Shown: piece by piece, positions 1-54,657 of the stretch
Position numbering within the stretch: position 1 is the first letter of the stretch
Layout of the letters: each line of letters starts with the position of its first letter
DNA from: a virus
Lineage: Duplodnaviria > Caudoviricetes
Reading direction: 5' to 3' (one strand)
Virus record (IMG/VR): IMGVR_UViG_3300028840_002358
Span: 1-54,657 of that record
Length of the DNA: 54,657 nucleotides
Program-made: the position numbers and the translations under genes
The notes under the pieces: generated by a model
Told to the model about the DNA's origin: nothing
Database searches by the model: none
What the model saw: only the letters and a program-made list of their open reading frames with translations

Positions 1-144
1 GTCAGAAAGCGGCTTGTCGCTGGACAGCACACCCGGCAGCATCACACCGTGGTCAAAGAACAGCTTGAGAAAGTGCGTGATCGAGTTGTCCACGTCGGCG
101 GATCGAGCCATCGGGCTGATGGGCGAGAGCCCATAGCCCATCCC
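1..144. repeat. Terminal overlap identical to 54514-54657 (circular assembly overlap)
   Basis: 144-nt exact direct repeat at both ends, lying inside the portal ORF, which reads in frame across the join. Confidence 0.97.
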
Positions 145-789
145 CTCCAAGGGATCGAGGGGATTCGGTAGTTTCGTGTGCATCAGATCAGGCGGGGCGA
201 TCATCGTCGCCCGCCCGTTGTCTACCATCTCGGCGCGTGTTGCACCATTGGCCCGGCTGAACGCGGATCGGCCCTCTGGCACGTAGACGAAACCCAAGAT
301 CGTCGATATACCGTTCTTCTTACCCGGTATGATCAGCACGCGGTCCGGGCGGAGATTGTAGAGCGCTTCCGGCGGTGCGCTTGGACGCGGGCGGTCGAGC
401 AGGGTATAGTTGTTGCCGCTGATATTCAGATAGGTGATCGCCTGCTGCCGCATCTCGATCATTGACTGGTGCGGGTTGGGGCGGTCCACCAGCCGAGAGA
501 GCGGATCGTCAGGGGGCAACAGTTCCGGATCCTGCACGTCGCCGGTGTAGGCGCGCAGGGGGGCAGAGACCAACGCACGGCACTTGTACATGATGGCGCT
601 GTAGATCAGCGTATTGAGGTTAAAGCCCTCGTTGACGTATGCGGCAAAGTCCACGAGTTGCCACTGCGGCTGTTCGTCTACGTAAGACGGCCAGAGAAAC
701 GGGGCAACTTTGCGCGCACGAGGGGCAGGGGCAGGCGCCGACGTTTCCCCCGTGAATGCGTATTTTACTCTCTGCCAGAATGTTGTCAT
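1..789 (-). CDS. Phage portal protein, HK97 family, N-terminal part (continues at 54513-53866; ~478 aa total)
   Basis: Manual translation from ATG 789 (GAGGG RBS): MTTFWQRVKY...LVDRPNPHQS...YLNISGNNY...LYNLRPDRV; in frame with ORF 53866..54654 (GYGLSPI, FGVPPILVG, TYANYREARQAFW). Confidence 0.92.
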   Translation of the reverse strand, partial: MTTFWQRVKYAFTGETSAPAPAPRARKVAPFLWPSYVDEQPQWQLVDFAAYVNEGFNLNTLIYSAIMYKCRALVSAPLRAYTGDVQDPELLPPDDPLSRLVDRPNPHQSMIEMRQQAITYLNISGNNYTLLDRPRPSAPPEALYNLRPDRVLIIPGKKNGISTILGFVYVPEGRSAFSRANGATRAEMVDNGRATMIAPPDLMHTKLPNPLDPLEGMGYGLSPISPMARSADVDNSITHFLKLFFDHGVMLPGVLSSDKPLSD

Positions 790-800
790 CCGTCCCTCAA

Positions 801-831
801 AGAAAAAAGCCACACCCTCAGAGTGTGGCTT
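801..831 (-). terminator. Intrinsic terminator-like hairpin directly upstream of the portal gene
   Basis: Minus strand AAGCCACAC-TCTGAGG-GTGTGGCTT followed by TTTTCTTT. Confidence 0.6.
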
Positions 832-898
832 GCGCGAGACTCTGGAAGTGTGGCGTGCTGATCGAAATCAGGAGGCCGTATTCAGTTGGCCGGTGACT

Positions 899-1399
899 CT
901 ATTCTATCCAACTCCTACGATTCAAAGCGCGTGTGAGGCCGGGTTGCAATGCAATCTCAGGTATCTCTGCCGACCAGATCTCCCCGTTTTCCGATGTGCC
1001 TTTCCAGTACCAGGACAAGACGACCTTACGCGCCTTGACCGTCCTTTCTATCGGAACGCGAAACCCGCCCACGGCGGCCAGCATGAGTTCATCCCTGTAC
1101 TCTGCTGGCACAAGATAGCCGCCCGGATCGTTTTTTACAGGCAGTGTTACTTGCTTGAACTCGTCTCCATCGAAGACGGGGATTGTCATAAACCGCTGCC
1201 TGATAGACTGCAAATCCGCGCCTGACCATTGCTCCTGTCTCAACCCCAGCACATCGGCCATAACGTCGCGCTCTTGCGGTGTCAGGTCGCTGGCCCCGTG
1301 CACTGGCTCAATCAGCGATTCAGGCATAAGCACTGCCGTCGCCGCTGTAGCAAGTAGGCTCTTTAGAAATTGTCGCCTAGTCAGTTTCATTTTTGCCAT
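899..1399 (-). CDS. Hypothetical protein with twin-arginine-like N-terminus
   Basis: LTRRQFLKSLLATAATAVL at the N-terminus; GGGGG RBS-like sequence upstream. Confidence 0.65.
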   Translation of the reverse strand: MAKMKLTRRQFLKSLLATAATAVLMPESLIEPVHGASDLTPQERDVMADVLGLRQEQWSGADLQSIRQRFMTIPVFDGDEFKQVTLPVKNDPGGYLVPAEYRDELMLAAVGGFRVPIERTVKARKVVLSWYWKGTSENGEIWSAEIPEIALQPGLTRALNRRSWIE

Positions 1400-1490
1400 T
1401 ACCCCCTAGCTTCCATCGCTTGATCGCCGCTGCAATCGCGCACACAGCGCGGTAGACGGCTTCCCAAAAGGCGTGATCGGCGTCATTCAA
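1377..1490 (-). CDS. Small hypothetical peptide (MNDADHAFWEAVYRAVCAIAAAIKRWKLGG..., 37 aa)
   Basis: Manual translation; fills the gap between flanking genes; TTG start with GGAG upstream. Confidence 0.4.
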   Translation of the reverse strand: MNDADHAFWEAVYRAVCAIAAAIKRWKLGGNGKNETD

Positions 1491-1782
1491 GGTCCTGCTC
1501 CAAATCCAAAAACGCCGCCTCGATACCGCACGGCCCAGACCACAAAGCTGAGGCTACATTCAGGTCGGCATCCTCAAGTAGCCGTTTATCGTACCACGTT
1601 TCAGCATAGGCCGCTTCTTGCCGTCGTTCACTCCATAGCTTCACGCACAAACACAGCGTCCCGCTTGGCAGAAAAGCCGCCTCATATCCAGACACACGAG
1701 GCACATTGTCTACCTGAAGCACGCGAGGGTCTAGCGCCTTGATCTGATCCCACAAAGCGCGCTCTTGCTCTGTCGTCTCCAC
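1483..1782 (-). CDS. Hypothetical protein
   Basis: ORF track 1483..1830; GTG start at 1782 abuts the upstream stop. Confidence 0.55.
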   Translation of the reverse strand: METTEQERALWDQIKALDPRVLQVDNVPRVSGYEAAFLPSGTLCLCVKLWSERRQEAAYAETWYDKRLLEDADLNVASALWSGPCGIEAAFLDLEQDLE

Positions 1783-1783
1783 C

Positions 1784-2113
1784 CTACCCCCTACGCATCT
1801 TGGCGGCCACCTCATATTCCATAGATGCAATTTGCTGCCTGCTCTGGCTCTTCTTTAGCCCATACTGCGCGATTTCATCAAGGCTCAATCCGAACAGCAC
1901 AGCTATTGCATTCACGTACCACTGGAGATCGGCCAGATCATCAAGCAATTGCTCTTGATCTACCTCTCCAGTGCGAAAATAGGCACGCACCGTCCCCGCT
2001 ACCTCGCCCATCTCCTCCGTGGCCGACGCCAGAATGTACGCGATTGTATCGCCGCGTGTAGACAGTCGATCAATAGTTTGCGCAGCCTCTCCTTGAAACA
2101 CAGCAAAATCCAC
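1784..2113 (-). CDS. mazG: MazG-like nucleotide pyrophosphohydrolase
   Basis: EEMGEV...DDLADLQWYVNAIA..FGLSLDEIA acidic MazG/all-alpha NTP-PPase motif. Confidence 0.8.
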   Translation of the reverse strand: MDFAVFQGEAAQTIDRLSTRGDTIAYILASATEEMGEVAGTVRAYFRTGEVDQEQLLDDLADLQWYVNAIAVLFGLSLDEIAQYGLKKSQSRQQIASMEYEVAAKMRRG

Positions 2114-2136
2114 TTTACCCCCTAGTAACACTCATT

Positions 2137-2343
2137 CTATGAAATGAAGGCTTGATCTCTCCAATAAGTGGACCACGGATAATCCCAATCTGTGACGGCT
2201 TTTTGCTTGACCATGACCCACTCCAACCAGCGAACCTCATAGCGTCCAGTTCCCTCGACGTTCAAGCCTACAGGCAACCAAAGAAAACGCCGAACTTTTC
2301 GCACCGATCCGGGATTAGGTATAGATCGCCTACTCAGTTTCAT
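2137..2343 (-). CDS. Small hypothetical protein
   Basis: ORF in operon context; RRFLWLPV...EVRWLEWV. Confidence 0.5.
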   Translation of the reverse strand: MKLSRRSIPNPGSVRKVRRFLWLPVGLNVEGTGRYEVRWLEWVMVKQKAVTDWDYPWSTYWRDQAFIS

Positions 2344-2351
2344 TCTACCCC

Positions 2352-3623
2352 TTACCTGAGCACCCACCCGCCGCCCTGACCGATGGCCGCATAGCGCAGC
2401 GCGTCCAGACGGTGAAACTCTCGCTTATTGTCGATCTTGTCTGTCGGTTCGCCCATACTATCCAGCTTGCGCCGGTAGGTGCCGAACTCGTCAATGAGGC
2501 CAGAACACGAACGGAACACAGCCAGCGAACCGTCTTTGAGCCACTCGATCACCTTGTCGATCCCGCTCTCTACCTCGGTGATCCTCGGTTCGCCCAGCAC
2601 CAGCCCTCCATCTGCCCAATCTCGGCGGTATTGCCCCTCCGACTTGCTGCCCCCGTAAGCGGTGAAAAAGCAGCCGTCGGGCAAGTTGGCCCGCACGCTC
2701 TGCGCATATTCCTTGCTCGTCTTATCCCCGGTCATCTGTTCGTCGTAGACGATCCACTGCTGTGTGTCCGGGTTCTGCGCCAGGTAGACGACGGCGGTAT
2801 TGGCCCCGCCAAAGTCCACACCGATCAACCGCTCCCACTCGTTGGGAATTGCAAAGGGCTCCACGATCATCGACGGTTCAAACGCCGAATAGATCAGCCC
2901 TGCCGGCTTGGTGAACTGGCCCAGGTAGCGCATTCGATAGCGCCAGTCCTGCATCGTCTTGCGCCTGCGTTCCTGCTCCCGATCAGGGAAAGCCGGGTTG
3001 AGCGCGCTTGAGAAATTGACCACCTCAACGTCAGATGCGCCGCGCTGCCATCGGTCGTAGATCTCCGACTTGAGCCACCCCAGGTTGTAGGGCGTCGTAG
3101 TCCCTAAGCATCGGCCCTCGTGCAGGGAGAGCCGCGCCTGTACTGCGTTCCAGTCCTCAAGCGTGAAAGCATCTTGGCCGCATTCGTCGAGCCACGCAGC
3201 TTTTGCCGTGGCGCTCTCCAGGCCCCCGCCTGTACTGGCAGACCTTAGAATGATACGTCCCCACATCGGATCATCGCTGCGCTTGGCGAGAAATCCGCGC
3301 TTTGGATCGCGCAGCTCGATCACCTTGTCGCCTGCCCACCAGCGCCCGATGTGGAGAACGCTCTCAAATACAATGCGCATCTCGGGCAACATTTTCAATT
3401 TGAAAAGGTCATAGCTTGCCGTGACTGCTAGATAGTCCCCTGCGCCGTTGCGCTGGATTTCCCGGTAGAGCCACCAGGGACCATAAGCCGTCTTGCCGCT
3501 TTGCGTCCCAGCAATGATAAACACGAACCGCTTGCCAGACCGCCACGCTCGCGCCTGTCCGGGGTGGGGCGAGAGGATCGCTTGGCCCTTATCATTCGTC
3601 GTCCACAGCGTCGTCTGCGCCAT
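2352..3623 (-). CDS. terL: Terminase large subunit
   Basis: HPGQ adenine motif, Walker A GTQSGKT, Walker B AWLDE, TTTP coupling motif, nuclease GVDFGG and HRLDALRYA. Confidence 0.93.
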   Translation of the reverse strand: MAQTTLWTTNDKGQAILSPHPGQARAWRSGKRFVFIIAGTQSGKTAYGPWWLYREIQRNGAGDYLAVTASYDLFKLKMLPEMRIVFESVLHIGRWWAGDKVIELRDPKRGFLAKRSDDPMWGRIILRSASTGGGLESATAKAAWLDECGQDAFTLEDWNAVQARLSLHEGRCLGTTTPYNLGWLKSEIYDRWQRGASDVEVVNFSSALNPAFPDREQERRRKTMQDWRYRMRYLGQFTKPAGLIYSAFEPSMIVEPFAIPNEWERLIGVDFGGANTAVVYLAQNPDTQQWIVYDEQMTGDKTSKEYAQSVRANLPDGCFFTAYGGSKSEGQYRRDWADGGLVLGEPRITEVESGIDKVIEWLKDGSLAVFRSCSGLIDEFGTYRRKLDSMGEPTDKIDNKREFHRLDALRYAAIGQGGGWVLR

Positions 3624-4164
3624 CGTCCCCCGGCATTCTTACCACGACCTCTGTAATGATCGGGATCGCGCCGCCTTCGCCTGTGCCACTATGCTCAATC
3701 TTGGATGCCGCATAAACACCGAAAATCTTGCATCGCATCTCGATGCACCACTGGACGCCGCGCAGAAAAGACGGATCGCCCGCTTGACCCTTGGTCGTTC
3801 TCTCGATCTGCTCTGTATGCACGCGCCCCGGCACATCTGACGGCTGCCCTTTCTGCTTGACCGTCTCAGCGTCTTTGCAACTTTCAAGCCACGCCCGCCA
3901 ATAGGTGCGCTCCAGTTCATTGATCCGGGCAAGCTCTTGCGCCTTGGTCTCGTCAAGATCGATCAGCGCCGATTCTCGCCATTGCTTGATCAATTGCTGA
4001 ATATCATAGCTGACCATCTGCTGAGAGAGCGCATAACCTCGCCCTGTCTCTGGTTGGCTCAATTTCTCGGCAATCTCGGCCTGCTGCCAACCCTGCAAGT
4101 ACAGAGAAGCAATCTCTCGGCGGTCGCGTTCTATTTGCAGCGCGTTCCGAATGTTAGCCGCCAT
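3592..4164 (-). CDS. terS: Terminase small subunit (N-terminal HTH)
   Basis: Directly upstream of terL; LYLQGWQQAEIAEKL HTH; C-terminal KIEHSG...GGAIPI typical of TerS. Confidence 0.75.
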   Translation of the reverse strand: MAANIRNALQIERDRREIASLYLQGWQQAEIAEKLSQPETGRGYALSQQMVSYDIQQLIKQWRESALIDLDETKAQELARINELERTYWRAWLESCKDAETVKQKGQPSDVPGRVHTEQIERTTKGQAGDPSFLRGVQWCIEMRCKIFGVYAASKIEHSGTGEGGAIPIITEVVVRMPGDDGADDAVDDE

Positions 4165-4200
4165 ACAAACCCCAGCACAAAGCGCCGCCCCCGCCCTCGC

Positions 4201-5448
4201 TCATTGCGTCACCCGTCGCGGCGAGAGGCCCATACCGGCAAGGCGTTCGAGGGTGACAGAGACATATTTCGGTTCGATGTCACAAGCTCGTCCAATGCGC
4301 TGCATCTGCTCACAGGCAGCTAGCGTGCTACCCGACCCAACAAATCCATCGAATACTACATCGCCTGGGCAACTGCTATATTCCATTGCCCGCCTCGGCA
4401 ATTCTATCGGCTTCTGTGTCGGATGCTTGTAATCAGATGCGGCATCGCGCCCTATCTGCCACAAGGTCGTAAGACTTCTGTCTCCGCAAAAGTAATGTTC
4501 GCCATGTTTCCAGCCATACAACAGCGGTTCATGCTGCGCACGATAGTCTTGCCACCCCATCGACGCGGCTGGTTTGGCCCAAATAATTGTACAACTGAAT
4601 TTCCAGCCAGCGTCACCAAAAGCCAATTCAAACGCCGGACGTGTGCCACGCGGACGGTCCGCGTGGCACACGTAAACCACGCAACCATCCGCCATCGCTT
4701 TATCCCAAGCCTTAAACGCGCAAGCCAGGAATGCCCGCAGCTCAACAGGATCAAGATCGTCGTTTTCGATGACTTGATGTGTCGTACTCTGGCCTCGGCC
4801 AGAGTACGACACGCCATAAGGCGGGTCAGTCCATACCAGCCCCGCCCTCTCCCCACCCATCAACCGCCCCACATCCGCCTCACTTGTCGAATCCCCGCAC
4901 ATCACCCGATGCGACTTGCCCGGTACACTGGCGCTTGGTATCTCCCACACATCGCCCCTGACAACGCCCCACTTCTCTTGCAACTCTTGCGCCTTGTCCA
5001 CCTGCCCGCCGGGATCCTCTGCCGGTTCGTCCTCCCCCCAATCAAGCTGTAACTCGCCCTCGTCAAAACCCCAATCGAGCAGGTCGCCTACCTCAAACGA
5101 GTTTGCCAGTTCCTCCCAGTCCCATTGGCCCATCGTGCCCCGGTGCAGGAACACGACCAGCTTTTGCCGTTCCTTCTCGGTCAGCGGGCGGGACGCCACA
5201 CGGACGTCCACCTCGTAATCCGGGCCATACCGCGCCGACGCTGCCCACACATAGCGGCGCTGATGGCCGTCGTATATCTCGTTATCCGGTCCAATCGCGA
5301 TGGTCTGAATCTGCCCGAACGTGTCGAGCGATTCAATCAGCCGCGCACCCTCACGCTCGTGAATCTCACGCGGGTTATGGTCCCACGGTACAAGGTCCGA
5401 GAGTTTGCGCCGCTCATTTGTCCAAGCGATCGCGCCGTTCTCACTCAC
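4201..5448 (-). CDS. ParB-like domain fused to N6-adenine/N4-cytosine DNA methyltransferase
   Basis: NPR...GHQR ParB/Srx motif; CGDS, TDPPY, HPTQKP, DGFVGSGST MTase motifs. Confidence 0.9.
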   Translation of the reverse strand: MSENGAIAWTNERRKLSDLVPWDHNPREIHEREGARLIESLDTFGQIQTIAIGPDNEIYDGHQRRYVWAASARYGPDYEVDVRVASRPLTEKERQKLVVFLHRGTMGQWDWEELANSFEVGDLLDWGFDEGELQLDWGEDEPAEDPGGQVDKAQELQEKWGVVRGDVWEIPSASVPGKSHRVMCGDSTSEADVGRLMGGERAGLVWTDPPYGVSYSGRGQSTTHQVIENDDLDPVELRAFLACAFKAWDKAMADGCVVYVCHADRPRGTRPAFELAFGDAGWKFSCTIIWAKPAASMGWQDYRAQHEPLLYGWKHGEHYFCGDRSLTTLWQIGRDAASDYKHPTQKPIELPRRAMEYSSCPGDVVFDGFVGSGSTLAACEQMQRIGRACDIEPKYVSVTLERLAGMGLSPRRVTQ

Positions 5449-5867
5449 ATCCCGCCCCCTGGATTGCCCCCGACCGCTTGGGGGGGAGAGCGATCAGGAG
5501 CATTCCGAGAAGCGCGATGTGCTGCGCTAATGTTGTACATCTCGACAAACGCGCTCAAGTCCTCCACCGGCCACAGATGCTCAGGCACATCCAAGCCGAT
5601 AGATGGACACGAACCGTCCGCTTGCCTCACACAGTAGGACGCAAAAGGCCCGGCGTCATAGGCGCGGGCCATCAGGGTAGAGCCATCGGGAAAGCGAAGA
5701 TAGAGCAAATCGCCACATTGCACCCGACCATCTTGGTAGTGCTCGATAGGTAGGGCGAGCCAGGGGGAATAGGCAGTGTCGTAGTAGCGGGGAGCATCAG
5801 GGGTAGAGCAATACAGCGGTTGCCCAATGCGACCTGCGTAGACTGTGGCGAGAACCAAAGAGAGCAT
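5445..5867 (-). CDS. RlpA/3D-like double-psi beta-barrel protein, candidate cell-wall lytic enzyme
   Basis: ATVYAG...LALP...CGD..LRF.DG...ARAYDAGP...GLDV pattern resembles DPBB lytic transglycosylase-like domains. Confidence 0.5.
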   Translation of the reverse strand: MLSLVLATVYAGRIGQPLYCSTPDAPRYYDTAYSPWLALPIEHYQDGRVQCGDLLYLRFPDGSTLMARAYDAGPFASYCVRQADGSCPSIGLDVPEHLWPVEDLSAFVEMYNISAAHRASRNAPDRSPPQAVGGNPGGGM

Positions 5868-5879
5868 TCAAATTCCCAC

Positions 5880-5940
5880 GGGGGCGAGGCCCACCCTCGC
5901 CCCCTCGACAAGGAGAACATACGGGGCGACACAACCCCGT
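5880..5940 (-). ncRNA. Candidate anti-Shine-Dalgarno small RNA / late-leader RNA
   Basis: Begins 7 nt after a perfect -10; 6-bp hairpin, single-stranded AUGUUCUCCUUGUCGA, then perfect 10-bp GC hairpin; the linker is complementary to the GACAAGGAGAACA RBS motif of early genes. Confidence 0.6.
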
Positions 5941-5946
5941 GTCCCC

Positions 5947-5975
5947 ATTATAACCGATGGTACACCAGTTGTCAA
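5947..5975 (-). promoter_or_regulatory. Perfect sigma70-type promoter driving the leftward (late/structural) arm
   Basis: TTGACA-17 nt-TATAAT on the minus strand. Confidence 0.85.
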
Positions 5976-6028
5976 TAGCCCCGCGTTATGTCTAGGTATA
6001 CGGATGGTAACAAAAGGGCTAGAAATAC

Positions 6029-6058
6029 TTGACAGGCCCGCTCGATTTGTGGTATACT
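6029..6058 (+). promoter_or_regulatory. sigma70-type early promoter, divergent from the one at 5947-5975
   Basis: TTGACA-18 nt-TATACT with TG extended -10. Confidence 0.8.
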
Positions 6059-6105
6059 GTATCCAGATTGGACATGGACGCAGGGGGTGGCAAGGAGATA
6101 GGCGA

Positions 6106-6336
6106 ATGGACATCAGGACAAAGAGAATCCGAGACGCACAACCAGGCGAGATCGTAGCAGTTCCACTTGGCGGCATCAAGCCTACCGCAATCAAGATCGA
6201 ATCGCTTTTCTGCGTCATCGACCCCCCGCAACGATGCGCACAAGGTGAAGTCGTCGTGGCATTGGGCTATAGTACGTGCTCGGGTGTATCATTTGAGGCT
6301 GGCCGAATCGTCAGCGTCAACCTTGGTGCTCCATAA
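6106..6336 (+). CDS. Hypothetical protein (first early gene)
   Basis: ATG 6106 preceded by CAAGGAGA; frame of ORF 5845..6336. Confidence 0.6.
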   Translation: MDIRTKRIRDAQPGEIVAVPLGGIKPTAIKIESLFCVIDPPQRCAQGEVVVALGYSTCSGVSFEAGRIVSVNLGAP

Positions 6337-6428
6337 GCCCCGCCGGGCGGGGCAAGGCCCGGCACAAGGAGGCACGCAATGCTAGGCAGTCTCGTAATGG
6401 AGACGCCGGACACCGTAACCGGCAACAC

Positions 6429-6488
6429 CGGGCGCTGCCACACGGCGGCATTGGATGATAGCCCAAGGGTTCGATCCCCAAGCGCCCG
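6429..6488 (+). ncRNA. tRNA-like mini cloverleaf (non-canonical, ~60 nt)
   Basis: CGGGCGCT/AGCGCCCG closing stem, TGCC/GGCA and TTGG/CCAA arms, GGG-TTCGATC-CCC T-loop. Confidence 0.4.
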
Positions 6489-6587
6489 CATCAACGGGGG
6501 TAACTGGCTGCGCTGTTCGTGACACCCGACAAGCGCGATCCGCACGGCAGCGCGGCCTCATTTGACCGACAAGGAGAACAGACGACG

Positions 6588-6878
6588 ATGAACGCACAAG
6601 AGGCACTCGCCCAAATGGGCATCACCCAGGCGCGTACACCAGCGCCCGCCTTCCCCTATGCCGCGTATGATCTAGCATCTCGGACACAGGTCATCGCCAC
6701 AGCGCACGAAGATGCGCTGTGGGCGCGATTGGCCGACGGCACGCGGGCGCTGATCGCAGACCTGACCACCCTGCCCGAGTTGGCAATCCCCGACTGGATG
6801 CGCAAGGCGTTGCGACAGGCCGCCGATCTGCGCGACCTGCACGAGACGCAAGCGGATGCGGTTGGGGGGGCGCTGTGA
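6588..6878 (+). CDS. Hypothetical protein
   Basis: ATG 6588 after CGACAAGGAGAACA. Confidence 0.7.
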   Translation: MNAQEALAQMGITQARTPAPAFPYAAYDLASRTQVIATAHEDALWARLADGTRALIADLTTLPELAIPDWMRKALRQAADLRDLHETQADAVGGAL

Positions 6879-7042
6879 ACGAGGCGATCTACTGCGAGTT
6901 GTGCGGCCACGAGATCAAGGGCGACGACTATCGCGTCGTCGAGATTGACGGGCGCTTGACCACCATCTGCGGCGACTGCTACGCCGAGCCGCTCGAACCG
7001 CCTGAGTGGGCGCATACGCCAAGGAGCGCGAGCTATGCCTAA
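6875..7042 (+). CDS. Small zinc-finger protein
   Basis: GTG start overlapping the upstream stop; CELC...CGDC. Confidence 0.6.
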   Translation: MNEAIYCELCGHEIKGDDYRVVEIDGRLTTICGDCYAEPLEPPEWAHTPRSASYA

Positions 7043-7289
7043 GCGATGGCTCCCCTGTCAGTACCGCGCAATCCGAGCCGGTACGCCTATCTGCTTGCAC
7101 ATCTCCAAGGACGGTGGCGAGATGACCGTCTCAGTCGATGATTGTTGGGGCTGTCTATTTCGCGCCTACACGCCGTCAGGGCAACGGGCAGCAGAGCACT
7201 ACAGAAGCGAAAAAGGAAAAGCCATCTCGCCCCCCGAACGCGCCTGGCTCGACTCGCTGGGCATTCAACCGAGGCGCAGACGTGGTTAG
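7035..7289 (+). CDS. Cys-rich hypothetical protein
   Basis: Coupled ORF; CQY..C...CWGC. Confidence 0.5.
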   Translation: MPKRWLPCQYRAIRAGTPICLHISKDGGEMTVSVDDCWGCLFRAYTPSGQRAAEHYRSEKGKAISPPERAWLDSLGIQPRRRRG

Positions 7290-7575
7290 GCGACCGCGCT
7301 ACCCGCATCCCGACGCCAATCAGGCCGAGATCGTCCAGGCGCTCCGGGCGTGCGGGTTCCTGGTCCTGGACGTGAGTAGCACGCTCCCCACGCCTGACAT
7401 TCTCGTGTGGGGCTATGACCTCGACTCGCAGTCCGGTTTCTGGACCGCCTGGGAGATCAAGACGCCAGCGGGAAAACTCACGAGATCACAACGAATGTTT
7501 GCCGAGCTATGGCCCGGCGCTGTGCAGATCGCACGATGCGCCGGGGATGTATTAGCCGCCTACGGGCGGAATTGA
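7282..7575 (+). CDS. VRR-NUC / PD-(D/E)xK nuclease (Holliday-junction resolvase-like)
   Basis: DANQAEIVQALR..G...PDILV...EIKT..GKLT.SQ..F. Confidence 0.8.
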   Translation: MVRRPRYPHPDANQAEIVQALRACGFLVLDVSSTLPTPDILVWGYDLDSQSGFWTAWEIKTPAGKLTRSQRMFAELWPGAVQIARCAGDVLAAYGRN

Positions 7576-7588
7576 CAAGGAGAACGAA

Positions 7589-7783
7589 ATGACCAAGTTT
7601 CTACAGATGGACGAACAAGGGATCAACATCAATCACATCGTCTATATTCGGCATTATGTGGTTGGCGAGTCTGATCGTGTCGAAATCGAACTCGCCAACG
7701 GTCGCCAGCTTCTCTATACCAACGCCGAAGCACGGCGCTTTATGCACTGGTGGCGAGAACACGCTGAGGTATATGCCGCGTGA
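7589..7783 (+). CDS. Hypothetical protein
   Basis: GACAAGGAGAAC RBS; ININHIVYI. Confidence 0.65.
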   Translation: MTKFLQMDEQGININHIVYIRHYVVGESDRVEIELANGRQLLYTNAEARRFMHWWREHAEVYAA

Positions 7784-8010
7784 CAGTATCCCTCAGCAAG
7801 CTCAAGTCCCGCGCCAATGCACTCATTGGCCGGGAACTTACCTGGCACGACGCGCCGCACGGCTGGCATTCGCTGGCCTACGACGGCGACGACGTGATCA
7901 GCCTGGACCCGTTCAAGTTGCCGCACATCGCGCGGGTGAACGGGCGGACGATACCGCTGGATGTGCCCGAAAGGGAACCGGAAGCGGTACAAATGGAGCT
8001 TGAGTTCTGA
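7780..8010 (+). CDS. Hypothetical protein
   Basis: GTGA overlap with the upstream gene. Confidence 0.5.
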   Translation: MTVSLSKLKSRANALIGRELTWHDAPHGWHSLAYDGDDVISLDPFKLPHIARVNGRTIPLDVPEREPEAVQMELEF

Positions 8011-8028
8011 GGATGTGGAGACTGATAA

Positions 8029-9339
8029 GTGAGATTTGGTAGCTTGTTCAGCGGCATCGGGGGATTTGATCGGGGCCTGGAATTGGCGGGGATGAAATGC
8101 GCGTGGCAGGTCGAGATTGACGACAAGTGCCGCGACGTACTGACCCGCCATTGGCCCGATACGCCCAAATACGAGGATGTGCGAAATGTCGGACGACGAA
8201 ACCTTGAGCCAGTGCCAGTTGACCTTATTTGCGGTGGATTCCCCTGTCAGGATCTATCGGTTGCCGGACAGCGCGCGGGATTGGCTGGAGAGCGATCAGG
8301 ACTTTGGTTCGAGTTCCATCGAATTCTTGCAGAGCTTAGGCCGCGATGGGTTGTCATCGAGAACGTCCCCGGCTTGCTATCCTCACGAGGTGGGGCAGAC
8401 TTTGCCGTCCTCCTTCGAGGGTTGGTCAAACTCGGGTATGGCGTCGCCTGGAGGATACTTGACGCTCAATACTTTGGAGTGGCCCAGCGCCGCCGCCGTG
8501 TGTTCATTGTCGGCAGTCTTGGAGACGGATGTGCCGCGCAAGTATTATTTGAGTCCGAGAGCAGCGCGTGGGATTCTCCGCCGAGCAGAGAAGCGGGGCA
8601 AGGAACTGCCCGAGATGTTGCACCGTGCCTTGCTACGAGTGGCAGGGGGACAGAGCGAACTGGGGAAAGCAGAGGGCAAGGTGCGATGATCGCCGTGCCG
8701 TTGGGCGCACACCATTGTCCCCGGTACGATCTGGACAATGAGATATACGTCGCCTTTGACGCACGCGGCAATGGGGACGGGCAAACAGCAAGCGCCGTCA
8801 CGGGCGACCACGAACGGAGAATCACAGATTATACTACCGTCGCCTTCCAGCTCCGCTACTACACCCGAGACAACAAGCCTGGTGGACAGCCAAGCGACAC
8901 AGCAGACATTACAAACTGCCACAAAGCCGGCGATAGCGCACCTCACGTAATGGCCTTCCAGCCCCGCTACACACGCAACGGTCGCGGGGCACCGGGCACA
9001 ATAGCCGCCCCATTGACAGCAGAGGCCGGACGAACGGGCAGGGGCGACAGTGCGCAGTGTGTGGTGTTTGATTATTGCGCGCAAGGTTCAGAGCGAACGC
9101 GAGTTGTCCGCTCTGGCGAATATGCGCAGATGATCGCAGGGCGTCCCGACGCCATCGCCCATACCTGGGGCATCCGTCGTCTTACGCCGACCGAGTGTGA
9201 GCGCCTCCAGGGATTCGACGATGGTTGGACTGTCGGTCAATCGGACAGCGCACGTTACAGGCAGCTTGGGAATGCCGTATGCGTGCCGGTTGCGGAATGG
9301 CTAGGACAACGAATAGGAGAATTTAGGAGAATTGAATGA
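8029..9339 (+). CDS. C5-cytosine DNA methyltransferase with long, modular variable region
   Basis: SLFSGIGG (I), GGFPCQD (IV), ENVPG (VI), QRRRRVF (VIII), RRLTPTECERLQGF (IX), YRQLGNAV (X). Confidence 0.95.
   Translation: MRFGSLFSGIGGFDRGLELAGMKCAWQVEIDDKCRDVLTRHWPDTPKYEDVRNVGRRNLEPVPVDLICGGFPCQDLSVAGQRAGLAGERSGLWFEFHRILAELRPRWVVIENVPGLLSSRGGADFAVLLRGLVKLGYGVAWRILDAQYFGVAQRRRRVFIVGSLGDGCAAQVLFESESSAWDSPPSREAGQGTARDVAPCLATSGRGTERTGESRGQGAMIAVPLGAHHCPRYDLDNEIYVAFDARGNGDGQTASAVTGDHERRITDYTTVAFQLRYYTRDNKPGGQPSDTADITNCHKAGDSAPHVMAFQPRYTRNGRGAPGTIAAPLTAEAGRTGRGDSAQCVVFDYCAQGSERTRVVRSGEYAQMIAGRPDAIAHTWGIRRLTPTECERLQGFDDGWTVGQSDSARYRQLGNAVCVPVAEWLGQRIGEFRRIE
8186..8689 (+). CDS. Overprinted alternative-frame ORF inside the C5 MTase (M.EcoHK31I beta-like arrangement)
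   Basis: 167-codon open +1 frame with GAGG SD upstream; protein-like C-terminus LSAVLETDVPRKYYLSPRAARGILRRAEKRGKELP. Confidence 0.55.
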   Translation: MSDDETLSQCQLTLFAVDSPVRIYRLPDSARDWLESDQDFGSSSIEFLQSLGRDGLSSRTSPACYPHEVGQTLPSSFEGWSNSGMASPGGYLTLNTLEWPSAAAVCSLSAVLETDVPRKYYLSPRAARGILRRAEKRGKELPEMLHRALLRVAGGQSELGKAEGKVR

Positions 9340-9692
9340 ACAACCTCGACGACTTGATCCGCACATACGCAGGACGGCGATCCGCCGTCTGGATCGCTGC
9401 CCAGGGCAATGTCTCAGCACGGACAGTCCGCCGCCGGGCCAAGGCGCTGGGCATCAGCGTCGTCCAGTGCGTCTATGCCAAGCCGGACAAGCAGACCTAC
9501 CACGTCAGACCGCCGGCAGAGAAGCGCGCTGAGTTTGCGAAGATGCTCAATGACCTGATGGACGAGCTGGAATTGCGCTCACAGAACGCCGCACTCTGCG
9601 CCGCAGTAGAGCAAGCTCACGAGTGGCTTGGTGGCGGCTGGTTGCAAAGTCCAGGGGGCTGTGCGACTCACGAGCTCGAGGCCGCGCCCTAG
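9336..9692 (+). CDS. Hypothetical HTH-like protein
   Basis: ATGA overlap; WIAAQGNVSARTVRRRAKALGI. Confidence 0.6.
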   Translation: MNNLDDLIRTYAGRRSAVWIAAQGNVSARTVRRRAKALGISVVQCVYAKPDKQTYHVRPPAEKRAEFAKMLNDLMDELELRSQNAALCAAVEQAHEWLGGGWLQSPGGCATHELEAAP

Positions 9693-9705
9693 TCAGGCCA
9701 GGGCA

Positions 9706-9834
9706 ATGTCTGCCCTTACGATCCTACTCATCATCGGCGCTATCGTCGTGCTCGCCTGCACGCTCATTTGCTACTGCGCGTGTGTAGTCGGCGGGTGGGC
9801 CGATGACGCGCAAGAAACAAGGAGAATGAAATGA
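9706..9834 (+). CDS. Small single-TM protein
   Basis: MSALTILLIIGAIVVLACTLICYCACVVGG. Confidence 0.5.
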   Translation: MSALTILLIIGAIVVLACTLICYCACVVGGWADDAQETRRMK

Positions 9835-10637
9835 CAAAAATTGAGTGGACACACAGACCTGGAACCGTTGGCGTTACCTGGAATCCCGTGACTGGCTGTA
9901 CCAAAATCAGTGAGGGCTGTGCGCACTGCTACGCCGAGCGGATGTCGAAACGGCTTGCGGGGCGGTTCGGGTATCCCGCCGATGATCCGTTTCGGGTGAC
10001 ATTGCATCCAGACAAGCTCGAATTGCCGCGCAAGTGGAAAAAGCCGCGCACGGTTTTTGTGTGCTCGATGGGCGACCTTTTCCACAGAGACGTACCTTAC
10101 GACGAGATCGCATTCGTCTTTCACGAAATGGCGCGATCCCCGCAGCATACGTATTTGGTGCTCACCAAGCGTCCCGACGAGATGCTGGCTTTTTGGAAGC
10201 GGTATCGGTACGACACAGGCATAGAGCTGGAACCGCCGCCGAGCTATATCTGGTTTGGCGTCACTTGCGAGAATCAGCAGCGCGCCAATGAACGTATCCC
10301 GTTGCTGTTGCAGTGTCCGGCGGCGGTGCGGTTTGTGAGTGTGGAGCCGATGCTTGGGCCAGTGGACATCAGCATTGCCGAGATTGAATTCAGCGGGGGG
10401 CATCCAGATGATCCAGCCAGTTATGAGTATTCGGCCAATGTGCTCGATTGGGTCATCGTCGGCGGCGAAACCGGCCCAGGCGCTAGGCCGATGCATCCAG
10501 GCTGGGCGCGTGACATCAGGGACCAATGCCAAGCGGCGGGTGTACCCTACTTTTTCAAGCAGATGTCACGCAAGGCCCCCATTCCCGACGACTTGATGAT
10601 CAGAGAATGGCCCAATGCAACCCGGCGACCGGATTAA
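9831..10637 (+). CDS. Phage Gp37/Gp68 (DUF5131) radical-SAM-like protein
   Basis: TKIEWT, TWNPVTGCTKISEGCAHCYAE, FVCSMGDLFH, LTKRP, FVSVEPML, WVIVGGETGP, FFKQ. Confidence 0.92.
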   Translation: MTKIEWTHRPGTVGVTWNPVTGCTKISEGCAHCYAERMSKRLAGRFGYPADDPFRVTLHPDKLELPRKWKKPRTVFVCSMGDLFHRDVPYDEIAFVFHEMARSPQHTYLVLTKRPDEMLAFWKRYRYDTGIELEPPPSYIWFGVTCENQQRANERIPLLLQCPAAVRFVSVEPMLGPVDISIAEIEFSGGHPDDPASYEYSANVLDWVIVGGETGPGARPMHPGWARDIRDQCQAAGVPYFFKQMSRKAPIPDDLMIREWPNATRRPD

Positions 10638-10801
10638 GCACCGCAAGAGCCGACGCGCGACCTGGACCGTCTGCGCCGTCAATCACGATGGCACAATCGA
10701 GGCCCGTCGCTGGATGCGCGACCGGCGCAAGTGGCGGTTCAAACGCCTGACCAGGCCAGAGGAGTATAGGCTAGTCGAGGCGCATTGACAAGGAGATTTC
10801 T

Positions 10802-11035
10802 ATGCCAACCGGATTACATCCCGACACACTGACAAAATTCATCACCGGCCTGACCATCTCGTCTATCGCGCTGTATGTCGATCCAGAAAGCGCTCACCTG
10901 TTCCTGAGCAACGGGGTGAGCCACGTCGGCATTCTCACATTCACGACCACGGATGAAGGGTTGAACATTGACCTGCTGGCCAATGCGCCGCACTCGCACC
11001 GGGACGAGTTTGATCCCTATCGAGAGCGTGGCTAA
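10802..11035 (+). CDS. Hypothetical protein
   Basis: GACAAGGAGA RBS. Confidence 0.6.
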   Translation: MPTGLHPDTLTKFITGLTISSIALYVDPESAHLFLSNGVSHVGILTFTTTDEGLNIDLLANAPHSHRDEFDPYRERG

Positions 11036-11043
11036 ATTTCCTC

Positions 11044-11072
11044 TTGACAACGCCGCCAAGATCGGTTATACT
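11044..11072 (+). promoter_or_regulatory. sigma70-type promoter of the replication module
   Basis: TTGACA-17 nt-TATACT. Confidence 0.8.
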
Positions 11073-11076
11073 GGAT

Positions 11077-11260
11077 TTGACGCCTGAGAGCGTCAACTGA
11101 GCGGACTGGCAACCCGCTTAGAGCCGAAGATCGAAAAGAATAGGCTCGGACTTGGGGATACGTGTCCTCCTGGTTTTTGACTAGGTGGCTCGGGAGCCAT
11201 CTCATATGCCAATGAGATTTAACCCAAGTCACCGGGCCGCCTAGTCAAAGCCCAGGAGGA
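11077..11260 (+). ncRNA. Highly structured 5' leader RNA that sequesters the RBS of the GIY-YIG gene
   Basis: Three short hairpins, then a ~29-bp stem (11165-11193 with 11232-11260) with G-U pairs covering AGGAGG. Confidence 0.55.
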
Positions 11261-11267
11261 TGTTTCG

Positions 11268-11612
11268 TTGGGAAATAGATACCGCGCACACAAGGGCAAT
11301 CATCAAATCAAACCCAGCGGCAAGATTGGCACGGTCTACCTGCTCCACTTCACAGAAAAGTACCACCACTGCCGACACTACATCGGTTTCACCGAGCGTC
11401 CCCTTGAGACCAGACTTGGCGAGCATTGGGCGGGCAACGGTTCGGCCCTCACGCACGCGGTACACGAACAGACCGGCAATGAGATGATCCTGGCCCGCGT
11501 TTGGGAGAACGTTGATCAGTCCATCGAGATGATTCTCAAGAGCCGCGCCGAATCCCCCAAGCTCTGCCCCATTTGTAACCCTCAAGCCACCCAGTACGCA
11601 CAATACGATTAG
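11268..11612 (+). CDS. Small GIY-YIG nuclease
   Basis: GTVYLLHF...HYIGFT...RLGEH..G.G..LT. Confidence 0.8.
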   Translation: MGNRYRAHKGNHQIKPSGKIGTVYLLHFTEKYHHCRHYIGFTERPLETRLGEHWAGNGSALTHAVHEQTGNEMILARVWENVDQSIEMILKSRAESPKLCPICNPQATQYAQYD

Positions 11613-11621
11613 GAGCCCCCA

Positions 11622-12626
11622 ATGGAAACACCAGTAGAGTACAGCACACCACAAACGCCCAAACCGCTTATCCTCGCTATTCTCGGAGATCGCCCTATCG
11701 CCTATCATCCCGTCCTTGCCAAAGCGCTGGGGGGCGTCAAGCAAGCGATCTTTGTCAGTCAATTGCTTTACTGGACAGACAAAGGCGTGCGGCCCGATGG
11801 CTTTATCTGGAAAACCCAAGAGGAATGGTACGACGAAACCGGACTATCCCCCGCCGAGCAGCGCACCGCCCGAAAACATCTTGTCAAGGCGGGCATTCTC
11901 CAAGAAAAGCTGATGAGCATTCCGGCCCGATTGTACTACCGCCTCGACACCGACACACTCCTAACAAGACTGCAAGAGTATCACCAACAAGATGTGAAGG
12001 ATCTTCACAACAAGGACTGCACGACCTCGCCAGCTATTCCAGAGATTACCTCAGAGACTACTCCAGAGACTACAGAGCAAGAGGGCGCTACCGCGCCGCC
12101 CGCCCCCGCCGATGTTGATCTCGCACGACCTCCAAGAACCGGAGCCCTGCCGGACGATGATCGTCTCTTTTATGGAGAGGATGAACCGACAGACAACCCG
12201 GCACAGGAATATCTCAAGCAGGCGCGTGATAGAATAGGTGCTGATCTGTTTTCGGTAACGGCTCATTGCCAAGAGAGACAAGAGGTTGAGGGGCAATGGA
12301 CTGTGCCCGAGCATAGGGGATTGTCCCCTCAATGCGCAGTCTACAAAGAGGCAACCGGTTACAGCCCTGTCAAAGCCGTCAGGGCAGACATTGACGCGGC
12401 GATCCCTGACAATCCGGAGGCCCTAGAAAACTGGTACAAAGTCGCCCACGGCTGGGTGCTGACCGGTTACAGCTATAAGAACGTAGCCGGTATGTTGGAC
12501 TGGTATGCAGAGGGTCGTGTGGGGCGCGACAAGCCGCTTGAGAAGCGCAACGGTGGATCATCGACGTCGCGCGCTGCTGATGTTCACATTGCCCACGATA
12601 CTGTGACGTTTGGAGTTACATCATGA
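11622..12626 (+). CDS. Phage replication initiator (winged-helix, lambda O-like role)
   Basis: RPIAY...AIFVSQLLYW...WKTQEEWYDETGLS..EQRTARK.L...G; upstream of helicase. Confidence 0.85.
   Translation: METPVEYSTPQTPKPLILAILGDRPIAYHPVLAKALGGVKQAIFVSQLLYWTDKGVRPDGFIWKTQEEWYDETGLSPAEQRTARKHLVKAGILQEKLMSIPARLYYRLDTDTLLTRLQEYHQQDVKDLHNKDCTTSPAIPEITSETTPETTEQEGATAPPAPADVDLARPPRTGALPDDDRLFYGEDEPTDNPAQEYLKQARDRIGADLFSVTAHCQERQEVEGQWTVPEHRGLSPQCAVYKEATGYSPVKAVRADIDAAIPDNPEALENWYKVAHGWVLTGYSYKNVAGMLDWYAEGRVGRDKPLEKRNGGSSTSRAADVHIAHDTVTFGVTS
11963..12077 (+). repeat. Candidate replication origin: iteron-like repeats within the initiator gene
   Basis: AACAAG at 11963, 11986 and 12009 (23-bp period), palindrome TGTGAAG-GAT-CTTCACA, then CAGAGAYTAC x3 at 12-bp period. 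Confidence 0.4.
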
Positions 12627-13612
12627 CGACGGCTAAACCGAACACATTCGATCCGAAGATCTATCTACACAGCCCCGCCCAACTGGCACAGATGCACGTT
12701 GAGCAATACGAATGGCAGCTAAAGACTCCGGGCATCCAGTTCGATCTGCCCGTCCTGGATCACTACGTGCTGCCCCTCCGACCCGGAAAGCTGGCAATTA
12801 TCTGCGGTCGGCCTGGCAGCGGCAAGACCAGCCTGATGGCCCGACAGGCCAAGCGGACGGCATTAGACATCCAAGCGCGCGGCAAGCAGTTCGAGGAGTG
12901 TGTTGTGTACGTCTCCTGGGAAGAGCACGCCGAGGATCTTGAGGCTTACTTTGAGGCGGATAGCGAGTATACCGTCTCTGATTATGCCTGGGGCAAACTC
13001 TCACTTGATCAGGTCAAGCGCAAGGTGCACGGGCGCGCCAATTTACCGCTTTGGATCATCGGGCACAGTTCGAGAAACGTGAAGGCGCAAACACAACCGC
13101 TTACGCTGCCCATCGTATTCAAGGCCATCGAGCATCTGGCGCAAGGCTACGCCAGCGCCCCAAAACCGATCCTACTCTGTATGGATTATGCGCAGCTCAT
13201 ACCCTACGAACGCGGATACAAGAACCGATATGAGCAGGTCAAGGCCGCGATCAATGCAACCAAACAGCTTGCCCTGCGCGTGGGCTGTCCGGTCATCGTC
13301 GCCGCACAAGCAAGCCGGGACGTGGACGCCTACAGCACGCCGGTCCCGGCAATGAGCGACGCACAGGAGAGCAGCGGGATCGAGCAGGTCTGTGATGTGT
13401 TTTTTGGTATCTGGCGTCCCTGGAAAACCCACCGCGACCGGCCTACTGTGACCATTGCAGGTCATGAAGTAGCCAACAGTCCCGAACTTTTCGTCTTGCG
13501 GATGAACAAACAGCGCAAGGCCGACGGTGAACGGACGTTCATTCTCCACTTTGATATGGCCGAGTTAAAACTTGCCGAGATGGAATTGCAGAGGCAAGAT
13601 ATGGAGTTTTAG
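12623..13612 (+). CDS. dnaB: DnaB-like replicative helicase (C-terminal ATPase domain)
   Basis: GRPGSGKT, DYAQL, AQASR, SSGIEQVCD, KQR. Confidence 0.88.
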   Translation: MTTAKPNTFDPKIYLHSPAQLAQMHVEQYEWQLKTPGIQFDLPVLDHYVLPLRPGKLAIICGRPGSGKTSLMARQAKRTALDIQARGKQFEECVVYVSWEEHAEDLEAYFEADSEYTVSDYAWGKLSLDQVKRKVHGRANLPLWIIGHSSRNVKAQTQPLTLPIVFKAIEHLAQGYASAPKPILLCMDYAQLIPYERGYKNRYEQVKAAINATKQLALRVGCPVIVAAQASRDVDAYSTPVPAMSDAQESSGIEQVCDVFFGIWRPWKTHRDRPTVTIAGHEVANSPELFVLRMNKQRKADGERTFILHFDMAELKLAEMELQRQDMEF

Positions 13613-13613
13613 G

Positions 13614-14534
13614 ATGGATATAGAGCACGCAATGAGGCTGGCCGAACAACGCTGGCCGGGAATCGAGATCACGCGCAAGAGCGCACACGAAGCCAGCGCC
13701 CCTTGCCCGCTCTGCCGGCGGGCGACTGAGGATGGGTTTCTGATTTTCTCCGATCCGCCCCGCTACTGGTGCAGGCAATGCAACGCCTCCGGCTTTCTGG
13801 AGAACAAGGATCCACACCACAAGCTGACCGAGGCTGAACTAACCGAGATTCGCCTGCGGCGTCTGGAGCGCAAGCAAGAGGAACTAGAGCAGCGCGTGTC
13901 GGCCATTGAGCGGCTGAACCGATCACGCATTCACGAGCGGTATCACGCCAACCTGGATGAAGCCGCCTACGGGTGGTGGATGGCAAAAGGCGTCGAGCCC
14001 TGGGCCATTCTGGACTACAAACTAGGTTACTGCCCCCGCTGCCCGACCGACCGCGCCCACAGGCCAAGCTACACGATCCCGATCTTTGACGCCGACAAGC
14101 GGCGATTGCTCAATCTGCGCCACCGACTGGCCGACGCGCCAAACGGCGACAAGTACCGGCCTGAAATGGCAGGATTAGGGACGTGTCTTGCTTTTCCGCA
14201 CCACCTGATCGACGCGGACTATGGTATCATCGTCGAGGGATCGATCAAGGCAATCTGCTGTCATCAATACGGATTTCCTACGGTCGGCGTATTCGGTAAG
14301 CGCGGAAAGTTCAAGGGCGAATGGCTCAACCTGTTCCCGATCGGCGCGCCGATCTACATCGGCCTCGATCCCGACGCGCAAGAAAGCGCCGACCGACTGG
14401 CCTATGGCATTGCCAAGACGGGCAAGCAGACCTATGTCATCGATTGGCCTGAGAAACCCGATGATCTTCTGGTGAATGGCGCGACAGCAGAGGAATGGCT
14501 TTCATACGTCCACCTAGCAAGGAGAATCCATTGA
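13614..14534 (+). CDS. DNA primase (Zn finger + TOPRIM)
   Basis: CPLC...CRQC; IVEG, LDPD, KPDD. Confidence 0.85.
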   Translation: MDIEHAMRLAEQRWPGIEITRKSAHEASAPCPLCRRATEDGFLIFSDPPRYWCRQCNASGFLENKDPHHKLTEAELTEIRLRRLERKQEELEQRVSAIERLNRSRIHERYHANLDEAAYGWWMAKGVEPWAILDYKLGYCPRCPTDRAHRPSYTIPIFDADKRRLLNLRHRLADAPNGDKYRPEMAGLGTCLAFPHHLIDADYGIIVEGSIKAICCHQYGFPTVGVFGKRGKFKGEWLNLFPIGAPIYIGLDPDAQESADRLAYGIAKTGKQTYVIDWPEKPDDLLVNGATAEEWLSYVHLARRIH

Positions 14535-14698
14535 CACGCACTGGACCCAAGATGCCGAGCAAAAAGACGTGGCGCGTTTATCGCCGCTGGAAAGACTGGC
14601 CCTCTACTCCCAAGGCAGACTACACGCTGGATGTGCGCAGAGCCCGGCGGCGGGCGCGGAGAGAGGGTCGGTCGGCAAGGAGCGGGGTAAAGTGGTGA
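14531..14698 (+). CDS. Small basic hypothetical protein
   Basis: TTG start after CAAGGAGAA. Confidence 0.4.
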   Translation: MTRTGPKMPSKKTWRVYRRWKDWPSTPKADYTLDVRRARRRARREGRSARSGVKW

Positions 14699-14994
14699 AC
14701 CTCTCCGAGCTTTTGCACCAGGCCGAACACAACGGCGCGGCTGGCTGGTCCTGGTGCTTCGTGACGCCTGAGCAGGCGCGCGAATTGATCACAGCGCTGA
14801 ACAGTTCTCGCGCGAATGAGCGATCTCTTGTGATCGATCTGAACGCTGCGCTGGGCAAGCTGGAGCGCATCGGAGAACTGGCGCACGCCGCACGGTTGGC
14901 GTGGATCGACAACGACCGGAGAGAGATGCAGCGGCTGATCGAGGAGATCGAGGGATTGGCTGGAGATTCTGCTAATGTGGATACGGAGAACTAA
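14692..14994 (+). CDS. Hypothetical coiled-coil protein
   Basis: Frame of ORF 14569..14994; coupled to the downstream gene. Confidence 0.5.
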   Translation: MVNLSELLHQAEHNGAAGWSWCFVTPEQARELITALNSSRANERSLVIDLNAALGKLERIGELAHAARLAWIDNDRREMQRLIEEIEGLAGDSANVDTEN

Positions 14995-15860
14995 TGAGGT
15001 GGTCTAAAACGTTTCTGGAATGGAAAAACGGTTACACTGCTTTTCTATCGGTTGTATTCACCTGGGATCTGCCAGTGGCCTATCAGCGCGCCGTTTGGTT
15101 GCGCTGCCAGGGCTACACCGTCAAAGCGGGTGGGCCTGCTGTGGCGCTAATGCCTGATTATCTCTCAGATGTGGCAGAGTGCAATGGCGAATCAGTACAG
15201 GCGCTAGAGAGGCACAATCCAGACGCAACGTTCACGAGCCGGGGGTGTATTCGGCACTGTCCATTCTGTGCTGTTCCGAGGATAGAGGGTCAGTTGAGAG
15301 AATTGGAAGACTGGACACCTGCTCCAATTATATGTGACAACAATCTGCTGGCGTGCAGTCGGGCGCACTTTGATCGGGTTATAGACCGGCTCAAACCGTT
15401 GTTGGGAATCGACTTCAATCAGGGACTTGACGCCCGATTGCTGACCGACTATCACGCTGGTCGGTTGGCAGAGTTGGACTGTATGGTGCGTTTGGCGTTT
15501 GACTCGATAGGCTACGAAAGTAGCTTTATGACTGCGTTTGAGCGACTGCGACGCGCAGGCTTTCCACTGAATCGGATTAGGGTATATGTTCTGATCGGTT
15601 TTCGAGACACGCCAGAGGAGGCATTGTATCGGTTACGCACTGTGGCAGATTTGGGGATTGATCCGAATCCGATGCGCTATCAAGCACTTGACTCGCTCAA
15701 GCGCAATAGCTATGTTGGTCCAAACTGGACACACTCAGAGTTGTCGCGTTATATGCGGTATTGGTCAAATTTGCGTTACATGCGTGCCGTCCCATTCGAG
15801 GAGTGGGACGGATTGAAACATCGTAAGTCGTCAGAGGCGCAGCCGCCTCCGCTAAGTTGA
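14994..15860 (+). CDS. Radical SAM protein
   Basis: VKAGGPAV, FTSRGCIRHCPFCAVP (CxxxCxxC), DNNLLA, DFNQGLDARL, YVLIGF. Confidence 0.88.
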   Translation: MRWSKTFLEWKNGYTAFLSVVFTWDLPVAYQRAVWLRCQGYTVKAGGPAVALMPDYLSDVAECNGESVQALERHNPDATFTSRGCIRHCPFCAVPRIEGQLRELEDWTPAPIICDNNLLACSRAHFDRVIDRLKPLLGIDFNQGLDARLLTDYHAGRLAELDCMVRLAFDSIGYESSFMTAFERLRRAGFPLNRIRVYVLIGFRDTPEEALYRLRTVADLGIDPNPMRYQALDSLKRNSYVGPNWTHSELSRYMRYWSNLRYMRAVPFEEWDGLKHRKSSEAQPPPLS

Positions 15861-16058
15861 CTACTCGCACCCTCTCCGGTTCCTACACCGCTCCCGACGG
15901 CTGGGTAATGCGCTGGGCGACACAATGCCCCGACTGCCCGAACCGCCGGGACTGTCGCCACGATTGCGGGCATCCTGGGGACGTGCAATACATCACGGCT
16001 GATGGTCAACAACCATAAGTGCTGGACAGACATTTAGCGTTTTTCTTAGATTTGCCTC

Positions 16059-16087
16059 TTGACAACAGCGGCAAAATTTGGTATACT
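16059..16087 (+). promoter_or_regulatory. sigma70-type promoter
   Basis: TTGACA-17 nt-TATACT with TG extension. Confidence 0.8.
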
Positions 16088-16142
16088 GTGTCTGACGATG
16101 ACAGACACGTACATACATACTCACTTACATTAAGGAGGGGCT

Positions 16143-16361
16143 ATGGACGAACCACTGAGCGAACGGATCAACGTCCGATTGACGCGGACACTCAGGGACG
16201 ATATGGAAAAGCAGAGCCGAAAGACTGGTGTTCGTATCTCGGACGTAACCCGCCGTCTATGGATGTTGTGGAGTCGTCACGGCCTCGATCCGTTCGCTCA
16301 GCCTTTGGCACAAACCGACACGGGGGACAAGGAGAACAGACATGATGCAAAACCTGATTGA
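16143..16361 (+). CDS. Ribbon-helix-helix (Arc/CopG-like) transcription regulator
   Basis: ERINVRLTRTLRDDMEKQSRKTGVRISDVTR; TAAGGAGG RBS; first gene after a promoter. Confidence 0.7.
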   Translation: MDEPLSERINVRLTRTLRDDMEKQSRKTGVRISDVTRRLWMLWSRHGLDPFAQPLAQTDTGDKENRHDAKPD

Positions 16362-16830
16362 GAAACTGGCACGCGCCCGTCAGATCGAAATGCAGTATGA
16401 CGACGAATTGGAGGCCCTTGAATCGGCGATCGAGGCCCTGATCAAAGAACGCTACGATTCTGAATTGCGGCGTGTTCGATTGCTCCGAGAAACGGCCAAG
16501 GCCGATGTAGCCGACGTCGAGGGCGCGATCCGCGCCGCCGCCCTGGACGCATTCAGCGCGACCGGCGACAAGCGCCCCCACCCCGCCGTGGGGATCCGCG
16601 AGATGACGCGGCTTGAGTATGACGAGGGCGAGGCGATCTTTTTCTGCCGACGGGCCGCGCCCAACGCGCTCAAACTGGATAGGCGCGCATTCGAGAAGAT
16701 CGCCAAGCTGGGTATAGAGGCGGGCGGCCCTTTCGATCTCGATTTTGTGACCATCCGCAAAGAGCCGCAAGCGGCGATCGCCCGCGATTTGAGCGCCTAT
16801 ATGGGGGACAAGGAGAACAAGGGTGAGTGA
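16342..16830 (+). CDS. Gam/Gp157-like coiled-coil protein of the recombination module
   Basis: Long coiled coil then V.IR....LEYD...A...LKLD.RAF; precedes the SSAP-like gene. Confidence 0.5.
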   Translation: MMQNLIEKLARARQIEMQYDDELEALESAIEALIKERYDSELRRVRLLRETAKADVADVEGAIRAAALDAFSATGDKRPHPAVGIREMTRLEYDEGEAIFFCRRAAPNALKLDRRAFEKIAKLGIEAGGPFDLDFVTIRKEPQAAIARDLSAYMGDKENKGE

Positions 16831-18034
16831 TACAGCATTGACCGTGAGACAACAGGCGCTTATGCCTGTAATGGAGTTGGAGCAGGCCGTGAGCCGACAC
16901 AACTACCTCGTGCAGCTCGCCGGATCGGTGATGGTCGAGGGTCTGCACTTTGGCACTATCCCCGGCACAGCAAAGCCGACGCTCTACAAGCCGGGTGCCG
17001 AGATGTTAACGACCGTTTTCGGCCTGACGCCCCGCTTTGAGACGATCAAGGAGGTCGAGCAGTGGGAAGGGCTCGAACCGTTCTTCTATTACTGGATGCG
17101 TTGCCGACTTTATCACAGAGATCAGCTTGTAGGCGAGGCCGATGGCTCGTGCAATAGCCGCGAGGCCCGCTATCGCTGGCGATGGGTGAACGAGGACGAT
17201 GTATCCGCCGCTCTGGACAAGACCAAGCTCCAAAAGCGCGGTGGTCGCATCTCAGAGTTCTCGTTTGCCGTGGACAAGGCAGAGACGACCGGCAAATACG
17301 GCAAGCCGGAAGAGTACTGGCAACGGTTTAGAGATGCCATTGAGGCAGGCACAGCCGCCAAAGTTCGCAAGCCGACGGCCAAGGGCGCAGTTTATGACGC
17401 CTGGGAGATTGACAGTACCGTCTACCGCGTACCCAACGAGGACATTTACAGCCAGGTCAACACGATCCTCAAGATGGCAGAGAAGCGGGCGCTTGTCGCC
17501 GCCGTGCTGGTCACAGTGAATGCGAGCGAGTTCTTCACGCAGGATATGGAGGACTTGATCGACGTGCCTGCGAACGTAACGGTGATCAACCAGCCGGCGC
17601 AGCGCAAAACGCCGATGGATGCTAAGCAGGCAACCGATGATCTTTTCGATGGCTACCAGGATCAGAACTACAGCCCCCCGCCAGAGGATGACATTGACGC
17701 CGCCGCCGAACTGGCCGAGGCCAAGCGAGAGGCTGAGGACTTGAATACCAGCAGGCCAGGAACATACATCATCAGTCCCGACGTAAAGCTGATCGAGCTT
17801 GACTATATGCCTGACTGGTTGGACACGGACAAGTCGCGCCAGTGGGGGCGGCTGTTTTTTGAGGCCCGACAGCACCTCGGCTACAAGAACGACTATCACG
17901 CCGAGGGTGCGCTGAAAAGCGTCTTGGGCGATGACTATCAGGAACAGGCATACGCCGCCGCCTGGGCCGTCCTGGTGGATCACGTGAGGGCAAAGGTGGG
18001 CAGCAAACCGACCGCTGATTCTGAGGCCGACTAG
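16823..18034 (+). CDS. Putative single-strand annealing / recombination protein
   Basis: HFGTIPGT.KPTLYKPGAEML...GSCNSRE...NTILKMAEKRALVAA...FTQD, then an acidic tail. Confidence 0.55.
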   Translation: MSDTALTVRQQALMPVMELEQAVSRHNYLVQLAGSVMVEGLHFGTIPGTAKPTLYKPGAEMLTTVFGLTPRFETIKEVEQWEGLEPFFYYWMRCRLYHRDQLVGEADGSCNSREARYRWRWVNEDDVSAALDKTKLQKRGGRISEFSFAVDKAETTGKYGKPEEYWQRFRDAIEAGTAAKVRKPTAKGAVYDAWEIDSTVYRVPNEDIYSQVNTILKMAEKRALVAAVLVTVNASEFFTQDMEDLIDVPANVTVINQPAQRKTPMDAKQATDDLFDGYQDQNYSPPPEDDIDAAAELAEAKREAEDLNTSRPGTYIISPDVKLIELDYMPDWLDTDKSRQWGRLFFEARQHLGYKNDYHAEGALKSVLGDDYQEQAYAAAWAVLVDHVRAKVGSKPTADSEAD

Positions 18035-18084
18035 ACACACATCCTGCCCGGCTGAAAGGTCGGGCAGGGTAGCAAGGAGAACCG

Positions 18085-18804
18085 TTGAAACTCTTTTGGA
18101 ACCGCCTTTTGCAAGCGTCGCTATGGCTAGCATCGATTGGCCTTATGATCGCATCATCCGGCCTCGACGGCGCGTACCTCGCCAAGCTGATGCCAACCGG
18201 CTTCGCTTGGCTAGGACTGCTGCTCAACACAATGACCGACCTGACCAGCGAGCTAGGGATGTACTGGTACGGTCGATTGCAGATGGATCGATCCTCGACC
18301 AAGCAAAAGCGCGCCCGCTGGCTATTGGTCGGCCAGATTGTCCTTGTCGGGTACGCCTGGCTGTTCTCTTGGCGGCAGCTTGTGCCAATCATTGCCAAGG
18401 TGGATCCTGGCGCGTGGTGGATGGCGCCCATTGGTGCGGCATTCATCCCATCGGCGCTAATCGTTGTCGGGTATACGCAAGCCCTGCTCGCCGGACGCGT
18501 CGAGGATGTCAAGGCGACCGCCAAGGTCGCGCCAGTGGATGCCAAGTTGGCGTCAGAAGCGCCAACCGAACCGCCAACCGTGACAGCCGAACCGCCAATG
18601 ACGCCAACCATTGACAAGCCAGTGCCAAGCCTGGACACAGAGGCACGCAGGGAGCGGGTATTGGCCGCTATGTTGGCAGACGAACCGCCCACCCAGGCCG
18701 AACTGGCGGACAGGTTGGCCGTCAGTCGGTCAACCATTGGCAACGATGTGGCGCGGCTGCGCCAAGCTGGCCGATTGAATGGACAAGGGGGAACACATCA
18801 ATGA
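18085..18804 (+). CDS. Multi-TM membrane protein with C-terminal HTH (DUF2637/Spd-like)
   Basis: Four hydrophobic segments, Pro/Thr linker, PTQAELADRLAVSRSTIGNDV. Confidence 0.7.
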   Translation: MKLFWNRLLQASLWLASIGLMIASSGLDGAYLAKLMPTGFAWLGLLLNTMTDLTSELGMYWYGRLQMDRSSTKQKRARWLLVGQIVLVGYAWLFSWRQLVPIIAKVDPGAWWMAPIGAAFIPSALIVVGYTQALLAGRVEDVKATAKVAPVDAKLASEAPTEPPTVTAEPPMTPTIDKPVPSLDTEARRERVLAAMLADEPPTQAELADRLAVSRSTIGNDVARLRQAGRLNGQGGTHQ

Positions 18805-19109
18805 CACAACTGATCCTGGCCCTGGCCTGCCTCTTTATTGCAGGCGTCATCTACAACGAGTTTCTCGCCAGGTCGAAAGTGCAGACTGTCAAGATCGCAG
18901 GCAACGGCTCACGGGCGTGTGAACTCGCTGAGGGCATTATCAATGTCCTGGTCGAGCAAGTCGAACAGCGGCGCGGCCCCATCATCGGTGCAGTGGGAGA
19001 GGACGGCAAGACGATCACGCTTCACACGTTCATTGAGGCGGTGGACGGCCGGCGGCTGATTCTGCGCGACAGGTTGACGCCGGGCACGCTGGTCACGGTA
19101 ATTAGGTAG
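18801..19109 (+). CDS. Membrane-anchored hypothetical protein
   Basis: N-terminal TM; ATGA overlap. Confidence 0.6.
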   Translation: MTQLILALACLFIAGVIYNEFLARSKVQTVKIAGNGSRACELAEGIINVLVEQVEQRRGPIIGAVGEDGKTITLHTFIEAVDGRRLILRDRLTPGTLVTVIR

Positions 19110-19118
19110 GAGGGTAGA

Positions 19119-20171
19119 TTGGCAATCAATGGGGCAGGGCTTGGAGCACCAGGAACACGGATCACACGCCGTCTTGGGCCGGATGACGAGGTGTGGTTGT
19201 ACGTTTGGCAAGCCATCACGGGAGCCTGTGCGCTCGATCTCGTCCTGACAATGCTGCTGTTCAGCTATGCGATCATTGGCTGGTGGTCATTGGTTGTGTT
19301 TCTCTCTGGCGTCGGTTTCCTGGTCGGCCTGCTCATTATGGTATTCGGCAGACCGCAATGGATGCCCGCCCGGTTTGTCATTGGCAATCTGTGGGCGCTA
19401 GGTGGCGTTATTGGCCTGCTCGTTGGCCGCGAGTGGTATGCCATTCTCGCCAATGGCATCCGACTGGTAGGCCAACAGATCGCCATTCTGGCAGAGTTGC
19501 CGCTGTGGGCCTGGACGCTGTTTGTCCTGGTGCTGCTGGTGGTCGGTTCAAAACTCCAGTGGAAAGCGGCGCTTGTCCTGGCGATTGCCGGGCCTATCAG
19601 CGCGATTGTCATTTTCTCCGATGCCGCCGACTGGTTGGCTGTGTGGCACTCGATCAAGTGGCTATTGGTCCCCTACTCCTGGCCGGTGATTGGCTTTGCT
19701 CTGCTCTTGGCAATTGTAATGGCAAAGGAGATGCTTTTCCCGTCGCTTGAGTGGACATTCCAGCCGGTCAGTTTGGAGGAACTGCGCGAGGTCGGCCTGA
19801 TCGGTCTCTGGATGCCGGGCCTATTTGGAGAGACAGAAGAACCTGAACCCGAACCACCCGAACCGGTGATCCGGGCCGAACATCGAGATGACACAAACGG
19901 CAAGGCAAAAGAGCGGTATGCCCAAGTTCTGATTTCCAACCGGGCGCGTGACTTCTATCTCGCCATCCACGGCGGCGCGCCGTTCACGTTGGCGACCGCA
20001 CGCAAGTGCAAGATCGGGCGCAAAACCTACGAGAAGCGCATCCGTGGCGTGTTCCTGGCGCGTGACTGGCTCAAGTGGCGAGACGAGCAGCACCACGATC
20101 AGGGACTAGAGTTGACAGAGGCGGGAGAGGATATGATCGGGGAGCTCGTGCTAAACGACCCGCGACACTGA
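19119..20171 (+). CDS. Polytopic membrane protein with C-terminal winged-helix-like domain
   Basis: About 6 TM segments; C-terminal LKW......GLELTEAG. Confidence 0.65.
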   Translation: MAINGAGLGAPGTRITRRLGPDDEVWLYVWQAITGACALDLVLTMLLFSYAIIGWWSLVVFLSGVGFLVGLLIMVFGRPQWMPARFVIGNLWALGGVIGLLVGREWYAILANGIRLVGQQIAILAELPLWAWTLFVLVLLVVGSKLQWKAALVLAIAGPISAIVIFSDAADWLAVWHSIKWLLVPYSWPVIGFALLLAIVMAKEMLFPSLEWTFQPVSLEELREVGLIGLWMPGLFGETEEPEPEPPEPVIRAEHRDDTNGKAKERYAQVLISNRARDFYLAIHGGAPFTLATARKCKIGRKTYEKRIRGVFLARDWLKWRDEQHHDQGLELTEAGEDMIGELVLNDPRH

Positions 20172-20313
20172 CCCGCTAACTTCACGACCATCCCCCGCTT
20201 TGGCCGCTAAAATCACGGTAGAACGACGAAAAGTCAATTTTTCAGCGGCAAAAACTGGTATGATCATTCTGTGTCATACCGCGACATAGGTATCTGAGTG
20301 GGGAACCACTTGC

Positions 20314-20342
20314 TTGACAAATTCTCTGAAATTTGATATAAT
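20314..20342 (+). promoter_or_regulatory. Perfect sigma70-type promoter
   Basis: TTGACA-17 nt-TATAAT with TG extension; inverted repeat GGTATGA-N10-TCATACC upstream at 20257-20280. Confidence 0.85.
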
Positions 20343-20396
20343 AAAGCCAGAAATTGAGGGAGGCGGAACCCCTCACAGACAGACAAGGAGACGGAA

Positions 20397-20903
20397 ATGA
20401 ACCTCCAGATGGATGAGAATAGAGAAATGGACAGAATTGCAGAATATGCCAAGCGGATTGCATACAATCTCTATCTGGACGGTTCCGATGTAGCAGAATG
20501 GTTGACAGCCTGGGCCATTGACTGGATGAGCACGGACGGGATTGTTTTCCAAATCGCGGCCACACGGGAATTTGGCGCAACACTCTCTGGGTACGTCGCT
20601 AGCGAAGCGCAGAAACGAGGGATTAGCCTAAGCGCAGATTTCTCTACAGAACAGGCGATCCTCCGTGAAATACAAAACGGAAACGGCATCAATCACCCGG
20701 TGACACTCTATCGCGGAACGGACCACAACGAGCACAACGCTCTAGAGAGTTGGACCACTAGCCGGGAGATTGCAGAGTTCTATGTCAGCCGCAACGGTGG
20801 CGGTCAGGTCATCGAGGAGACTTTTCAGCCGGAGCAAATTCTAGGCACCTACCAACAGGGTATCGGCCTGGAATGTGCGATGGAGGTCATCGTTATTCAT
20901 TAG
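20397..20903 (+). CDS. ADP-ribosyltransferase-like protein (R-S-E pattern)
   Basis: TLYRG...ESWTTSREIAEFY...EVIV. Confidence 0.55.
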   Translation: MNLQMDENREMDRIAEYAKRIAYNLYLDGSDVAEWLTAWAIDWMSTDGIVFQIAATREFGATLSGYVASEAQKRGISLSADFSTEQAILREIQNGNGINHPVTLYRGTDHNEHNALESWTTSREIAEFYVSRNGGGQVIEETFQPEQILGTYQQGIGLECAMEVIVIH

Positions 20904-20945
20904 CGCGAATAGGAACCGCGCAGACACAGACAAGGAGAGACGGAA

Positions 20946-21149
20946 ATGGCACGAGAAACTTTTTACAAAGGCGCTCGATACGTCAATACCGAGGACGGCA
21001 CTGAACACATCATCGTACACGTCTACGAGTATGACAATCAGGCTCCGGTCATCGAGTTTATGGCGATGGACGAGGGCGATCAGGGTCCCCAGTTCTGGCA
21101 GATTGAATCAGAACTGCTGAGAGAGCAGGGATACGAACCCAAGTTCTAA
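20946..21149 (+). CDS. Hypothetical protein
   Basis: GACAAGGAGAG RBS. Confidence 0.65.
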   Translation: MARETFYKGARYVNTEDGTEHIIVHVYEYDNQAPVIEFMAMDEGDQGPQFWQIESELLREQGYEPKF

Positions 21150-21192
21150 CCGCTCAATTTCCCCACACTCGTGGGAAGGAAGGTGCTAGTCA

Positions 21193-21597
21193 ATGCACGC
21201 AGTCATCAAGCTTGAGATCATCGGTGAACCCTATCACTGGATGCGTCGCAATCGACACAAGGCACTTATCAAACGCACTTTGCTGATGCGTGAGGAGATC
21301 AACCTCATTCGCTATGGGCACAAAAAGCATCGCCCTTGGGTGGCACGTATTACTGGACTAGATGATCGTTACGAGTTTCGGCGTGAGTTTGTAGAATGTG
21401 TGCGAGACTGGTCCGATGCACGATCAAACGGTATACGAGGCATCTACGAGTATTTCGCTCTACCTCCTGGAATCTATCAAGTAAATGAGTGCATCCGTCT
21501 TGGTAAGTCTCGACGCTATTTTATCCGCGTCGAGGGCACAGAGTACGAGGAAATCACACGCGAGGAGGTCGAACAGTGGCTATTGAGCAATTGCTGA
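21193..21597 (+). CDS. Hypothetical protein upstream of the IbrA-like gene
   Basis: PWVARITG.D..Y.F.REF...D.S.A.S.G.RG; lower GC than neighbours. Confidence 0.7.
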   Translation: MHAVIKLEIIGEPYHWMRRNRHKALIKRTLLMREEINLIRYGHKKHRPWVARITGLDDRYEFRREFVECVRDWSDARSNGIRGIYEYFALPPGIYQVNECIRLGKSRRYFIRVEGTEYEEITREEVEQWLLSNC

Positions 21598-21678
21598 TCA
21601 AGTTGATGAATCACGGAGACGACATTGAGGACGCTCTCCACGACCTGGAGATGATGATCCGAATGGACAAGTCGCCTG

Positions 21679-22893
21679 ATGGACCATAAACGGATGCTCG
21701 GAGTCAACGTCTTAGAGGCGGCGCGCCAGCGCGTTGCCTGGACGTTTGACACCTTTCCCCACGTGTATGTCTCGTGCTCGTGGGGAAAGGACAGCACGGT
21801 GATGTTGCACCTGGTGATGGATGAAGCGATCCGGCGCGGTCGTCGGGTCGGCGTACTGTTCCTTGACCTGGAGGGACAATACAAGCTGACCATTGACCAC
21901 GGGCTGAAATTGATCGAAATGTACAAAGAGCACATCGAGCCGTATTGGGTGGCCCTCCCGATCCACTTGCGTAATGCCGTGTCCCAATACGAGCATCACT
22001 GGATTGCCTGGGAGCCGGGACGGGAGAATGATTGGATACGGCAGCCGCCCAAGTGCGCGATTACCGATCAGGGATATTTTCCGTTCTACCAGTATGCCTG
22101 CGAGTTTGAGGACTTTGTGCCAGAGTTCGGCCATTGGTACGCGCAAGGCAAGCTATGCGCCTGCTTTGTGGGCATCCGCACGGCAGAGAGCCTGAACCGC
22201 TGGCGGACGATCGCTGGGCACGGGACAAAGTTCGAGGGCCGAAACTGGTGCCAGTACGTCGGACAGACGACGTGGAACGTGTACCCGATTTACGACTGGC
22301 GCGCCCAGGATATCTGGACGTATCACGGGCATTACCCCGACCGGCCCTACAACCGGCTGTACGATCTGATGCACCGTGCCGGGTTGTCGATCCACCAGGC
22401 GCGGATTTGCCAGCCCTACGGGGATGACCAGCGCAAGGGCCTATGGCTCTTTCACCTGATCGAGCCGGACACCTGGGCGCGGGTGGTAGCGAGGGTGAAC
22501 GGCGCGAACCAGGGCGCGCTGTACGCCAACGAGACAGGCAACATCCTGGGTCGCATCAAGATCGACAAGCCGGAGGGCCATACCTGGGAATCATTTGCAA
22601 TGCTGCTGTTGGGCAGTATGCCGCCCAAGACGGCAGAACATTTCAAGAACAAAATCGCGGTTTTTTTGCACTGGTGGCAAGAAAAGGGATACAACACAAT
22701 TCCTGATGAGGCGGATCACAAGCTGGAGGCCAAGAAACAGGTACCCTCCTGGCGTCGGATCTGCAAGGCCCTTCTGCGCAATGATTACTGGTGCAAGGGG
22801 CTGTCCTTCTCGATGCACAAGTCTGGCGCATACAAGCGATACCAGAAGATTATGACGAAACGGAGGAACCAATGGGGCATCTTTCCCTCATAG
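21679..22893 (+). CDS. ibrA: IbrA/YbdN-like PAPS-reductase-family (PP-loop) protein with DUF3440
   Basis: SCSWGKDS PP-loop, GIRTAESLNR, YPIYDW...DIW, YNRLYDLM..AG, RICQPYG, SWRRICKALLRNDYWC. Confidence 0.85.
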   Translation: MDHKRMLGVNVLEAARQRVAWTFDTFPHVYVSCSWGKDSTVMLHLVMDEAIRRGRRVGVLFLDLEGQYKLTIDHGLKLIEMYKEHIEPYWVALPIHLRNAVSQYEHHWIAWEPGRENDWIRQPPKCAITDQGYFPFYQYACEFEDFVPEFGHWYAQGKLCACFVGIRTAESLNRWRTIAGHGTKFEGRNWCQYVGQTTWNVYPIYDWRAQDIWTYHGHYPDRPYNRLYDLMHRAGLSIHQARICQPYGDDQRKGLWLFHLIEPDTWARVVARVNGANQGALYANETGNILGRIKIDKPEGHTWESFAMLLLGSMPPKTAEHFKNKIAVFLHWWQEKGYNTIPDEADHKLEAKKQVPSWRRICKALLRNDYWCKGLSFSMHKSGAYKRYQKIMTKRRNQWGIFPS

Positions 22894-23543
22894 GATTCGG
22901 CATTGTAGAACGGGCAAAGGCGCTGGCCGACGAGGTGGCACAGTTGCCCGTCAAGGAGCGGATCGAGGCACTGAACGAGATCCGGCGGGCGTTGCACGCG
23001 GTCAGCCCGTTCTGCGAGGAACCGGTTGACCTGGTGCTGTGGGTGCCAGCAGAAACGGCAGAAGCCAACGACTATAATCCCAATGTCGTAGCCCCGCCCG
23101 AAATGAAGTTGCTTGAGTTATCCATCCAGGAGGATGGGTATACGCAGCCCGTCGTGACGTGGCTTTATCCTGGTGAGAATGGAGATAGCGAGCGCGAGGT
23201 CGTGGATGGATTCCACCGCACACGAATTGGCAAAGAAAGCAAAGACGTGCAAGAACGCACGCTTGGTTATCTCCCAGTCACGACGATCAACGACGACCGT
23301 GAGGCGCGGCCTGACCGGATCGCCGCAACAATTCGCCATAATCGGGCCAGGGGCAAGCATCTAGTCGAGGGAATGAGCGAGATCGTGATCGAGCTGGCGC
23401 GGCGTAATTGGTCGGATGCAAAAATTGGACGTGAGCTAGGGATGGAACCAGATGAGGTACTGCGCCTGAAACAGATTAGCGGGCTTGCCGAGATGTTCGC
23501 GGATCGGGAGTTCTCGGAGGCGTGGGAGGTAGATTCTAACTAG
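22872..23543 (+). CDS. ibrB: IbrB/YbdM-like ParB/Srx-domain protein
   Basis: ANDYNPNVVAPPEMKLL..SI..DGYTQP, VVDGFHR, ATIRHNRARGKH, LGMEPDEVLRLKQ. Confidence 0.88.
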   Translation: MGHLSLIGFGIVERAKALADEVAQLPVKERIEALNEIRRALHAVSPFCEEPVDLVLWVPAETAEANDYNPNVVAPPEMKLLELSIQEDGYTQPVVTWLYPGENGDSEREVVDGFHRTRIGKESKDVQERTLGYLPVTTINDDREARPDRIAATIRHNRARGKHLVEGMSEIVIELARRNWSDAKIGRELGMEPDEVLRLKQISGLAEMFADREFSEAWEVDSN

Positions 23544-23551
23544 GAGACTCT

Positions 23552-23782
23552 ATGGACTGGATAACATTGGCCGATGCCCTGCCGCTCTACAACGACATCC
23601 GCGAGCGGCAGGGTCGGCGCGCCGTAGGATTGAGCGCACTATCCAAGGTCGTCTCTGCGTGCGGCGACACCGAGATCGCATTCAAACCCGGCGGTGGACT
23701 AACCAGCACGTGGCTGGTCAATCGCGACCGGTTGGGCGACCTGATCCCGCCGAGGCCGGGGCGACGGTGGCCGGAGGACTAG
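23552..23782 (+). CDS. Small HTH DNA-binding protein
   Basis: MDWITLADA...TWLV......PRPGR. Confidence 0.55.
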   Translation: MDWITLADALPLYNDIRERQGRRAVGLSALSKVVSACGDTEIAFKPGGGLTSTWLVNRDRLGDLIPPRPGRRWPED

Positions 23783-23874
23783 CCCCCCCTCCCCCGCCGA
23801 CCCTGTACCGCCTGCACGCGAGGGGGATGGGGCAGGCAAGCAGGGGTGCGTGCAGGCGCAGACAAGGAGAGTAG

Positions 23875-24069
23875 ATGAGACACAAACGCACAACGTTCTA
23901 TTTCAACAACGGACAGACGATGATTGCTATTGAGGCCGCTGACCACTGGGAGGCCGAACGATTGTTTGCCCAGGCAATGGCGGCACGGCAAAAACCGAAA
24001 CAGAAACACCGCCCAAAACAGGAACAACAACTGTCACCAACGGACTACGCAACTATCCACGGCTATTAG
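23875..24069 (+). CDS. Hypothetical protein
   Basis: GACAAGGAGAG RBS. Confidence 0.6.
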   Translation: MRHKRTTFYFNNGQTMIAIEAADHWEAERLFAQAMAARQKPKQKHRPKQEQQLSPTDYATIHGY

Positions 24070-24083
24070 ACAAGGAGAGCAAA

Positions 24084-24419
24084 ATGTCAGATGAGGCATA
24101 CAGCAGCAGCTATCAGGTAATCCCTCCTGGCACAAGAACGCCAGGAAGCACGAACGAAAACGATGGCCTTGAGGAGTTGGGCGCATACGCATTCAGTCCC
24201 CTCAAGTGGTTGGTCTACGAAAAGCCGACCATTCCGAGCGTCTTTGAGAGCATTTTTCACGTGACGCCCTGGCAGATGGCCGTTATCCTGCTCGTCACAG
24301 CGATTGTGTTTGTGCTCCTATTCTCAGGAGCTCATCAATTGCAAGCGTTCGGTCAATCGAGCGGCATAGCCCCCACGGTGAACGAGTGGCTGGGGCTTGG
24401 GCCGGGTGGACTGCCCTAA
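24084..24419 (+). CDS. Single-TM hypothetical protein
   Basis: GACAAGGAGAGCA RBS; MAVILLVTAIVFVLLF. Confidence 0.6.
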   Translation: MSDEAYSSSYQVIPPGTRTPGSTNENDGLEELGAYAFSPLKWLVYEKPTIPSVFESIFHVTPWQMAVILLVTAIVFVLLFSGAHQLQAFGQSSGIAPTVNEWLGLGPGGLP

Positions 24420-24763
24420 TGTTCCGCCGCTATGCCCGCACGATGGGCAACTTCGCTGGTGGCATCGAGTTTGATCCCTACACCGAATATGATGTCTGTC
24501 CCACGTGCGGCGCAATCAAGGAAGCAGAAAGTACAAAATGTAATACGTGTGCAGCACGTGAGCGGGCAGAGAAACAGGCACAACGGGAGCAGGCCACACT
24601 CGAACAACAACGCTCCGAAGCTCACGAATTCTACCGAGAGAAAATGGCCGAGGGATGGACGGCGATGGATTGTTGGAGGCACGCACAGGAACAGCGCGCC
24701 GCCAGGGGCGACCCGGTACGTCCCCGTTTCTGGACGGGGCAGAGCATCGGAAGGCCGAAATAG
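24419..24763 (+). CDS. Zinc-finger hypothetical protein
   Basis: CPTC...CNTC; TAATG overlap. Confidence 0.55.
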   Translation: MFRRYARTMGNFAGGIEFDPYTEYDVCPTCGAIKEAESTKCNTCAARERAEKQAQREQATLEQQRSEAHEFYREKMAEGWTAMDCWRHAQEQRAARGDPVRPRFWTGQSIGRPK

Positions 24764-24793
24764 CTCTGCTGAGTATGTGGATACGGAGAAGGA

Positions 24794-25570
24794 GTGCCAG
24801 TGAACGAGTATGCACCAAGAACGACCTACGACATTGACCAAGACGTGCCAGATGTCCTGGACAAGATGCAATGGACACAACATGGAGACGAGACGCACGG
24901 CGTCATTGTGCAGCGGCTTGACCGTAAGCTGTACGTCAAGACGAACAAGGTACTTGAAGCGTTGGGCGGCAAGTGGAGCCGCAAGGCCAAGGCGCACGTA
25001 TTCGAGCGAGACCCACGCCCCGCGCTGGCCTGGACCATCGAAAAGGCCGAGTATGAGGTTGTCAAGGACGGATTCTTTCCGACGCCTCTTGAGATTGGTC
25101 TTGTCATGGCAGAGATGGCCGACCTTGCGCCGGGAATGGACGTGCTAGAGCCATCAGCAGGTAAAGGCAATTTGATAAAGGCTATTCTTGAAGTTCAACC
25201 TTTTGCTATTGTGTCAGTCATTGAGATAGATGACCAACGGCGAACATACCTAGAACAAAGAGAATACAACGTGATAGGCAAGGACTTTTTGCTTTACCAA
25301 GGCCATCACGACCGTATTATTCAGAACCCGCCTTTTGAGCGCAACCAGGACATTATGCACGTACGCCACGCCTGGGAGATTCTGCCAGCCGGTGGCGTTT
25401 TGGTGAGCGTCGTCAGTGAAGGTCCATTCTTTCGCAATGATAGCAATGCGCTGGCCTTTCGCGCCTGGCTGCACGAGCAGGATACCGAGACGCTGGCCCT
25501 GGATGCTGGCGCTTTTGCCGAGAGTGGAACGAACGTTAAGGCGAGAATCATCAAGGCAACGAAACGATGA
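24794..25570 (+). CDS. N6-adenine-type SAM-dependent DNA methyltransferase
   Basis: FFPTP, VLEPSAGKG, NPPF, F..SGT.V. Confidence 0.85.
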   Translation: MPVNEYAPRTTYDIDQDVPDVLDKMQWTQHGDETHGVIVQRLDRKLYVKTNKVLEALGGKWSRKAKAHVFERDPRPALAWTIEKAEYEVVKDGFFPTPLEIGLVMAEMADLAPGMDVLEPSAGKGNLIKAILEVQPFAIVSVIEIDDQRRTYLEQREYNVIGKDFLLYQGHHDRIIQNPPFERNQDIMHVRHAWEILPAGGVLVSVVSEGPFFRNDSNALAFRAWLHEQDTETLALDAGAFAESGTNVKARIIKATKR

Positions 25571-25723
25571 CCTACTACACACCTGATTGGCTGATCCGCG
25601 CCGTGGATGAACTCAAGGCTGCTATGCCGTGTCAATGCTGGCGGTGTAGAGCGCGGCGATGGATAAGCCGACAAGTAAGTCGGTTCCGCTAAATTGACTA
25701 CCAAGAGGAGGTGATCCATTCTC

Positions 25724-25755
25724 AAGCCGCCTAGCTCACACTAGGCGGCTTTTGA
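25724..25755 (+). terminator. Intrinsic terminator at the convergence of the two arms
   Basis: AAGCCGCCTAG-CTCACA-CTAGGCGGCTT(TT). Confidence 0.8.
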
Positions 25756-25757
25756 GT

Positions 25758-26144
25758 TCACCACCGATGCCCCAGCCATCGGGCCGGAACACCACCCTGT
25801 ACGCGCATCCCACGTTCCGATGCCCCTCGCTCATACTGTCGGCGGAACCCAAGAGACATAACCGCCGGGATGCCGATTGCCAGCGAGAGGTAGGGGAATA
25901 GCGCCGATGCCCAACCGATCCAAGTCGGCTCAGGGTGGGGCAGTATCTCAAGCCCGACCGCCAGCGCAAACGCTCCCGTTTGCAGTATAGCGCCCAGCAC
26001 CGCTGACAAGATCGCCCGCTGCGTCTCTGTCCAGGTTTTCATTGCCGCCGGGAACAGGGATACCAACCAGCGGACGAGCACCTCGAATCCGCCACTGAGA
26101 ATCCACGAAACGAACACGGTCAACTCTACTCCAGTCATTTTCAA
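25758..26144 (-). CDS. Holin-like membrane protein
   Basis: Three hydrophobic segments; last gene of the structural arm. Confidence 0.55.
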   Translation of the reverse strand: MKMTGVELTVFVSWILSGGFEVLVRWLVSLFPAAMKTWTETQRAILSAVLGAILQTGAFALAVGLEILPHPEPTWIGWASALFPYLSLAIGIPAVMSLGFRRQYERGASERGMRVQGGVPARWLGHRW

Positions 26145-26147
26145 CTC

Positions 26148-26480
26148 CTATCTAGTGAGTGCTACAACAAGTGATCCGATTGCCACACTGAGCAAAGTCA
26201 GGTCTTTCAGCGTCGGCCAAATTTTCCACCGCCGCTGCAAATCCTCGATCTGATTCTCTACTTTGAGATTGAGCGCCGCCAGTTGCGCTGTTAGCTCGAT
26301 GATTTGATCGCGCAACAGGCCGACCGCTTTCTCCAAGGAGGAGGTGTCGCGCTCGATACCCGCCACTTTGTCCTTGACGCGCTCCAGGTGGGCCTCGCAC
26401 AACTCGGCCTGCTTGCCGATGCGCTGATCCACGATCAATTGAATCTCTGACGTTTTCCGGCGCTCGTCATCTGTCGTCAT
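26148..26480 (-). CDS. Coiled-coil protein with C-terminal TM (lysis-cassette type)
   Basis: Heptad repeats, then LTLLSVAIGSLVVAL. Confidence 0.6.
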   Translation of the reverse strand: MTTDDERRKTSEIQLIVDQRIGKQAELCEAHLERVKDKVAGIERDTSSLEKAVGLLRDQIIELTAQLAALNLKVENQIEDLQRRWKIWPTLKDLTLLSVAIGSLVVALTR

Positions 26481-27298
26481 ACTCTAAAAATGCTCCTGAA
26501 CTGGCTATACACACAGCGGACCCAGGCGTCGGAGAGCATCCCAGCGCAGAGGAACACGCAGCTTGCCCGACCATCCAGAAATGCACCCGCAGCCCCTGCG
26601 CTGTACGCGCCGATGGTGAACTGACTGTTCGAGTCGTTCAACGCCGCCGGGATTGCTGCAACGTTGGTATTCTCCTGAACTGCCCCGCCCGATGCGGCAT
26701 AGATTTTGATCTCTGCCCCAGGGTCATACCGACCGGCAACGAAATACCAGCGGCCCGTCGTCGGCGTGACCTGCACGTCCACGGAAAACGCCGCCGCACC
26801 GGTCCCCACAGTGAAACGAAACGGGTCGTTCGCCAGATCGCCCCGGAAGATGAGCTGATAGCTGAGATTGGCGACGGTGTTGTCGTTCTTGCCTGCCAAA
26901 AACTCGGCGTTGGTCAGCCGGTCAAAGCGGAACCAACCGCCGATGGTCAAGCCGCGCTGTGAGACCGGGATATAGCCCTCTGTGCCCAGGATGTCGGCCC
27001 AGTTGCCCGCGCCGCCGTCGGGGCGGCTCAGGTATTGGTTCACGCCGTCAAACTCGGCATACGGCGCGCTGCTGTCATCGCCGAATAGGGCGGCGTTGTT
27101 GTTCGTGAGCCGGTATCCCATCCCGGTCGCGTCGCACACCTGGGGATTCTGGTAATCGATGAAGCCCATCGTCCAGGCGGCGCGAATGAAGGGGAGCGAT
27201 TGCAGAATGCCCATCGTCCGCTTTTGTGGATCGGTTGCATCCAGCCAGTCAAGGCGCTGTTCCATCCTGCTTACACTGCGCGCAATGCCGATGCTCAT
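26477..27298 (-). CDS. LamG/concanavalin-A-like tail protein (candidate receptor-binding protein)
   Basis: AEFDGVNQYLS, LTIGGWF, GRWYFVAGRYD..EIKIY, FTIGA. Confidence 0.75.
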   Translation of the reverse strand: MSIGIARSVSRMEQRLDWLDATDPQKRTMGILQSLPFIRAAWTMGFIDYQNPQVCDATGMGYRLTNNNAALFGDDSSAPYAEFDGVNQYLSRPDGGAGNWADILGTEGYIPVSQRGLTIGGWFRFDRLTNAEFLAGKNDNTVANLSYQLIFRGDLANDPFRFTVGTGAAAFSVDVQVTPTTGRWYFVAGRYDPGAEIKIYAASGGAVQENTNVAAIPAALNDSNSQFTIGAYSAGAAGAFLDGRASCVFLCAGMLSDAWVRCVYSQFRSIFRV

Positions 27299-28434
27299 AG
27301 CTGCCAGTCCACGCTTTCGATCCGTGCGTCAACGGTTTCCCTGCCGTTGTCGTCGATGCTCAAGATCACCTGCCGGATGATCGCCTCGAATTCGTTGCCC
27401 AGGAAGCGGGCCGTCACCCGATCGCCCCAGTCCCAATCGCGCCCGAACACGAGGCCAGCAGTGTCCGCCGCTTGCCCGGTGAACAATCGCTTGGGCCTAC
27501 CGGCCATTAGCGCCTGCTTTGCCGCCGCCTCGACTGCTTCGGGCGAACTATTGAACGAGCTATAGGACCAGTCCTCGTAGCGGCCATACCGGCTTACAGC
27601 AATGCGGCTTGCATCATATGCCTGGACAACCTCACGGAATTGGTCCTCGCCCTGGCCCCCTGCGTAGATGTAATTCGTCTCCTCTGTCCAATCATAGATC
27701 AACTGCGATGCCTCCAGATTGCCGCGCGCTTCGTCAAAAACGGCGGTCTCTGTTCGGTCTGCCCCAGGCTGCCCCGTCTTGGTTCTGAATTGAAACGTAA
27801 TCGATGTGCTCGATATGCTGTCCTCTACCACGTCCCAAAAGACCTCGTTGTCGTCGGCTTGACTGGCGCGCTGGATGTCCCCGATCACGCGGTCGAGCCG
27901 CTGCCAAGCAAAGTCTTTGCTGATCGCGGTCCCCTGAGTCGTATTGATTTGCACGGTCAGGCCGGGGATCGCCCGCGCGCCATAGCTGGGGGCAGGATCG
28001 GAGGCGTCGGTTACGGCCTGCTCGTCTACGACTTCTTTCATCAGATCATCAGCCTCGACGGCGAGTTTCATACTCTCGATGGTCTGCGTATAGTTGGCGA
28101 CGATGCGCCGACTGAGCAGGCTGTTCGGATCGAACCCGCGCAGCTCGATCAGCAGGCCGCTCTCTATTCGGGCCAGCATCCACCAGCGGATCAGGTAGGT
28201 GCGCCAGAGGCCCAGGCGTCCCCCTTGCGGCGCGCGCCATACCTGGAGCATATAATCCGGCTTGAGCAGGGTCGTATCGAACGAGGCCGGGAACCGGGCA
28301 GAGAACCGCCCCGAGCCATTGGCGACGCGCTGAAATGTGCCCGAGAGGATTTTATCAAGTAACGTGCGTCCCTGCCGATCTGCCAGGCGTCGCCCATAAT
28401 CATCGGTCAGCCAGAACTCATAAGAGCCTGCCAT
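27295..28434 (-). CDS. Siphovirus minor tail / baseplate hub protein (ReqiPepy6 Gp37-like)
   Basis: Follows Dit; NYIYAGGQGE, FGRDWDWGDRVT. Confidence 0.7.
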   Translation of the reverse strand: MAGSYEFWLTDDYGRRLADRQGRTLLDKILSGTFQRVANGSGRFSARFPASFDTTLLKPDYMLQVWRAPQGGRLGLWRTYLIRWWMLARIESGLLIELRGFDPNSLLSRRIVANYTQTIESMKLAVEADDLMKEVVDEQAVTDASDPAPSYGARAIPGLTVQINTTQGTAISKDFAWQRLDRVIGDIQRASQADDNEVFWDVVEDSISSTSITFQFRTKTGQPGADRTETAVFDEARGNLEASQLIYDWTEETNYIYAGGQGEDQFREVVQAYDASRIAVSRYGRYEDWSYSSFNSSPEAVEAAAKQALMAGRPKRLFTGQAADTAGLVFGRDWDWGDRVTARFLGNEFEAIIRQVILSIDDNGRETVDARIESVDWQL

Positions 28435-30954
28435 CTAATCAGCGCTCCAATAAGGATCGGACCAAATGATCTCAATATCCGATCCGGTTGCCGCTGAATC
28501 GTATACCAAGATGCTGATATCGTTATCCCCTGGCTGTAGGCACCACGTACCAAAGTCGCAGTTTGGAAGGATCGCGCTCTGCCGGCGTCCAAAGAAGCTG
28601 CTGACAATGCTCTTGCGAGTAGGCGCCAAATCAATAGTTAGCTCCTCATCTTGCAGTAGCGTATAGGCAAAAAGCAATTCCTTGCCCGTCGTCTCGTTTC
28701 TGATCTCGTAGACGATGGAAGAAACAGCATTCAGGCCGATGATATTGATGCGCGGGTAGGCGTCCTCCGTGCCCTCATTTGTGATCGTCTCTCGCCAGGC
28801 ACGGAGCATCAGGATGCCGGTTGTTGCGAAGCCGATCCACAGATCATAGTTCTGCTCGATTACCGGATCGGCTGGTCCTGCTGTAATTGCTGTAACTGCG
28901 TTGGTCGCCACCTCTCTGAAATCTACCTGCGCCCAACTCGCCCCGTTCCATTTAGCGATGGTGTTTACGGGCACGCCGCCCGCCGTAGTAAATGCACCAC
29001 ACGCATAGAGCATCTCATCTGGCCCAAACGCCAGATTGTTACCGACCCCGTTGAATCCTGTACTAAGCGGCGTCGTTGCCTGCCCGTCGTAGCGGGCCAC
29101 ATAGTTGACGGTCGTTGCTCCGCCGTCGGCTGTGGTAAAGTTTCCAGTGAAAAACACTTCATCTCGGGCATTGATTACGATGTCGGTAGCTTGCGCGTTT
29201 AGTTGTGTAACCGCATTCCAGGCCGCGCCGTCCCACATCGCGATATGATCGGCCCCTGCTACGTTGGCGAATGTGGTAAAGTTACCCACGACCCACACGC
29301 GATCCTGGCTGTCTATGGCTACGTCAAAGATCGCCGTGACCGCTGCCGCGCCAGCGGTCGGGTTGCCCACGGCGGCCCAAGCGGCCCCATTCCATACGGC
29401 GATGTAGTCCAGGTTGGACGCTACCGCACTAGCCAAGTCGGTGAAATTCCCAACCACGTACAGATTGCCTGTCGAATCAAAGGCCATTTGCGCGATGTAG
29501 GCGCAGACGGTTGCCGCCTGGTTCGGGACGCCGACCGCATTCCAGGCCGCGCCATCCCAATAGGCGATCCAATCGGCATTCGCCACCCCGCCGATATTCT
29601 GCGCTTGACCGCAGACATAGATATCCCCCGTTGGCCCCTCAGCCAATCCCCACATCACAGCCGCGCCCGCGCCTAATCCACCACCAACCACCGCCCACGT
29701 CTCGGTGTTTGGCGTGTACTGTACGAGATGATCCGCAGCCGCTATGTTGTCAAAGTTGAGAAAGTTTCCCGACCAGTAAACAGTTTTGTCACTGGCGACC
29801 AGAATATCATAGATCTCTGTGTACGTCCCTGCCACGTTGGGTGGACCCAACACGCTCCATTTGCTAGTGGCAGTCTCATCCTTCAGCCGCGCCGCCACGT
29901 TGCGCCGTGTGGCTGTCACGAGGCTGGTCGGCGTTGCTGCGCTCTCTCCAATCTCATAGAAGTTTGGATCGGTCGCCAAAAAACGCAAGGCAAAGGACTG
30001 TTCTAGGCAAGGAAAATCACCCCTGATCCTGCCCTCTAGGCCCGTCTCGTAGTATGCCTCGATCTCCTTGTTCACGGCTGCGCCAGTATAGCGGATCACG
30101 ATCGGCTGATCAACCGGCACGGTGTTGGGGGCCACGTCCTCGATCAGTTGTTGCCGCTTGGCGTGCAGGTCGGAGAGGCTTGTCCCCTTGACCCATCCTG
30201 TGAGGGAGAAGGGGCGGACGTTCGTTTTCTGGCTGTTCAATTCGCCGCCGGGCAGAATGGCGTAGCTATCCACGTTGAGCATGATCGGGCTCATCCCCGC
30301 GCCGATCATCCCCTCTATGTCAAAATCACGATCGGCAAAATCGACCAGGATACCACCTGCGCGGCTGACGGCGCTTCTTTGGCTATGCCCATTGTGGGTC
30401 ACTGCCAGCCATTCGCAGCCATCCTGATCGCCGTCGCAATAGGTGGTTGTGTGGCCCTTGATCTCAAACTGCACGGCGTCTACGTAAGCTGAAACGTTCG
30501 GCGTGCCGGTGATCCAGACCAAAACGACGATATTATCCCCTGTCGCGTTGGCCGTGAGGACAGGCGTCTCGACGCGCACCCAACCACTGGTTGGCCCTAC
30601 CAGATCGACGCTGATCAACTGCTGCGCCCCTACGCCCGCCTGTTTGTTGATCGTTAGTGTGAACGTGGCTGCGTTGGGAATGTTCACCCACGTGCTCGCG
30701 ATATACTCCTCATTGAGCACGCTGGTAGGCGTCAACGTAGTGGACGATCCAAATCTGTCAGCTTGCGCTCCTGCGAGTTTTTCCAGTTCCAGACACCAAG
30801 CGCCGAACATCTGATCGTCAGAACTGTAAGATCGGTTGCCGCCTGCTGCGCCTGTTGTATAGTTGGCCCATCCGTCAGTAATATTCTCCTCGAAAGATGG
30901 ATTGCGTATGTAATTGATCGTCGCTTCTGGTTGGATAAAGCTCCAATAGCCCAT
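28435..30954 (-). CDS. Distal tail (Dit)-like protein with CBM-like N-terminus and beta-propeller insertion
   Basis: NYIRNPSFE CBM-like start; LRFLATDPNFY and NEGT..AYP...LQPGDN Dit motifs; repeated IA.WDGAAWNAVG blades. Confidence 0.75.
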   Translation of the reverse strand: MGYWSFIQPEATINYIRNPSFEENITDGWANYTTGAAGGNRSYSSDDQMFGAWCLELEKLAGAQADRFGSSTTLTPTSVLNEEYIASTWVNIPNAATFTLTINKQAGVGAQQLISVDLVGPTSGWVRVETPVLTANATGDNIVVLVWITGTPNVSAYVDAVQFEIKGHTTTYCDGDQDGCEWLAVTHNGHSQRSAVSRAGGILVDFADRDFDIEGMIGAGMSPIMLNVDSYAILPGGELNSQKTNVRPFSLTGWVKGTSLSDLHAKRQQLIEDVAPNTVPVDQPIVIRYTGAAVNKEIEAYYETGLEGRIRGDFPCLEQSFALRFLATDPNFYEIGESAATPTSLVTATRRNVAARLKDETATSKWSVLGPPNVAGTYTEIYDILVASDKTVYWSGNFLNFDNIAAADHLVQYTPNTETWAVVGGGLGAGAAVMWGLAEGPTGDIYVCGQAQNIGGVANADWIAYWDGAAWNAVGVPNQAATVCAYIAQMAFDSTGNLYVVGNFTDLASAVASNLDYIAVWNGAAWAAVGNPTAGAAAVTAIFDVAIDSQDRVWVVGNFTTFANVAGADHIAMWDGAAWNAVTQLNAQATDIVINARDEVFFTGNFTTADGGATTVNYVARYDGQATTPLSTGFNGVGNNLAFGPDEMLYACGAFTTAGGVPVNTIAKWNGASWAQVDFREVATNAVTAITAGPADPVIEQNYDLWIGFATTGILMLRAWRETITNEGTEDAYPRINIIGLNAVSSIVYEIRNETTGKELLFAYTLLQDEELTIDLAPTRKSIVSSFFGRRQSAILPNCDFGTWCLQPGDNDISILVYDSAATGSDIEIIWSDPYWSAD

Positions 30955-30960
30955 TCTGCT

Positions 30961-33177
30961 CTACCTTCCGGCAAGCCCCTGCATCATAAAGAATTCGTCC
31001 TGGACGCGCATCGCTGTAGCCGCGCTGTTGACGGTCAAATTGTAGTGATTCGTGGTCATATGTTGGCTTTGGTCGGTCGGGAACACCGACGCCCCACGGG
31101 GGATGTAGGCCAGTTCAGGGCCGCGCTCGCCCACGAGGGCCATACCGCCAGGGGCAAAGGCAGAACCGTGTTGCATCACGTCGCCGCCCTGTGTTGGCCC
31201 TGCCGTGGTGGGCGTCGCAAGCTCCGTGCGGATCCGGATCACCTTCTCGGAAGGCAGCTTGTTGAACTCCTTCATAAAGTAGTCGAAAAAGCTCGACGCC
31301 TCCCCGCGCATCTGGGCAACCATCCCGGCCCACTTGCTCTCTTGAGTATCCATTGCCGCCACGGCGGTATCGGTGATCAACCCGTACTCGACGCTGATGT
31401 CCTGGCGCATTTGAGTGACGAAATCCGCCTCAGCTTGAGTGTAGCCGTCGGCGGCAAGGTTCATCTCGGCCCAGGCGTTGAAATGGTTTAGAACCATCCG
31501 GCCTAGACTTTGCCGCTGTGCCTCCTCTTGCGCGGCCTGCGATTCTTGCAAGCCGAGCAACGACTCCTCGTACTGGCGATTCTCCTCGGCAAGCAGGGCG
31601 TCCACGTTCTCGCCCTTCATCATAACGAAGCCCTCGTTTGCCTGTTCGAGCAAGCTCGTCTTTTCCGCGATCTCTTCTTGCAGCTTGCCGATAGACTGCT
31701 CTGTGCGCGCGCGCTCCAGGTCGGTTGTCTCTTCATTGTACTTGGATTGCCGCTCTAGCAGTTCGTCGAGCCGCCCTTGGGCGATGCGAACCTCCAGGCT
31801 CAACTCGTCCTCGTTGACCGCTTGCCGCCAACTCTGCCCGCGCCTGGCAATCTCTGCGAGTGCCTCCTGGTGTTTGGTTTCCAGTTTCTCGCGCTTATCC
31901 GCGAATTGCTCCGCTGAATCTGTGATCTGCTCCTCATAGTCGGCGTAGCTCATTGCGGTGTCGAGTCGGGCGTCCGCCGTCTCCATCGCTGCAACAGCAG
32001 CGTCGCGCATTGCTTTTTCTGCTCTTTGAGTTGTGGTGATGAAATCCGATTCGGCTTGTTCGGCGTCTTGGATGGCAGATTGGTAATCGTCAAATGCCCG
32101 TTGACTATCAATACCAACTGTCGCCGCTAATAGCTCCTGCTCATGCCGATGGTCTATTGCCATAACCGTGCTTCGATCTAATTCAGCATTGGCCTCCAGC
32201 ATCGCCTGCTCATATTCCGACCAACGATGCGCGCCAGCGTACAGTTCGTCGTGCATCAGCCGTTGCTGCTCGCGATTATGCGTTCTGGCTTCGCTGTCCC
32301 TTATCACCTGCTCGCGCGTGGCCCTGATTTCCTCATTGCTCATTCTGTGAGCAAAAGTCGTCTTTTGGATTTCCTCGCGCCATTCTCGGAACCGTGTAGG
32401 CAGGTCGCGGATCACCTCGTCGGCGCTCTTGCCCTCTGTGCTCATAGCCTCTAACGCCCCGGCGAAATCCTCTGCGATGATTTTCCCCGCCTCTTGCCGC
32501 ACCGTTTCCAGCGCCGCGCTTACTTTGGCAATGCGGACAGAAGCCAGATCGGACGTGTCACCCAGCGTATCAAGCGCCTTCGATCCCTCTTCCATCACGG
32601 CCATCTTGAACGCTTGCTCACGGTTGAGAGCACGGCCAGATTCGAGCAATTCATCAATGCGCTGGCGGACACGCCCTGAGCTGATGCCGAAATTGTCAAG
32701 ACGGGGGATCGATTGGTTGGCAAGCAGGGCGGCAAAGTCGGCTATGCGTTCCCCCGCCCCCATCGTCTGATCACCCAATTGCGTTGCCATCGCGGCGATC
32801 TGGCTCATTTCATCGCCGGTGTCTACAAGGCCCATCTGCAAGAGCCGCCCGGCGCTCGACATCGCCGTCATTCGATCCACGGTGTTCAAAGAGCCTTCGT
32901 TAAAGGCATTCAGGAACATCGTTGCCCGGTCAGCGCCCCCGGCAAACTGAGAGAATCGGCGTTCAGACGCCTGGACAGAGACGCCCAGCTTGCCCAGCTC
33001 GACAGTCATTGCGGGGATCTGCTGAACGAATCCAAGCAGGCCCTCACCAGCCGCGCGCAGCGCGCCCGTGACGACTTGGTTAAACGCCTCGTCAAAGCCC
33101 TTCTTGACAGAGCCAAGTGCGGTCCCCGTTTTGTCCCTGGCCTCGATCTCGACGGCAATCGTATAACGATCAGGCAT
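30961..33177 (-). CDS. Tape measure protein
   Basis: Helical/coiled-coil 738 aa after the chaperones; LDNFGI; ALVGERGPEL. Confidence 0.85.
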   Translation of the reverse strand: MPDRYTIAVEIEARDKTGTALGSVKKGFDEAFNQVVTGALRAAGEGLLGFVQQIPAMTVELGKLGVSVQASERRFSQFAGGADRATMFLNAFNEGSLNTVDRMTAMSSAGRLLQMGLVDTGDEMSQIAAMATQLGDQTMGAGERIADFAALLANQSIPRLDNFGISSGRVRQRIDELLESGRALNREQAFKMAVMEEGSKALDTLGDTSDLASVRIAKVSAALETVRQEAGKIIAEDFAGALEAMSTEGKSADEVIRDLPTRFREWREEIQKTTFAHRMSNEEIRATREQVIRDSEARTHNREQQRLMHDELYAGAHRWSEYEQAMLEANAELDRSTVMAIDHRHEQELLAATVGIDSQRAFDDYQSAIQDAEQAESDFITTTQRAEKAMRDAAVAAMETADARLDTAMSYADYEEQITDSAEQFADKREKLETKHQEALAEIARRGQSWRQAVNEDELSLEVRIAQGRLDELLERQSKYNEETTDLERARTEQSIGKLQEEIAEKTSLLEQANEGFVMMKGENVDALLAEENRQYEESLLGLQESQAAQEEAQRQSLGRMVLNHFNAWAEMNLAADGYTQAEADFVTQMRQDISVEYGLITDTAVAAMDTQESKWAGMVAQMRGEASSFFDYFMKEFNKLPSEKVIRIRTELATPTTAGPTQGGDVMQHGSAFAPGGMALVGERGPELAYIPRGASVFPTDQSQHMTTNHYNLTVNSAATAMRVQDEFFMMQGLAGR

Positions 33178-33181
33178 CGGC

Positions 33182-33744
33182 CTAGCCTCTCGCGATCTTG
33201 CGTTCCAGGTTTTCGAGTTGGATATCTTGCATCATCGCCTCAAAATCCTCTTGCGCCAGTTCTGACGGCGTGCAACCGTACAGCTTGCGCGCCCGGTAGA
33301 GCACATACGCCCACGGCGGACTGCCCGTCCCTGTCCACAGAGCCCCGGCAGCCCGGTCGATCAGTTTTTTTGCTCCTCCGTTTGCCGTTCACCGTTGACG
33401 CACGCGATGACAAACGCCATCTCGTCAGTGGTCAGGCGCTCGATCACGGTCAGGTCATCGGCAGGCAAGGGCAGCGGTTCGCCGTCATCGCCTACCCAGT
33501 TCCAGGATCGGACGTGCCCCGCATAGTACCGCATATTGTCGCGCATCTGGTCGGCAGGGGAAGGCGCACGTCGGAATAGCCGCCCCAACCAACGCCCAAA
33601 ACGATAGCGCGCTGTGTTGCGCGCCTCAGCCGCCCGCCGGTTGCCGAGCACCTCGCCCACGGTCGCGCCGCGTAGCACGAGGATCGCGCCTTCGCCCTGC
33701 ACGCTGGATGCGTCAAATGTACGCGTTGATAGTCGCTCTGGCAT
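33182..33744 (-). CDS. Tail assembly chaperone G (33361-33744) and -1 frameshift product G-T (to 33182)
   Basis: A-AAA-AAC slippery site at 33364-33370 just before TGA; -1 frame reads KLIDRAAG...YGCTPSELAQED...RG*. Confidence 0.8.
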
Positions 33745-33764
33745 AGATACCCCCTTTCAGCCGA

Positions 33765-34232
33765 CTAGCTGGCGTAGACGAACGGATCGATGTCGGCGGC
33801 GTGCACAGTGAACTCGGCCATCGCCGGTCCTGCCTCGCCCGCGTTCACGTCCGGCCAGCGCATCCGGGTGACGGGCGCATAGTTTGTCTGCCAGCCTTCA
33901 TTCCCAGCTACCGCGCCGCCGGGAATCACGCGCAGGCAGATCTTGCCATCACACACAGCCTCTCGGAACGCCTCGCGCGCTAGGCGGTACGCCTCGGTCG
34001 CGTTCGTGTTGAACACGCAGCGCACAACGATGTCCGCCGGTTGGTGCTTGCCCAATTCGCTGATCGCGAACCGCCCATCAAGCGTGTATTCGTCTGCGAC
34101 GTTTTTCGTCTGCTCGATCCCGGTCACGCTGTTGGTCGATCCGCTCACGTCCGTGAACGGCGAACAGGTCGAGCTTGCGGCGATCCCCACATACGCGCAC
34201 GCGATGGGGACACTACTGGTTGTCTGTGGCAT
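33765..34232 (-). CDS. Major tail (tube) protein
   Basis: Size, beta-rich character and position before the chaperones. Confidence 0.7.
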   Translation of the reverse strand: MPQTTSSVPIACAYVGIAASSTCSPFTDVSGSTNSVTGIEQTKNVADEYTLDGRFAISELGKHQPADIVVRCVFNTNATEAYRLAREAFREAVCDGKICLRVIPGGAVAGNEGWQTNYAPVTRMRWPDVNAGEAGPAMAEFTVHAADIDPFVYAS

Positions 34233-34271
34233 TTTGCTTTACTCCTGGGCCAACTGGCCCTACTTGTCTCC

Positions 34272-34673
34272 TCAGCGCTTTATCTCAGCGCTGCCGATTC
34301 CTAGATAATCCCTGATCTCGGCCTGCCATCTTTCGATGGCAAGCGCGAGTTTGTCCACTCGTTCGTTAAAGCGATCATCGTCGCCCGGCGCGCGGATGCT
34401 GGCCCGGATGGCATAGGCGACGTCTTTCGCTCCCATCGTCACGAAGCCGATGGTATCGATACCCAGGTCGGCCAGCTTGCACGCCCTGCCCCCCTCGCCC
34501 CAAAAGACAGTAAGCGGCGGCGCCTGCACCTCGCTGATCGCTCCCGTATCGAGCAGCGCCTTGCGCGTCCTGGCGCTCAGCATCGAGAGCGAGTGAACGC
34601 AGCCGTTGCCGCCCTCGATGAACGCCCCGTCGTTATGGTCAATGAGCAGCTTCTGGTGAATGCGATAGAGCAT
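34272..34673 (-). CDS. Hypothetical protein
   Basis: ATG 34673 coupled to the upstream stop. Confidence 0.55.
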   Translation of the reverse strand: MLYRIHQKLLIDHNDGAFIEGGNGCVHSLSMLSARTRKALLDTGAISEVQAPPLTVFWGEGGRACKLADLGIDTIGFVTMGAKDVAYAIRASIRAPGDDDRFNERVDKLALAIERWQAEIRDYLGIGSAEIKR

Positions 34674-35146
34674 CAGAAAATCCTCACCGTGATCTCGAAC
34701 CGATAGCCGGTATAGAGCACGGTCGCGTAATCGAACACGACCCGCTGACACGTCCAGTGCATTGAGCGAATCCCGGCCTGTGCGAAGAGAGGGCAGCCGC
34801 CTTGCTCGTCTAGCTTGTCGCTCACGATTGACGCAAGGTCCACCGCGTCGCCCCAATCCTCGTTGAGCTGGGAGCGTTGGCGGACGTACAGATCGAGCCG
34901 GATCAATATCTCGGTCTGTCTCACGCCGGGAATACCGGTCACGCCGTCCACGAACGTTGTCCGGTCGGTGTCTGTCGCCGCGTCCACCTCCCACCGTTCG
35001 GGATAGACCTGGATCGTTTTGGTCGTGTTCATCCCCTCAGTCAACTCGTCGTAGTTCTGGACGCGGTTCAGATCGCCCGATACGACAAGCTCCTCAAGGA
35101 CGGTATGAATCGCCGTGCAAATCTCGCCTACGGTCACAATCGCCAC
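34673..35146 (-). CDS. Tail terminator / neck protein
   Basis: Position after the gp10-like gene; alpha/beta pattern ending YRFEITV. Confidence 0.6.
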   Translation of the reverse strand: MAIVTVGEICTAIHTVLEELVVSGDLNRVQNYDELTEGMNTTKTIQVYPERWEVDAATDTDRTTFVDGVTGIPGVRQTEILIRLDLYVRQRSQLNEDWGDAVDLASIVSDKLDEQGGCPLFAQAGIRSMHWTCQRVVFDYATVLYTGYRFEITVRIF

Positions 35147-35147
35147 G

Positions 35148-35633
35148 TCATCGCCTCACGATCCGGCCCACGGCCTGCTCGATGATCCGCTTGATCCTGG
35201 CGCTGTTATCCTCTATGGCGCGCTGTAGGAACCGCTTGGCCTTGATGCCGCGTGCTGCGATCGCCATTCGCGCACCCGCTGCCAGCGCACCCGCCGCCCT
35301 GCGATCTCCGCGCATCTTGCGGACGGCCCACTCGTAGAGGGGCTTCCAGGGCGGCCAGAAGGGGCGCGTTCCCAGCTCCATATAGGGCGCGTACTCTCGG
35401 TTACTCCCTACGATGCCGGTCACAATCTTATCACGCTGCACAACTTCCGGGACGATGGACGCCCGCAATGGCCCGCGATCCACCGGCGCATTCTTGCGCG
35501 CTGCCCGCGTGACGATCAACGTCGCCTGTCCCATCGCCGCCGCCATTGGCGAGCCGGAAATGTCGCGCTGCATCTGATCGACCTTGGCTTGAAAGGCGTC
35601 CAGGCCCCTGATCTTGCCGTCTATCTCGGTCAT
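35148..35633 (-). CDS. HK97 gp10-like tail-completion protein
   Basis: ARKNAPVDRGPLRASI, YAPYMELGT, FLQRA. Confidence 0.85.
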   Translation of the reverse strand: MTEIDGKIRGLDAFQAKVDQMQRDISGSPMAAAMGQATLIVTRAARKNAPVDRGPLRASIVPEVVQRDKIVTGIVGSNREYAPYMELGTRPFWPPWKPLYEWAVRKMRGDRRAAGALAAGARMAIAARGIKAKRFLQRAIEDNSARIKRIIEQAVGRIVRR

Positions 35634-36331
35634 CGTCTGCCCGTCGCAATGCGCACGTAACGCCCATCGATCAAGATGCCCGCGATGTCGGGATCAAGCT
35701 GCTGTACGTAGAGCAGCCCGCCCAGGTCGGCGCTTGCCAAACTGTCGGCCATCGCGCCTTGCAGGCGCTTGTACCAGCGCGCCGTCTGCATAATGCACGC
35801 CTCCACGATATCGTCCGGCACATCCACGTTATAGCCCCACTTAGCCGTCACTTTCACCGTCGGCACTCTTGCCAACAGATCGATCCCCCGCCGCGCCCGC
35901 CCTCGCTTGCGCATCTGTGGCGTCTCGCCGGTGAACCAGCTTTGATCGCCATTCGGATCAACGAAGAGGAGCGTGTAGGGTAGGAGGTTGAATTCCGGCT
36001 CATCAGGATCACCGCTACCGGCAAACCAGTCCCCATCGCCCGCCATATTCGTGGTAGGGGAGTCCCACGCTTCATAGTCCTCATCTGACGGCGCGTCCTT
36101 GACGGCCACGGCGCTGATCTCCACGCATTCATCGATCAACTGGTACGCCTTGCCGCTGCCCCGGTAATATCTGGCGCTTGCAGCCGCATCTGCCTCGAAG
36201 CCGTCGGGGCGCTTGCAGAACTGGTTGATCTTGCGCTCTGCACCCGTGATGATCCGGGCAATCAAAGCGTCGTCCCCAGCATCAGTTTTCTGCATCGAGT
36301 CTTTGACCATCGCGGTTGTACAGTATGCCAT
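35630..36331 (-). CDS. Head-tail connector (gp6/gp15-like)
   Basis: MAYCT...DDALI..II..A.R.I..FC.R; VTAKWGY..VPDDIVEAC. Confidence 0.85.
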   Translation of the reverse strand: MAYCTTAMVKDSMQKTDAGDDALIARIITGAERKINQFCKRPDGFEADAAASARYYRGSGKAYQLIDECVEISAVAVKDAPSDEDYEAWDSPTTNMAGDGDWFAGSGDPDEPEFNLLPYTLLFVDPNGDQSWFTGETPQMRKRGRARRGIDLLARVPTVKVTAKWGYNVDVPDDIVEACIMQTARWYKRLQGAMADSLASADLGGLLYVQQLDPDIAGILIDGRYVRIATGRR

Positions 36332-36335
36332 CGTT

Positions 36336-36578
36336 CTACCTCATAAAAGCCCGTCTAGCCAGCAGTGCACCAGAAACGATGCTGCCAACGCAAGCCACCA
36401 CGAGAGCCGGGATATGGAGCGGTCTACCGCTGTTTCTCGCGAGATTCTCCCAGGTAATCGGTATTCCCCGTACCACGCATACGAGCACGTGATCCAGGTC
36501 AAGAGCCACGCTAACAGCCCCGCTAACGCAGAGGACGAGAAGTGCTTGATTTCGTCTCGCAAAGCGTTCAAGAGCCAC
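36336..36578 (-). CDS. Small membrane protein (frame uncertain; alternative 36341-36586)
   Basis: Two overlapping hydrophobic ORFs; one has DLDH. Confidence 0.4.
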   Translation of the reverse strand: MALERFARRNQALLVLCVSGAVSVALDLDHVLVCVVRGIPITWENLARNSGRPLHIPALVVACVGSIVSGALLARRAFMR

Positions 36579-36582
36579 TTAT

Positions 36583-36804
36583 TCACACGACCTCGATCAC
36601 ACCGTCAGCAACCAGCTTGTCACGGATAGCCGCGAGATCAGAAGTCTCATAGTCGAGTCCGGCATAGTTGAGGAGAGCACGCAACTCGGTCACGTTCCGA
36701 CCTGCTTTTCCGTCCTTGCCGCCGAGAGCTTGCCGCAATACCCCCTCAACTCGTGCCGTTTCTTGCTCAAGCCATTGCTCATCAGTCAGTTTGATAATTG
36801 CCAT
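36583..36804 (-). CDS. Small hypothetical protein
   Basis: GAGG RBS; operon context. Confidence 0.6.
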   Translation of the reverse strand: MAIIKLTDEQWLEQETARVEGVLRQALGGKDGKAGRNVTELRALLNYAGLDYETSDLAAIRDKLVADGVIEVV

Positions 36805-36811
36805 TTTTGCC

Positions 36812-37429
36812 TCAATTCACCATGATCTGGTATATTCGATCTGTGTTTACATCGCCGTGCCATAGCGTGCGTCCATCCCACGCCACAGAGAATGGCAACG
36901 TAGAAGGCGTAGGATTGAAGGTTCGGTTCACAGTGCCAGTCACAGGATCTATTTGGTAGAATACTCTAGTTGTGTTACTCGTAGTCCACAATGTACGCCC
37001 ATCCCAAGTTAAACCACGAGGATTGTTTGTCGGATATGCAAACGATCTTGTCAGGGAACCCGTGACTGGATCGATCTGATAAATGAGATTGAGAACTCTA
37101 GCGGTGTGCCATAATGTTCTGCCGTCCCACGCTAGATCGGATGGATCATTGGGAATGGCAAAACTATGGATAACCGCACCCGTATGCGGGTCAATTTGAT
37201 ATACACGATTGTTTGTATTTCCAGCTATCCATAGCGTATGTCCATCCCAGGTGATCCCAACTGTGCCTGTGTCTGGACTATTGAACGATCTAATGCTAAT
37301 GCCAGTTATAGGATCAACTTGATAAATGATGGTATTAGAAGTCATCCATAAAGAATGACCGTCCCACGTCATAGCAAATATATCCACTACTGGAGAAGGA
37401 AAGCTCCTGATCACTGTTCCAAGTGCCAT
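36812..37429 (-). CDS. Beta-propeller repeat protein (5 x WDGxTLW repeats)
   Basis: About 39-aa repeats SF..P.....WDGRTLW......YQIDP.TG; AT-richer than neighbours. Confidence 0.75.
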   Translation of the reverse strand: MALGTVIRSFPSPVVDIFAMTWDGHSLWMTSNTIIYQVDPITGISIRSFNSPDTGTVGITWDGHTLWIAGNTNNRVYQIDPHTGAVIHSFAIPNDPSDLAWDGRTLWHTARVLNLIYQIDPVTGSLTRSFAYPTNNPRGLTWDGRTLWTTSNTTRVFYQIDPVTGTVNRTFNPTPSTLPFSVAWDGRTLWHGDVNTDRIYQIMVN

Positions 37430-37438
37430 TATGCGCTC

Positions 37439-38011
37439 CTATGCGTGGGCTACGCCGAAATTGCCCCGGAAGGCCCGCGCCCGAATTCCGACGGTGAACG
37501 TCGCGCCGACGCCCGCGCCCGTCGTCACTGCCCGGAAGCGCACCAAGTCTTGGCCGCCACAAGGCAACAGGAACGAGTGTCGAATACCAGGGGCAGCAGT
37601 TGCCGTGTCCTCATAGTACAGGCTAGCCCAGTAGCCCTCAACGAAATCGAACCAGTTCGCCCCGTTGTTGTGGCTGAATTGTGGAATGATCCGCACATCC
37701 GTAGGCGCGCCCGCGCTCTCGACGTAGAGTTGAATCCACAGTGCGCTATACTCGCTCACGTCTAGACTGTCACTGTTCACCGCTGCCGGTGTGCCGTCGA
37801 TCACGACGTCGTTGAGAAGGACAGCCCAAGCGGATTGGGCAACAACTTGCACATCCTCTGCAAGCGGATTCGTCGGTGAAACGTCCGCACCATCCGTCTG
37901 CACGTTGCCCCCGTTGTACACCTCCAGCGCGTGATGATCCCCCATATCCTTGTACCGCGTGACCATCGTCGTGGGGATCGGCGCCCCTTGTGCTCGATCA
38001 ATGTCTGCCAT
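37439..38011 (-). CDS. Putative virion structural (jelly-roll-like) protein
   Basis: Beta-rich; QFSHNNGANWFD; located in the head module. Confidence 0.5.
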   Translation of the reverse strand: MADIDRAQGAPIPTTMVTRYKDMGDHHALEVYNGGNVQTDGADVSPTNPLAEDVQVVAQSAWAVLLNDVVIDGTPAAVNSDSLDVSEYSALWIQLYVESAGAPTDVRIIPQFSHNNGANWFDFVEGYWASLYYEDTATAAPGIRHSFLLPCGGQDLVRFRAVTTGAGVGATFTVGIRARAFRGNFGVAHA

Positions 38012-38024
38012 TTTCTTACCTCAC

Positions 38025-39155
38025 TTAGTAGTTCTCTCGTGCGAATTTGACCACACCGTCAATGATGCGCGTTTGATCCATCTCGCTTAGGTTCTGGTGC
38101 AACGGGATGCAAAGCGTGTGTTCTGCTGCCCATTCTGCGTTCGGCAAGCGGGCCTTGCACCCATAGAACGGGATCAGGTGCAGCGGGTAGTACCTGAATG
38201 TGCAATAGATACCCCGTGCACAGAGAAACGCCGCTAATTCGTCGCGCTTGTCCTCGACCTGAATCCAGTACATATAGTAACTCGACGTGCATCCCGGCAA
38301 GGGCTCGGGCGGGATCGTGATGCCGGGCAGATCGTACAAGCACGCTTGATACCGCCGCCAGACGCGCTTCCTCTTTGCTATGAATTGCGGCAATTGCCTG
38401 AGCTGCACGCGCCCGATGGCTGCCAGCACATCGTTGCTGATGTGCCGCCCCGCTGGTTGCTGTACGTCGAACTCCCACCAGCGCGCCGCGCCGCCTTGGG
38501 CTGCATCGGTCCCGCTGGCTCGCTTGCTGGGCATCCCAAAGTAGCGCCACTGTTCGGCCCGATCCGCCTGGTTGTCGTAGAGCATCCAGAGCGCCCCGCC
38601 GTCGCACATTACCAGTTCCTTCATCGCGTCGAAACTCCACACGCCCGCGTGACCGAGCGTGCCGCACGCCTTGCCGTGATAGATGCTTGCCACTGCGTTT
38701 GCTGCATCCTCCAGGATGGGCAGGCCGACGCCCCCGGCCTCCTGAATCTCATAGAACGGCGCTGGATGCCCGCCAAAGTGCAACAGGAACACCGCCGCCG
38801 TCTTGTGATTGTAGAGCCGCGTGATCTCTGACGGTAGAATGTCGAGCGTGTGCTTGTCCACGTCAGCGAACACCGGCCACGCGCCCACGCTCACAATCGC
38901 GTTCGCCACGCCGACGAACTGGATCGTCGGGACGATCACCTCGTCACCCGGCCCAATGCCCAGGGCGCGCAGCATTGCAAACGTTGCCGAGGTGCACGAG
39001 TTGAACAGCAATGATCGCTCTTGCCCCAGGTGGACGGCAAATTCGCGTTCAAACGCCGCGCACTCTTTGCCCCGGCCCAACCAGCGGCTCTTGAACACCC
39101 GCTCGACCGCTGCCAGTTCCTCACGCCCCAACGTGTTGCTGAAAATCGGTATCAT
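38025..39155 (-). CDS. DegT/DnrJ/EryC1/StrS-family PLP-dependent sugar aminotransferase
   Basis: NSCTSA, GPGDEVIVP, PVFADVD, EDAANA, SFDAMK..DGGAL, LCIPLH. Confidence 0.92.
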   Translation of the reverse strand: MIPIFSNTLGREELAAVERVFKSRWLGRGKECAAFEREFAVHLGQERSLLFNSCTSATFAMLRALGIGPGDEVIVPTIQFVGVANAIVSVGAWPVFADVDKHTLDILPSEITRLYNHKTAAVFLLHFGGHPAPFYEIQEAGGVGLPILEDAANAVASIYHGKACGTLGHAGVWSFDAMKELVMCDGGALWMLYDNQADRAEQWRYFGMPSKRASGTDAAQGGAARWWEFDVQQPAGRHISNDVLAAIGRVQLRQLPQFIAKRKRVWRRYQACLYDLPGITIPPEPLPGCTSSYYMYWIQVEDKRDELAAFLCARGIYCTFRYYPLHLIPFYGCKARLPNAEWAAEHTLCIPLHQNLSEMDQTRIIDGVVKFARENY

Positions 39156-39826
39156 CTTACCCCCTGAAAATGATTGAGTTTTGGCGTCACCCACTGCGCC
39201 GCCTGCTCGATATTACTCGGCGCGATGCCCGTGCCGATAAAAGCGAATTGCGCCAGTTCTCGGATCACAATCTCAGGCTCACGCACCAGCCGGTCATAGT
39301 CTACGATGTGCGTCGGCCCGTGCCAGATCTCGAGCTGCCGATCAAGGCCATCCCACCAAGTATCAATGATCTGCTCGGCGTTGCCCTTGCCGTGATAGGT
39401 TCTCTGTAAGTGCCGGGTGACGCTGGCTATACTCGCCTCTCTCGGTCGATCTGTGATGACCACTCGCACCTCGACGCCCTGCTGCTGCAAGATAGGCCAG
39501 ATGAACTGGGCGACGAAACACAACCACGGGTCTTTCATCCCCCATAGCGGCTTGCGTGCACATTCCTTTGCCAGCGCCCGGTAGAGCGCCTTTTGCTGCT
39601 TGCCGATGCGCTCGATCTCCGCCGCCTTGAGGTTGTAGCCTTTTCCCGTGAGCCTTTGCGTCGTCAATCGCCAGCGCATATCCTCAAAATAGCCGAGAGG
39701 ATTGGCCCAGTCGGCAGGCTGGAAGTGGCCCTTGCCCATATCCACGCCGAGTTTGTGGAGCACCCCAGCGGTGCAGCTCGATCCGCTTCTCGGTACGCCG
39801 AGGACCATCACGCAGACGCTAGACAT
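39152..39826 (-). CDS. Sulfotransferase-family protein
   Basis: VLGVPRSGSS PAPS-binding loop, NPLGYFED, WGMKDP, R...SIAS, YDRLVREP. Confidence 0.85.
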   Translation of the reverse strand: MSSVCVMVLGVPRSGSSCTAGVLHKLGVDMGKGHFQPADWANPLGYFEDMRWRLTTQRLTGKGYNLKAAEIERIGKQQKALYRALAKECARKPLWGMKDPWLCFVAQFIWPILQQQGVEVRVVITDRPREASIASVTRHLQRTYHGKGNAEQIIDTWWDGLDRQLEIWHGPTHIVDYDRLVREPEIVIRELAQFAFIGTGIAPSNIEQAAQWVTPKLNHFQGVR

Positions 39827-40583
39827 AGCCGTATAGCTCCATCGCCGGCCCCGCGATCCGCTTGACCGTTGCCTTTTCGCTGGCGTTCAACGTTGCCCCT
39901 TTCGCCTTGCCTGCCACGCGCTGATCGCGCAGCCGCCACCAGAATTCGGGCGCGAGGATCGGCGTCACACCCAGGGCGTCAAATAGACCTTCGATCCGCT
40001 CCGTGAATCGCTCCTTGCTCACGCGCCGGTCAAAGAGCAGTTCATAGCGTAAAACAGGGACGCCGATTTGAGTCAGGCCGTGATAGAACTGTGATTTGAG
40101 ACTCCACGCGATCGCGGCTTGCTCGATCATTGGCCTCTTGACGTAGCCGTCGCCTATATCCCACAGCGCCTTGACGTTCGGATAGGCCCACCACTTCCAG
40201 CCCCAACCCCTCGCCTTGAGACTGGCAGCGTAGGCGTAGGGCGAGCGAGCGATCAGCACTCCCCGCGCAGGTTGCGCCAGCAAGCCGCCGGGGATCACGG
40301 TCATTGCATCTTGGACGCCATAGGTCAGGGCGACGTGTTCAAGCAAGGCTGGATTGCACTCGACATAGGTCTCTGCGCCTTGTCGAGAAACCATCAGATT
40401 GAGCAGGTAGTTTGTAAAGAACGCTGCCCTAGTCTTGCGGCCCGCCGTCCTGGTGCGCTTGGGGAAATTGTCATGGAACGTGGCGACTTTGGACTGATCC
40501 GTCGCCTTGTCGAGCAGCAACTTGACCCAATGCGTCGCCGTTCGTCCTGTGCCCGCCAGGTATGAGAACTGCTTATTGAGCAT
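39819..40583 (-). CDS. Sulfotransferase-like P-loop protein
   Basis: GTGRTATHW, RSP....S, LRYELLF, MELYGY. Confidence 0.65.
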   Translation of the reverse strand: MLNKQFSYLAGTGRTATHWVKLLLDKATDQSKVATFHDNFPKRTRTAGRKTRAAFFTNYLLNLMVSRQGAETYVECNPALLEHVALTYGVQDAMTVIPGGLLAQPARGVLIARSPYAYAASLKARGWGWKWWAYPNVKALWDIGDGYVKRPMIEQAAIAWSLKSQFYHGLTQIGVPVLRYELLFDRRVSKERFTERIEGLFDALGVTPILAPEFWWRLRDQRVAGKAKGATLNASEKATVKRIAGPAMELYGYV

Positions 40584-40890
40584 CGCCCTGCCTCTCTGGA
40601 TCGTGACTCGGCGCTTTGCCCCGTTCCGTGCACGCCTGATCGTAGCCCAGCATAAAGGCCACGGCCAGACCGTTGAGCAGCTTATCAAAGAGCACCTTTG
40701 CTGCCTTGCGCGCCTGTCGCTTGCTGGGCATTCCATTCAGGCCATCATTCAGCGCCAGGGCAAGCGCCGCCTTGGCCATCGTATACGCCTCTGTGCTGGT
40801 GATGCTATCGATCTGCTCAGTCCCATAGCGCGCCATCAGATCATCGACGGCCTTTGGAACATCCACCGTTTTCTGTAGCCAGTTATCCAT
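40573..40890 (-). CDS. Hypothetical protein
   Basis: Coupled ORF within the cluster. Confidence 0.5.
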   Translation of the reverse strand: MDNWLQKTVDVPKAVDDLMARYGTEQIDSITSTEAYTMAKAALALALNDGLNGMPSKRQARKAAKVLFDKLLNGLAVAFMLGYDQACTERGKAPSHDPERQGDAQ

Positions 40891-41530
40891 CGCCTGTACC
40901 CCCTTTCGGCTTGTGGACCCACTTCTTACGGTATCGCCGCTTGTCGTGCTTGGCCCACTGGTTCCTGAGCTGCCCATTTTCGTTATGGTTGCCCCTCAAG
41001 TGCTGGATGTAGACGCCCTTGACCCAGATCTGTTTCCAACCCTTGCGCATTGCCCGCTGTACCCAGTCCGATTCATCGCCGTAATGGATGAATCCCTCAT
41101 CAAAGAGCCCTACATCGCGCAATGCCTCGGCGCGCACTGCTGCCACGAACCAAGCCAACGGCCCCTTGACGACGTGCACCTCGAACGGGTCGCCCGGCTT
41201 GCCGCTCTTTTGTGGCGTCGTCGAGCACTCGCCAGATGGGCAGGCCATCCCATAGCGGTTGTTCATTCGTAGGCCCTGGATCAGCAGCTTCAACCAATCA
41301 CGTTGAGACGGGATCGTGTCATCGTTCAGGTAGCAGATGAATGGCGTTTCAAGATGGAGCGCGGCCTTGAACAGGGCGTTGTTGAGCTTGACGGCTCCGC
41401 GCATCTTGTAATCGACCAGGAGCAGGCCGTCGGTATCGATGCCAGCGGTCGAGCGTGCGAGGCGCATCGTCTGCGCGCCCCGATCAAGATCAAGCGTTGG
41501 CATCACGATAGTGCAGATTGGATCGGCCAT
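40883..41530 (-). CDS. Glycosyltransferase family 2
   Basis: IVMPT, YLNDDT, VGLFDEGFIHYGDESDW..R....GW. Confidence 0.85.
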   Translation of the reverse strand: MADPICTIVMPTLDLDRGAQTMRLARSTAGIDTDGLLLVDYKMRGAVKLNNALFKAALHLETPFICYLNDDTIPSQRDWLKLLIQGLRMNNRYGMACPSGECSTTPQKSGKPGDPFEVHVVKGPLAWFVAAVRAEALRDVGLFDEGFIHYGDESDWVQRAMRKGWKQIWVKGVYIQHLRGNHNENGQLRNQWAKHDKRRYRKKWVHKPKGGTGDG

Positions 41531-42315
41531 TAGCGCGGCCACCTCACAGGAGGACGATCAGCGACAACGGTTGCAATCTCGCCAATGCTGGGGCAGCTTC
41601 CCCCCAGTGCGCACGTCGGGCAAGGCGTTGCCGTCGGCTGTGGCGTGTACGTCGGATAGGGCGTATAGGTCGGCAGCGGTGCGGGCGTCTCTGTCCCCCC
41701 TGGGCTGTCTACGTGCCGGATCGTGCAGTTGTCCCAGTAGGAAGCGTTGTTCTTGGTCGCGTAGCTGTTGTTCGCCCCGGCTGCAACGGTGATCCGGTCG
41801 CCCCACGCTTGGGCCACGACAGATACCCGCGTCCACTGCCGGTAGGGCTTGACGTACCCCTGCCCCCATATCATCGTCCGATGGAAGGGATCGCCGCCCC
41901 AGGGGTTGATCCCGACAAAGACCTCCATTCGCCCGTCCGGTTCGCTGATGTTGTAGACGGCGCAAGAGAACTCGTACCACTCGCCTTGCTGCACGTCCAC
42001 GCGCTGAAAGATCGTCCCAAACTGGCGCGCAAAGGTCGTGAACCATCGCTGGCTCTTGCCTTGCTGGGCGATCTCTGTCTCGGGTTGGTATTCAGGCCGA
42101 TAGCAGGGAGCTCGACACTGACGATCGTCGCCCTCCAACCAAGCGGGATCCCACCCCTCGGCCACCACGACCTCGCCCGCGCCCCTTGGTGTAAACTCAC
42201 CCTCAAAGTTGCCGTTGACCAGCACGGGCGCTTGTGCGTGTCCCTGAACAGCCAAAAGCAAGATCAGGAGACCCAGGGCCAGCACTACGGCGGCCTTTTT
42301 CTCGAATTTAGTCAC
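41530..42315 (-). CDS. Secreted carbohydrate-binding-like protein with Pro/Thr-rich tail
   Basis: Signal peptide (..GHA/QA), LVNGNFEG, YWDN, PTYTPYPTYTPQPTATP. Confidence 0.75.
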   Translation of the reverse strand: MTKFEKKAAVVLALGLLILLLAVQGHAQAPVLVNGNFEGEFTPRGAGEVVVAEGWDPAWLEGDDRQCRAPCYRPEYQPETEIAQQGKSQRWFTTFARQFGTIFQRVDVQQGEWYEFSCAVYNISEPDGRMEVFVGINPWGGDPFHRTMIWGQGYVKPYRQWTRVSVVAQAWGDRITVAAGANNSYATKNNASYWDNCTIRHVDSPGGTETPAPLPTYTPYPTYTPQPTATPCPTCALGGSCPSIGEIATVVADRPPVRWPR

Positions 42316-43003
42316 GGTGTTCTCTCCAAAGGCCCTCTAGCTCACCGGTCGCACAGGGCCACATCAGGATCATTTTGCTGTCATCCTCTCCAGGCCCTAA
42401 CTCTGTCACCCACCAGCCTTCCCCTTTCAGCCGTTCGATCTGCGCATCAGTCACGGTCAGGATCGTATACCGCGCTCGATACCTGAACCATTCATCAGCA
42501 GCCTCGACAATCCATCGCTCACCGTCGGCTAGGTCTGCGCTCTCCCAGCCCCTGTAGGTGTTGAACATCACGGCGACGTCGAAGAGTACATCGCCGCCGT
42601 CCCTGAAAAGCCGCTGGATCGGGATGCGGAACAGCCGCACGCCCTGATCCTGGACGACGAAATGGGCCTGTAGCCGGTCCTTGTTCAGATCGACGCCCAG
42701 CGCCTGGCACATCGGGAACCGCCGCTTGACGTGCCAGGGGATCAGCGCATCTCCACAGCAGATGTCCACGAACGAGAACCGCTCCGGGATCAACCGATTG
42801 TAGAGCAGATCGTCAATGGCGCGCAGCACCTTGGCCGGGCGAGAACGGTGATCGTCGGCGTTCCAATCCGAGACGCCTACCCGCTGCCACATCTCGGCCT
42901 GGAGGTTGCTGATCGGCGTCCTGGGCCACAGGTAAAGCTCTTGCGTGTGATTCTGTTCGGCCTCGCGTTCAAGGCGCGCCAGATATTCGATGGCGTCATT
43001 CAC
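42308..43003 (-). CDS. Class I SAM-dependent methyltransferase
   Basis: FVDICCGDA...GVDL...FDVAVM. Confidence 0.7.
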   Translation of the reverse strand: MNDAIEYLARLEREAEQNHTQELYLWPRTPISNLQAEMWQRVGVSDWNADDHRSRPAKVLRAIDDLLYNRLIPERFSFVDICCGDALIPWHVKRRFPMCQALGVDLNKDRLQAHFVVQDQGVRLFRIPIQRLFRDGGDVLFDVAVMFNTYRGWESADLADGERWIVEAADEWFRYRARYTILTVTDAQIERLKGEGWWVTELGPGEDDSKMILMWPCATGELEGLWREHRD

Positions 43004-43766
43004 CGGTTAGGTTTCTCCTCAGAATCTCCCTGGTCGCCCGTTTCTTCCAGAAGGACCGAGTTAGCGCGGCGCTTTTGCTGACCGGCCCCCCGTAACGCTC
43101 GTGAACGTACCCATCAAAGACGCTCCCCAAGTCGAGCACCGCCGCCGTTTCCCCCCGCTCTTTCCAGAGCATCCAGGTGATGACCGGCGCGGCTGGCCCT
43201 GCGTGCACCGTGTACAGCGCGTTCTCTGGATAGGCCAGCGCCTCGGCAACGATGCGCTCGCGGGCGAAAAAGGCACGATGGTATGGAACCTCGACGTGTG
43301 CGTGATAGTCGAACAAGCCGACCTGATCGATGTGCCGAAGGTGGGGAGGGCCTACCACGATCACGGGTCGTCGTTGATTCCGCATTGCAGTGTAGAAAGG
43401 ATGCGCATAGCCTCGCACATTTGCGAAATGAATAGCTAAGGCATTGTACCACGTCACGCCGGGAAACAGGCGGTCGCAGTGGTCACGCGCCAAGCGCTCT
43501 TTGGGACGGCAGTTCCCGTCCATCCACAGAGAGCGGTAATAGTTGCCATCGTTCGGCGGCTGCTTGATCGACTTTCTCAAAAGCTGTCTCATCTCTTTGA
43601 TCCTGAGACTGTGCCCATCCCCGTTCTTCGTGCGCCCGCCGCCGTGTTTGCGGTTGGTCCAGATCATCCCGTTCAACTCGCCGTCGCCAATTCGCACGAG
43701 TGTGAAGGGCTCCTCTCGCTCGATTTTCTTGACCCACCAGGCATAGGGGTTGCAGCAGGTTTTCAT
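42996..43766 (-). CDS. GT-D fold (DUF1792-like) glycosyltransferase
   Basis: FTLVRIGDGE; AGPAA; LDLGSVFD. Confidence 0.75.
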   Translation of the reverse strand: MKTCCNPYAWWVKKIEREEPFTLVRIGDGELNGMIWTNRKHGGGRTKNGDGHSLRIKEMRQLLRKSIKQPPNDGNYYRSLWMDGNCRPKERLARDHCDRLFPGVTWYNALAIHFANVRGYAHPFYTAMRNQRRPVIVVGPPHLRHIDQVGLFDYHAHVEVPYHRAFFARERIVAEALAYPENALYTVHAGPAAPVITWMLWKERGETAAVLDLGSVFDGYVHERYGGPVSKSAALTRSFWKKRATREILRRNLTGE

Positions 43767-44467
43767 TCGTTGCGTTCCTTGATCAACTGCACAAACGGAT
43801 CGCCCTCTGGCATCAAACTCAGGTTGGGAAGTACACAATGCCCGCCGATCTTCCCTGACATTGGCACAAGCTGAGGGCGCGTGAACTCTGGTCGGCCCAG
43901 CGCTGCATAGCCCTGGTTGTATGCCTGCGTCCAGAGCGTCCACGCCTCGAAAGGCACGTCTGCCCAGTCGCACAACTCCTTGACGTGTTTCGTCCACTCG
44001 ATGCACAGACCATAGAATGTCGTTGAAAGCAATTTGATCAGTTCGGTCGTCTCAGCTTGCTCAGTGATGTAGCAGCGAATCCCGGTCCGGCCTAGATGTC
44101 GCGCGGCTTCCGATGCGCCCTCGCCCCCGACGAACTTGGTGAATGTCGTCAGACTTTGCTCCAAATCCGGATGGATGCCGATTACGGGGCTGTGGCAGGC
44201 GCTCAGGGTCCGGCTCGTGCCGACCGGGACCGTTGAATGGATCACGGTCACACGGGGCCGATAGCGCACCTGGTAGGCCAATACTGCTCGCTTGAACTCT
44301 GGCGAGTAGGGGATACAGATGTGCAGGAAATCGAACCCGCCCGCCGCTGCTTTCTCTGGTAGCGACTTACGCTCGTCCACTGCCCACACGCTATGCGCAT
44401 TCAACAGCACCTTGTACAGCGCCCTGCCGACCTCTCCGAGTCCTACGACCAGCGCCTTATTGTCCAT
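43763..44467 (-). CDS. UDP-glucose/GDP-mannose dehydrogenase-like protein (lacks the C-terminal domain)
   Basis: GLGEVG, IHSTVPVGT, ELIKL, GGHCV. Confidence 0.8.
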   Translation of the reverse strand: MDNKALVVGLGEVGRALYKVLLNAHSVWAVDERKSLPEKAAAGGFDFLHICIPYSPEFKRAVLAYQVRYRPRVTVIHSTVPVGTSRTLSACHSPVIGIHPDLEQSLTTFTKFVGGEGASEAARHLGRTGIRCYITEQAETTELIKLLSTTFYGLCIEWTKHVKELCDWADVPFEAWTLWTQAYNQGYAALGRPEFTRPQLVPMSGKIGGHCVLPNLSLMPEGDPFVQLIKERNE

Positions 44468-45182
44468 CTGTTACCCTCGTCAGGTTTGCCTTGATGATTG
44501 CCGGGTTTTTGAGCATCCCCTTGTGATAGGTGCGCGTGCGCCGCCCCACATAGGGATCCCACAACGAACCCGTATCGAGTATGAATGAATGCTGTCCGAC
44601 TCGCTGGAACAGGGACCAGGCGAATACTTTCGCCGCCGGGCCAGCCGTGATCAGGTAGCACGCGGGCGCTCGATCTGCCAGCGCCTCGCTCAAGATGCGC
44701 TCTCGCATTGCCCAGCAGTTCTTGCCCGGTATGACAATGTGCTGCCCGATGGGGAACACACGCCCGTTGAGCCCTGCCAACCGCTCAGGGCCGATCAACT
44801 TGATAGGCACGTCTAGGTTGCGCAGCGCCTCGATAAGCGGGTAAAGCCTACCTTTCTTGCTTGCTTTATAAAATACTGTCGAATCGTGAAACCGCATATA
44901 CTCGGGCGTGTTCTCTTCCAGCCACGCTGTAATGTTGGCCCGGTAGGACGTGCGGCGCAAGGCCAGGATGTAGCGCGGATCGTCGGGCGCTCGTGCAATG
45001 ACCTTGATCATCCCGTTTCTGAGTGACTCGTGATGGAGCGTCTGCGAGCGCGACGACGTGATCCCTCTGTCACCTTTTATAGCACTCCATTCTCCGTCTC
45101 CAAGGCGAATTAGACAGAAGGGATCGCAACTGCTGAGCTTATCCACGTAGTATTGTAGCCCTGGGTTGAATGGGTCAATCAT
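44457..45182 (-). CDS. GT-D fold (DUF1792-like) glycosyltransferase, paralogue of 42996-43766
   Basis: FCLIRLGDGE; AGPAAK; LDTGSLWDP. Confidence 0.75.
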   Translation of the reverse strand: MIDPFNPGLQYYVDKLSSCDPFCLIRLGDGEWSAIKGDRGITSSRSQTLHHESLRNGMIKVIARAPDDPRYILALRRTSYRANITAWLEENTPEYMRFHDSTVFYKASKKGRLYPLIEALRNLDVPIKLIGPERLAGLNGRVFPIGQHIVIPGKNCWAMRERILSEALADRAPACYLITAGPAAKVFAWSLFQRVGQHSFILDTGSLWDPYVGRRTRTYHKGMLKNPAIIKANLTRVTDGQ

Positions 45183-45183
45183 A

Positions 45184-45900
45184 TCACGCCTTGTGCTTGA
45201 CATAGTAGAAATCTTTGTGCGTGTTCCGCACCCAACAGCGCCCCGGTATCTCGTGCCACTTGACGCCCGCCTGCCAACACACGAACGGCAAGGAGACTTG
45301 ATCCCGCACGCTGTACCGCTCCAACTCTGCCCACCACGCCTCATTGAGCGCCCGGATCGACTCCGTGTTGCGCCGGATGACGCATCGCGTCTCAGGCAGT
45401 CCCCACTTGTGCGGCATCCCCTCTTGCAGATAGCGCATCGCCTGTCGCTTGAGCGTCTTGGGATCGTCCTTGTGTTTCTGCGCACAGAACTCGGCTTCGA
45501 CGTACAGGCAATCCCGGTCGGGATGACGAAAGATCGCCAAGTCCGCATCGCCTAGATACCGCTCTACGATCTCCCTCGGATCGGCCAAGAGCCTCACGTT
45601 GCCATCCACCCAGATCCACACATCGGCGTCAATGTAGCGATGGGGCATTGCCTTGTAATGCCGCGCCCAGCGCCGCAAGCCCTGCTTTGGTTCGACAAGT
45701 TGCTGCTCCCAGGTCGGGATCACCGCAAGCCCTGTCGTGCCTTTGCGGATCGTCGGCTTGTCCTCGTCTGTCCACAAGCCCACCTCTCGGCGTGGACGGT
45801 CGGTGAAACAGATGTGATCCGCGCCTCGCGAGGCCAGCGGGTAGACCGACCACAGCCGGTCAATGTCGCCAAAGATCGCGGTGTAGACGGCGATCCTCAC
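45184..45900 (-). CDS. DUF616 (TOD1/MUCI70-like) glycosyltransferase
   Basis: VYTAIFGD.D, ICFTD, K..PHRY, IWVDGN, HPDRDCLY.EA, RDQVSLPFV. Confidence 0.82.
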   Translation of the reverse strand: MRIAVYTAIFGDIDRLWSVYPLASRGADHICFTDRPRREVGLWTDEDKPTIRKGTTGLAVIPTWEQQLVEPKQGLRRWARHYKAMPHRYIDADVWIWVDGNVRLLADPREIVERYLGDADLAIFRHPDRDCLYVEAEFCAQKHKDDPKTLKRQAMRYLQEGMPHKWGLPETRCVIRRNTESIRALNEAWWAELERYSVRDQVSLPFVCWQAGVKWHEIPGRCWVRNTHKDFYYVKHKA

Positions 45901-46301
45901 GCTATTACTCTCTCAAAAGAGAATCCACACTCTGGAAATCGTTCGAGATTACCAGGATGAATAGGCCAAAACTCGCAAATAACGGGCCAGTCTAATGTCT
46001 CCCAGCAAGTGCACTTATTGTCAACAAACGCACTACAGGGCTCAAATCGCGGCTCGTCCGTAACCTCTATCTTCATCCACAACCAGATACCTCGTGCGCG
46101 AAAGACGGAGAATCCTTCCCAATCAGACAAATCACCAAGATCGGATAGCTCTGGCGAGCCACTAGATTCATCATCACCACTCACAACTTGAATCTGTGCT
46201 CTGATTTGAGTTGCGCAGCAACACTTCCCGCACAGCCTACAAGAACCTGTACGCCGATAAAGCGAAAGAGTATTATCCTCGACGATCCATAGATCGGTCA
46301 C
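45897..46301 (-). CDS. YkgJ-family cysteine-cluster (CxxCxxCC) protein
   Basis: CRLCGKCC...C..F..NKC.....P.IC..WP; AT-rich. Confidence 0.7.
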   Translation of the reverse strand: MTDLWIVEDNTLSLYRRTGSCRLCGKCCCATQIRAQIQVVSGDDESSGSPELSDLGDLSDWEGFSVFRARGIWLWMKIEVTDEPRFEPCSAFVDNKCTCWETLDWPVICEFWPIHPGNLERFPECGFSFERVIA

Positions 46302-46993
46302 TCCGCCGTCCTCAGCGCGTGCTCATAGATTGCCATATCAAAATGGTTGTACTCGGCAATCGCCTGCCGTTCCTTGTCGGTCGCTGCCCGGTGCCGCTTG
46401 CCGACCATCTTTGTCGTGTAGTCCGTGTGCTCCCATCTAAACGCCTTGGCGAATCGCTGCACGCTGGCGTCAAATGAGGCCACGAACCCAACCGCCGCCA
46501 TCGTCTGGAGGTGTAGCAAGGCCAGCCCAAAATGGTCCTCTGTCAATTGTCGCTTGATGGGCAGAGACCCGCAGTCTTTGCACCCGGCCAGCCAGCGCGT
46601 CATTCCGTTGTCCACGTCGGCAAACGCGCCGCTTGTGGCAAAGGCGACAAGTCCTCTCTGCCGGGCGAATTCGTACCATTTATGTTTCGGGAATCGCCGC
46701 ACGAACCAGTAGAGTGAAACGACTCGATCCACTGGATGGCGCAGCATCATCGCCGTCTGATAGGGCCGAGGGATTGTGCCGATCTGGACGCCCCAAGGTA
46801 GATGCCCCGTGAGACAGGTGATCCGGTTGCGCTGCTCCGCCGGTCTCTTGTGAAACTTGCGCCAGCCGCCGCCATTGCCGACGCGATGGAACCCTGCGCC
46901 ATAGTTGGCACGTAGCAGGCTCATCACCGTTGACCCCGCGCATTTCGGGATATGGAAATAGACTAGCGTAGGAGCCGCTTTTTGCTGTTCCAT
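46298..46993 (-). CDS. Sulfotransferase family 2 protein
   Basis: FHIPKCAGST, GH, LRHPVDRVVSLY, N.MTR.LAG, D.AIYE.A. Confidence 0.88.
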   Translation of the reverse strand: MEQQKAAPTLVYFHIPKCAGSTVMSLLRANYGAGFHRVGNGGGWRKFHKRPAEQRNRITCLTGHLPWGVQIGTIPRPYQTAMMLRHPVDRVVSLYWFVRRFPKHKWYEFARQRGLVAFATSGAFADVDNGMTRWLAGCKDCGSLPIKRQLTEDHFGLALLHLQTMAAVGFVASFDASVQRFAKAFRWEHTDYTTKMVGKRHRAATDKERQAIAEYNHFDMAIYEHALRTAE

Positions 46994-47547
46994 ACCAGGT
47001 CGTCGTGTTCCTTCCATTTGAAAATCAAGCCTGATCCGTGGTGGGTATGCTTGAGGTACACGTCGCGCACCCATACGCTCTTGTACCCGGCCTGCTCTGC
47101 CCTCTTGCAGTAATAGTTGTCGCTGCCATAGTGGATGAATGCCTCGTCCAGGTAGCCGATCTTGTCCACCAATTCGCGCTTGACGAGGACGCACCAGAAG
47201 GGCAGGTGATCGACCTCCTGTAAGCCGCTCTGCCCCGACCAGCCGTAGCACATCGGCTTTGTGCTCGACTTGCCCGACGGTCCAACAATGCCGAACGATG
47301 GATCGCTATAGAGCGCCCTGTGCAGCGTGTGCAACCATCCGTATTGAAACCATTCAATGTCATCGTTCAGGATCATCGCGTCGCCCTGCGCCTGTTTCCA
47401 CCCACGGTTTACTGTGTGCGAGAAACCGTCCGACTTGGCGTCGTGGACGATGATCGTCTCGGTCTCACAGCCAGCCGTCAGCGCGGCCAATCGCGCCGTA
47501 TCCGCTGCCAGGTCGGGCTGCACAGTCGGGATAATCATCGTGATCAC
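46963..47547 (-). CDS. Glycosyltransferase family 2
   Basis: IIPT, GFSHTVNRG, ILNDD, IGYLDEAFIHYGSDNYYC.RA..AG. Confidence 0.85.
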   Translation of the reverse strand: MITMIIPTVQPDLAADTARLAALTAGCETETIIVHDAKSDGFSHTVNRGWKQAQGDAMILNDDIEWFQYGWLHTLHRALYSDPSFGIVGPSGKSSTKPMCYGWSGQSGLQEVDHLPFWCVLVKRELVDKIGYLDEAFIHYGSDNYYCKRAEQAGYKSVWVRDVYLKHTHHGSGLIFKWKEHDDLVWNSKKRLLR

Positions 47548-47738
47548 TCGCCTTGTGCCTCTCTGGCAATATCAAAAATGACATTCAAAACCTCTTCATC
47601 TCCAATGTACTGAATATGAACACCCACAAAAGGTTCCTTGGCATCAAAATCAAGCACAATGCGTGTTACTTTGCCAGCATCCAGCCCCATAACTTCACAT
47701 AACTTGGTCGCGGCCTCATTAGCATTCACAACCGCCAT
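47544..47738 (-). CDS. Small hypothetical protein
   Basis: AT-rich coupled ORF. Confidence 0.5.
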   Translation of the reverse strand: MAVVNANEAATKLCEVMGLDAGKVTRIVLDFDAKEPFVGVHIQYIGDEEVLNVIFDIAREAQGE

Positions 47739-47739
47739 T

Positions 47740-48360
47740 CTACCCCCTTGCCATCCCGAACCGATGCGCCACAACCGCGCCTCCATTGAACGGCCTGCCC
47801 AGGAGCGCGATCCGTGCCGTGCTTTGTTCAAGCGCCCGCAAGAGCGCCCCTTGATCCTTGTCCTTCCAACGCATCCACTCGGACCGCCACGTCTGGAACA
47901 GCCGCTTGACTCGCACCGATTGCCCGAACCACATCGCGCCGGTGTTGAGCTGTAGCGGCTCGATCCTACACTCCCACAGCGTAGCGAATCGCTCAGGGCC
48001 GGAACAGTGCCCTAGCATCTCGGTTCCCTGGGGGATGCTGGGAACGATGACCATATCCCATCCCTGATCCAGGTAGGAAAAGCCCACTTCCAGCTTGTCA
48101 TACACCCGCGTGTCCGCGTCGAGAAACAACGTTTGCTCCCAGGGCGTCAGGATGTCCAAATTCACCTTTGCCCACCTGCCCGGCGTGCCCACATCCGGCC
48201 AGTCTATCGTCGGCGCCCAGCCGACCGGATCGCCATCCGTGATGACCCGAATCGGCCATCTTGGATGAATGCGCGCCAGAGATTCAGCGGATAGCCGCGC
48301 CTCTTGCCGCGCTTTTGCGCCATAGGCCACGTACAGCACGCCCCGGCTTATCGTCGCCAT
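47740..48360 (-). CDS. GT-A fold nucleotide-diphospho-sugar transferase (GT8-like)
   Basis: GVLYVAYG, TPW.QTLFLDADT (DxD), LNTG..WF, DQGAL.RAL. Confidence 0.82.
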   Translation of the reverse strand: MATISRGVLYVAYGAKARQEARLSAESLARIHPRWPIRVITDGDPVGWAPTIDWPDVGTPGRWAKVNLDILTPWEQTLFLDADTRVYDKLEVGFSYLDQGWDMVIVPSIPQGTEMLGHCSGPERFATLWECRIEPLQLNTGAMWFGQSVRVKRLFQTWRSEWMRWKDKDQGALLRALEQSTARIALLGRPFNGGAVVAHRFGMARG

Positions 48361-49031
48361 CGCCCCAACCATCCCGCCGGCAGGCTGCACAGCAACACCC
48401 GATGTCGGTAGAGCGCGCGCAAGAAGGCCAATTCGTCGCACTCGCTATCTTGCCGTTCGGTTTCCCACGCTGCGATCAGATCCTCAGTGTCGGGCGTCTT
48501 GCGTACCCACACCGCGCTTGATTCATAGACGGGGATCCTCAGATCGCCTATTGCCTCTCTCGTGCGTCGCTGCTCTGCCTGGTCGCCCATCTGTGAGGCC
48601 AGAAGTTCGTTGCTTCTCAGCATCGCGGCGACTTCCCAGGACGCATAACGCCCGGTGTCCTCAATGCGGGCAAAGCCCAGCGCGATTTGTTTGCGCTGTA
48701 GCGGCTGGCACTTGAGCCAGATCAACGTGCGCGGGTAGGGCAAGCGGAGCGCCCCGCTCCACTCGGTCACGTCCACCTTGAGCCCATCCAGCGCGGCTTG
48801 CGCATCTCGGATCGTGCCGTCGCGCAGATAGATGCCGCAATCATCCAGGTTCTCGGTCAGAGCACGCTGTACTTGCGCCTCTTCTGGCAACTCCGCTTGC
48901 CCGGTTTCGAGCAACTCTATCGCCCGTTGCTTGGAGACAGGCACCCAGTCCCCAGGGTGATAAGTTGTTAAAGAACCGTGCTCATTTGCGGCCATAATCA
49001 CCGTGACCGCTTTCACGTGTACTTTCGCCAT
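48348..49031 (-). CDS. Fusion: small head-protein-like N-terminal domain + partial GT-like C-terminal domain
   Basis: YHPGDWVPVSKQRAIELLETGQAE; C-terminal YESSAVWVRK..LI.AW..E....DELAFLRALY aligns with the neighbouring GT. Confidence 0.55.
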   Translation of the reverse strand: MAKVHVKAVTVIMAANEHGSLTTYHPGDWVPVSKQRAIELLETGQAELPEEAQVQRALTENLDDCGIYLRDGTIRDAQAALDGLKVDVTEWSGALRLPYPRTLIWLKCQPLQRKQIALGFARIEDTGRYASWEVAAMLRSNELLASQMGDQAEQRRTREAIGDLRIPVYESSAVWVRKTPDTEDLIAAWETERQDSECDELAFLRALYRHRVLLCSLPAGWLGRWRR

Positions 49032-49129
49032 TACAACCCTACCCCCTATGGTGGGGATGCCGGGCCGGGGGTAGAGACCCGGACACCCCCTTGAAAGCGC
49101 CTGCAAAACTGCCCCCAGGCGCGCGAAAC

Positions 49130-49570
49130 CTAATGCACGATCTCGGTGATCGTACCAGTCGGAACCGGCACGTACCGCGCCACGACGCCGATGCCGAGCA
49201 GGGCGCATTCGACTGCCCCACCGGCGATGGTCAGGACGCCGCGCACATAGTCGTAGCCCGGCGTCATCTCTTCCATTCGGCATTCCATCACGATCAGGTC
49301 GTCCCCGTCGCCTCCGGCCTGCGTCAGCTGCGTGATCGCCTTTCCGGCGATGTTGGCCGCGTTGGTGCCGAGTGCGTCGGTTGCTTCCTGGAGCACAAAA
49401 TCGACGGTAGCGCCTTGCGCCATCTCGCCAACATCCAGGAGCACGACGAATCTGTGGTGCGTATGTGCGGCGGCCCAGCCGGTGTTGTAGACCCCTATCG
49501 CGCGGTTATCCGCGTGAAGGGCCTGTACCATTTGATGGACCTCGCTGAACTCTTCGGTATAGCTTGGCAT
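49130..49570 (-). CDS. Capsid decoration/cement protein
   Basis: Directly after MCP; beta-rich with LQEATDA.GT and YVR. Confidence 0.65.
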   Translation of the reverse strand: MPSYTEEFSEVHQMVQALHADNRAIGVYNTGWAAAHTHHRFVVLLDVGEMAQGATVDFVLQEATDALGTNAANIAGKAITQLTQAGGDGDDLIVMECRMEEMTPGYDYVRGVLTIAGGAVECALLGIGVVARYVPVPTGTITEIVH

Positions 49571-49585
49571 TGTCTCATTTCCTCC

Positions 49586-50929
49586 TTAGCTCGCCACGTC
49601 GCCCAGGATCACGAACGGGCTGATCTGGAACGTCCCGTCGGCCAGCGTCAGGGGGGCGCTCAACCACGGCTGCCCGTCCACACGATGCACCGCGCGCCAG
49701 GCGGTAATATCGTATTGGAACCGATAATGCATCGAGCTGTCGATGGTCGTCGCCTGGCGGTCGCCCACCAGGTAATAGTTCCAGTCGGCCAGCAGGATGT
49801 CCCCGCTCGTGCCCAGCGTCGGGAGCTTTTCGGTGTAGTAGATCGGGAACCCGAACAGCGTCCCCGGCGCGCCCTCGCGCGCATTCGGGATAAAGATGTA
49901 GGACGGGTTAGCCGCAGGCCCGTTGAGCGCCAGAAGCTGCGGCATCGCTGCACGCGTGATATGCCAGCAGGGGGCGTCCCCGTGATGCTGCGAGAGCATA
50001 TTGAAAATATCGGCTACGCCGATAGCACCCGCAACGGCCCGGTTGACAGTGATCGTCGCTGCGGCATTCAGAACGCCCAGCGGTTGGCCCGCGCCCGTGC
50101 CCTGCAAGAAAGTGTATTCCTCTTCCCAGCGAATGGCCCCGGCGAAGCCCATTGGCGACTGCAAAAAGGCCATCAGCCCGACCGCCTCGTCTGCAAGCAA
50201 TTCGTCCGACGCCTCAGTGTAGCATACGAGCTTGTGCGCCACGAGGTTGATCTGGCGAAAGGCGGGTTGCGTCTCGTCTTTTTGCGTTGCCTCTTCGGTC
50301 CACGAGGCAACGATCCCGCCGTGCTGGCGCGTCTGGCCTGCCGTGGTGCCCGTCTGATCCAGTGTCGGCATTTGAATTTGCCGGCGCGACATCGGGATCA
50401 CGGTCGCTCGCGCGCGGATCGGGTTGTCCTCGTAGACGACGCCCAAAAGTTCGGGGCGATATTCCACAGGGACCAGGAACCCGCCGCTTGCGCCCACCGA
50501 TTCAAGCAGGTCTTTCGTCTGCGCGCCGTTCTTGAGCGTCTGCGCGCTTTTCTTGGCCAGCCAGTTGTCGCCGTCGTCGTCATCCTCGTCCTTGTACTCG
50601 CCACATCCCAGCACCTCACGCGGATCAATCGGCCCGCGATATTTTGGATCGTAGTAGCGATGCGTCCACTGTAGCCACTGCCCAGCGTTTTTGATCTGGT
50701 AGCCGGGCTGCGCGCCCTTCTTGTTCGGCTCCTCCTGGAACGCCTTGTATTCGATAGCCGCCTCTTCGATGTCTTTCAGTTCGGCGGCGCGGGCGTGCCA
50801 GTCCTTGCCCTCCAGGATCAGTTTGTCGCGACGTTCCGCGTCCTCTGCGCTGATCTCGTCCAGCTCGAGCAGACCCTTCGCCTCGGTAAAAAGGCGATTG
50901 GCCTTCTCAAGCATCTGTTTTCTGTTCAC
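49586..50929 (-). CDS. Major capsid protein, HK97 fold
   Basis: N-terminal coiled delta-like domain; GGFLVP, W.EE, S.ELLAD, GTG.GQPLG, TLFGFP, R.DG. Confidence 0.95.
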   Translation of the reverse strand: MNRKQMLEKANRLFTEAKGLLELDEISAEDAERRDKLILEGKDWHARAAELKDIEEAAIEYKAFQEEPNKKGAQPGYQIKNAGQWLQWTHRYYDPKYRGPIDPREVLGCGEYKDEDDDDGDNWLAKKSAQTLKNGAQTKDLLESVGASGGFLVPVEYRPELLGVVYEDNPIRARATVIPMSRRQIQMPTLDQTGTTAGQTRQHGGIVASWTEEATQKDETQPAFRQINLVAHKLVCYTEASDELLADEAVGLMAFLQSPMGFAGAIRWEEEYTFLQGTGAGQPLGVLNAAATITVNRAVAGAIGVADIFNMLSQHHGDAPCWHITRAAMPQLLALNGPAANPSYIFIPNAREGAPGTLFGFPIYYTEKLPTLGTSGDILLADWNYYLVGDRQATTIDSSMHYRFQYDITAWRAVHRVDGQPWLSAPLTLADGTFQISPFVILGDVAS

Positions 50930-52425
50930 GTTTCAACCTCCGATAGTTCTCGTTCAATGACCCCCATCAGTTCGTTTATGTCGGCCATCAGTTCCTCGGA
51001 GGTGGGTGCTGTCTGCGGCCCGGCCTCGGTCTCTTGGCCCGTCGCGGCCTCTGTACGAGGTGCGTCTTTCGCTTGTTCGTCCTGTTCTGGTTCGTCCTCT
51101 GTCGGCATCGTATCGCTCAAAAGCGCCTCTAGGTCGGCAAGCGCCGATTGTGCGGCGTCAATGGCCCCCTGGATGCGCCTGGCGTTGGCGGCGCTGATTG
51201 CGCGCCCGATCTTGGTCGCTATTTTGGGAGAAAACGCCATAAAGAACGCAGGGAACCCACCACCTCCACTCAGATTAATATCCATAATATCATCAGGGAT
51301 AGTGCTATTCAATTCATCCAGCGCAAGCCCTATCGCGTGCGACATTAATCGCCGCTGATCCTGATCTAAATAACCCTGCACGATCAAATCATCAGCAATA
51401 ACGGTGAAAATCCTATGGATGGAACCGGTCAAGAAGTCGCCCAATCGTTGTATCGGCCTTCCATCTGGCCCAAGCTCCTTGCTATCAACTATGCCGTCGT
51501 CAATGCCGCCCCCGCCGCCCCCATTCGGCTCATCTTTCCCCACATACCGGGGCGGATCGTCTGTCTCAGGATCAAGCGCCTGCTTTGCCGTGCGTTCGAT
51601 CCACGCCTTCCACAGCTCGGCGCGCTGGTCGAGCGTCGCATCGGCCAAGAATGCCGTCAGGTTGTCAATCGCCGTTTGCTTGTCGGTCTCTGGATCGGCT
51701 TCTTTTGTCCCTGTCGTAACGGTTGCCGGGTTGGCTCCCCAGATCACGTTGCTGTATTCCCAAAGTCTGATCTCTTTGAGCAGCCGAGTCGTGACCTTCT
51801 GACCATCGATCTCCTCCTCGACATATTCAGCCGTGATCGGATCATAACCGATAGACGTTTCTGGCAGAAAACCGCCGTCAACGAGATGAAACATATTGCG
51901 CCCGTTATCGGTTTTCATTGCATATTGGGTAACGGCCAGCAGACCCCCAGTCGCTTCTGGATATTCCTCAAGCACTTTTTGGGGCAGCTCATTGCGCCCG
52001 ATTTCTCGCATAGCACGCGGTTTGCCCACTACGCGCAAGGCGCTATCGGCCATGTGCTGATCAAGTGTACGAATCTTGCCGAATCGCTCGGCAATGGTTT
52101 TTGTATATGCGCCGGGCATCACCCGATCCCCCTGCATATCCCGAATGCCGAATACACTGACCACGTGCTCAACGATGCCCTCTTTTTCATCTACTGCCTT
52201 GATAAACGTCGGGATCGTCTTGCGTTCAAAGTTGGGCAAGTCTCTGTAATCGCTTGCGTTCTTGCTCATTGGTTCCTCCGCCCCCTGTTCGTCGCGGTTT
52301 TCCCACATCGAATAGCACACGGCGGTCGCCTGCTCGCTGTCCTCTGCCGTGCTGTCCTCAAGAACGATAGGGATGCAGCGCGCTATGAACTCGTCTTGTG
52401 TCTCGTCTGCTCTAGGTGTTGGCAT
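50926..52425 (-). CDS. HK97-family prohead protease with N- and C-terminal extensions
   Basis: FGIRDMQGDRVMPGAY, DQH, VGK, SIGY, LKEIRLWEYS.V.WGANP. Confidence 0.9.
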   Translation of the reverse strand: MPTPRADETQDEFIARCIPIVLEDSTAEDSEQATAVCYSMWENRDEQGAEEPMSKNASDYRDLPNFERKTIPTFIKAVDEKEGIVEHVVSVFGIRDMQGDRVMPGAYTKTIAERFGKIRTLDQHMADSALRVVGKPRAMREIGRNELPQKVLEEYPEATGGLLAVTQYAMKTDNGRNMFHLVDGGFLPETSIGYDPITAEYVEEEIDGQKVTTRLLKEIRLWEYSNVIWGANPATVTTGTKEADPETDKQTAIDNLTAFLADATLDQRAELWKAWIERTAKQALDPETDDPPRYVGKDEPNGGGGGGIDDGIVDSKELGPDGRPIQRLGDFLTGSIHRIFTVIADDLIVQGYLDQDQRRLMSHAIGLALDELNSTIPDDIMDINLSGGGGFPAFFMAFSPKIATKIGRAISAANARRIQGAIDAAQSALADLEALLSDTMPTEDEPEQDEQAKDAPRTEAATGQETEAGPQTAPTSEELMADINELMGVIERELSEVET

Positions 52426-52678
52426 CTCTAATCCGCTTTGCCATCAAACGCATACAGTCACGCCTTAAGTGCTCAAGGCTGAATATCTCCTCAGTCATGT
52501 TGTCTCGAAGGATGATATAAGAAGCCCAATCTGACGCCACAAGCACAGGCACGGACATTCCCGTAACCTCAACGACAGGAATTCCAAAAATACTGGCTAT
52601 TGGTTTTTGTTCTCCGACAGTGCATTCGATAAAAGGCGGCAATCCGTCTGCCTCAAAATGCGGATCGATTAGTGTCAT
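52412..52678 (-). CDS. Hypothetical protein
   Basis: AT-rich ORF with AGGA RBS. Confidence 0.45.
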   Translation of the reverse strand: MTLIDPHFEADGLPPFIECTVGEQKPIASIFGIPVVEVTGMSVPVLVASDWASYIILRDNMTEEIFSLEHLRRDCMRLMAKRIRDANT

Positions 52679-52691
52679 ATTCCTATCCTGC

Positions 52692-53027
52692 TCAGTCGTA
52701 CCTCATCCAATCTGCCACTCGATTCTCTTGCGCCCCTGTCAAAGCGGGCACCTTATACTCTGTCGGCCCCACCTTGGCGTGCTGCTGCCGCCTGTCTGCA
52801 CAGCGCAGGCACAGGATCGAACCGGTGCCCTCTTCGATCCAACTCTGGTCGCCTGCTTCCAACGTCTCTCCGCAAACGACACAGTGCACGGTCAGGCCGA
52901 ACGGAACAATGTAGGTCTCTCCCTTTCCCATCGCCCCCTCCTTGATCTGTCTAATTCGAGCGCGAATCTCTGCCGTCGTGATCTGTGGGAATGCCGGTTT
53001 CAGCAGAGCACGGATAAAGCGGTTCAT
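52692..53027 (-). CDS. Zinc-finger hypothetical protein
   Basis: CVVC...CLRC. Confidence 0.55.
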   Translation of the reverse strand: MNRFIRALLKPAFPQITTAEIRARIRQIKEGAMGKGETYIVPFGLTVHCVVCGETLEAGDQSWIEEGTGSILCLRCADRRQQHAKVGPTEYKVPALTGAQENRVADWMRYD

Positions 53028-53872
53028 TCAATGTCCTCAATCACAGGTGCCGTTACACAACGACACGAAACTATTTCCGACGCCGGTGCCCCCAGGCTCC
53101 CATCAAGCGGATGGAGCATCGGATAGCCGCCGACCTCGAACGGCTGGCCGATCACCCGTACTTGTCCATCAGCCGCCGCGTGTGTGGGCCTCGTGCGCGC
53201 ATCGTTCGTTGCAACCCACTCGTGCCGGTCTGCCCCATAGGCGCGGAACAGGAGCGGGCTCGCAAAGGAACTCGAATGCATGCTTTCCGTTCTCGATATC
53301 ATCTCTACTCGATACCTCGGACTTCGATTGACGAACCATTGCCGCTCGTCATCGGTCAGCGTCTCGTCTCGTAGGTAGACATCCCACAGACGATCAATGC
53401 CGTTATTCAGGCGCTCGATGGTCCAGCCCTCCTCGCGTGCCGTCTTGAGGAGGGCGAATAGATCGCTCTCTGTCGTCTCAAGGATCGGCTCGCTGAAAGT
53501 CATCTCGTAAGCCTGAAACTCGAGCGCCGCATTTTCTAGCCAGTTTTGGACGTTGAACTGTATGCCTAGTTCAGTAGTCCAGACGTCGTTCACGTCCCTG
53601 GCCGTGCCGATGATCAGCGGGTGGAACAGCTCGCGCCAATTGGCGGGCGCTTCGTTGGCAAAGTAGTCGGCCCAGTCGCGCTCGATCAACTCCCAGTCTA
53701 CCGACTGCTTACGCTGTAGAAAGAGAGCCTTGGCCGCGTTGACCCTGGCCCGGATAGCCCGGTGATCGCGCTCTAGTGCATCCTCGCTGGCATTGGCATA
53801 GTCGCCTTCGGTCGCCTCGGCTGCTTTGTCGAGGATGCGCGCGACCCTCTCTTTTTGTTCAGTTGTTAAGGC
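53024..53872 (-). CDS. MuF / SPP1 gp7-like minor head protein (probably translated as a portal fusion)
   Basis: I.RTE, W.AT.D.RTR.TH...DG, F.VGG, HP.D......E...CRC; frame open for 61 codons upstream of the first TTG, back to the A9 run ending the portal. Confidence 0.85.
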   Translation of the reverse strand, partial: ALTTEQKERVARILDKAAEATEGDYANASEDALERDHRAIRARVNAAKALFLQRKQSVDWELIERDWADYFANEAPANWRELFHPLIIGTARDVNDVWTTELGIQFNVQNWLENAALEFQAYEMTFSEPILETTESDLFALLKTAREEGWTIERLNNGIDRLWDVYLRDETLTDDERQWFVNRSPRYRVEMISRTESMHSSSFASPLLFRAYGADRHEWVATNDARTRPTHAAADGQVRVIGQPFEVGGYPMLHPLDGSLGAPASEIVSCRCVTAPVIEDIE

Positions 53873-54657
53873 TTTTTTTTTACAGTCACGGACGGTAACA
53901 GTTTGCGACCCTCGTCTGTCGCCTGGGCACCGCCGTCCTCAGTCTGCTCAATCACGCGCCCCTGACCCAGGGCGGCGACGGCCGGAACCTCGATCATCAT
54001 AGGGGAGAGGACGAATACGTCATCCTCCCCAGGCCCCAGGGCAGGCAAGCCCATCGTGCGCCTGTACTCACCCCTGGTCACACCGCCCGATTTGAATCCC
54101 TCAAGCATCCGGTCTTGTTCCGCCTGGCGCTGTGCCTGGAAAGCAGGAACCTCGGCATAGTCGAACGCGACGAACTTATCGCCGTCGTTGAGGTAGTATT
54201 GATAGTCCACCTCGAACAGGGCGTTTTCGGGGACCATCGTATCTTCCCAAAACGCCTGTCGCGCCTCCCGATAGTTGGCATAGGTCGCTCGGTCCAGCCC
54301 GACGCGGGCGCCGACCAAGATCGGAGGGACGCCGAACGGCCCCAAGATGCGCGTCTCGTTGCGTGCGTCCTGCTGCTGAAAGCCCATCTCATCGAATGTG
54401 AGCCCGATGCGCTGATAGGTCGTGCCCTGTTCGAGCACGCCGATCTCTTCGCTCCATCGGTAGTACCCGCCGTACATCTCTTTCCAATTCTCTTTGACGC
54501 GGGCAATCGTATCGTCAGAAAGCGGCTTGTCGCTGGACAGCACACCCGGCAGCATCACACCGTGGTCAAAGAACAGCTTGAGAAAGTGCGTGATCGAGTT
54601 GTCCACGTCGGCGGATCGAGCCATCGGGCTGATGGGCGAGAGCCCATAGCCCATCCC
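53866..54657 (-). CDS. Phage portal protein, C-terminal part
   Basis: GYGLSPI, FF..G..PG, FGVPPILVG, G.VT..E.R..MGL. Confidence 0.92.
   Translation of the reverse strand, partial: GMGYGLSPISPMARSADVDNSITHFLKLFFDHGVMLPGVLSSDKPLSDDTIARVKENWKEMYGGYYRWSEEIGVLEQGTTYQRIGLTFDEMGFQQQDARNETRILGPFGVPPILVGARVGLDRATYANYREARQAFWEDTMVPENALFEVDYQYYLNDGDKFVAFDYAEVPAFQAQRQAEQDRMLEGFKSGGVTRGEYRRTMGLPALGPGEDDVFVLSPMMIEVPAVAALGQGRVIEQTEDGGAQATDEGRKLLPSVTVKKKP

Follow-up and report, generated by a model that had tools for sequence, protein, structure and literature searches.

At positions 5880-5975, between two divergent gene arms, the genome studied here carries a minus-strand promoter followed by a short leader, and an unpaired stretch of this leader is the reverse complement of a motif that stands before the start codons of many genes of the opposite arm. 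The question raised by this locus is what such an antisense copy does, whether it acts in trans on the genes that share the motif, in cis on its own transcript, or not at all, and which RNA would carry it. A preliminary description of the locus had favoured a discrete antisense RNA of 60-75 nt with a role in immunity or dormancy or in the early-to-late shut-off, and had mentioned the leader of the late transcript as an alternative in brackets. Judged from its sequence, 5880-5975 reads as a sigma-70-type promoter and the ~73-nt 5' leader of the packaging, head and tail operon.

Genome layout, divergent promoters and the late leader

The window, that is, the whole stretch of DNA analysed (54,657 bases), is the entire record, and its ends overlap by 144 bases; the contig is therefore a complete, circularly closed phage genome. 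The gene list was built from open reading frames (86 ORFs), and the counts given below use 36 plus-arm genes and 49 minus-strand genes. PHROGs profiles were scanned over all 86 ORFs and Pfam profiles over 39 of the 86. According to ORFs and profile matches, the minus-strand arm runs from 5867 through the contig junction to 25758 (~34 kb) and encodes a 140-aa protein, a ParB-methyltransferase, a small-terminase-like protein, the large terminase, the portal, a protease, the major capsid protein, sugar-modifying enzymes, head-tail connectors and tail proteins. The plus-strand arm (6106-25570), delimited in the same way, encodes small unknown proteins, DNA methyltransferases, an O-like initiator, a DnaB-like helicase, a primase and similar functions, and most of its proteins are without any family match (PHROGs, 86 ORFs; Pfam, 39 ORFs). 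The labels 'early' (plus arm) and 'late' (minus arm) used throughout were assigned from gene content alone. No integrase, CI-like repressor or other lysogeny gene was found with PHROGs (86 ORFs) or Pfam (39 of 86), which agrees with the earlier remark that no CI-like gene lies between the divergent promoters, and the sole helix-turn-helix protein in the Pfam scan (39 of 86 ORFs) is encoded at 18085-18804. A tRNA-like stretch near 6460 gives no tRNA with ARAGORN.

The two arms diverge at promoters located at 5975 (minus strand) and 6029 (plus strand). The late-operon promoter (5947-5975, minus strand) is composed of TTGACA (5975-5970), 17 nt and TATAAT (5952-5947), and matches the consensus at 12 of 12 positions, as the preliminary description had stated; the first early promoter, TTGACA-18-TATACT with a TG, lies at 6029-6058 on the plus strand, divergent from the late one. 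Sites of the form TTGACA-16/18-TATAAT with at least 11 of 12 positions matched number five in the window, against a mean of 0.17 in 60 first-order Markov simulations. These five sites, at 5975 on the minus strand and at 6029, 11044, 16059 and 20314 on the plus strand, each head a gene block. The sequence GGGGACA fills the gap between the late TATAAT and the putative start at 5940, and we infer from promoter spacing alone that the late transcript starts at A5940. In the relatives L008 and L082, a near-consensus promoter is also found directly before the homologue of the first late gene, so that the promoter of the late arm is the best reading of 5975-5947.

The first late gene (5445-5867, minus strand) codes for the 140-aa protein, and its start is backed by alignment to the homologue in L008. 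This protein has no sequence match in Pfam, PHROGs or PDB, and it is possibly an RlpA-like double-psi beta-barrel according to Atlas feature matches (score 0.91), which are taken here as a lead only. Further along the late arm, a canonical intrinsic terminator with an 11-bp stem and a U-run (807-831, minus strand) lies just before the portal gene.

The leader starts from ~5940 and extends over 73 nt (5940-5868, minus strand), through hairpin 1, AUGUUCUCCUUGUCGA, hairpin 2 and GUGGGAAUUUGA, to the AUG at 5867. Sequence and fold agree with the order first proposed, namely a hairpin, an unpaired linker and a 10-bp hairpin. Indeed (i) hairpin 1 (ACGGGGU / GCCCCGU, 5921-5940) is present in the minimum-energy and centroid folds, and the leader of L008 likewise opens with a hairpin, (ii) the linker AUGUUCUCCUUGUCGA (5905-5920) is complementary, without mismatch, to the early motif, as had been claimed, and the plus-strand copy of that motif (5907-5919) falls at about positions +22 to +34 of the late transcript, (iii) in hairpin 2 (5880-5904) a 10-bp G+C stem without mismatch closes a 5-nt loop, and (iv) the spacer GUGGGAAUUUGA (5868-5879), which contains a weak ribosome site for the first late gene, occupies the 12 nt between hairpin 2 and the start. 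In the modelled structure, the leader copy of the motif would lie in a weakly structured linker, between the 5' hairpin and the strong 10-bp hairpin.

No U-tract is present 3' of hairpin 2, where GUGGGAAUUUGA is found instead, and hairpin 2 is missing from the listing of the terminator scan; the same scan does detect the textbook terminator at 831-807. Because hairpin 2 has no U-tract, is not listed as a terminator and is followed by a gene 12 nt on, the RNA is best described as the 5' leader of the ~34-kb late operon. The form that had been given in brackets is thus the one retained, and the discrete RNA of 60-75 nt is not borne out. Rfam gave no match at gathering scores over the whole window, and nothing in 5860-5980 at E<=1 (5700-11400 scanned). 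Two coding alternatives were considered and rejected: a leader peptide from the AUG at 5920, whose 82-codon frame overlaps the 140-aa gene and has an atypical codon-position G+C, and a plus-strand gene after the 5907 copy, which is followed by no ATG, GTG or TTG on that strand (as noted earlier) and has no upstream plus-strand promoter. In contigs of four DNA runs over 5300-8000, the pieces covering the leader are identical or differ by one letter, and the more divergent fragments stop short of it; these contigs thus offer no usable variation in the leader.

Start-associated motifs of the two arms

The exact motif GACAAGGAG is present in 10 copies, all on the plus strand and spanning 5907-24077, where 0.44 would be expected from base composition. 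With at most one mismatch, 35 matches are found against 11.5 +/- 3.3 in 100 shuffles, none of which reaches 35, and the enrichment that the preliminary description had implied is therefore real. Nine of the ten exact copies, all but that at 5907, have an ATG or GTG 5-11 nt downstream, and they are the nine early copies originally reported. The copy CGACAAGGAGAACAGACG (6567-6587) precedes the ATG (6588) of a 96-aa early gene and is the best predicted target. The other exact copies, also on the plus strand, are located before ATG 7589 (7574-7588; net pairing -20.7 kcal/mol), ATG 10802 (10787-10801), ATG 16342 (16326-16341; -19.2 kcal/mol), GTG 16823 (16807-16822; -18.1 kcal/mol), ATG 20397, the start of the first gene after the 20314 promoter (20382-20396), ATG 20946 (20929-20945), ATG 23875 (23861-23874) and ATG 24084 (24069-24083; -18.9 kcal/mol). 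Furthermore, a motif scan revealed the degenerate copy AGCAAGGAGAACC (18071-18084, plus strand) before TTG 18085, right after a 13-bp hairpin, and further degenerate copies at 6089, 6363, 7018, 9816, 14516, 14674 and 18782. All eight precede an ATG, GTG or TTG by 5-11 nt, and the shorter versions of the motif reported earlier (6089, 6363, 9816, 14516 and 18071) are among them.

CAAGGAG occurs within 25 nt upstream of the start in 14 of the 36 plus-arm genes and in none of the 49 minus-strand genes, which upholds the observation that no late gene is preceded by the motif. The early motif is an extended Shine-Dalgarno (SD) sequence, (G)(A)CAAGGAGA(A/G)(C), unused by the late arm. Its conservation reaches past the SD core, with GAC upstream and A(A/G)C downstream. 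These flanks would probably remain unpaired with a typical bacterial 16S 3' end. The 13-mer GACAAGGAGAACA is expected by composition only 0.001 times, so that the leader copy of the motif is not a product of chance.

The preliminary description had added that several deviations from the motif keep G-U pairing. This holds in a weak form: a wobble pair survives in 23 of the 45 deviations that fall on A/C positions, where one third would be expected (p = 0.01), and this excess is explicable by transition bias alone.

The late arm has a motif of its own, AGGGGGTA, with nine exact copies against ~2 expected, all on the minus strand, and all nine sit 0-10 nt before an ATG, GTG or TTG. No antisense copy of AGGGGGTA was found in early RNA. 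The simpler SD cores are also distributed unequally: GGAG is commoner in the early arm (27 of 36 genes, against 12 of 49 in the late arm) and GAGG in the late arm (19 of 49, against 10 of 36). Since the one motif is restricted to the early arm and AGGGGGTA to the late arm, this genome contains two arm-specific classes of ribosome sites.

Predicted pairing, relatives and origin of the leader copy

The identity of the linker to early start regions extends over 14 nt, without mismatch, at 6567-6580 and over 13 nt at 16326 and 16807. Pairing between the linker and 6567-6587 is predicted to give a duplex of -25.2 kcal/mol and a net energy of -20.4 kcal/mol. Predicted duplexes of -15 kcal/mol or below are obtained for 17 of 36 early start regions against 3 of 48 late ones, as would be expected from the selective pairing initially proposed. 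Once accessibility costs are counted, the net energy is -18 kcal/mol or below for five early start regions and -10 kcal/mol or below for 16 of the 36. Opening the linker costs 1.5 kcal/mol in the leader and 0.7 kcal/mol in a 64-nt form, in the fold of which the seed is fully open. On these models, trans pairing of the linker with early start regions is thermodynamically plausible.

When the leader is folded together with the start of its own gene, the linker is predicted to pair partly with GGGAA..GAAU of the ribosome site that follows it. Cis sequestration of the ribosome site of the first late gene was nevertheless rejected, as an equal or lower energy was reached by shuffled linkers (132 of 300) and by random genomic 16-mers (206 of 300). 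True cis anti-SD elements can be recognised elsewhere: in the leader of the 11044 promoter (11170/11250), UCCUCCUGG pairs with CCAGGAGGA of the gene at 11268 in a long hairpin (z = -6.1), and in the relative L009/G001 the start region of a 22-codon mini-ORF and its complement are brought together by a 27-nt inverted repeat ahead of TerS. Both of these closely match their own SD, whereas the late linker complements the early motif.

The closest relatives, L007/L008 and L082, have a TerL that is 83% identical and a first late gene that is 51-53% identical. The leader of L008 and L082 is short and is composed of a 5' hairpin and then the ribosome site, with no linker, and these genomes have no early motif regulon. 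A few ACAAGGAG ribosome sites are present in L008, with no antisense copy in either of its leaders. In G001, CAAGGAG is found mostly within genes, there is no early regulon, and the anti-SD before TerS is paired in cis. The combination of early motif regulon and leader was found in no relative among the collections searched. In these searches, (i) the TerL query of viral contigs gave 75 loci, of which L007/L008 and L009 alone were close enough to be read, (ii) alignment of the first late gene in metagenomes gave two loci with the same leader as L008, (iii) the ParB-methylase query gave six loci, none including the upstream region, (iv) the query with a 403-aa early protein gave six distant loci, (v) the exact 36-nt leader pattern had no match in viral contigs, and (vi) the motif-plus-ATG pattern gave at least 117 single matches, G002 being, among the matches listed, the only one with two (three motif copies in all). 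In genome contigs, the TerL query matched seven metagenome-assembled genomes (Armatimonadota, Chloroflexota and candidate phyla); as these matches are only 50-56% identical, no host is proposed.

Compared with L008, the leader of the window has ~42 extra nt, which correspond to hairpin 2 and the motif, and on the plus arm, too, a hairpin stands immediately before the motif at 18071, 7574 and 9816. An inverted 'hairpin + motif' cassette is therefore a plausible origin. The similarity between the leader and the rest of the genome ends at the motif borders, with no flank common to any early intergenic region, and neither hairpin of the late leader has a copy elsewhere in the genome. Because all 14 of the 14 motif positions are kept while flank similarity is gone, the weight shifts towards the leader copy of the motif being itself functional, as far as sequence comparison can indicate.

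Parallels in other systems and candidate mechanisms

Start-associated sequences (SAS) have been described in Cluster K mycobacteriophages; as given in the available parts of the description, they are 13 bp long, are present in 11-19 copies in the non-structural half of the genome, and lie 3-7 bp before starts (Pope et al. 2011, PMC3203893). Their role is still presented as ill-defined or as needing experimental verification in the accessible portions of papers from 2024-2025. As far as these sources go, SAS and the motif studied here are alike in being short and asymmetric, with an SD core, ~10-20 copies, a position a few nt before starts in the non-structural half, one orientation, and a conservation that extends beyond the SD core. 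Both also have a single exceptional copy, antisense to the transcription of its surroundings, and the K1 copy lies in the late-start gap. Indeed, the single reverse SAS of K1 is located at 58682-58694 in Adephagia and at 59870-59882 in Anaya, and the gap between genes 92 and 93 of Adephagia is where 'late transcription appears to initiate', in the wording of the part available of PMC11373665. This reverse SAS is predicted to lie at the tip of a strong hairpin, in its apical loop (z = -6.6). By analogy, the K1 layout may be a partial independent parallel, of value as a lead only. The reverse copy is not general in Cluster K, since none was found in Unicorn, in Pixie or in TM4 (where the search covered the last 5.8 kb only), those of Kratio and Aminay have two mismatches, which is the control level, and the one-mismatch copy of ZoeJ is mid-genome. 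Moreover, the sequences differ (GGGATAGGAGCCC for SAS, GACAAGGAGAAC here), and the phages and hosts are unrelated; as the motif fails GGGATAGGAGCCC at up to two mismatches, it is an SAS analogue and not a member. The 17-bp inverted-repeat extension (ESAS) was not seen here, the odd copy is flipped in K1 but here, where the arms diverge, is oriented on the DNA like all the others, and this phage, unlike the SAS phages, adds a second, late-only motif.

An early-gene mark in the ribosome site is also found in T4, where RegB together with S1 cuts GGAG in early start regions and the strong sites share GGAGRAYARAA, according to the available portions of the sources (PMC3014915; PMC1702504). In the account given there, an extended shared ribosome site marks early genes for shut-off and most late messages escape. 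The T4 consensus resembles GGAGAACAGAC, which is the sequence read at 6568 and 16326: in our own comparison these two copies match it at 10 of 11 positions, and the other copies match less. RegB is a protein nuclease helped by S1, whereas the element here would be an antisense RNA segment, and no RegB homologue was detected with PHROGs (86 ORFs) or Pfam (39 of 86). Among DNA sites, the stoperators of L5 are oriented 13-bp sequences bound by the phage repressor; the sites here are oriented too, but no repressor was found (PHROGs, 86 ORFs; Pfam, 39 of 86) and their fixed distance from the start points to translation.

Antisense RNAs that block a ribosome site are known in phages, and P22 sar, lambda OOP and P4 CI belong to them. 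The c4 RNA of P1 and P7 has an exposed complementary stretch that pairs round a ribosome site and blocks translation, as summarised in the accessible part of a review (PMC12197685). All these phage RNAs have one or two targets and are mostly cis-encoded or immunity-linked, whereas ~14-16 predicted trans targets would share one barcode here, and the RNA is an mRNA leader with no Rfam match. In RsaE/RoxS and RNAIII, C-rich seeds pair with the G-rich ribosome sites of many mRNAs, so that the likeness lies in one accessible anti-SD seed with many mRNA targets; these are, however, regulators of cellular metabolism or virulence, with their own terminators and no viral early-to-late link. As for late promoters, those of the lambda pR' 6S RNA, which works with Q, and of HK022 put are strong and constitutive-looking, and yield at once a structured RNA with a terminator downstream. 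In lambda this terminator comes soon after the promoter, unlike here, where the first canonical one is 5.1 kb on (831-807), and no Q-type antiterminator protein was matched by PHROGs or Pfam (86 and 39 ORFs). HK022 put is made of two adjacent stem-loops just after the promoter, which render the polymerase insensitive to terminators, with no 16-nt seed, and shares with the leader the two stem-loops and the terminator downstream. Neither lambda 6S/Q nor put offers a reason why the leader should be complementary to early start regions.

The single most likely mechanism, put forward tentatively and at somewhat less than even confidence, is that the late leader shuts off early translation in trans by base pairing. 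As late transcripts accumulate, the linker would become a motif-specific mimic of the 16S rRNA tail; its trans targets would be about 14-16 early genes, and pairing at their start regions would block 30S binding there and may also create double-stranded cleavage sites. Translation of the late class would then take over from that of the early class, or the two arms would antagonise each other. The active RNA would be the leader of the late mRNA, either as such or as a processed fragment, and neither a terminated small RNA nor an immunity repressor. Several points fit this mechanism less well. With a consensus promoter, the leader would be present from the onset of infection, which is a poor fit unless the promoter is held back, and no factor restraining it was found here; a single seed per late transcript would have to serve at least 14 sites; and the nearest relatives are without the linker. 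As these relatives are also without the motif regulon, however, the absence of the linker there neither supports nor tests covariation.

A leader acting in cis only, as a 5'-end stabiliser, a processing site or a put-like readthrough RNA, with the antisense motif as a by-product of an inverted cassette and no trans effect, is possible, although rather unlikely. It would take in both the stretch of hairpin 2 and motif (~42 nt) by which the leader exceeds that of L008 and L082 and the hairpin-then-motif unit of the plus arm (18071, 7574, 9816), as well as the 5' hairpin common to relatives. It would also give the leader a task, since the terminator before the portal gene and the lack of any promoter of at least 11/12 besides the five imply that the late arm needs read-through of 831-807. 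Nevertheless, the similarity to the early arm is limited to the 13-14 nt motif, whereas a neutral relic should drift or keep flank homology, and pairing with the own ribosome site is at chance level; the exact 14-nt match to early start regions would be left unexplained. The motif could instead be read by a protein, either a RegB/S1-like endoribonuclease, a translation factor, or a DNA-binder as at L5 stoperators, in which case the 5907 copy would be a DNA site or irrelevant. RegB provides a precedent for an SD barcode of early genes, the copies at 6568 and 16326 come close to its consensus, the early-late split of GGAG and GAGG resembles that of T4, and a protein bound at +22 to +34 could block the polymerase. 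We consider this explanation unlikely, since PHROGs (86 ORFs) and Pfam (39 of 86) returned no RegB-like, repressor or other candidate factor, an RNA-binding protein would be blind to the late-leader copy, which is on the opposite strand, and the fixed distance of 5-11 nt to the start argues against the DNA version and for a translational role.

The shape of the RNA, with a 5' stem-loop, a single-stranded seed that is open in the 64-nt form, and a strong 3' stem-loop, would suit a discrete small RNA of ~60-75 nt ending at hairpin 2 and repressing the early regulon in immunity or dormancy. This is nonetheless very improbable: hairpin 2 has no U-tract and is not in the terminator scan, the late gene starts 12 nt on, no Rfam family is matched, and the profile scans (PHROGs, 86 ORFs; Pfam, 39 of 86) gave neither an integrase nor a repressor nor any other lysogeny gene, so that the immunity or dormancy role initially suggested is not retained. 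As AAGGAG is the generic SD core, and L008 and G001 carry ACAAGGAG or CAAGGAG here and there, the motif might also be merely a strong ribosome site of the host, and its antisense copy a coincidence of composition. We give this very little credence, because none of the 49 late genes, which use AGGGGGTA or GAGG, is preceded by the motif, the GAC and A(A/G)C flanks would probably not pair with a typical bacterial 16S tail, most of the G001 copies are within genes, and an exact antisense match of 14 nt within a 73-nt leader is far beyond chance.

Trans shut-off by the late leader could belong to a wider design, which we regard as doubtful when all its parts are taken together: two translational classes would be defined by the barcodes GACAAGGAGAAC (early) and AGGGGGTA (late), the late leader would silence the early class without any protein, and the reverse SAS of K1 would be a convergent case.

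Temporal control in phages relies on proteins (repressors, sigma and anti-sigma factors, antiterminators, RegA/RegB) or on antisense RNAs with one target. If the proposed mechanism is true, an early regulon marked by a barcode would be silenced through pairing with the leader of a late mRNA, a design that would be both new and very economical. No case of such a leader was found in the literature searched, including in the available portion of a 2025 review of phage small RNAs. The K1 reverse SAS would then be a convergent instance and would provide the first function for SAS, which were described in 2011. Even without a trans effect, the presence of two arm-specific classes of ribosome sites in a small genome makes this phage a clear case for studying selective translation.

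Second start-associated motif and transcription of the late arm

A second start-associated motif, AGGGGGTA, is restricted to the late arm, with nine exact copies in the window against about two expected. All nine copies lie on the minus strand (5' ends at 1407, 1792, 2123, 33755, 36746, 39165, 40904, 47748 and 49047), and each is followed 0-10 nt downstream by ATG, GTG or TTG. No antisense copy of this motif was found in early RNA in the window. The late arm also contains a textbook intrinsic terminator (807-831, minus strand), which has the terminase-side genes on one side and the portal gene on the other. As no strong promoter is present downstream of this terminator in the window, transcription must pass it by read-through or antitermination to reach the structural genes. 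Positions 1-144 and 54514-54657 are identical, and this terminal overlap of 144 bp demonstrates circular closure of the contig. The junction falls inside the portal gene, which starts at 789 and stops at 53866.

Gene content of the two arms

The first late gene (5445-5867, minus strand) encodes a protein of 140 aa with Atlas feature matches (0.91) to RlpA-like double-psi beta-barrel proteins, an assignment that is treated here as a lead only. Its homologue in the more distant relative G001 (42312-42638, record reverse-complemented) adjoins a tape-measure-like gene, and for this reason the product may be a virion or lysis protein that acts on the cell wall and whose gene has been relocated to the head of the operon. 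In the early arm, a ParB-like protein adjoins a PAPS-reductase/DUF3440 protein (21679-23543, plus strand), a pairing reminiscent of the IbrA/IbrB pair. Furthermore, the phage encodes at least three DNA methyltransferases (4201-5448; 8029-9339; 24800-25570), together with a DUF5131 protein and a radical-SAM protein.

Divergent promoter region and leader of the 11044 promoter

A direct repeat, ACCGATGGTA / ACGGATGGTA, is found on the plus strand at 5953-5962 and 6000-6009, with a spacing of 47 nt; one copy falls within the late-promoter spacer and the second in the interval separating this promoter from its divergent neighbour, and these are the only exact copies in the window. This repeat could be a protein site. 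In the region 11044-11290 (plus strand), the 11044 promoter is followed by a non-coding leader of about 190 nt, which is predicted to form a long hairpin of very high stability (z = -6.1), in which the SD of the 11268 gene pairs with an upstream anti-SD, UCCUCCUGG. One arm of this hairpin is overlapped by a terminator-like stem followed by a U-run (11154-11179, plus strand). The leader may act as an attenuator or may be the origin of an RNA of about 100 nt.

Start-site features in related and Cluster K phages

Several consensus promoters of the closest relatives lie only 6-7 nt upstream of an ATG (L008, 5759-5800 and 7819-7854), which suggests that these phages produce leaderless mRNAs; this arrangement was not seen at any of the window's five strong promoters. 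In the Cluster K1 mycobacteriophages, the single reverse-oriented start-associated sequence (SAS) is located at 58682-58694 in Adephagia (L099, 3683-3695) and at 59870-59882 in Anaya (L098, 11871-11883), and is predicted to lie at the tip of a long hairpin, in an apical loop of 10 nt. The late transcription start of Adephagia has been placed in the gap that holds the reverse SAS (PMC11373665). Finally, G001 (L009; TerL 69% identical) carries, immediately upstream of its small-terminase gene, a 27-nt inverted repeat with two mismatches (L009, 9510-9615); through this repeat, a mini-ORF of 22 codons is predicted to have its SD and AUG paired with their complement. This element is a cis anti-SD structure heading the packaging genes.
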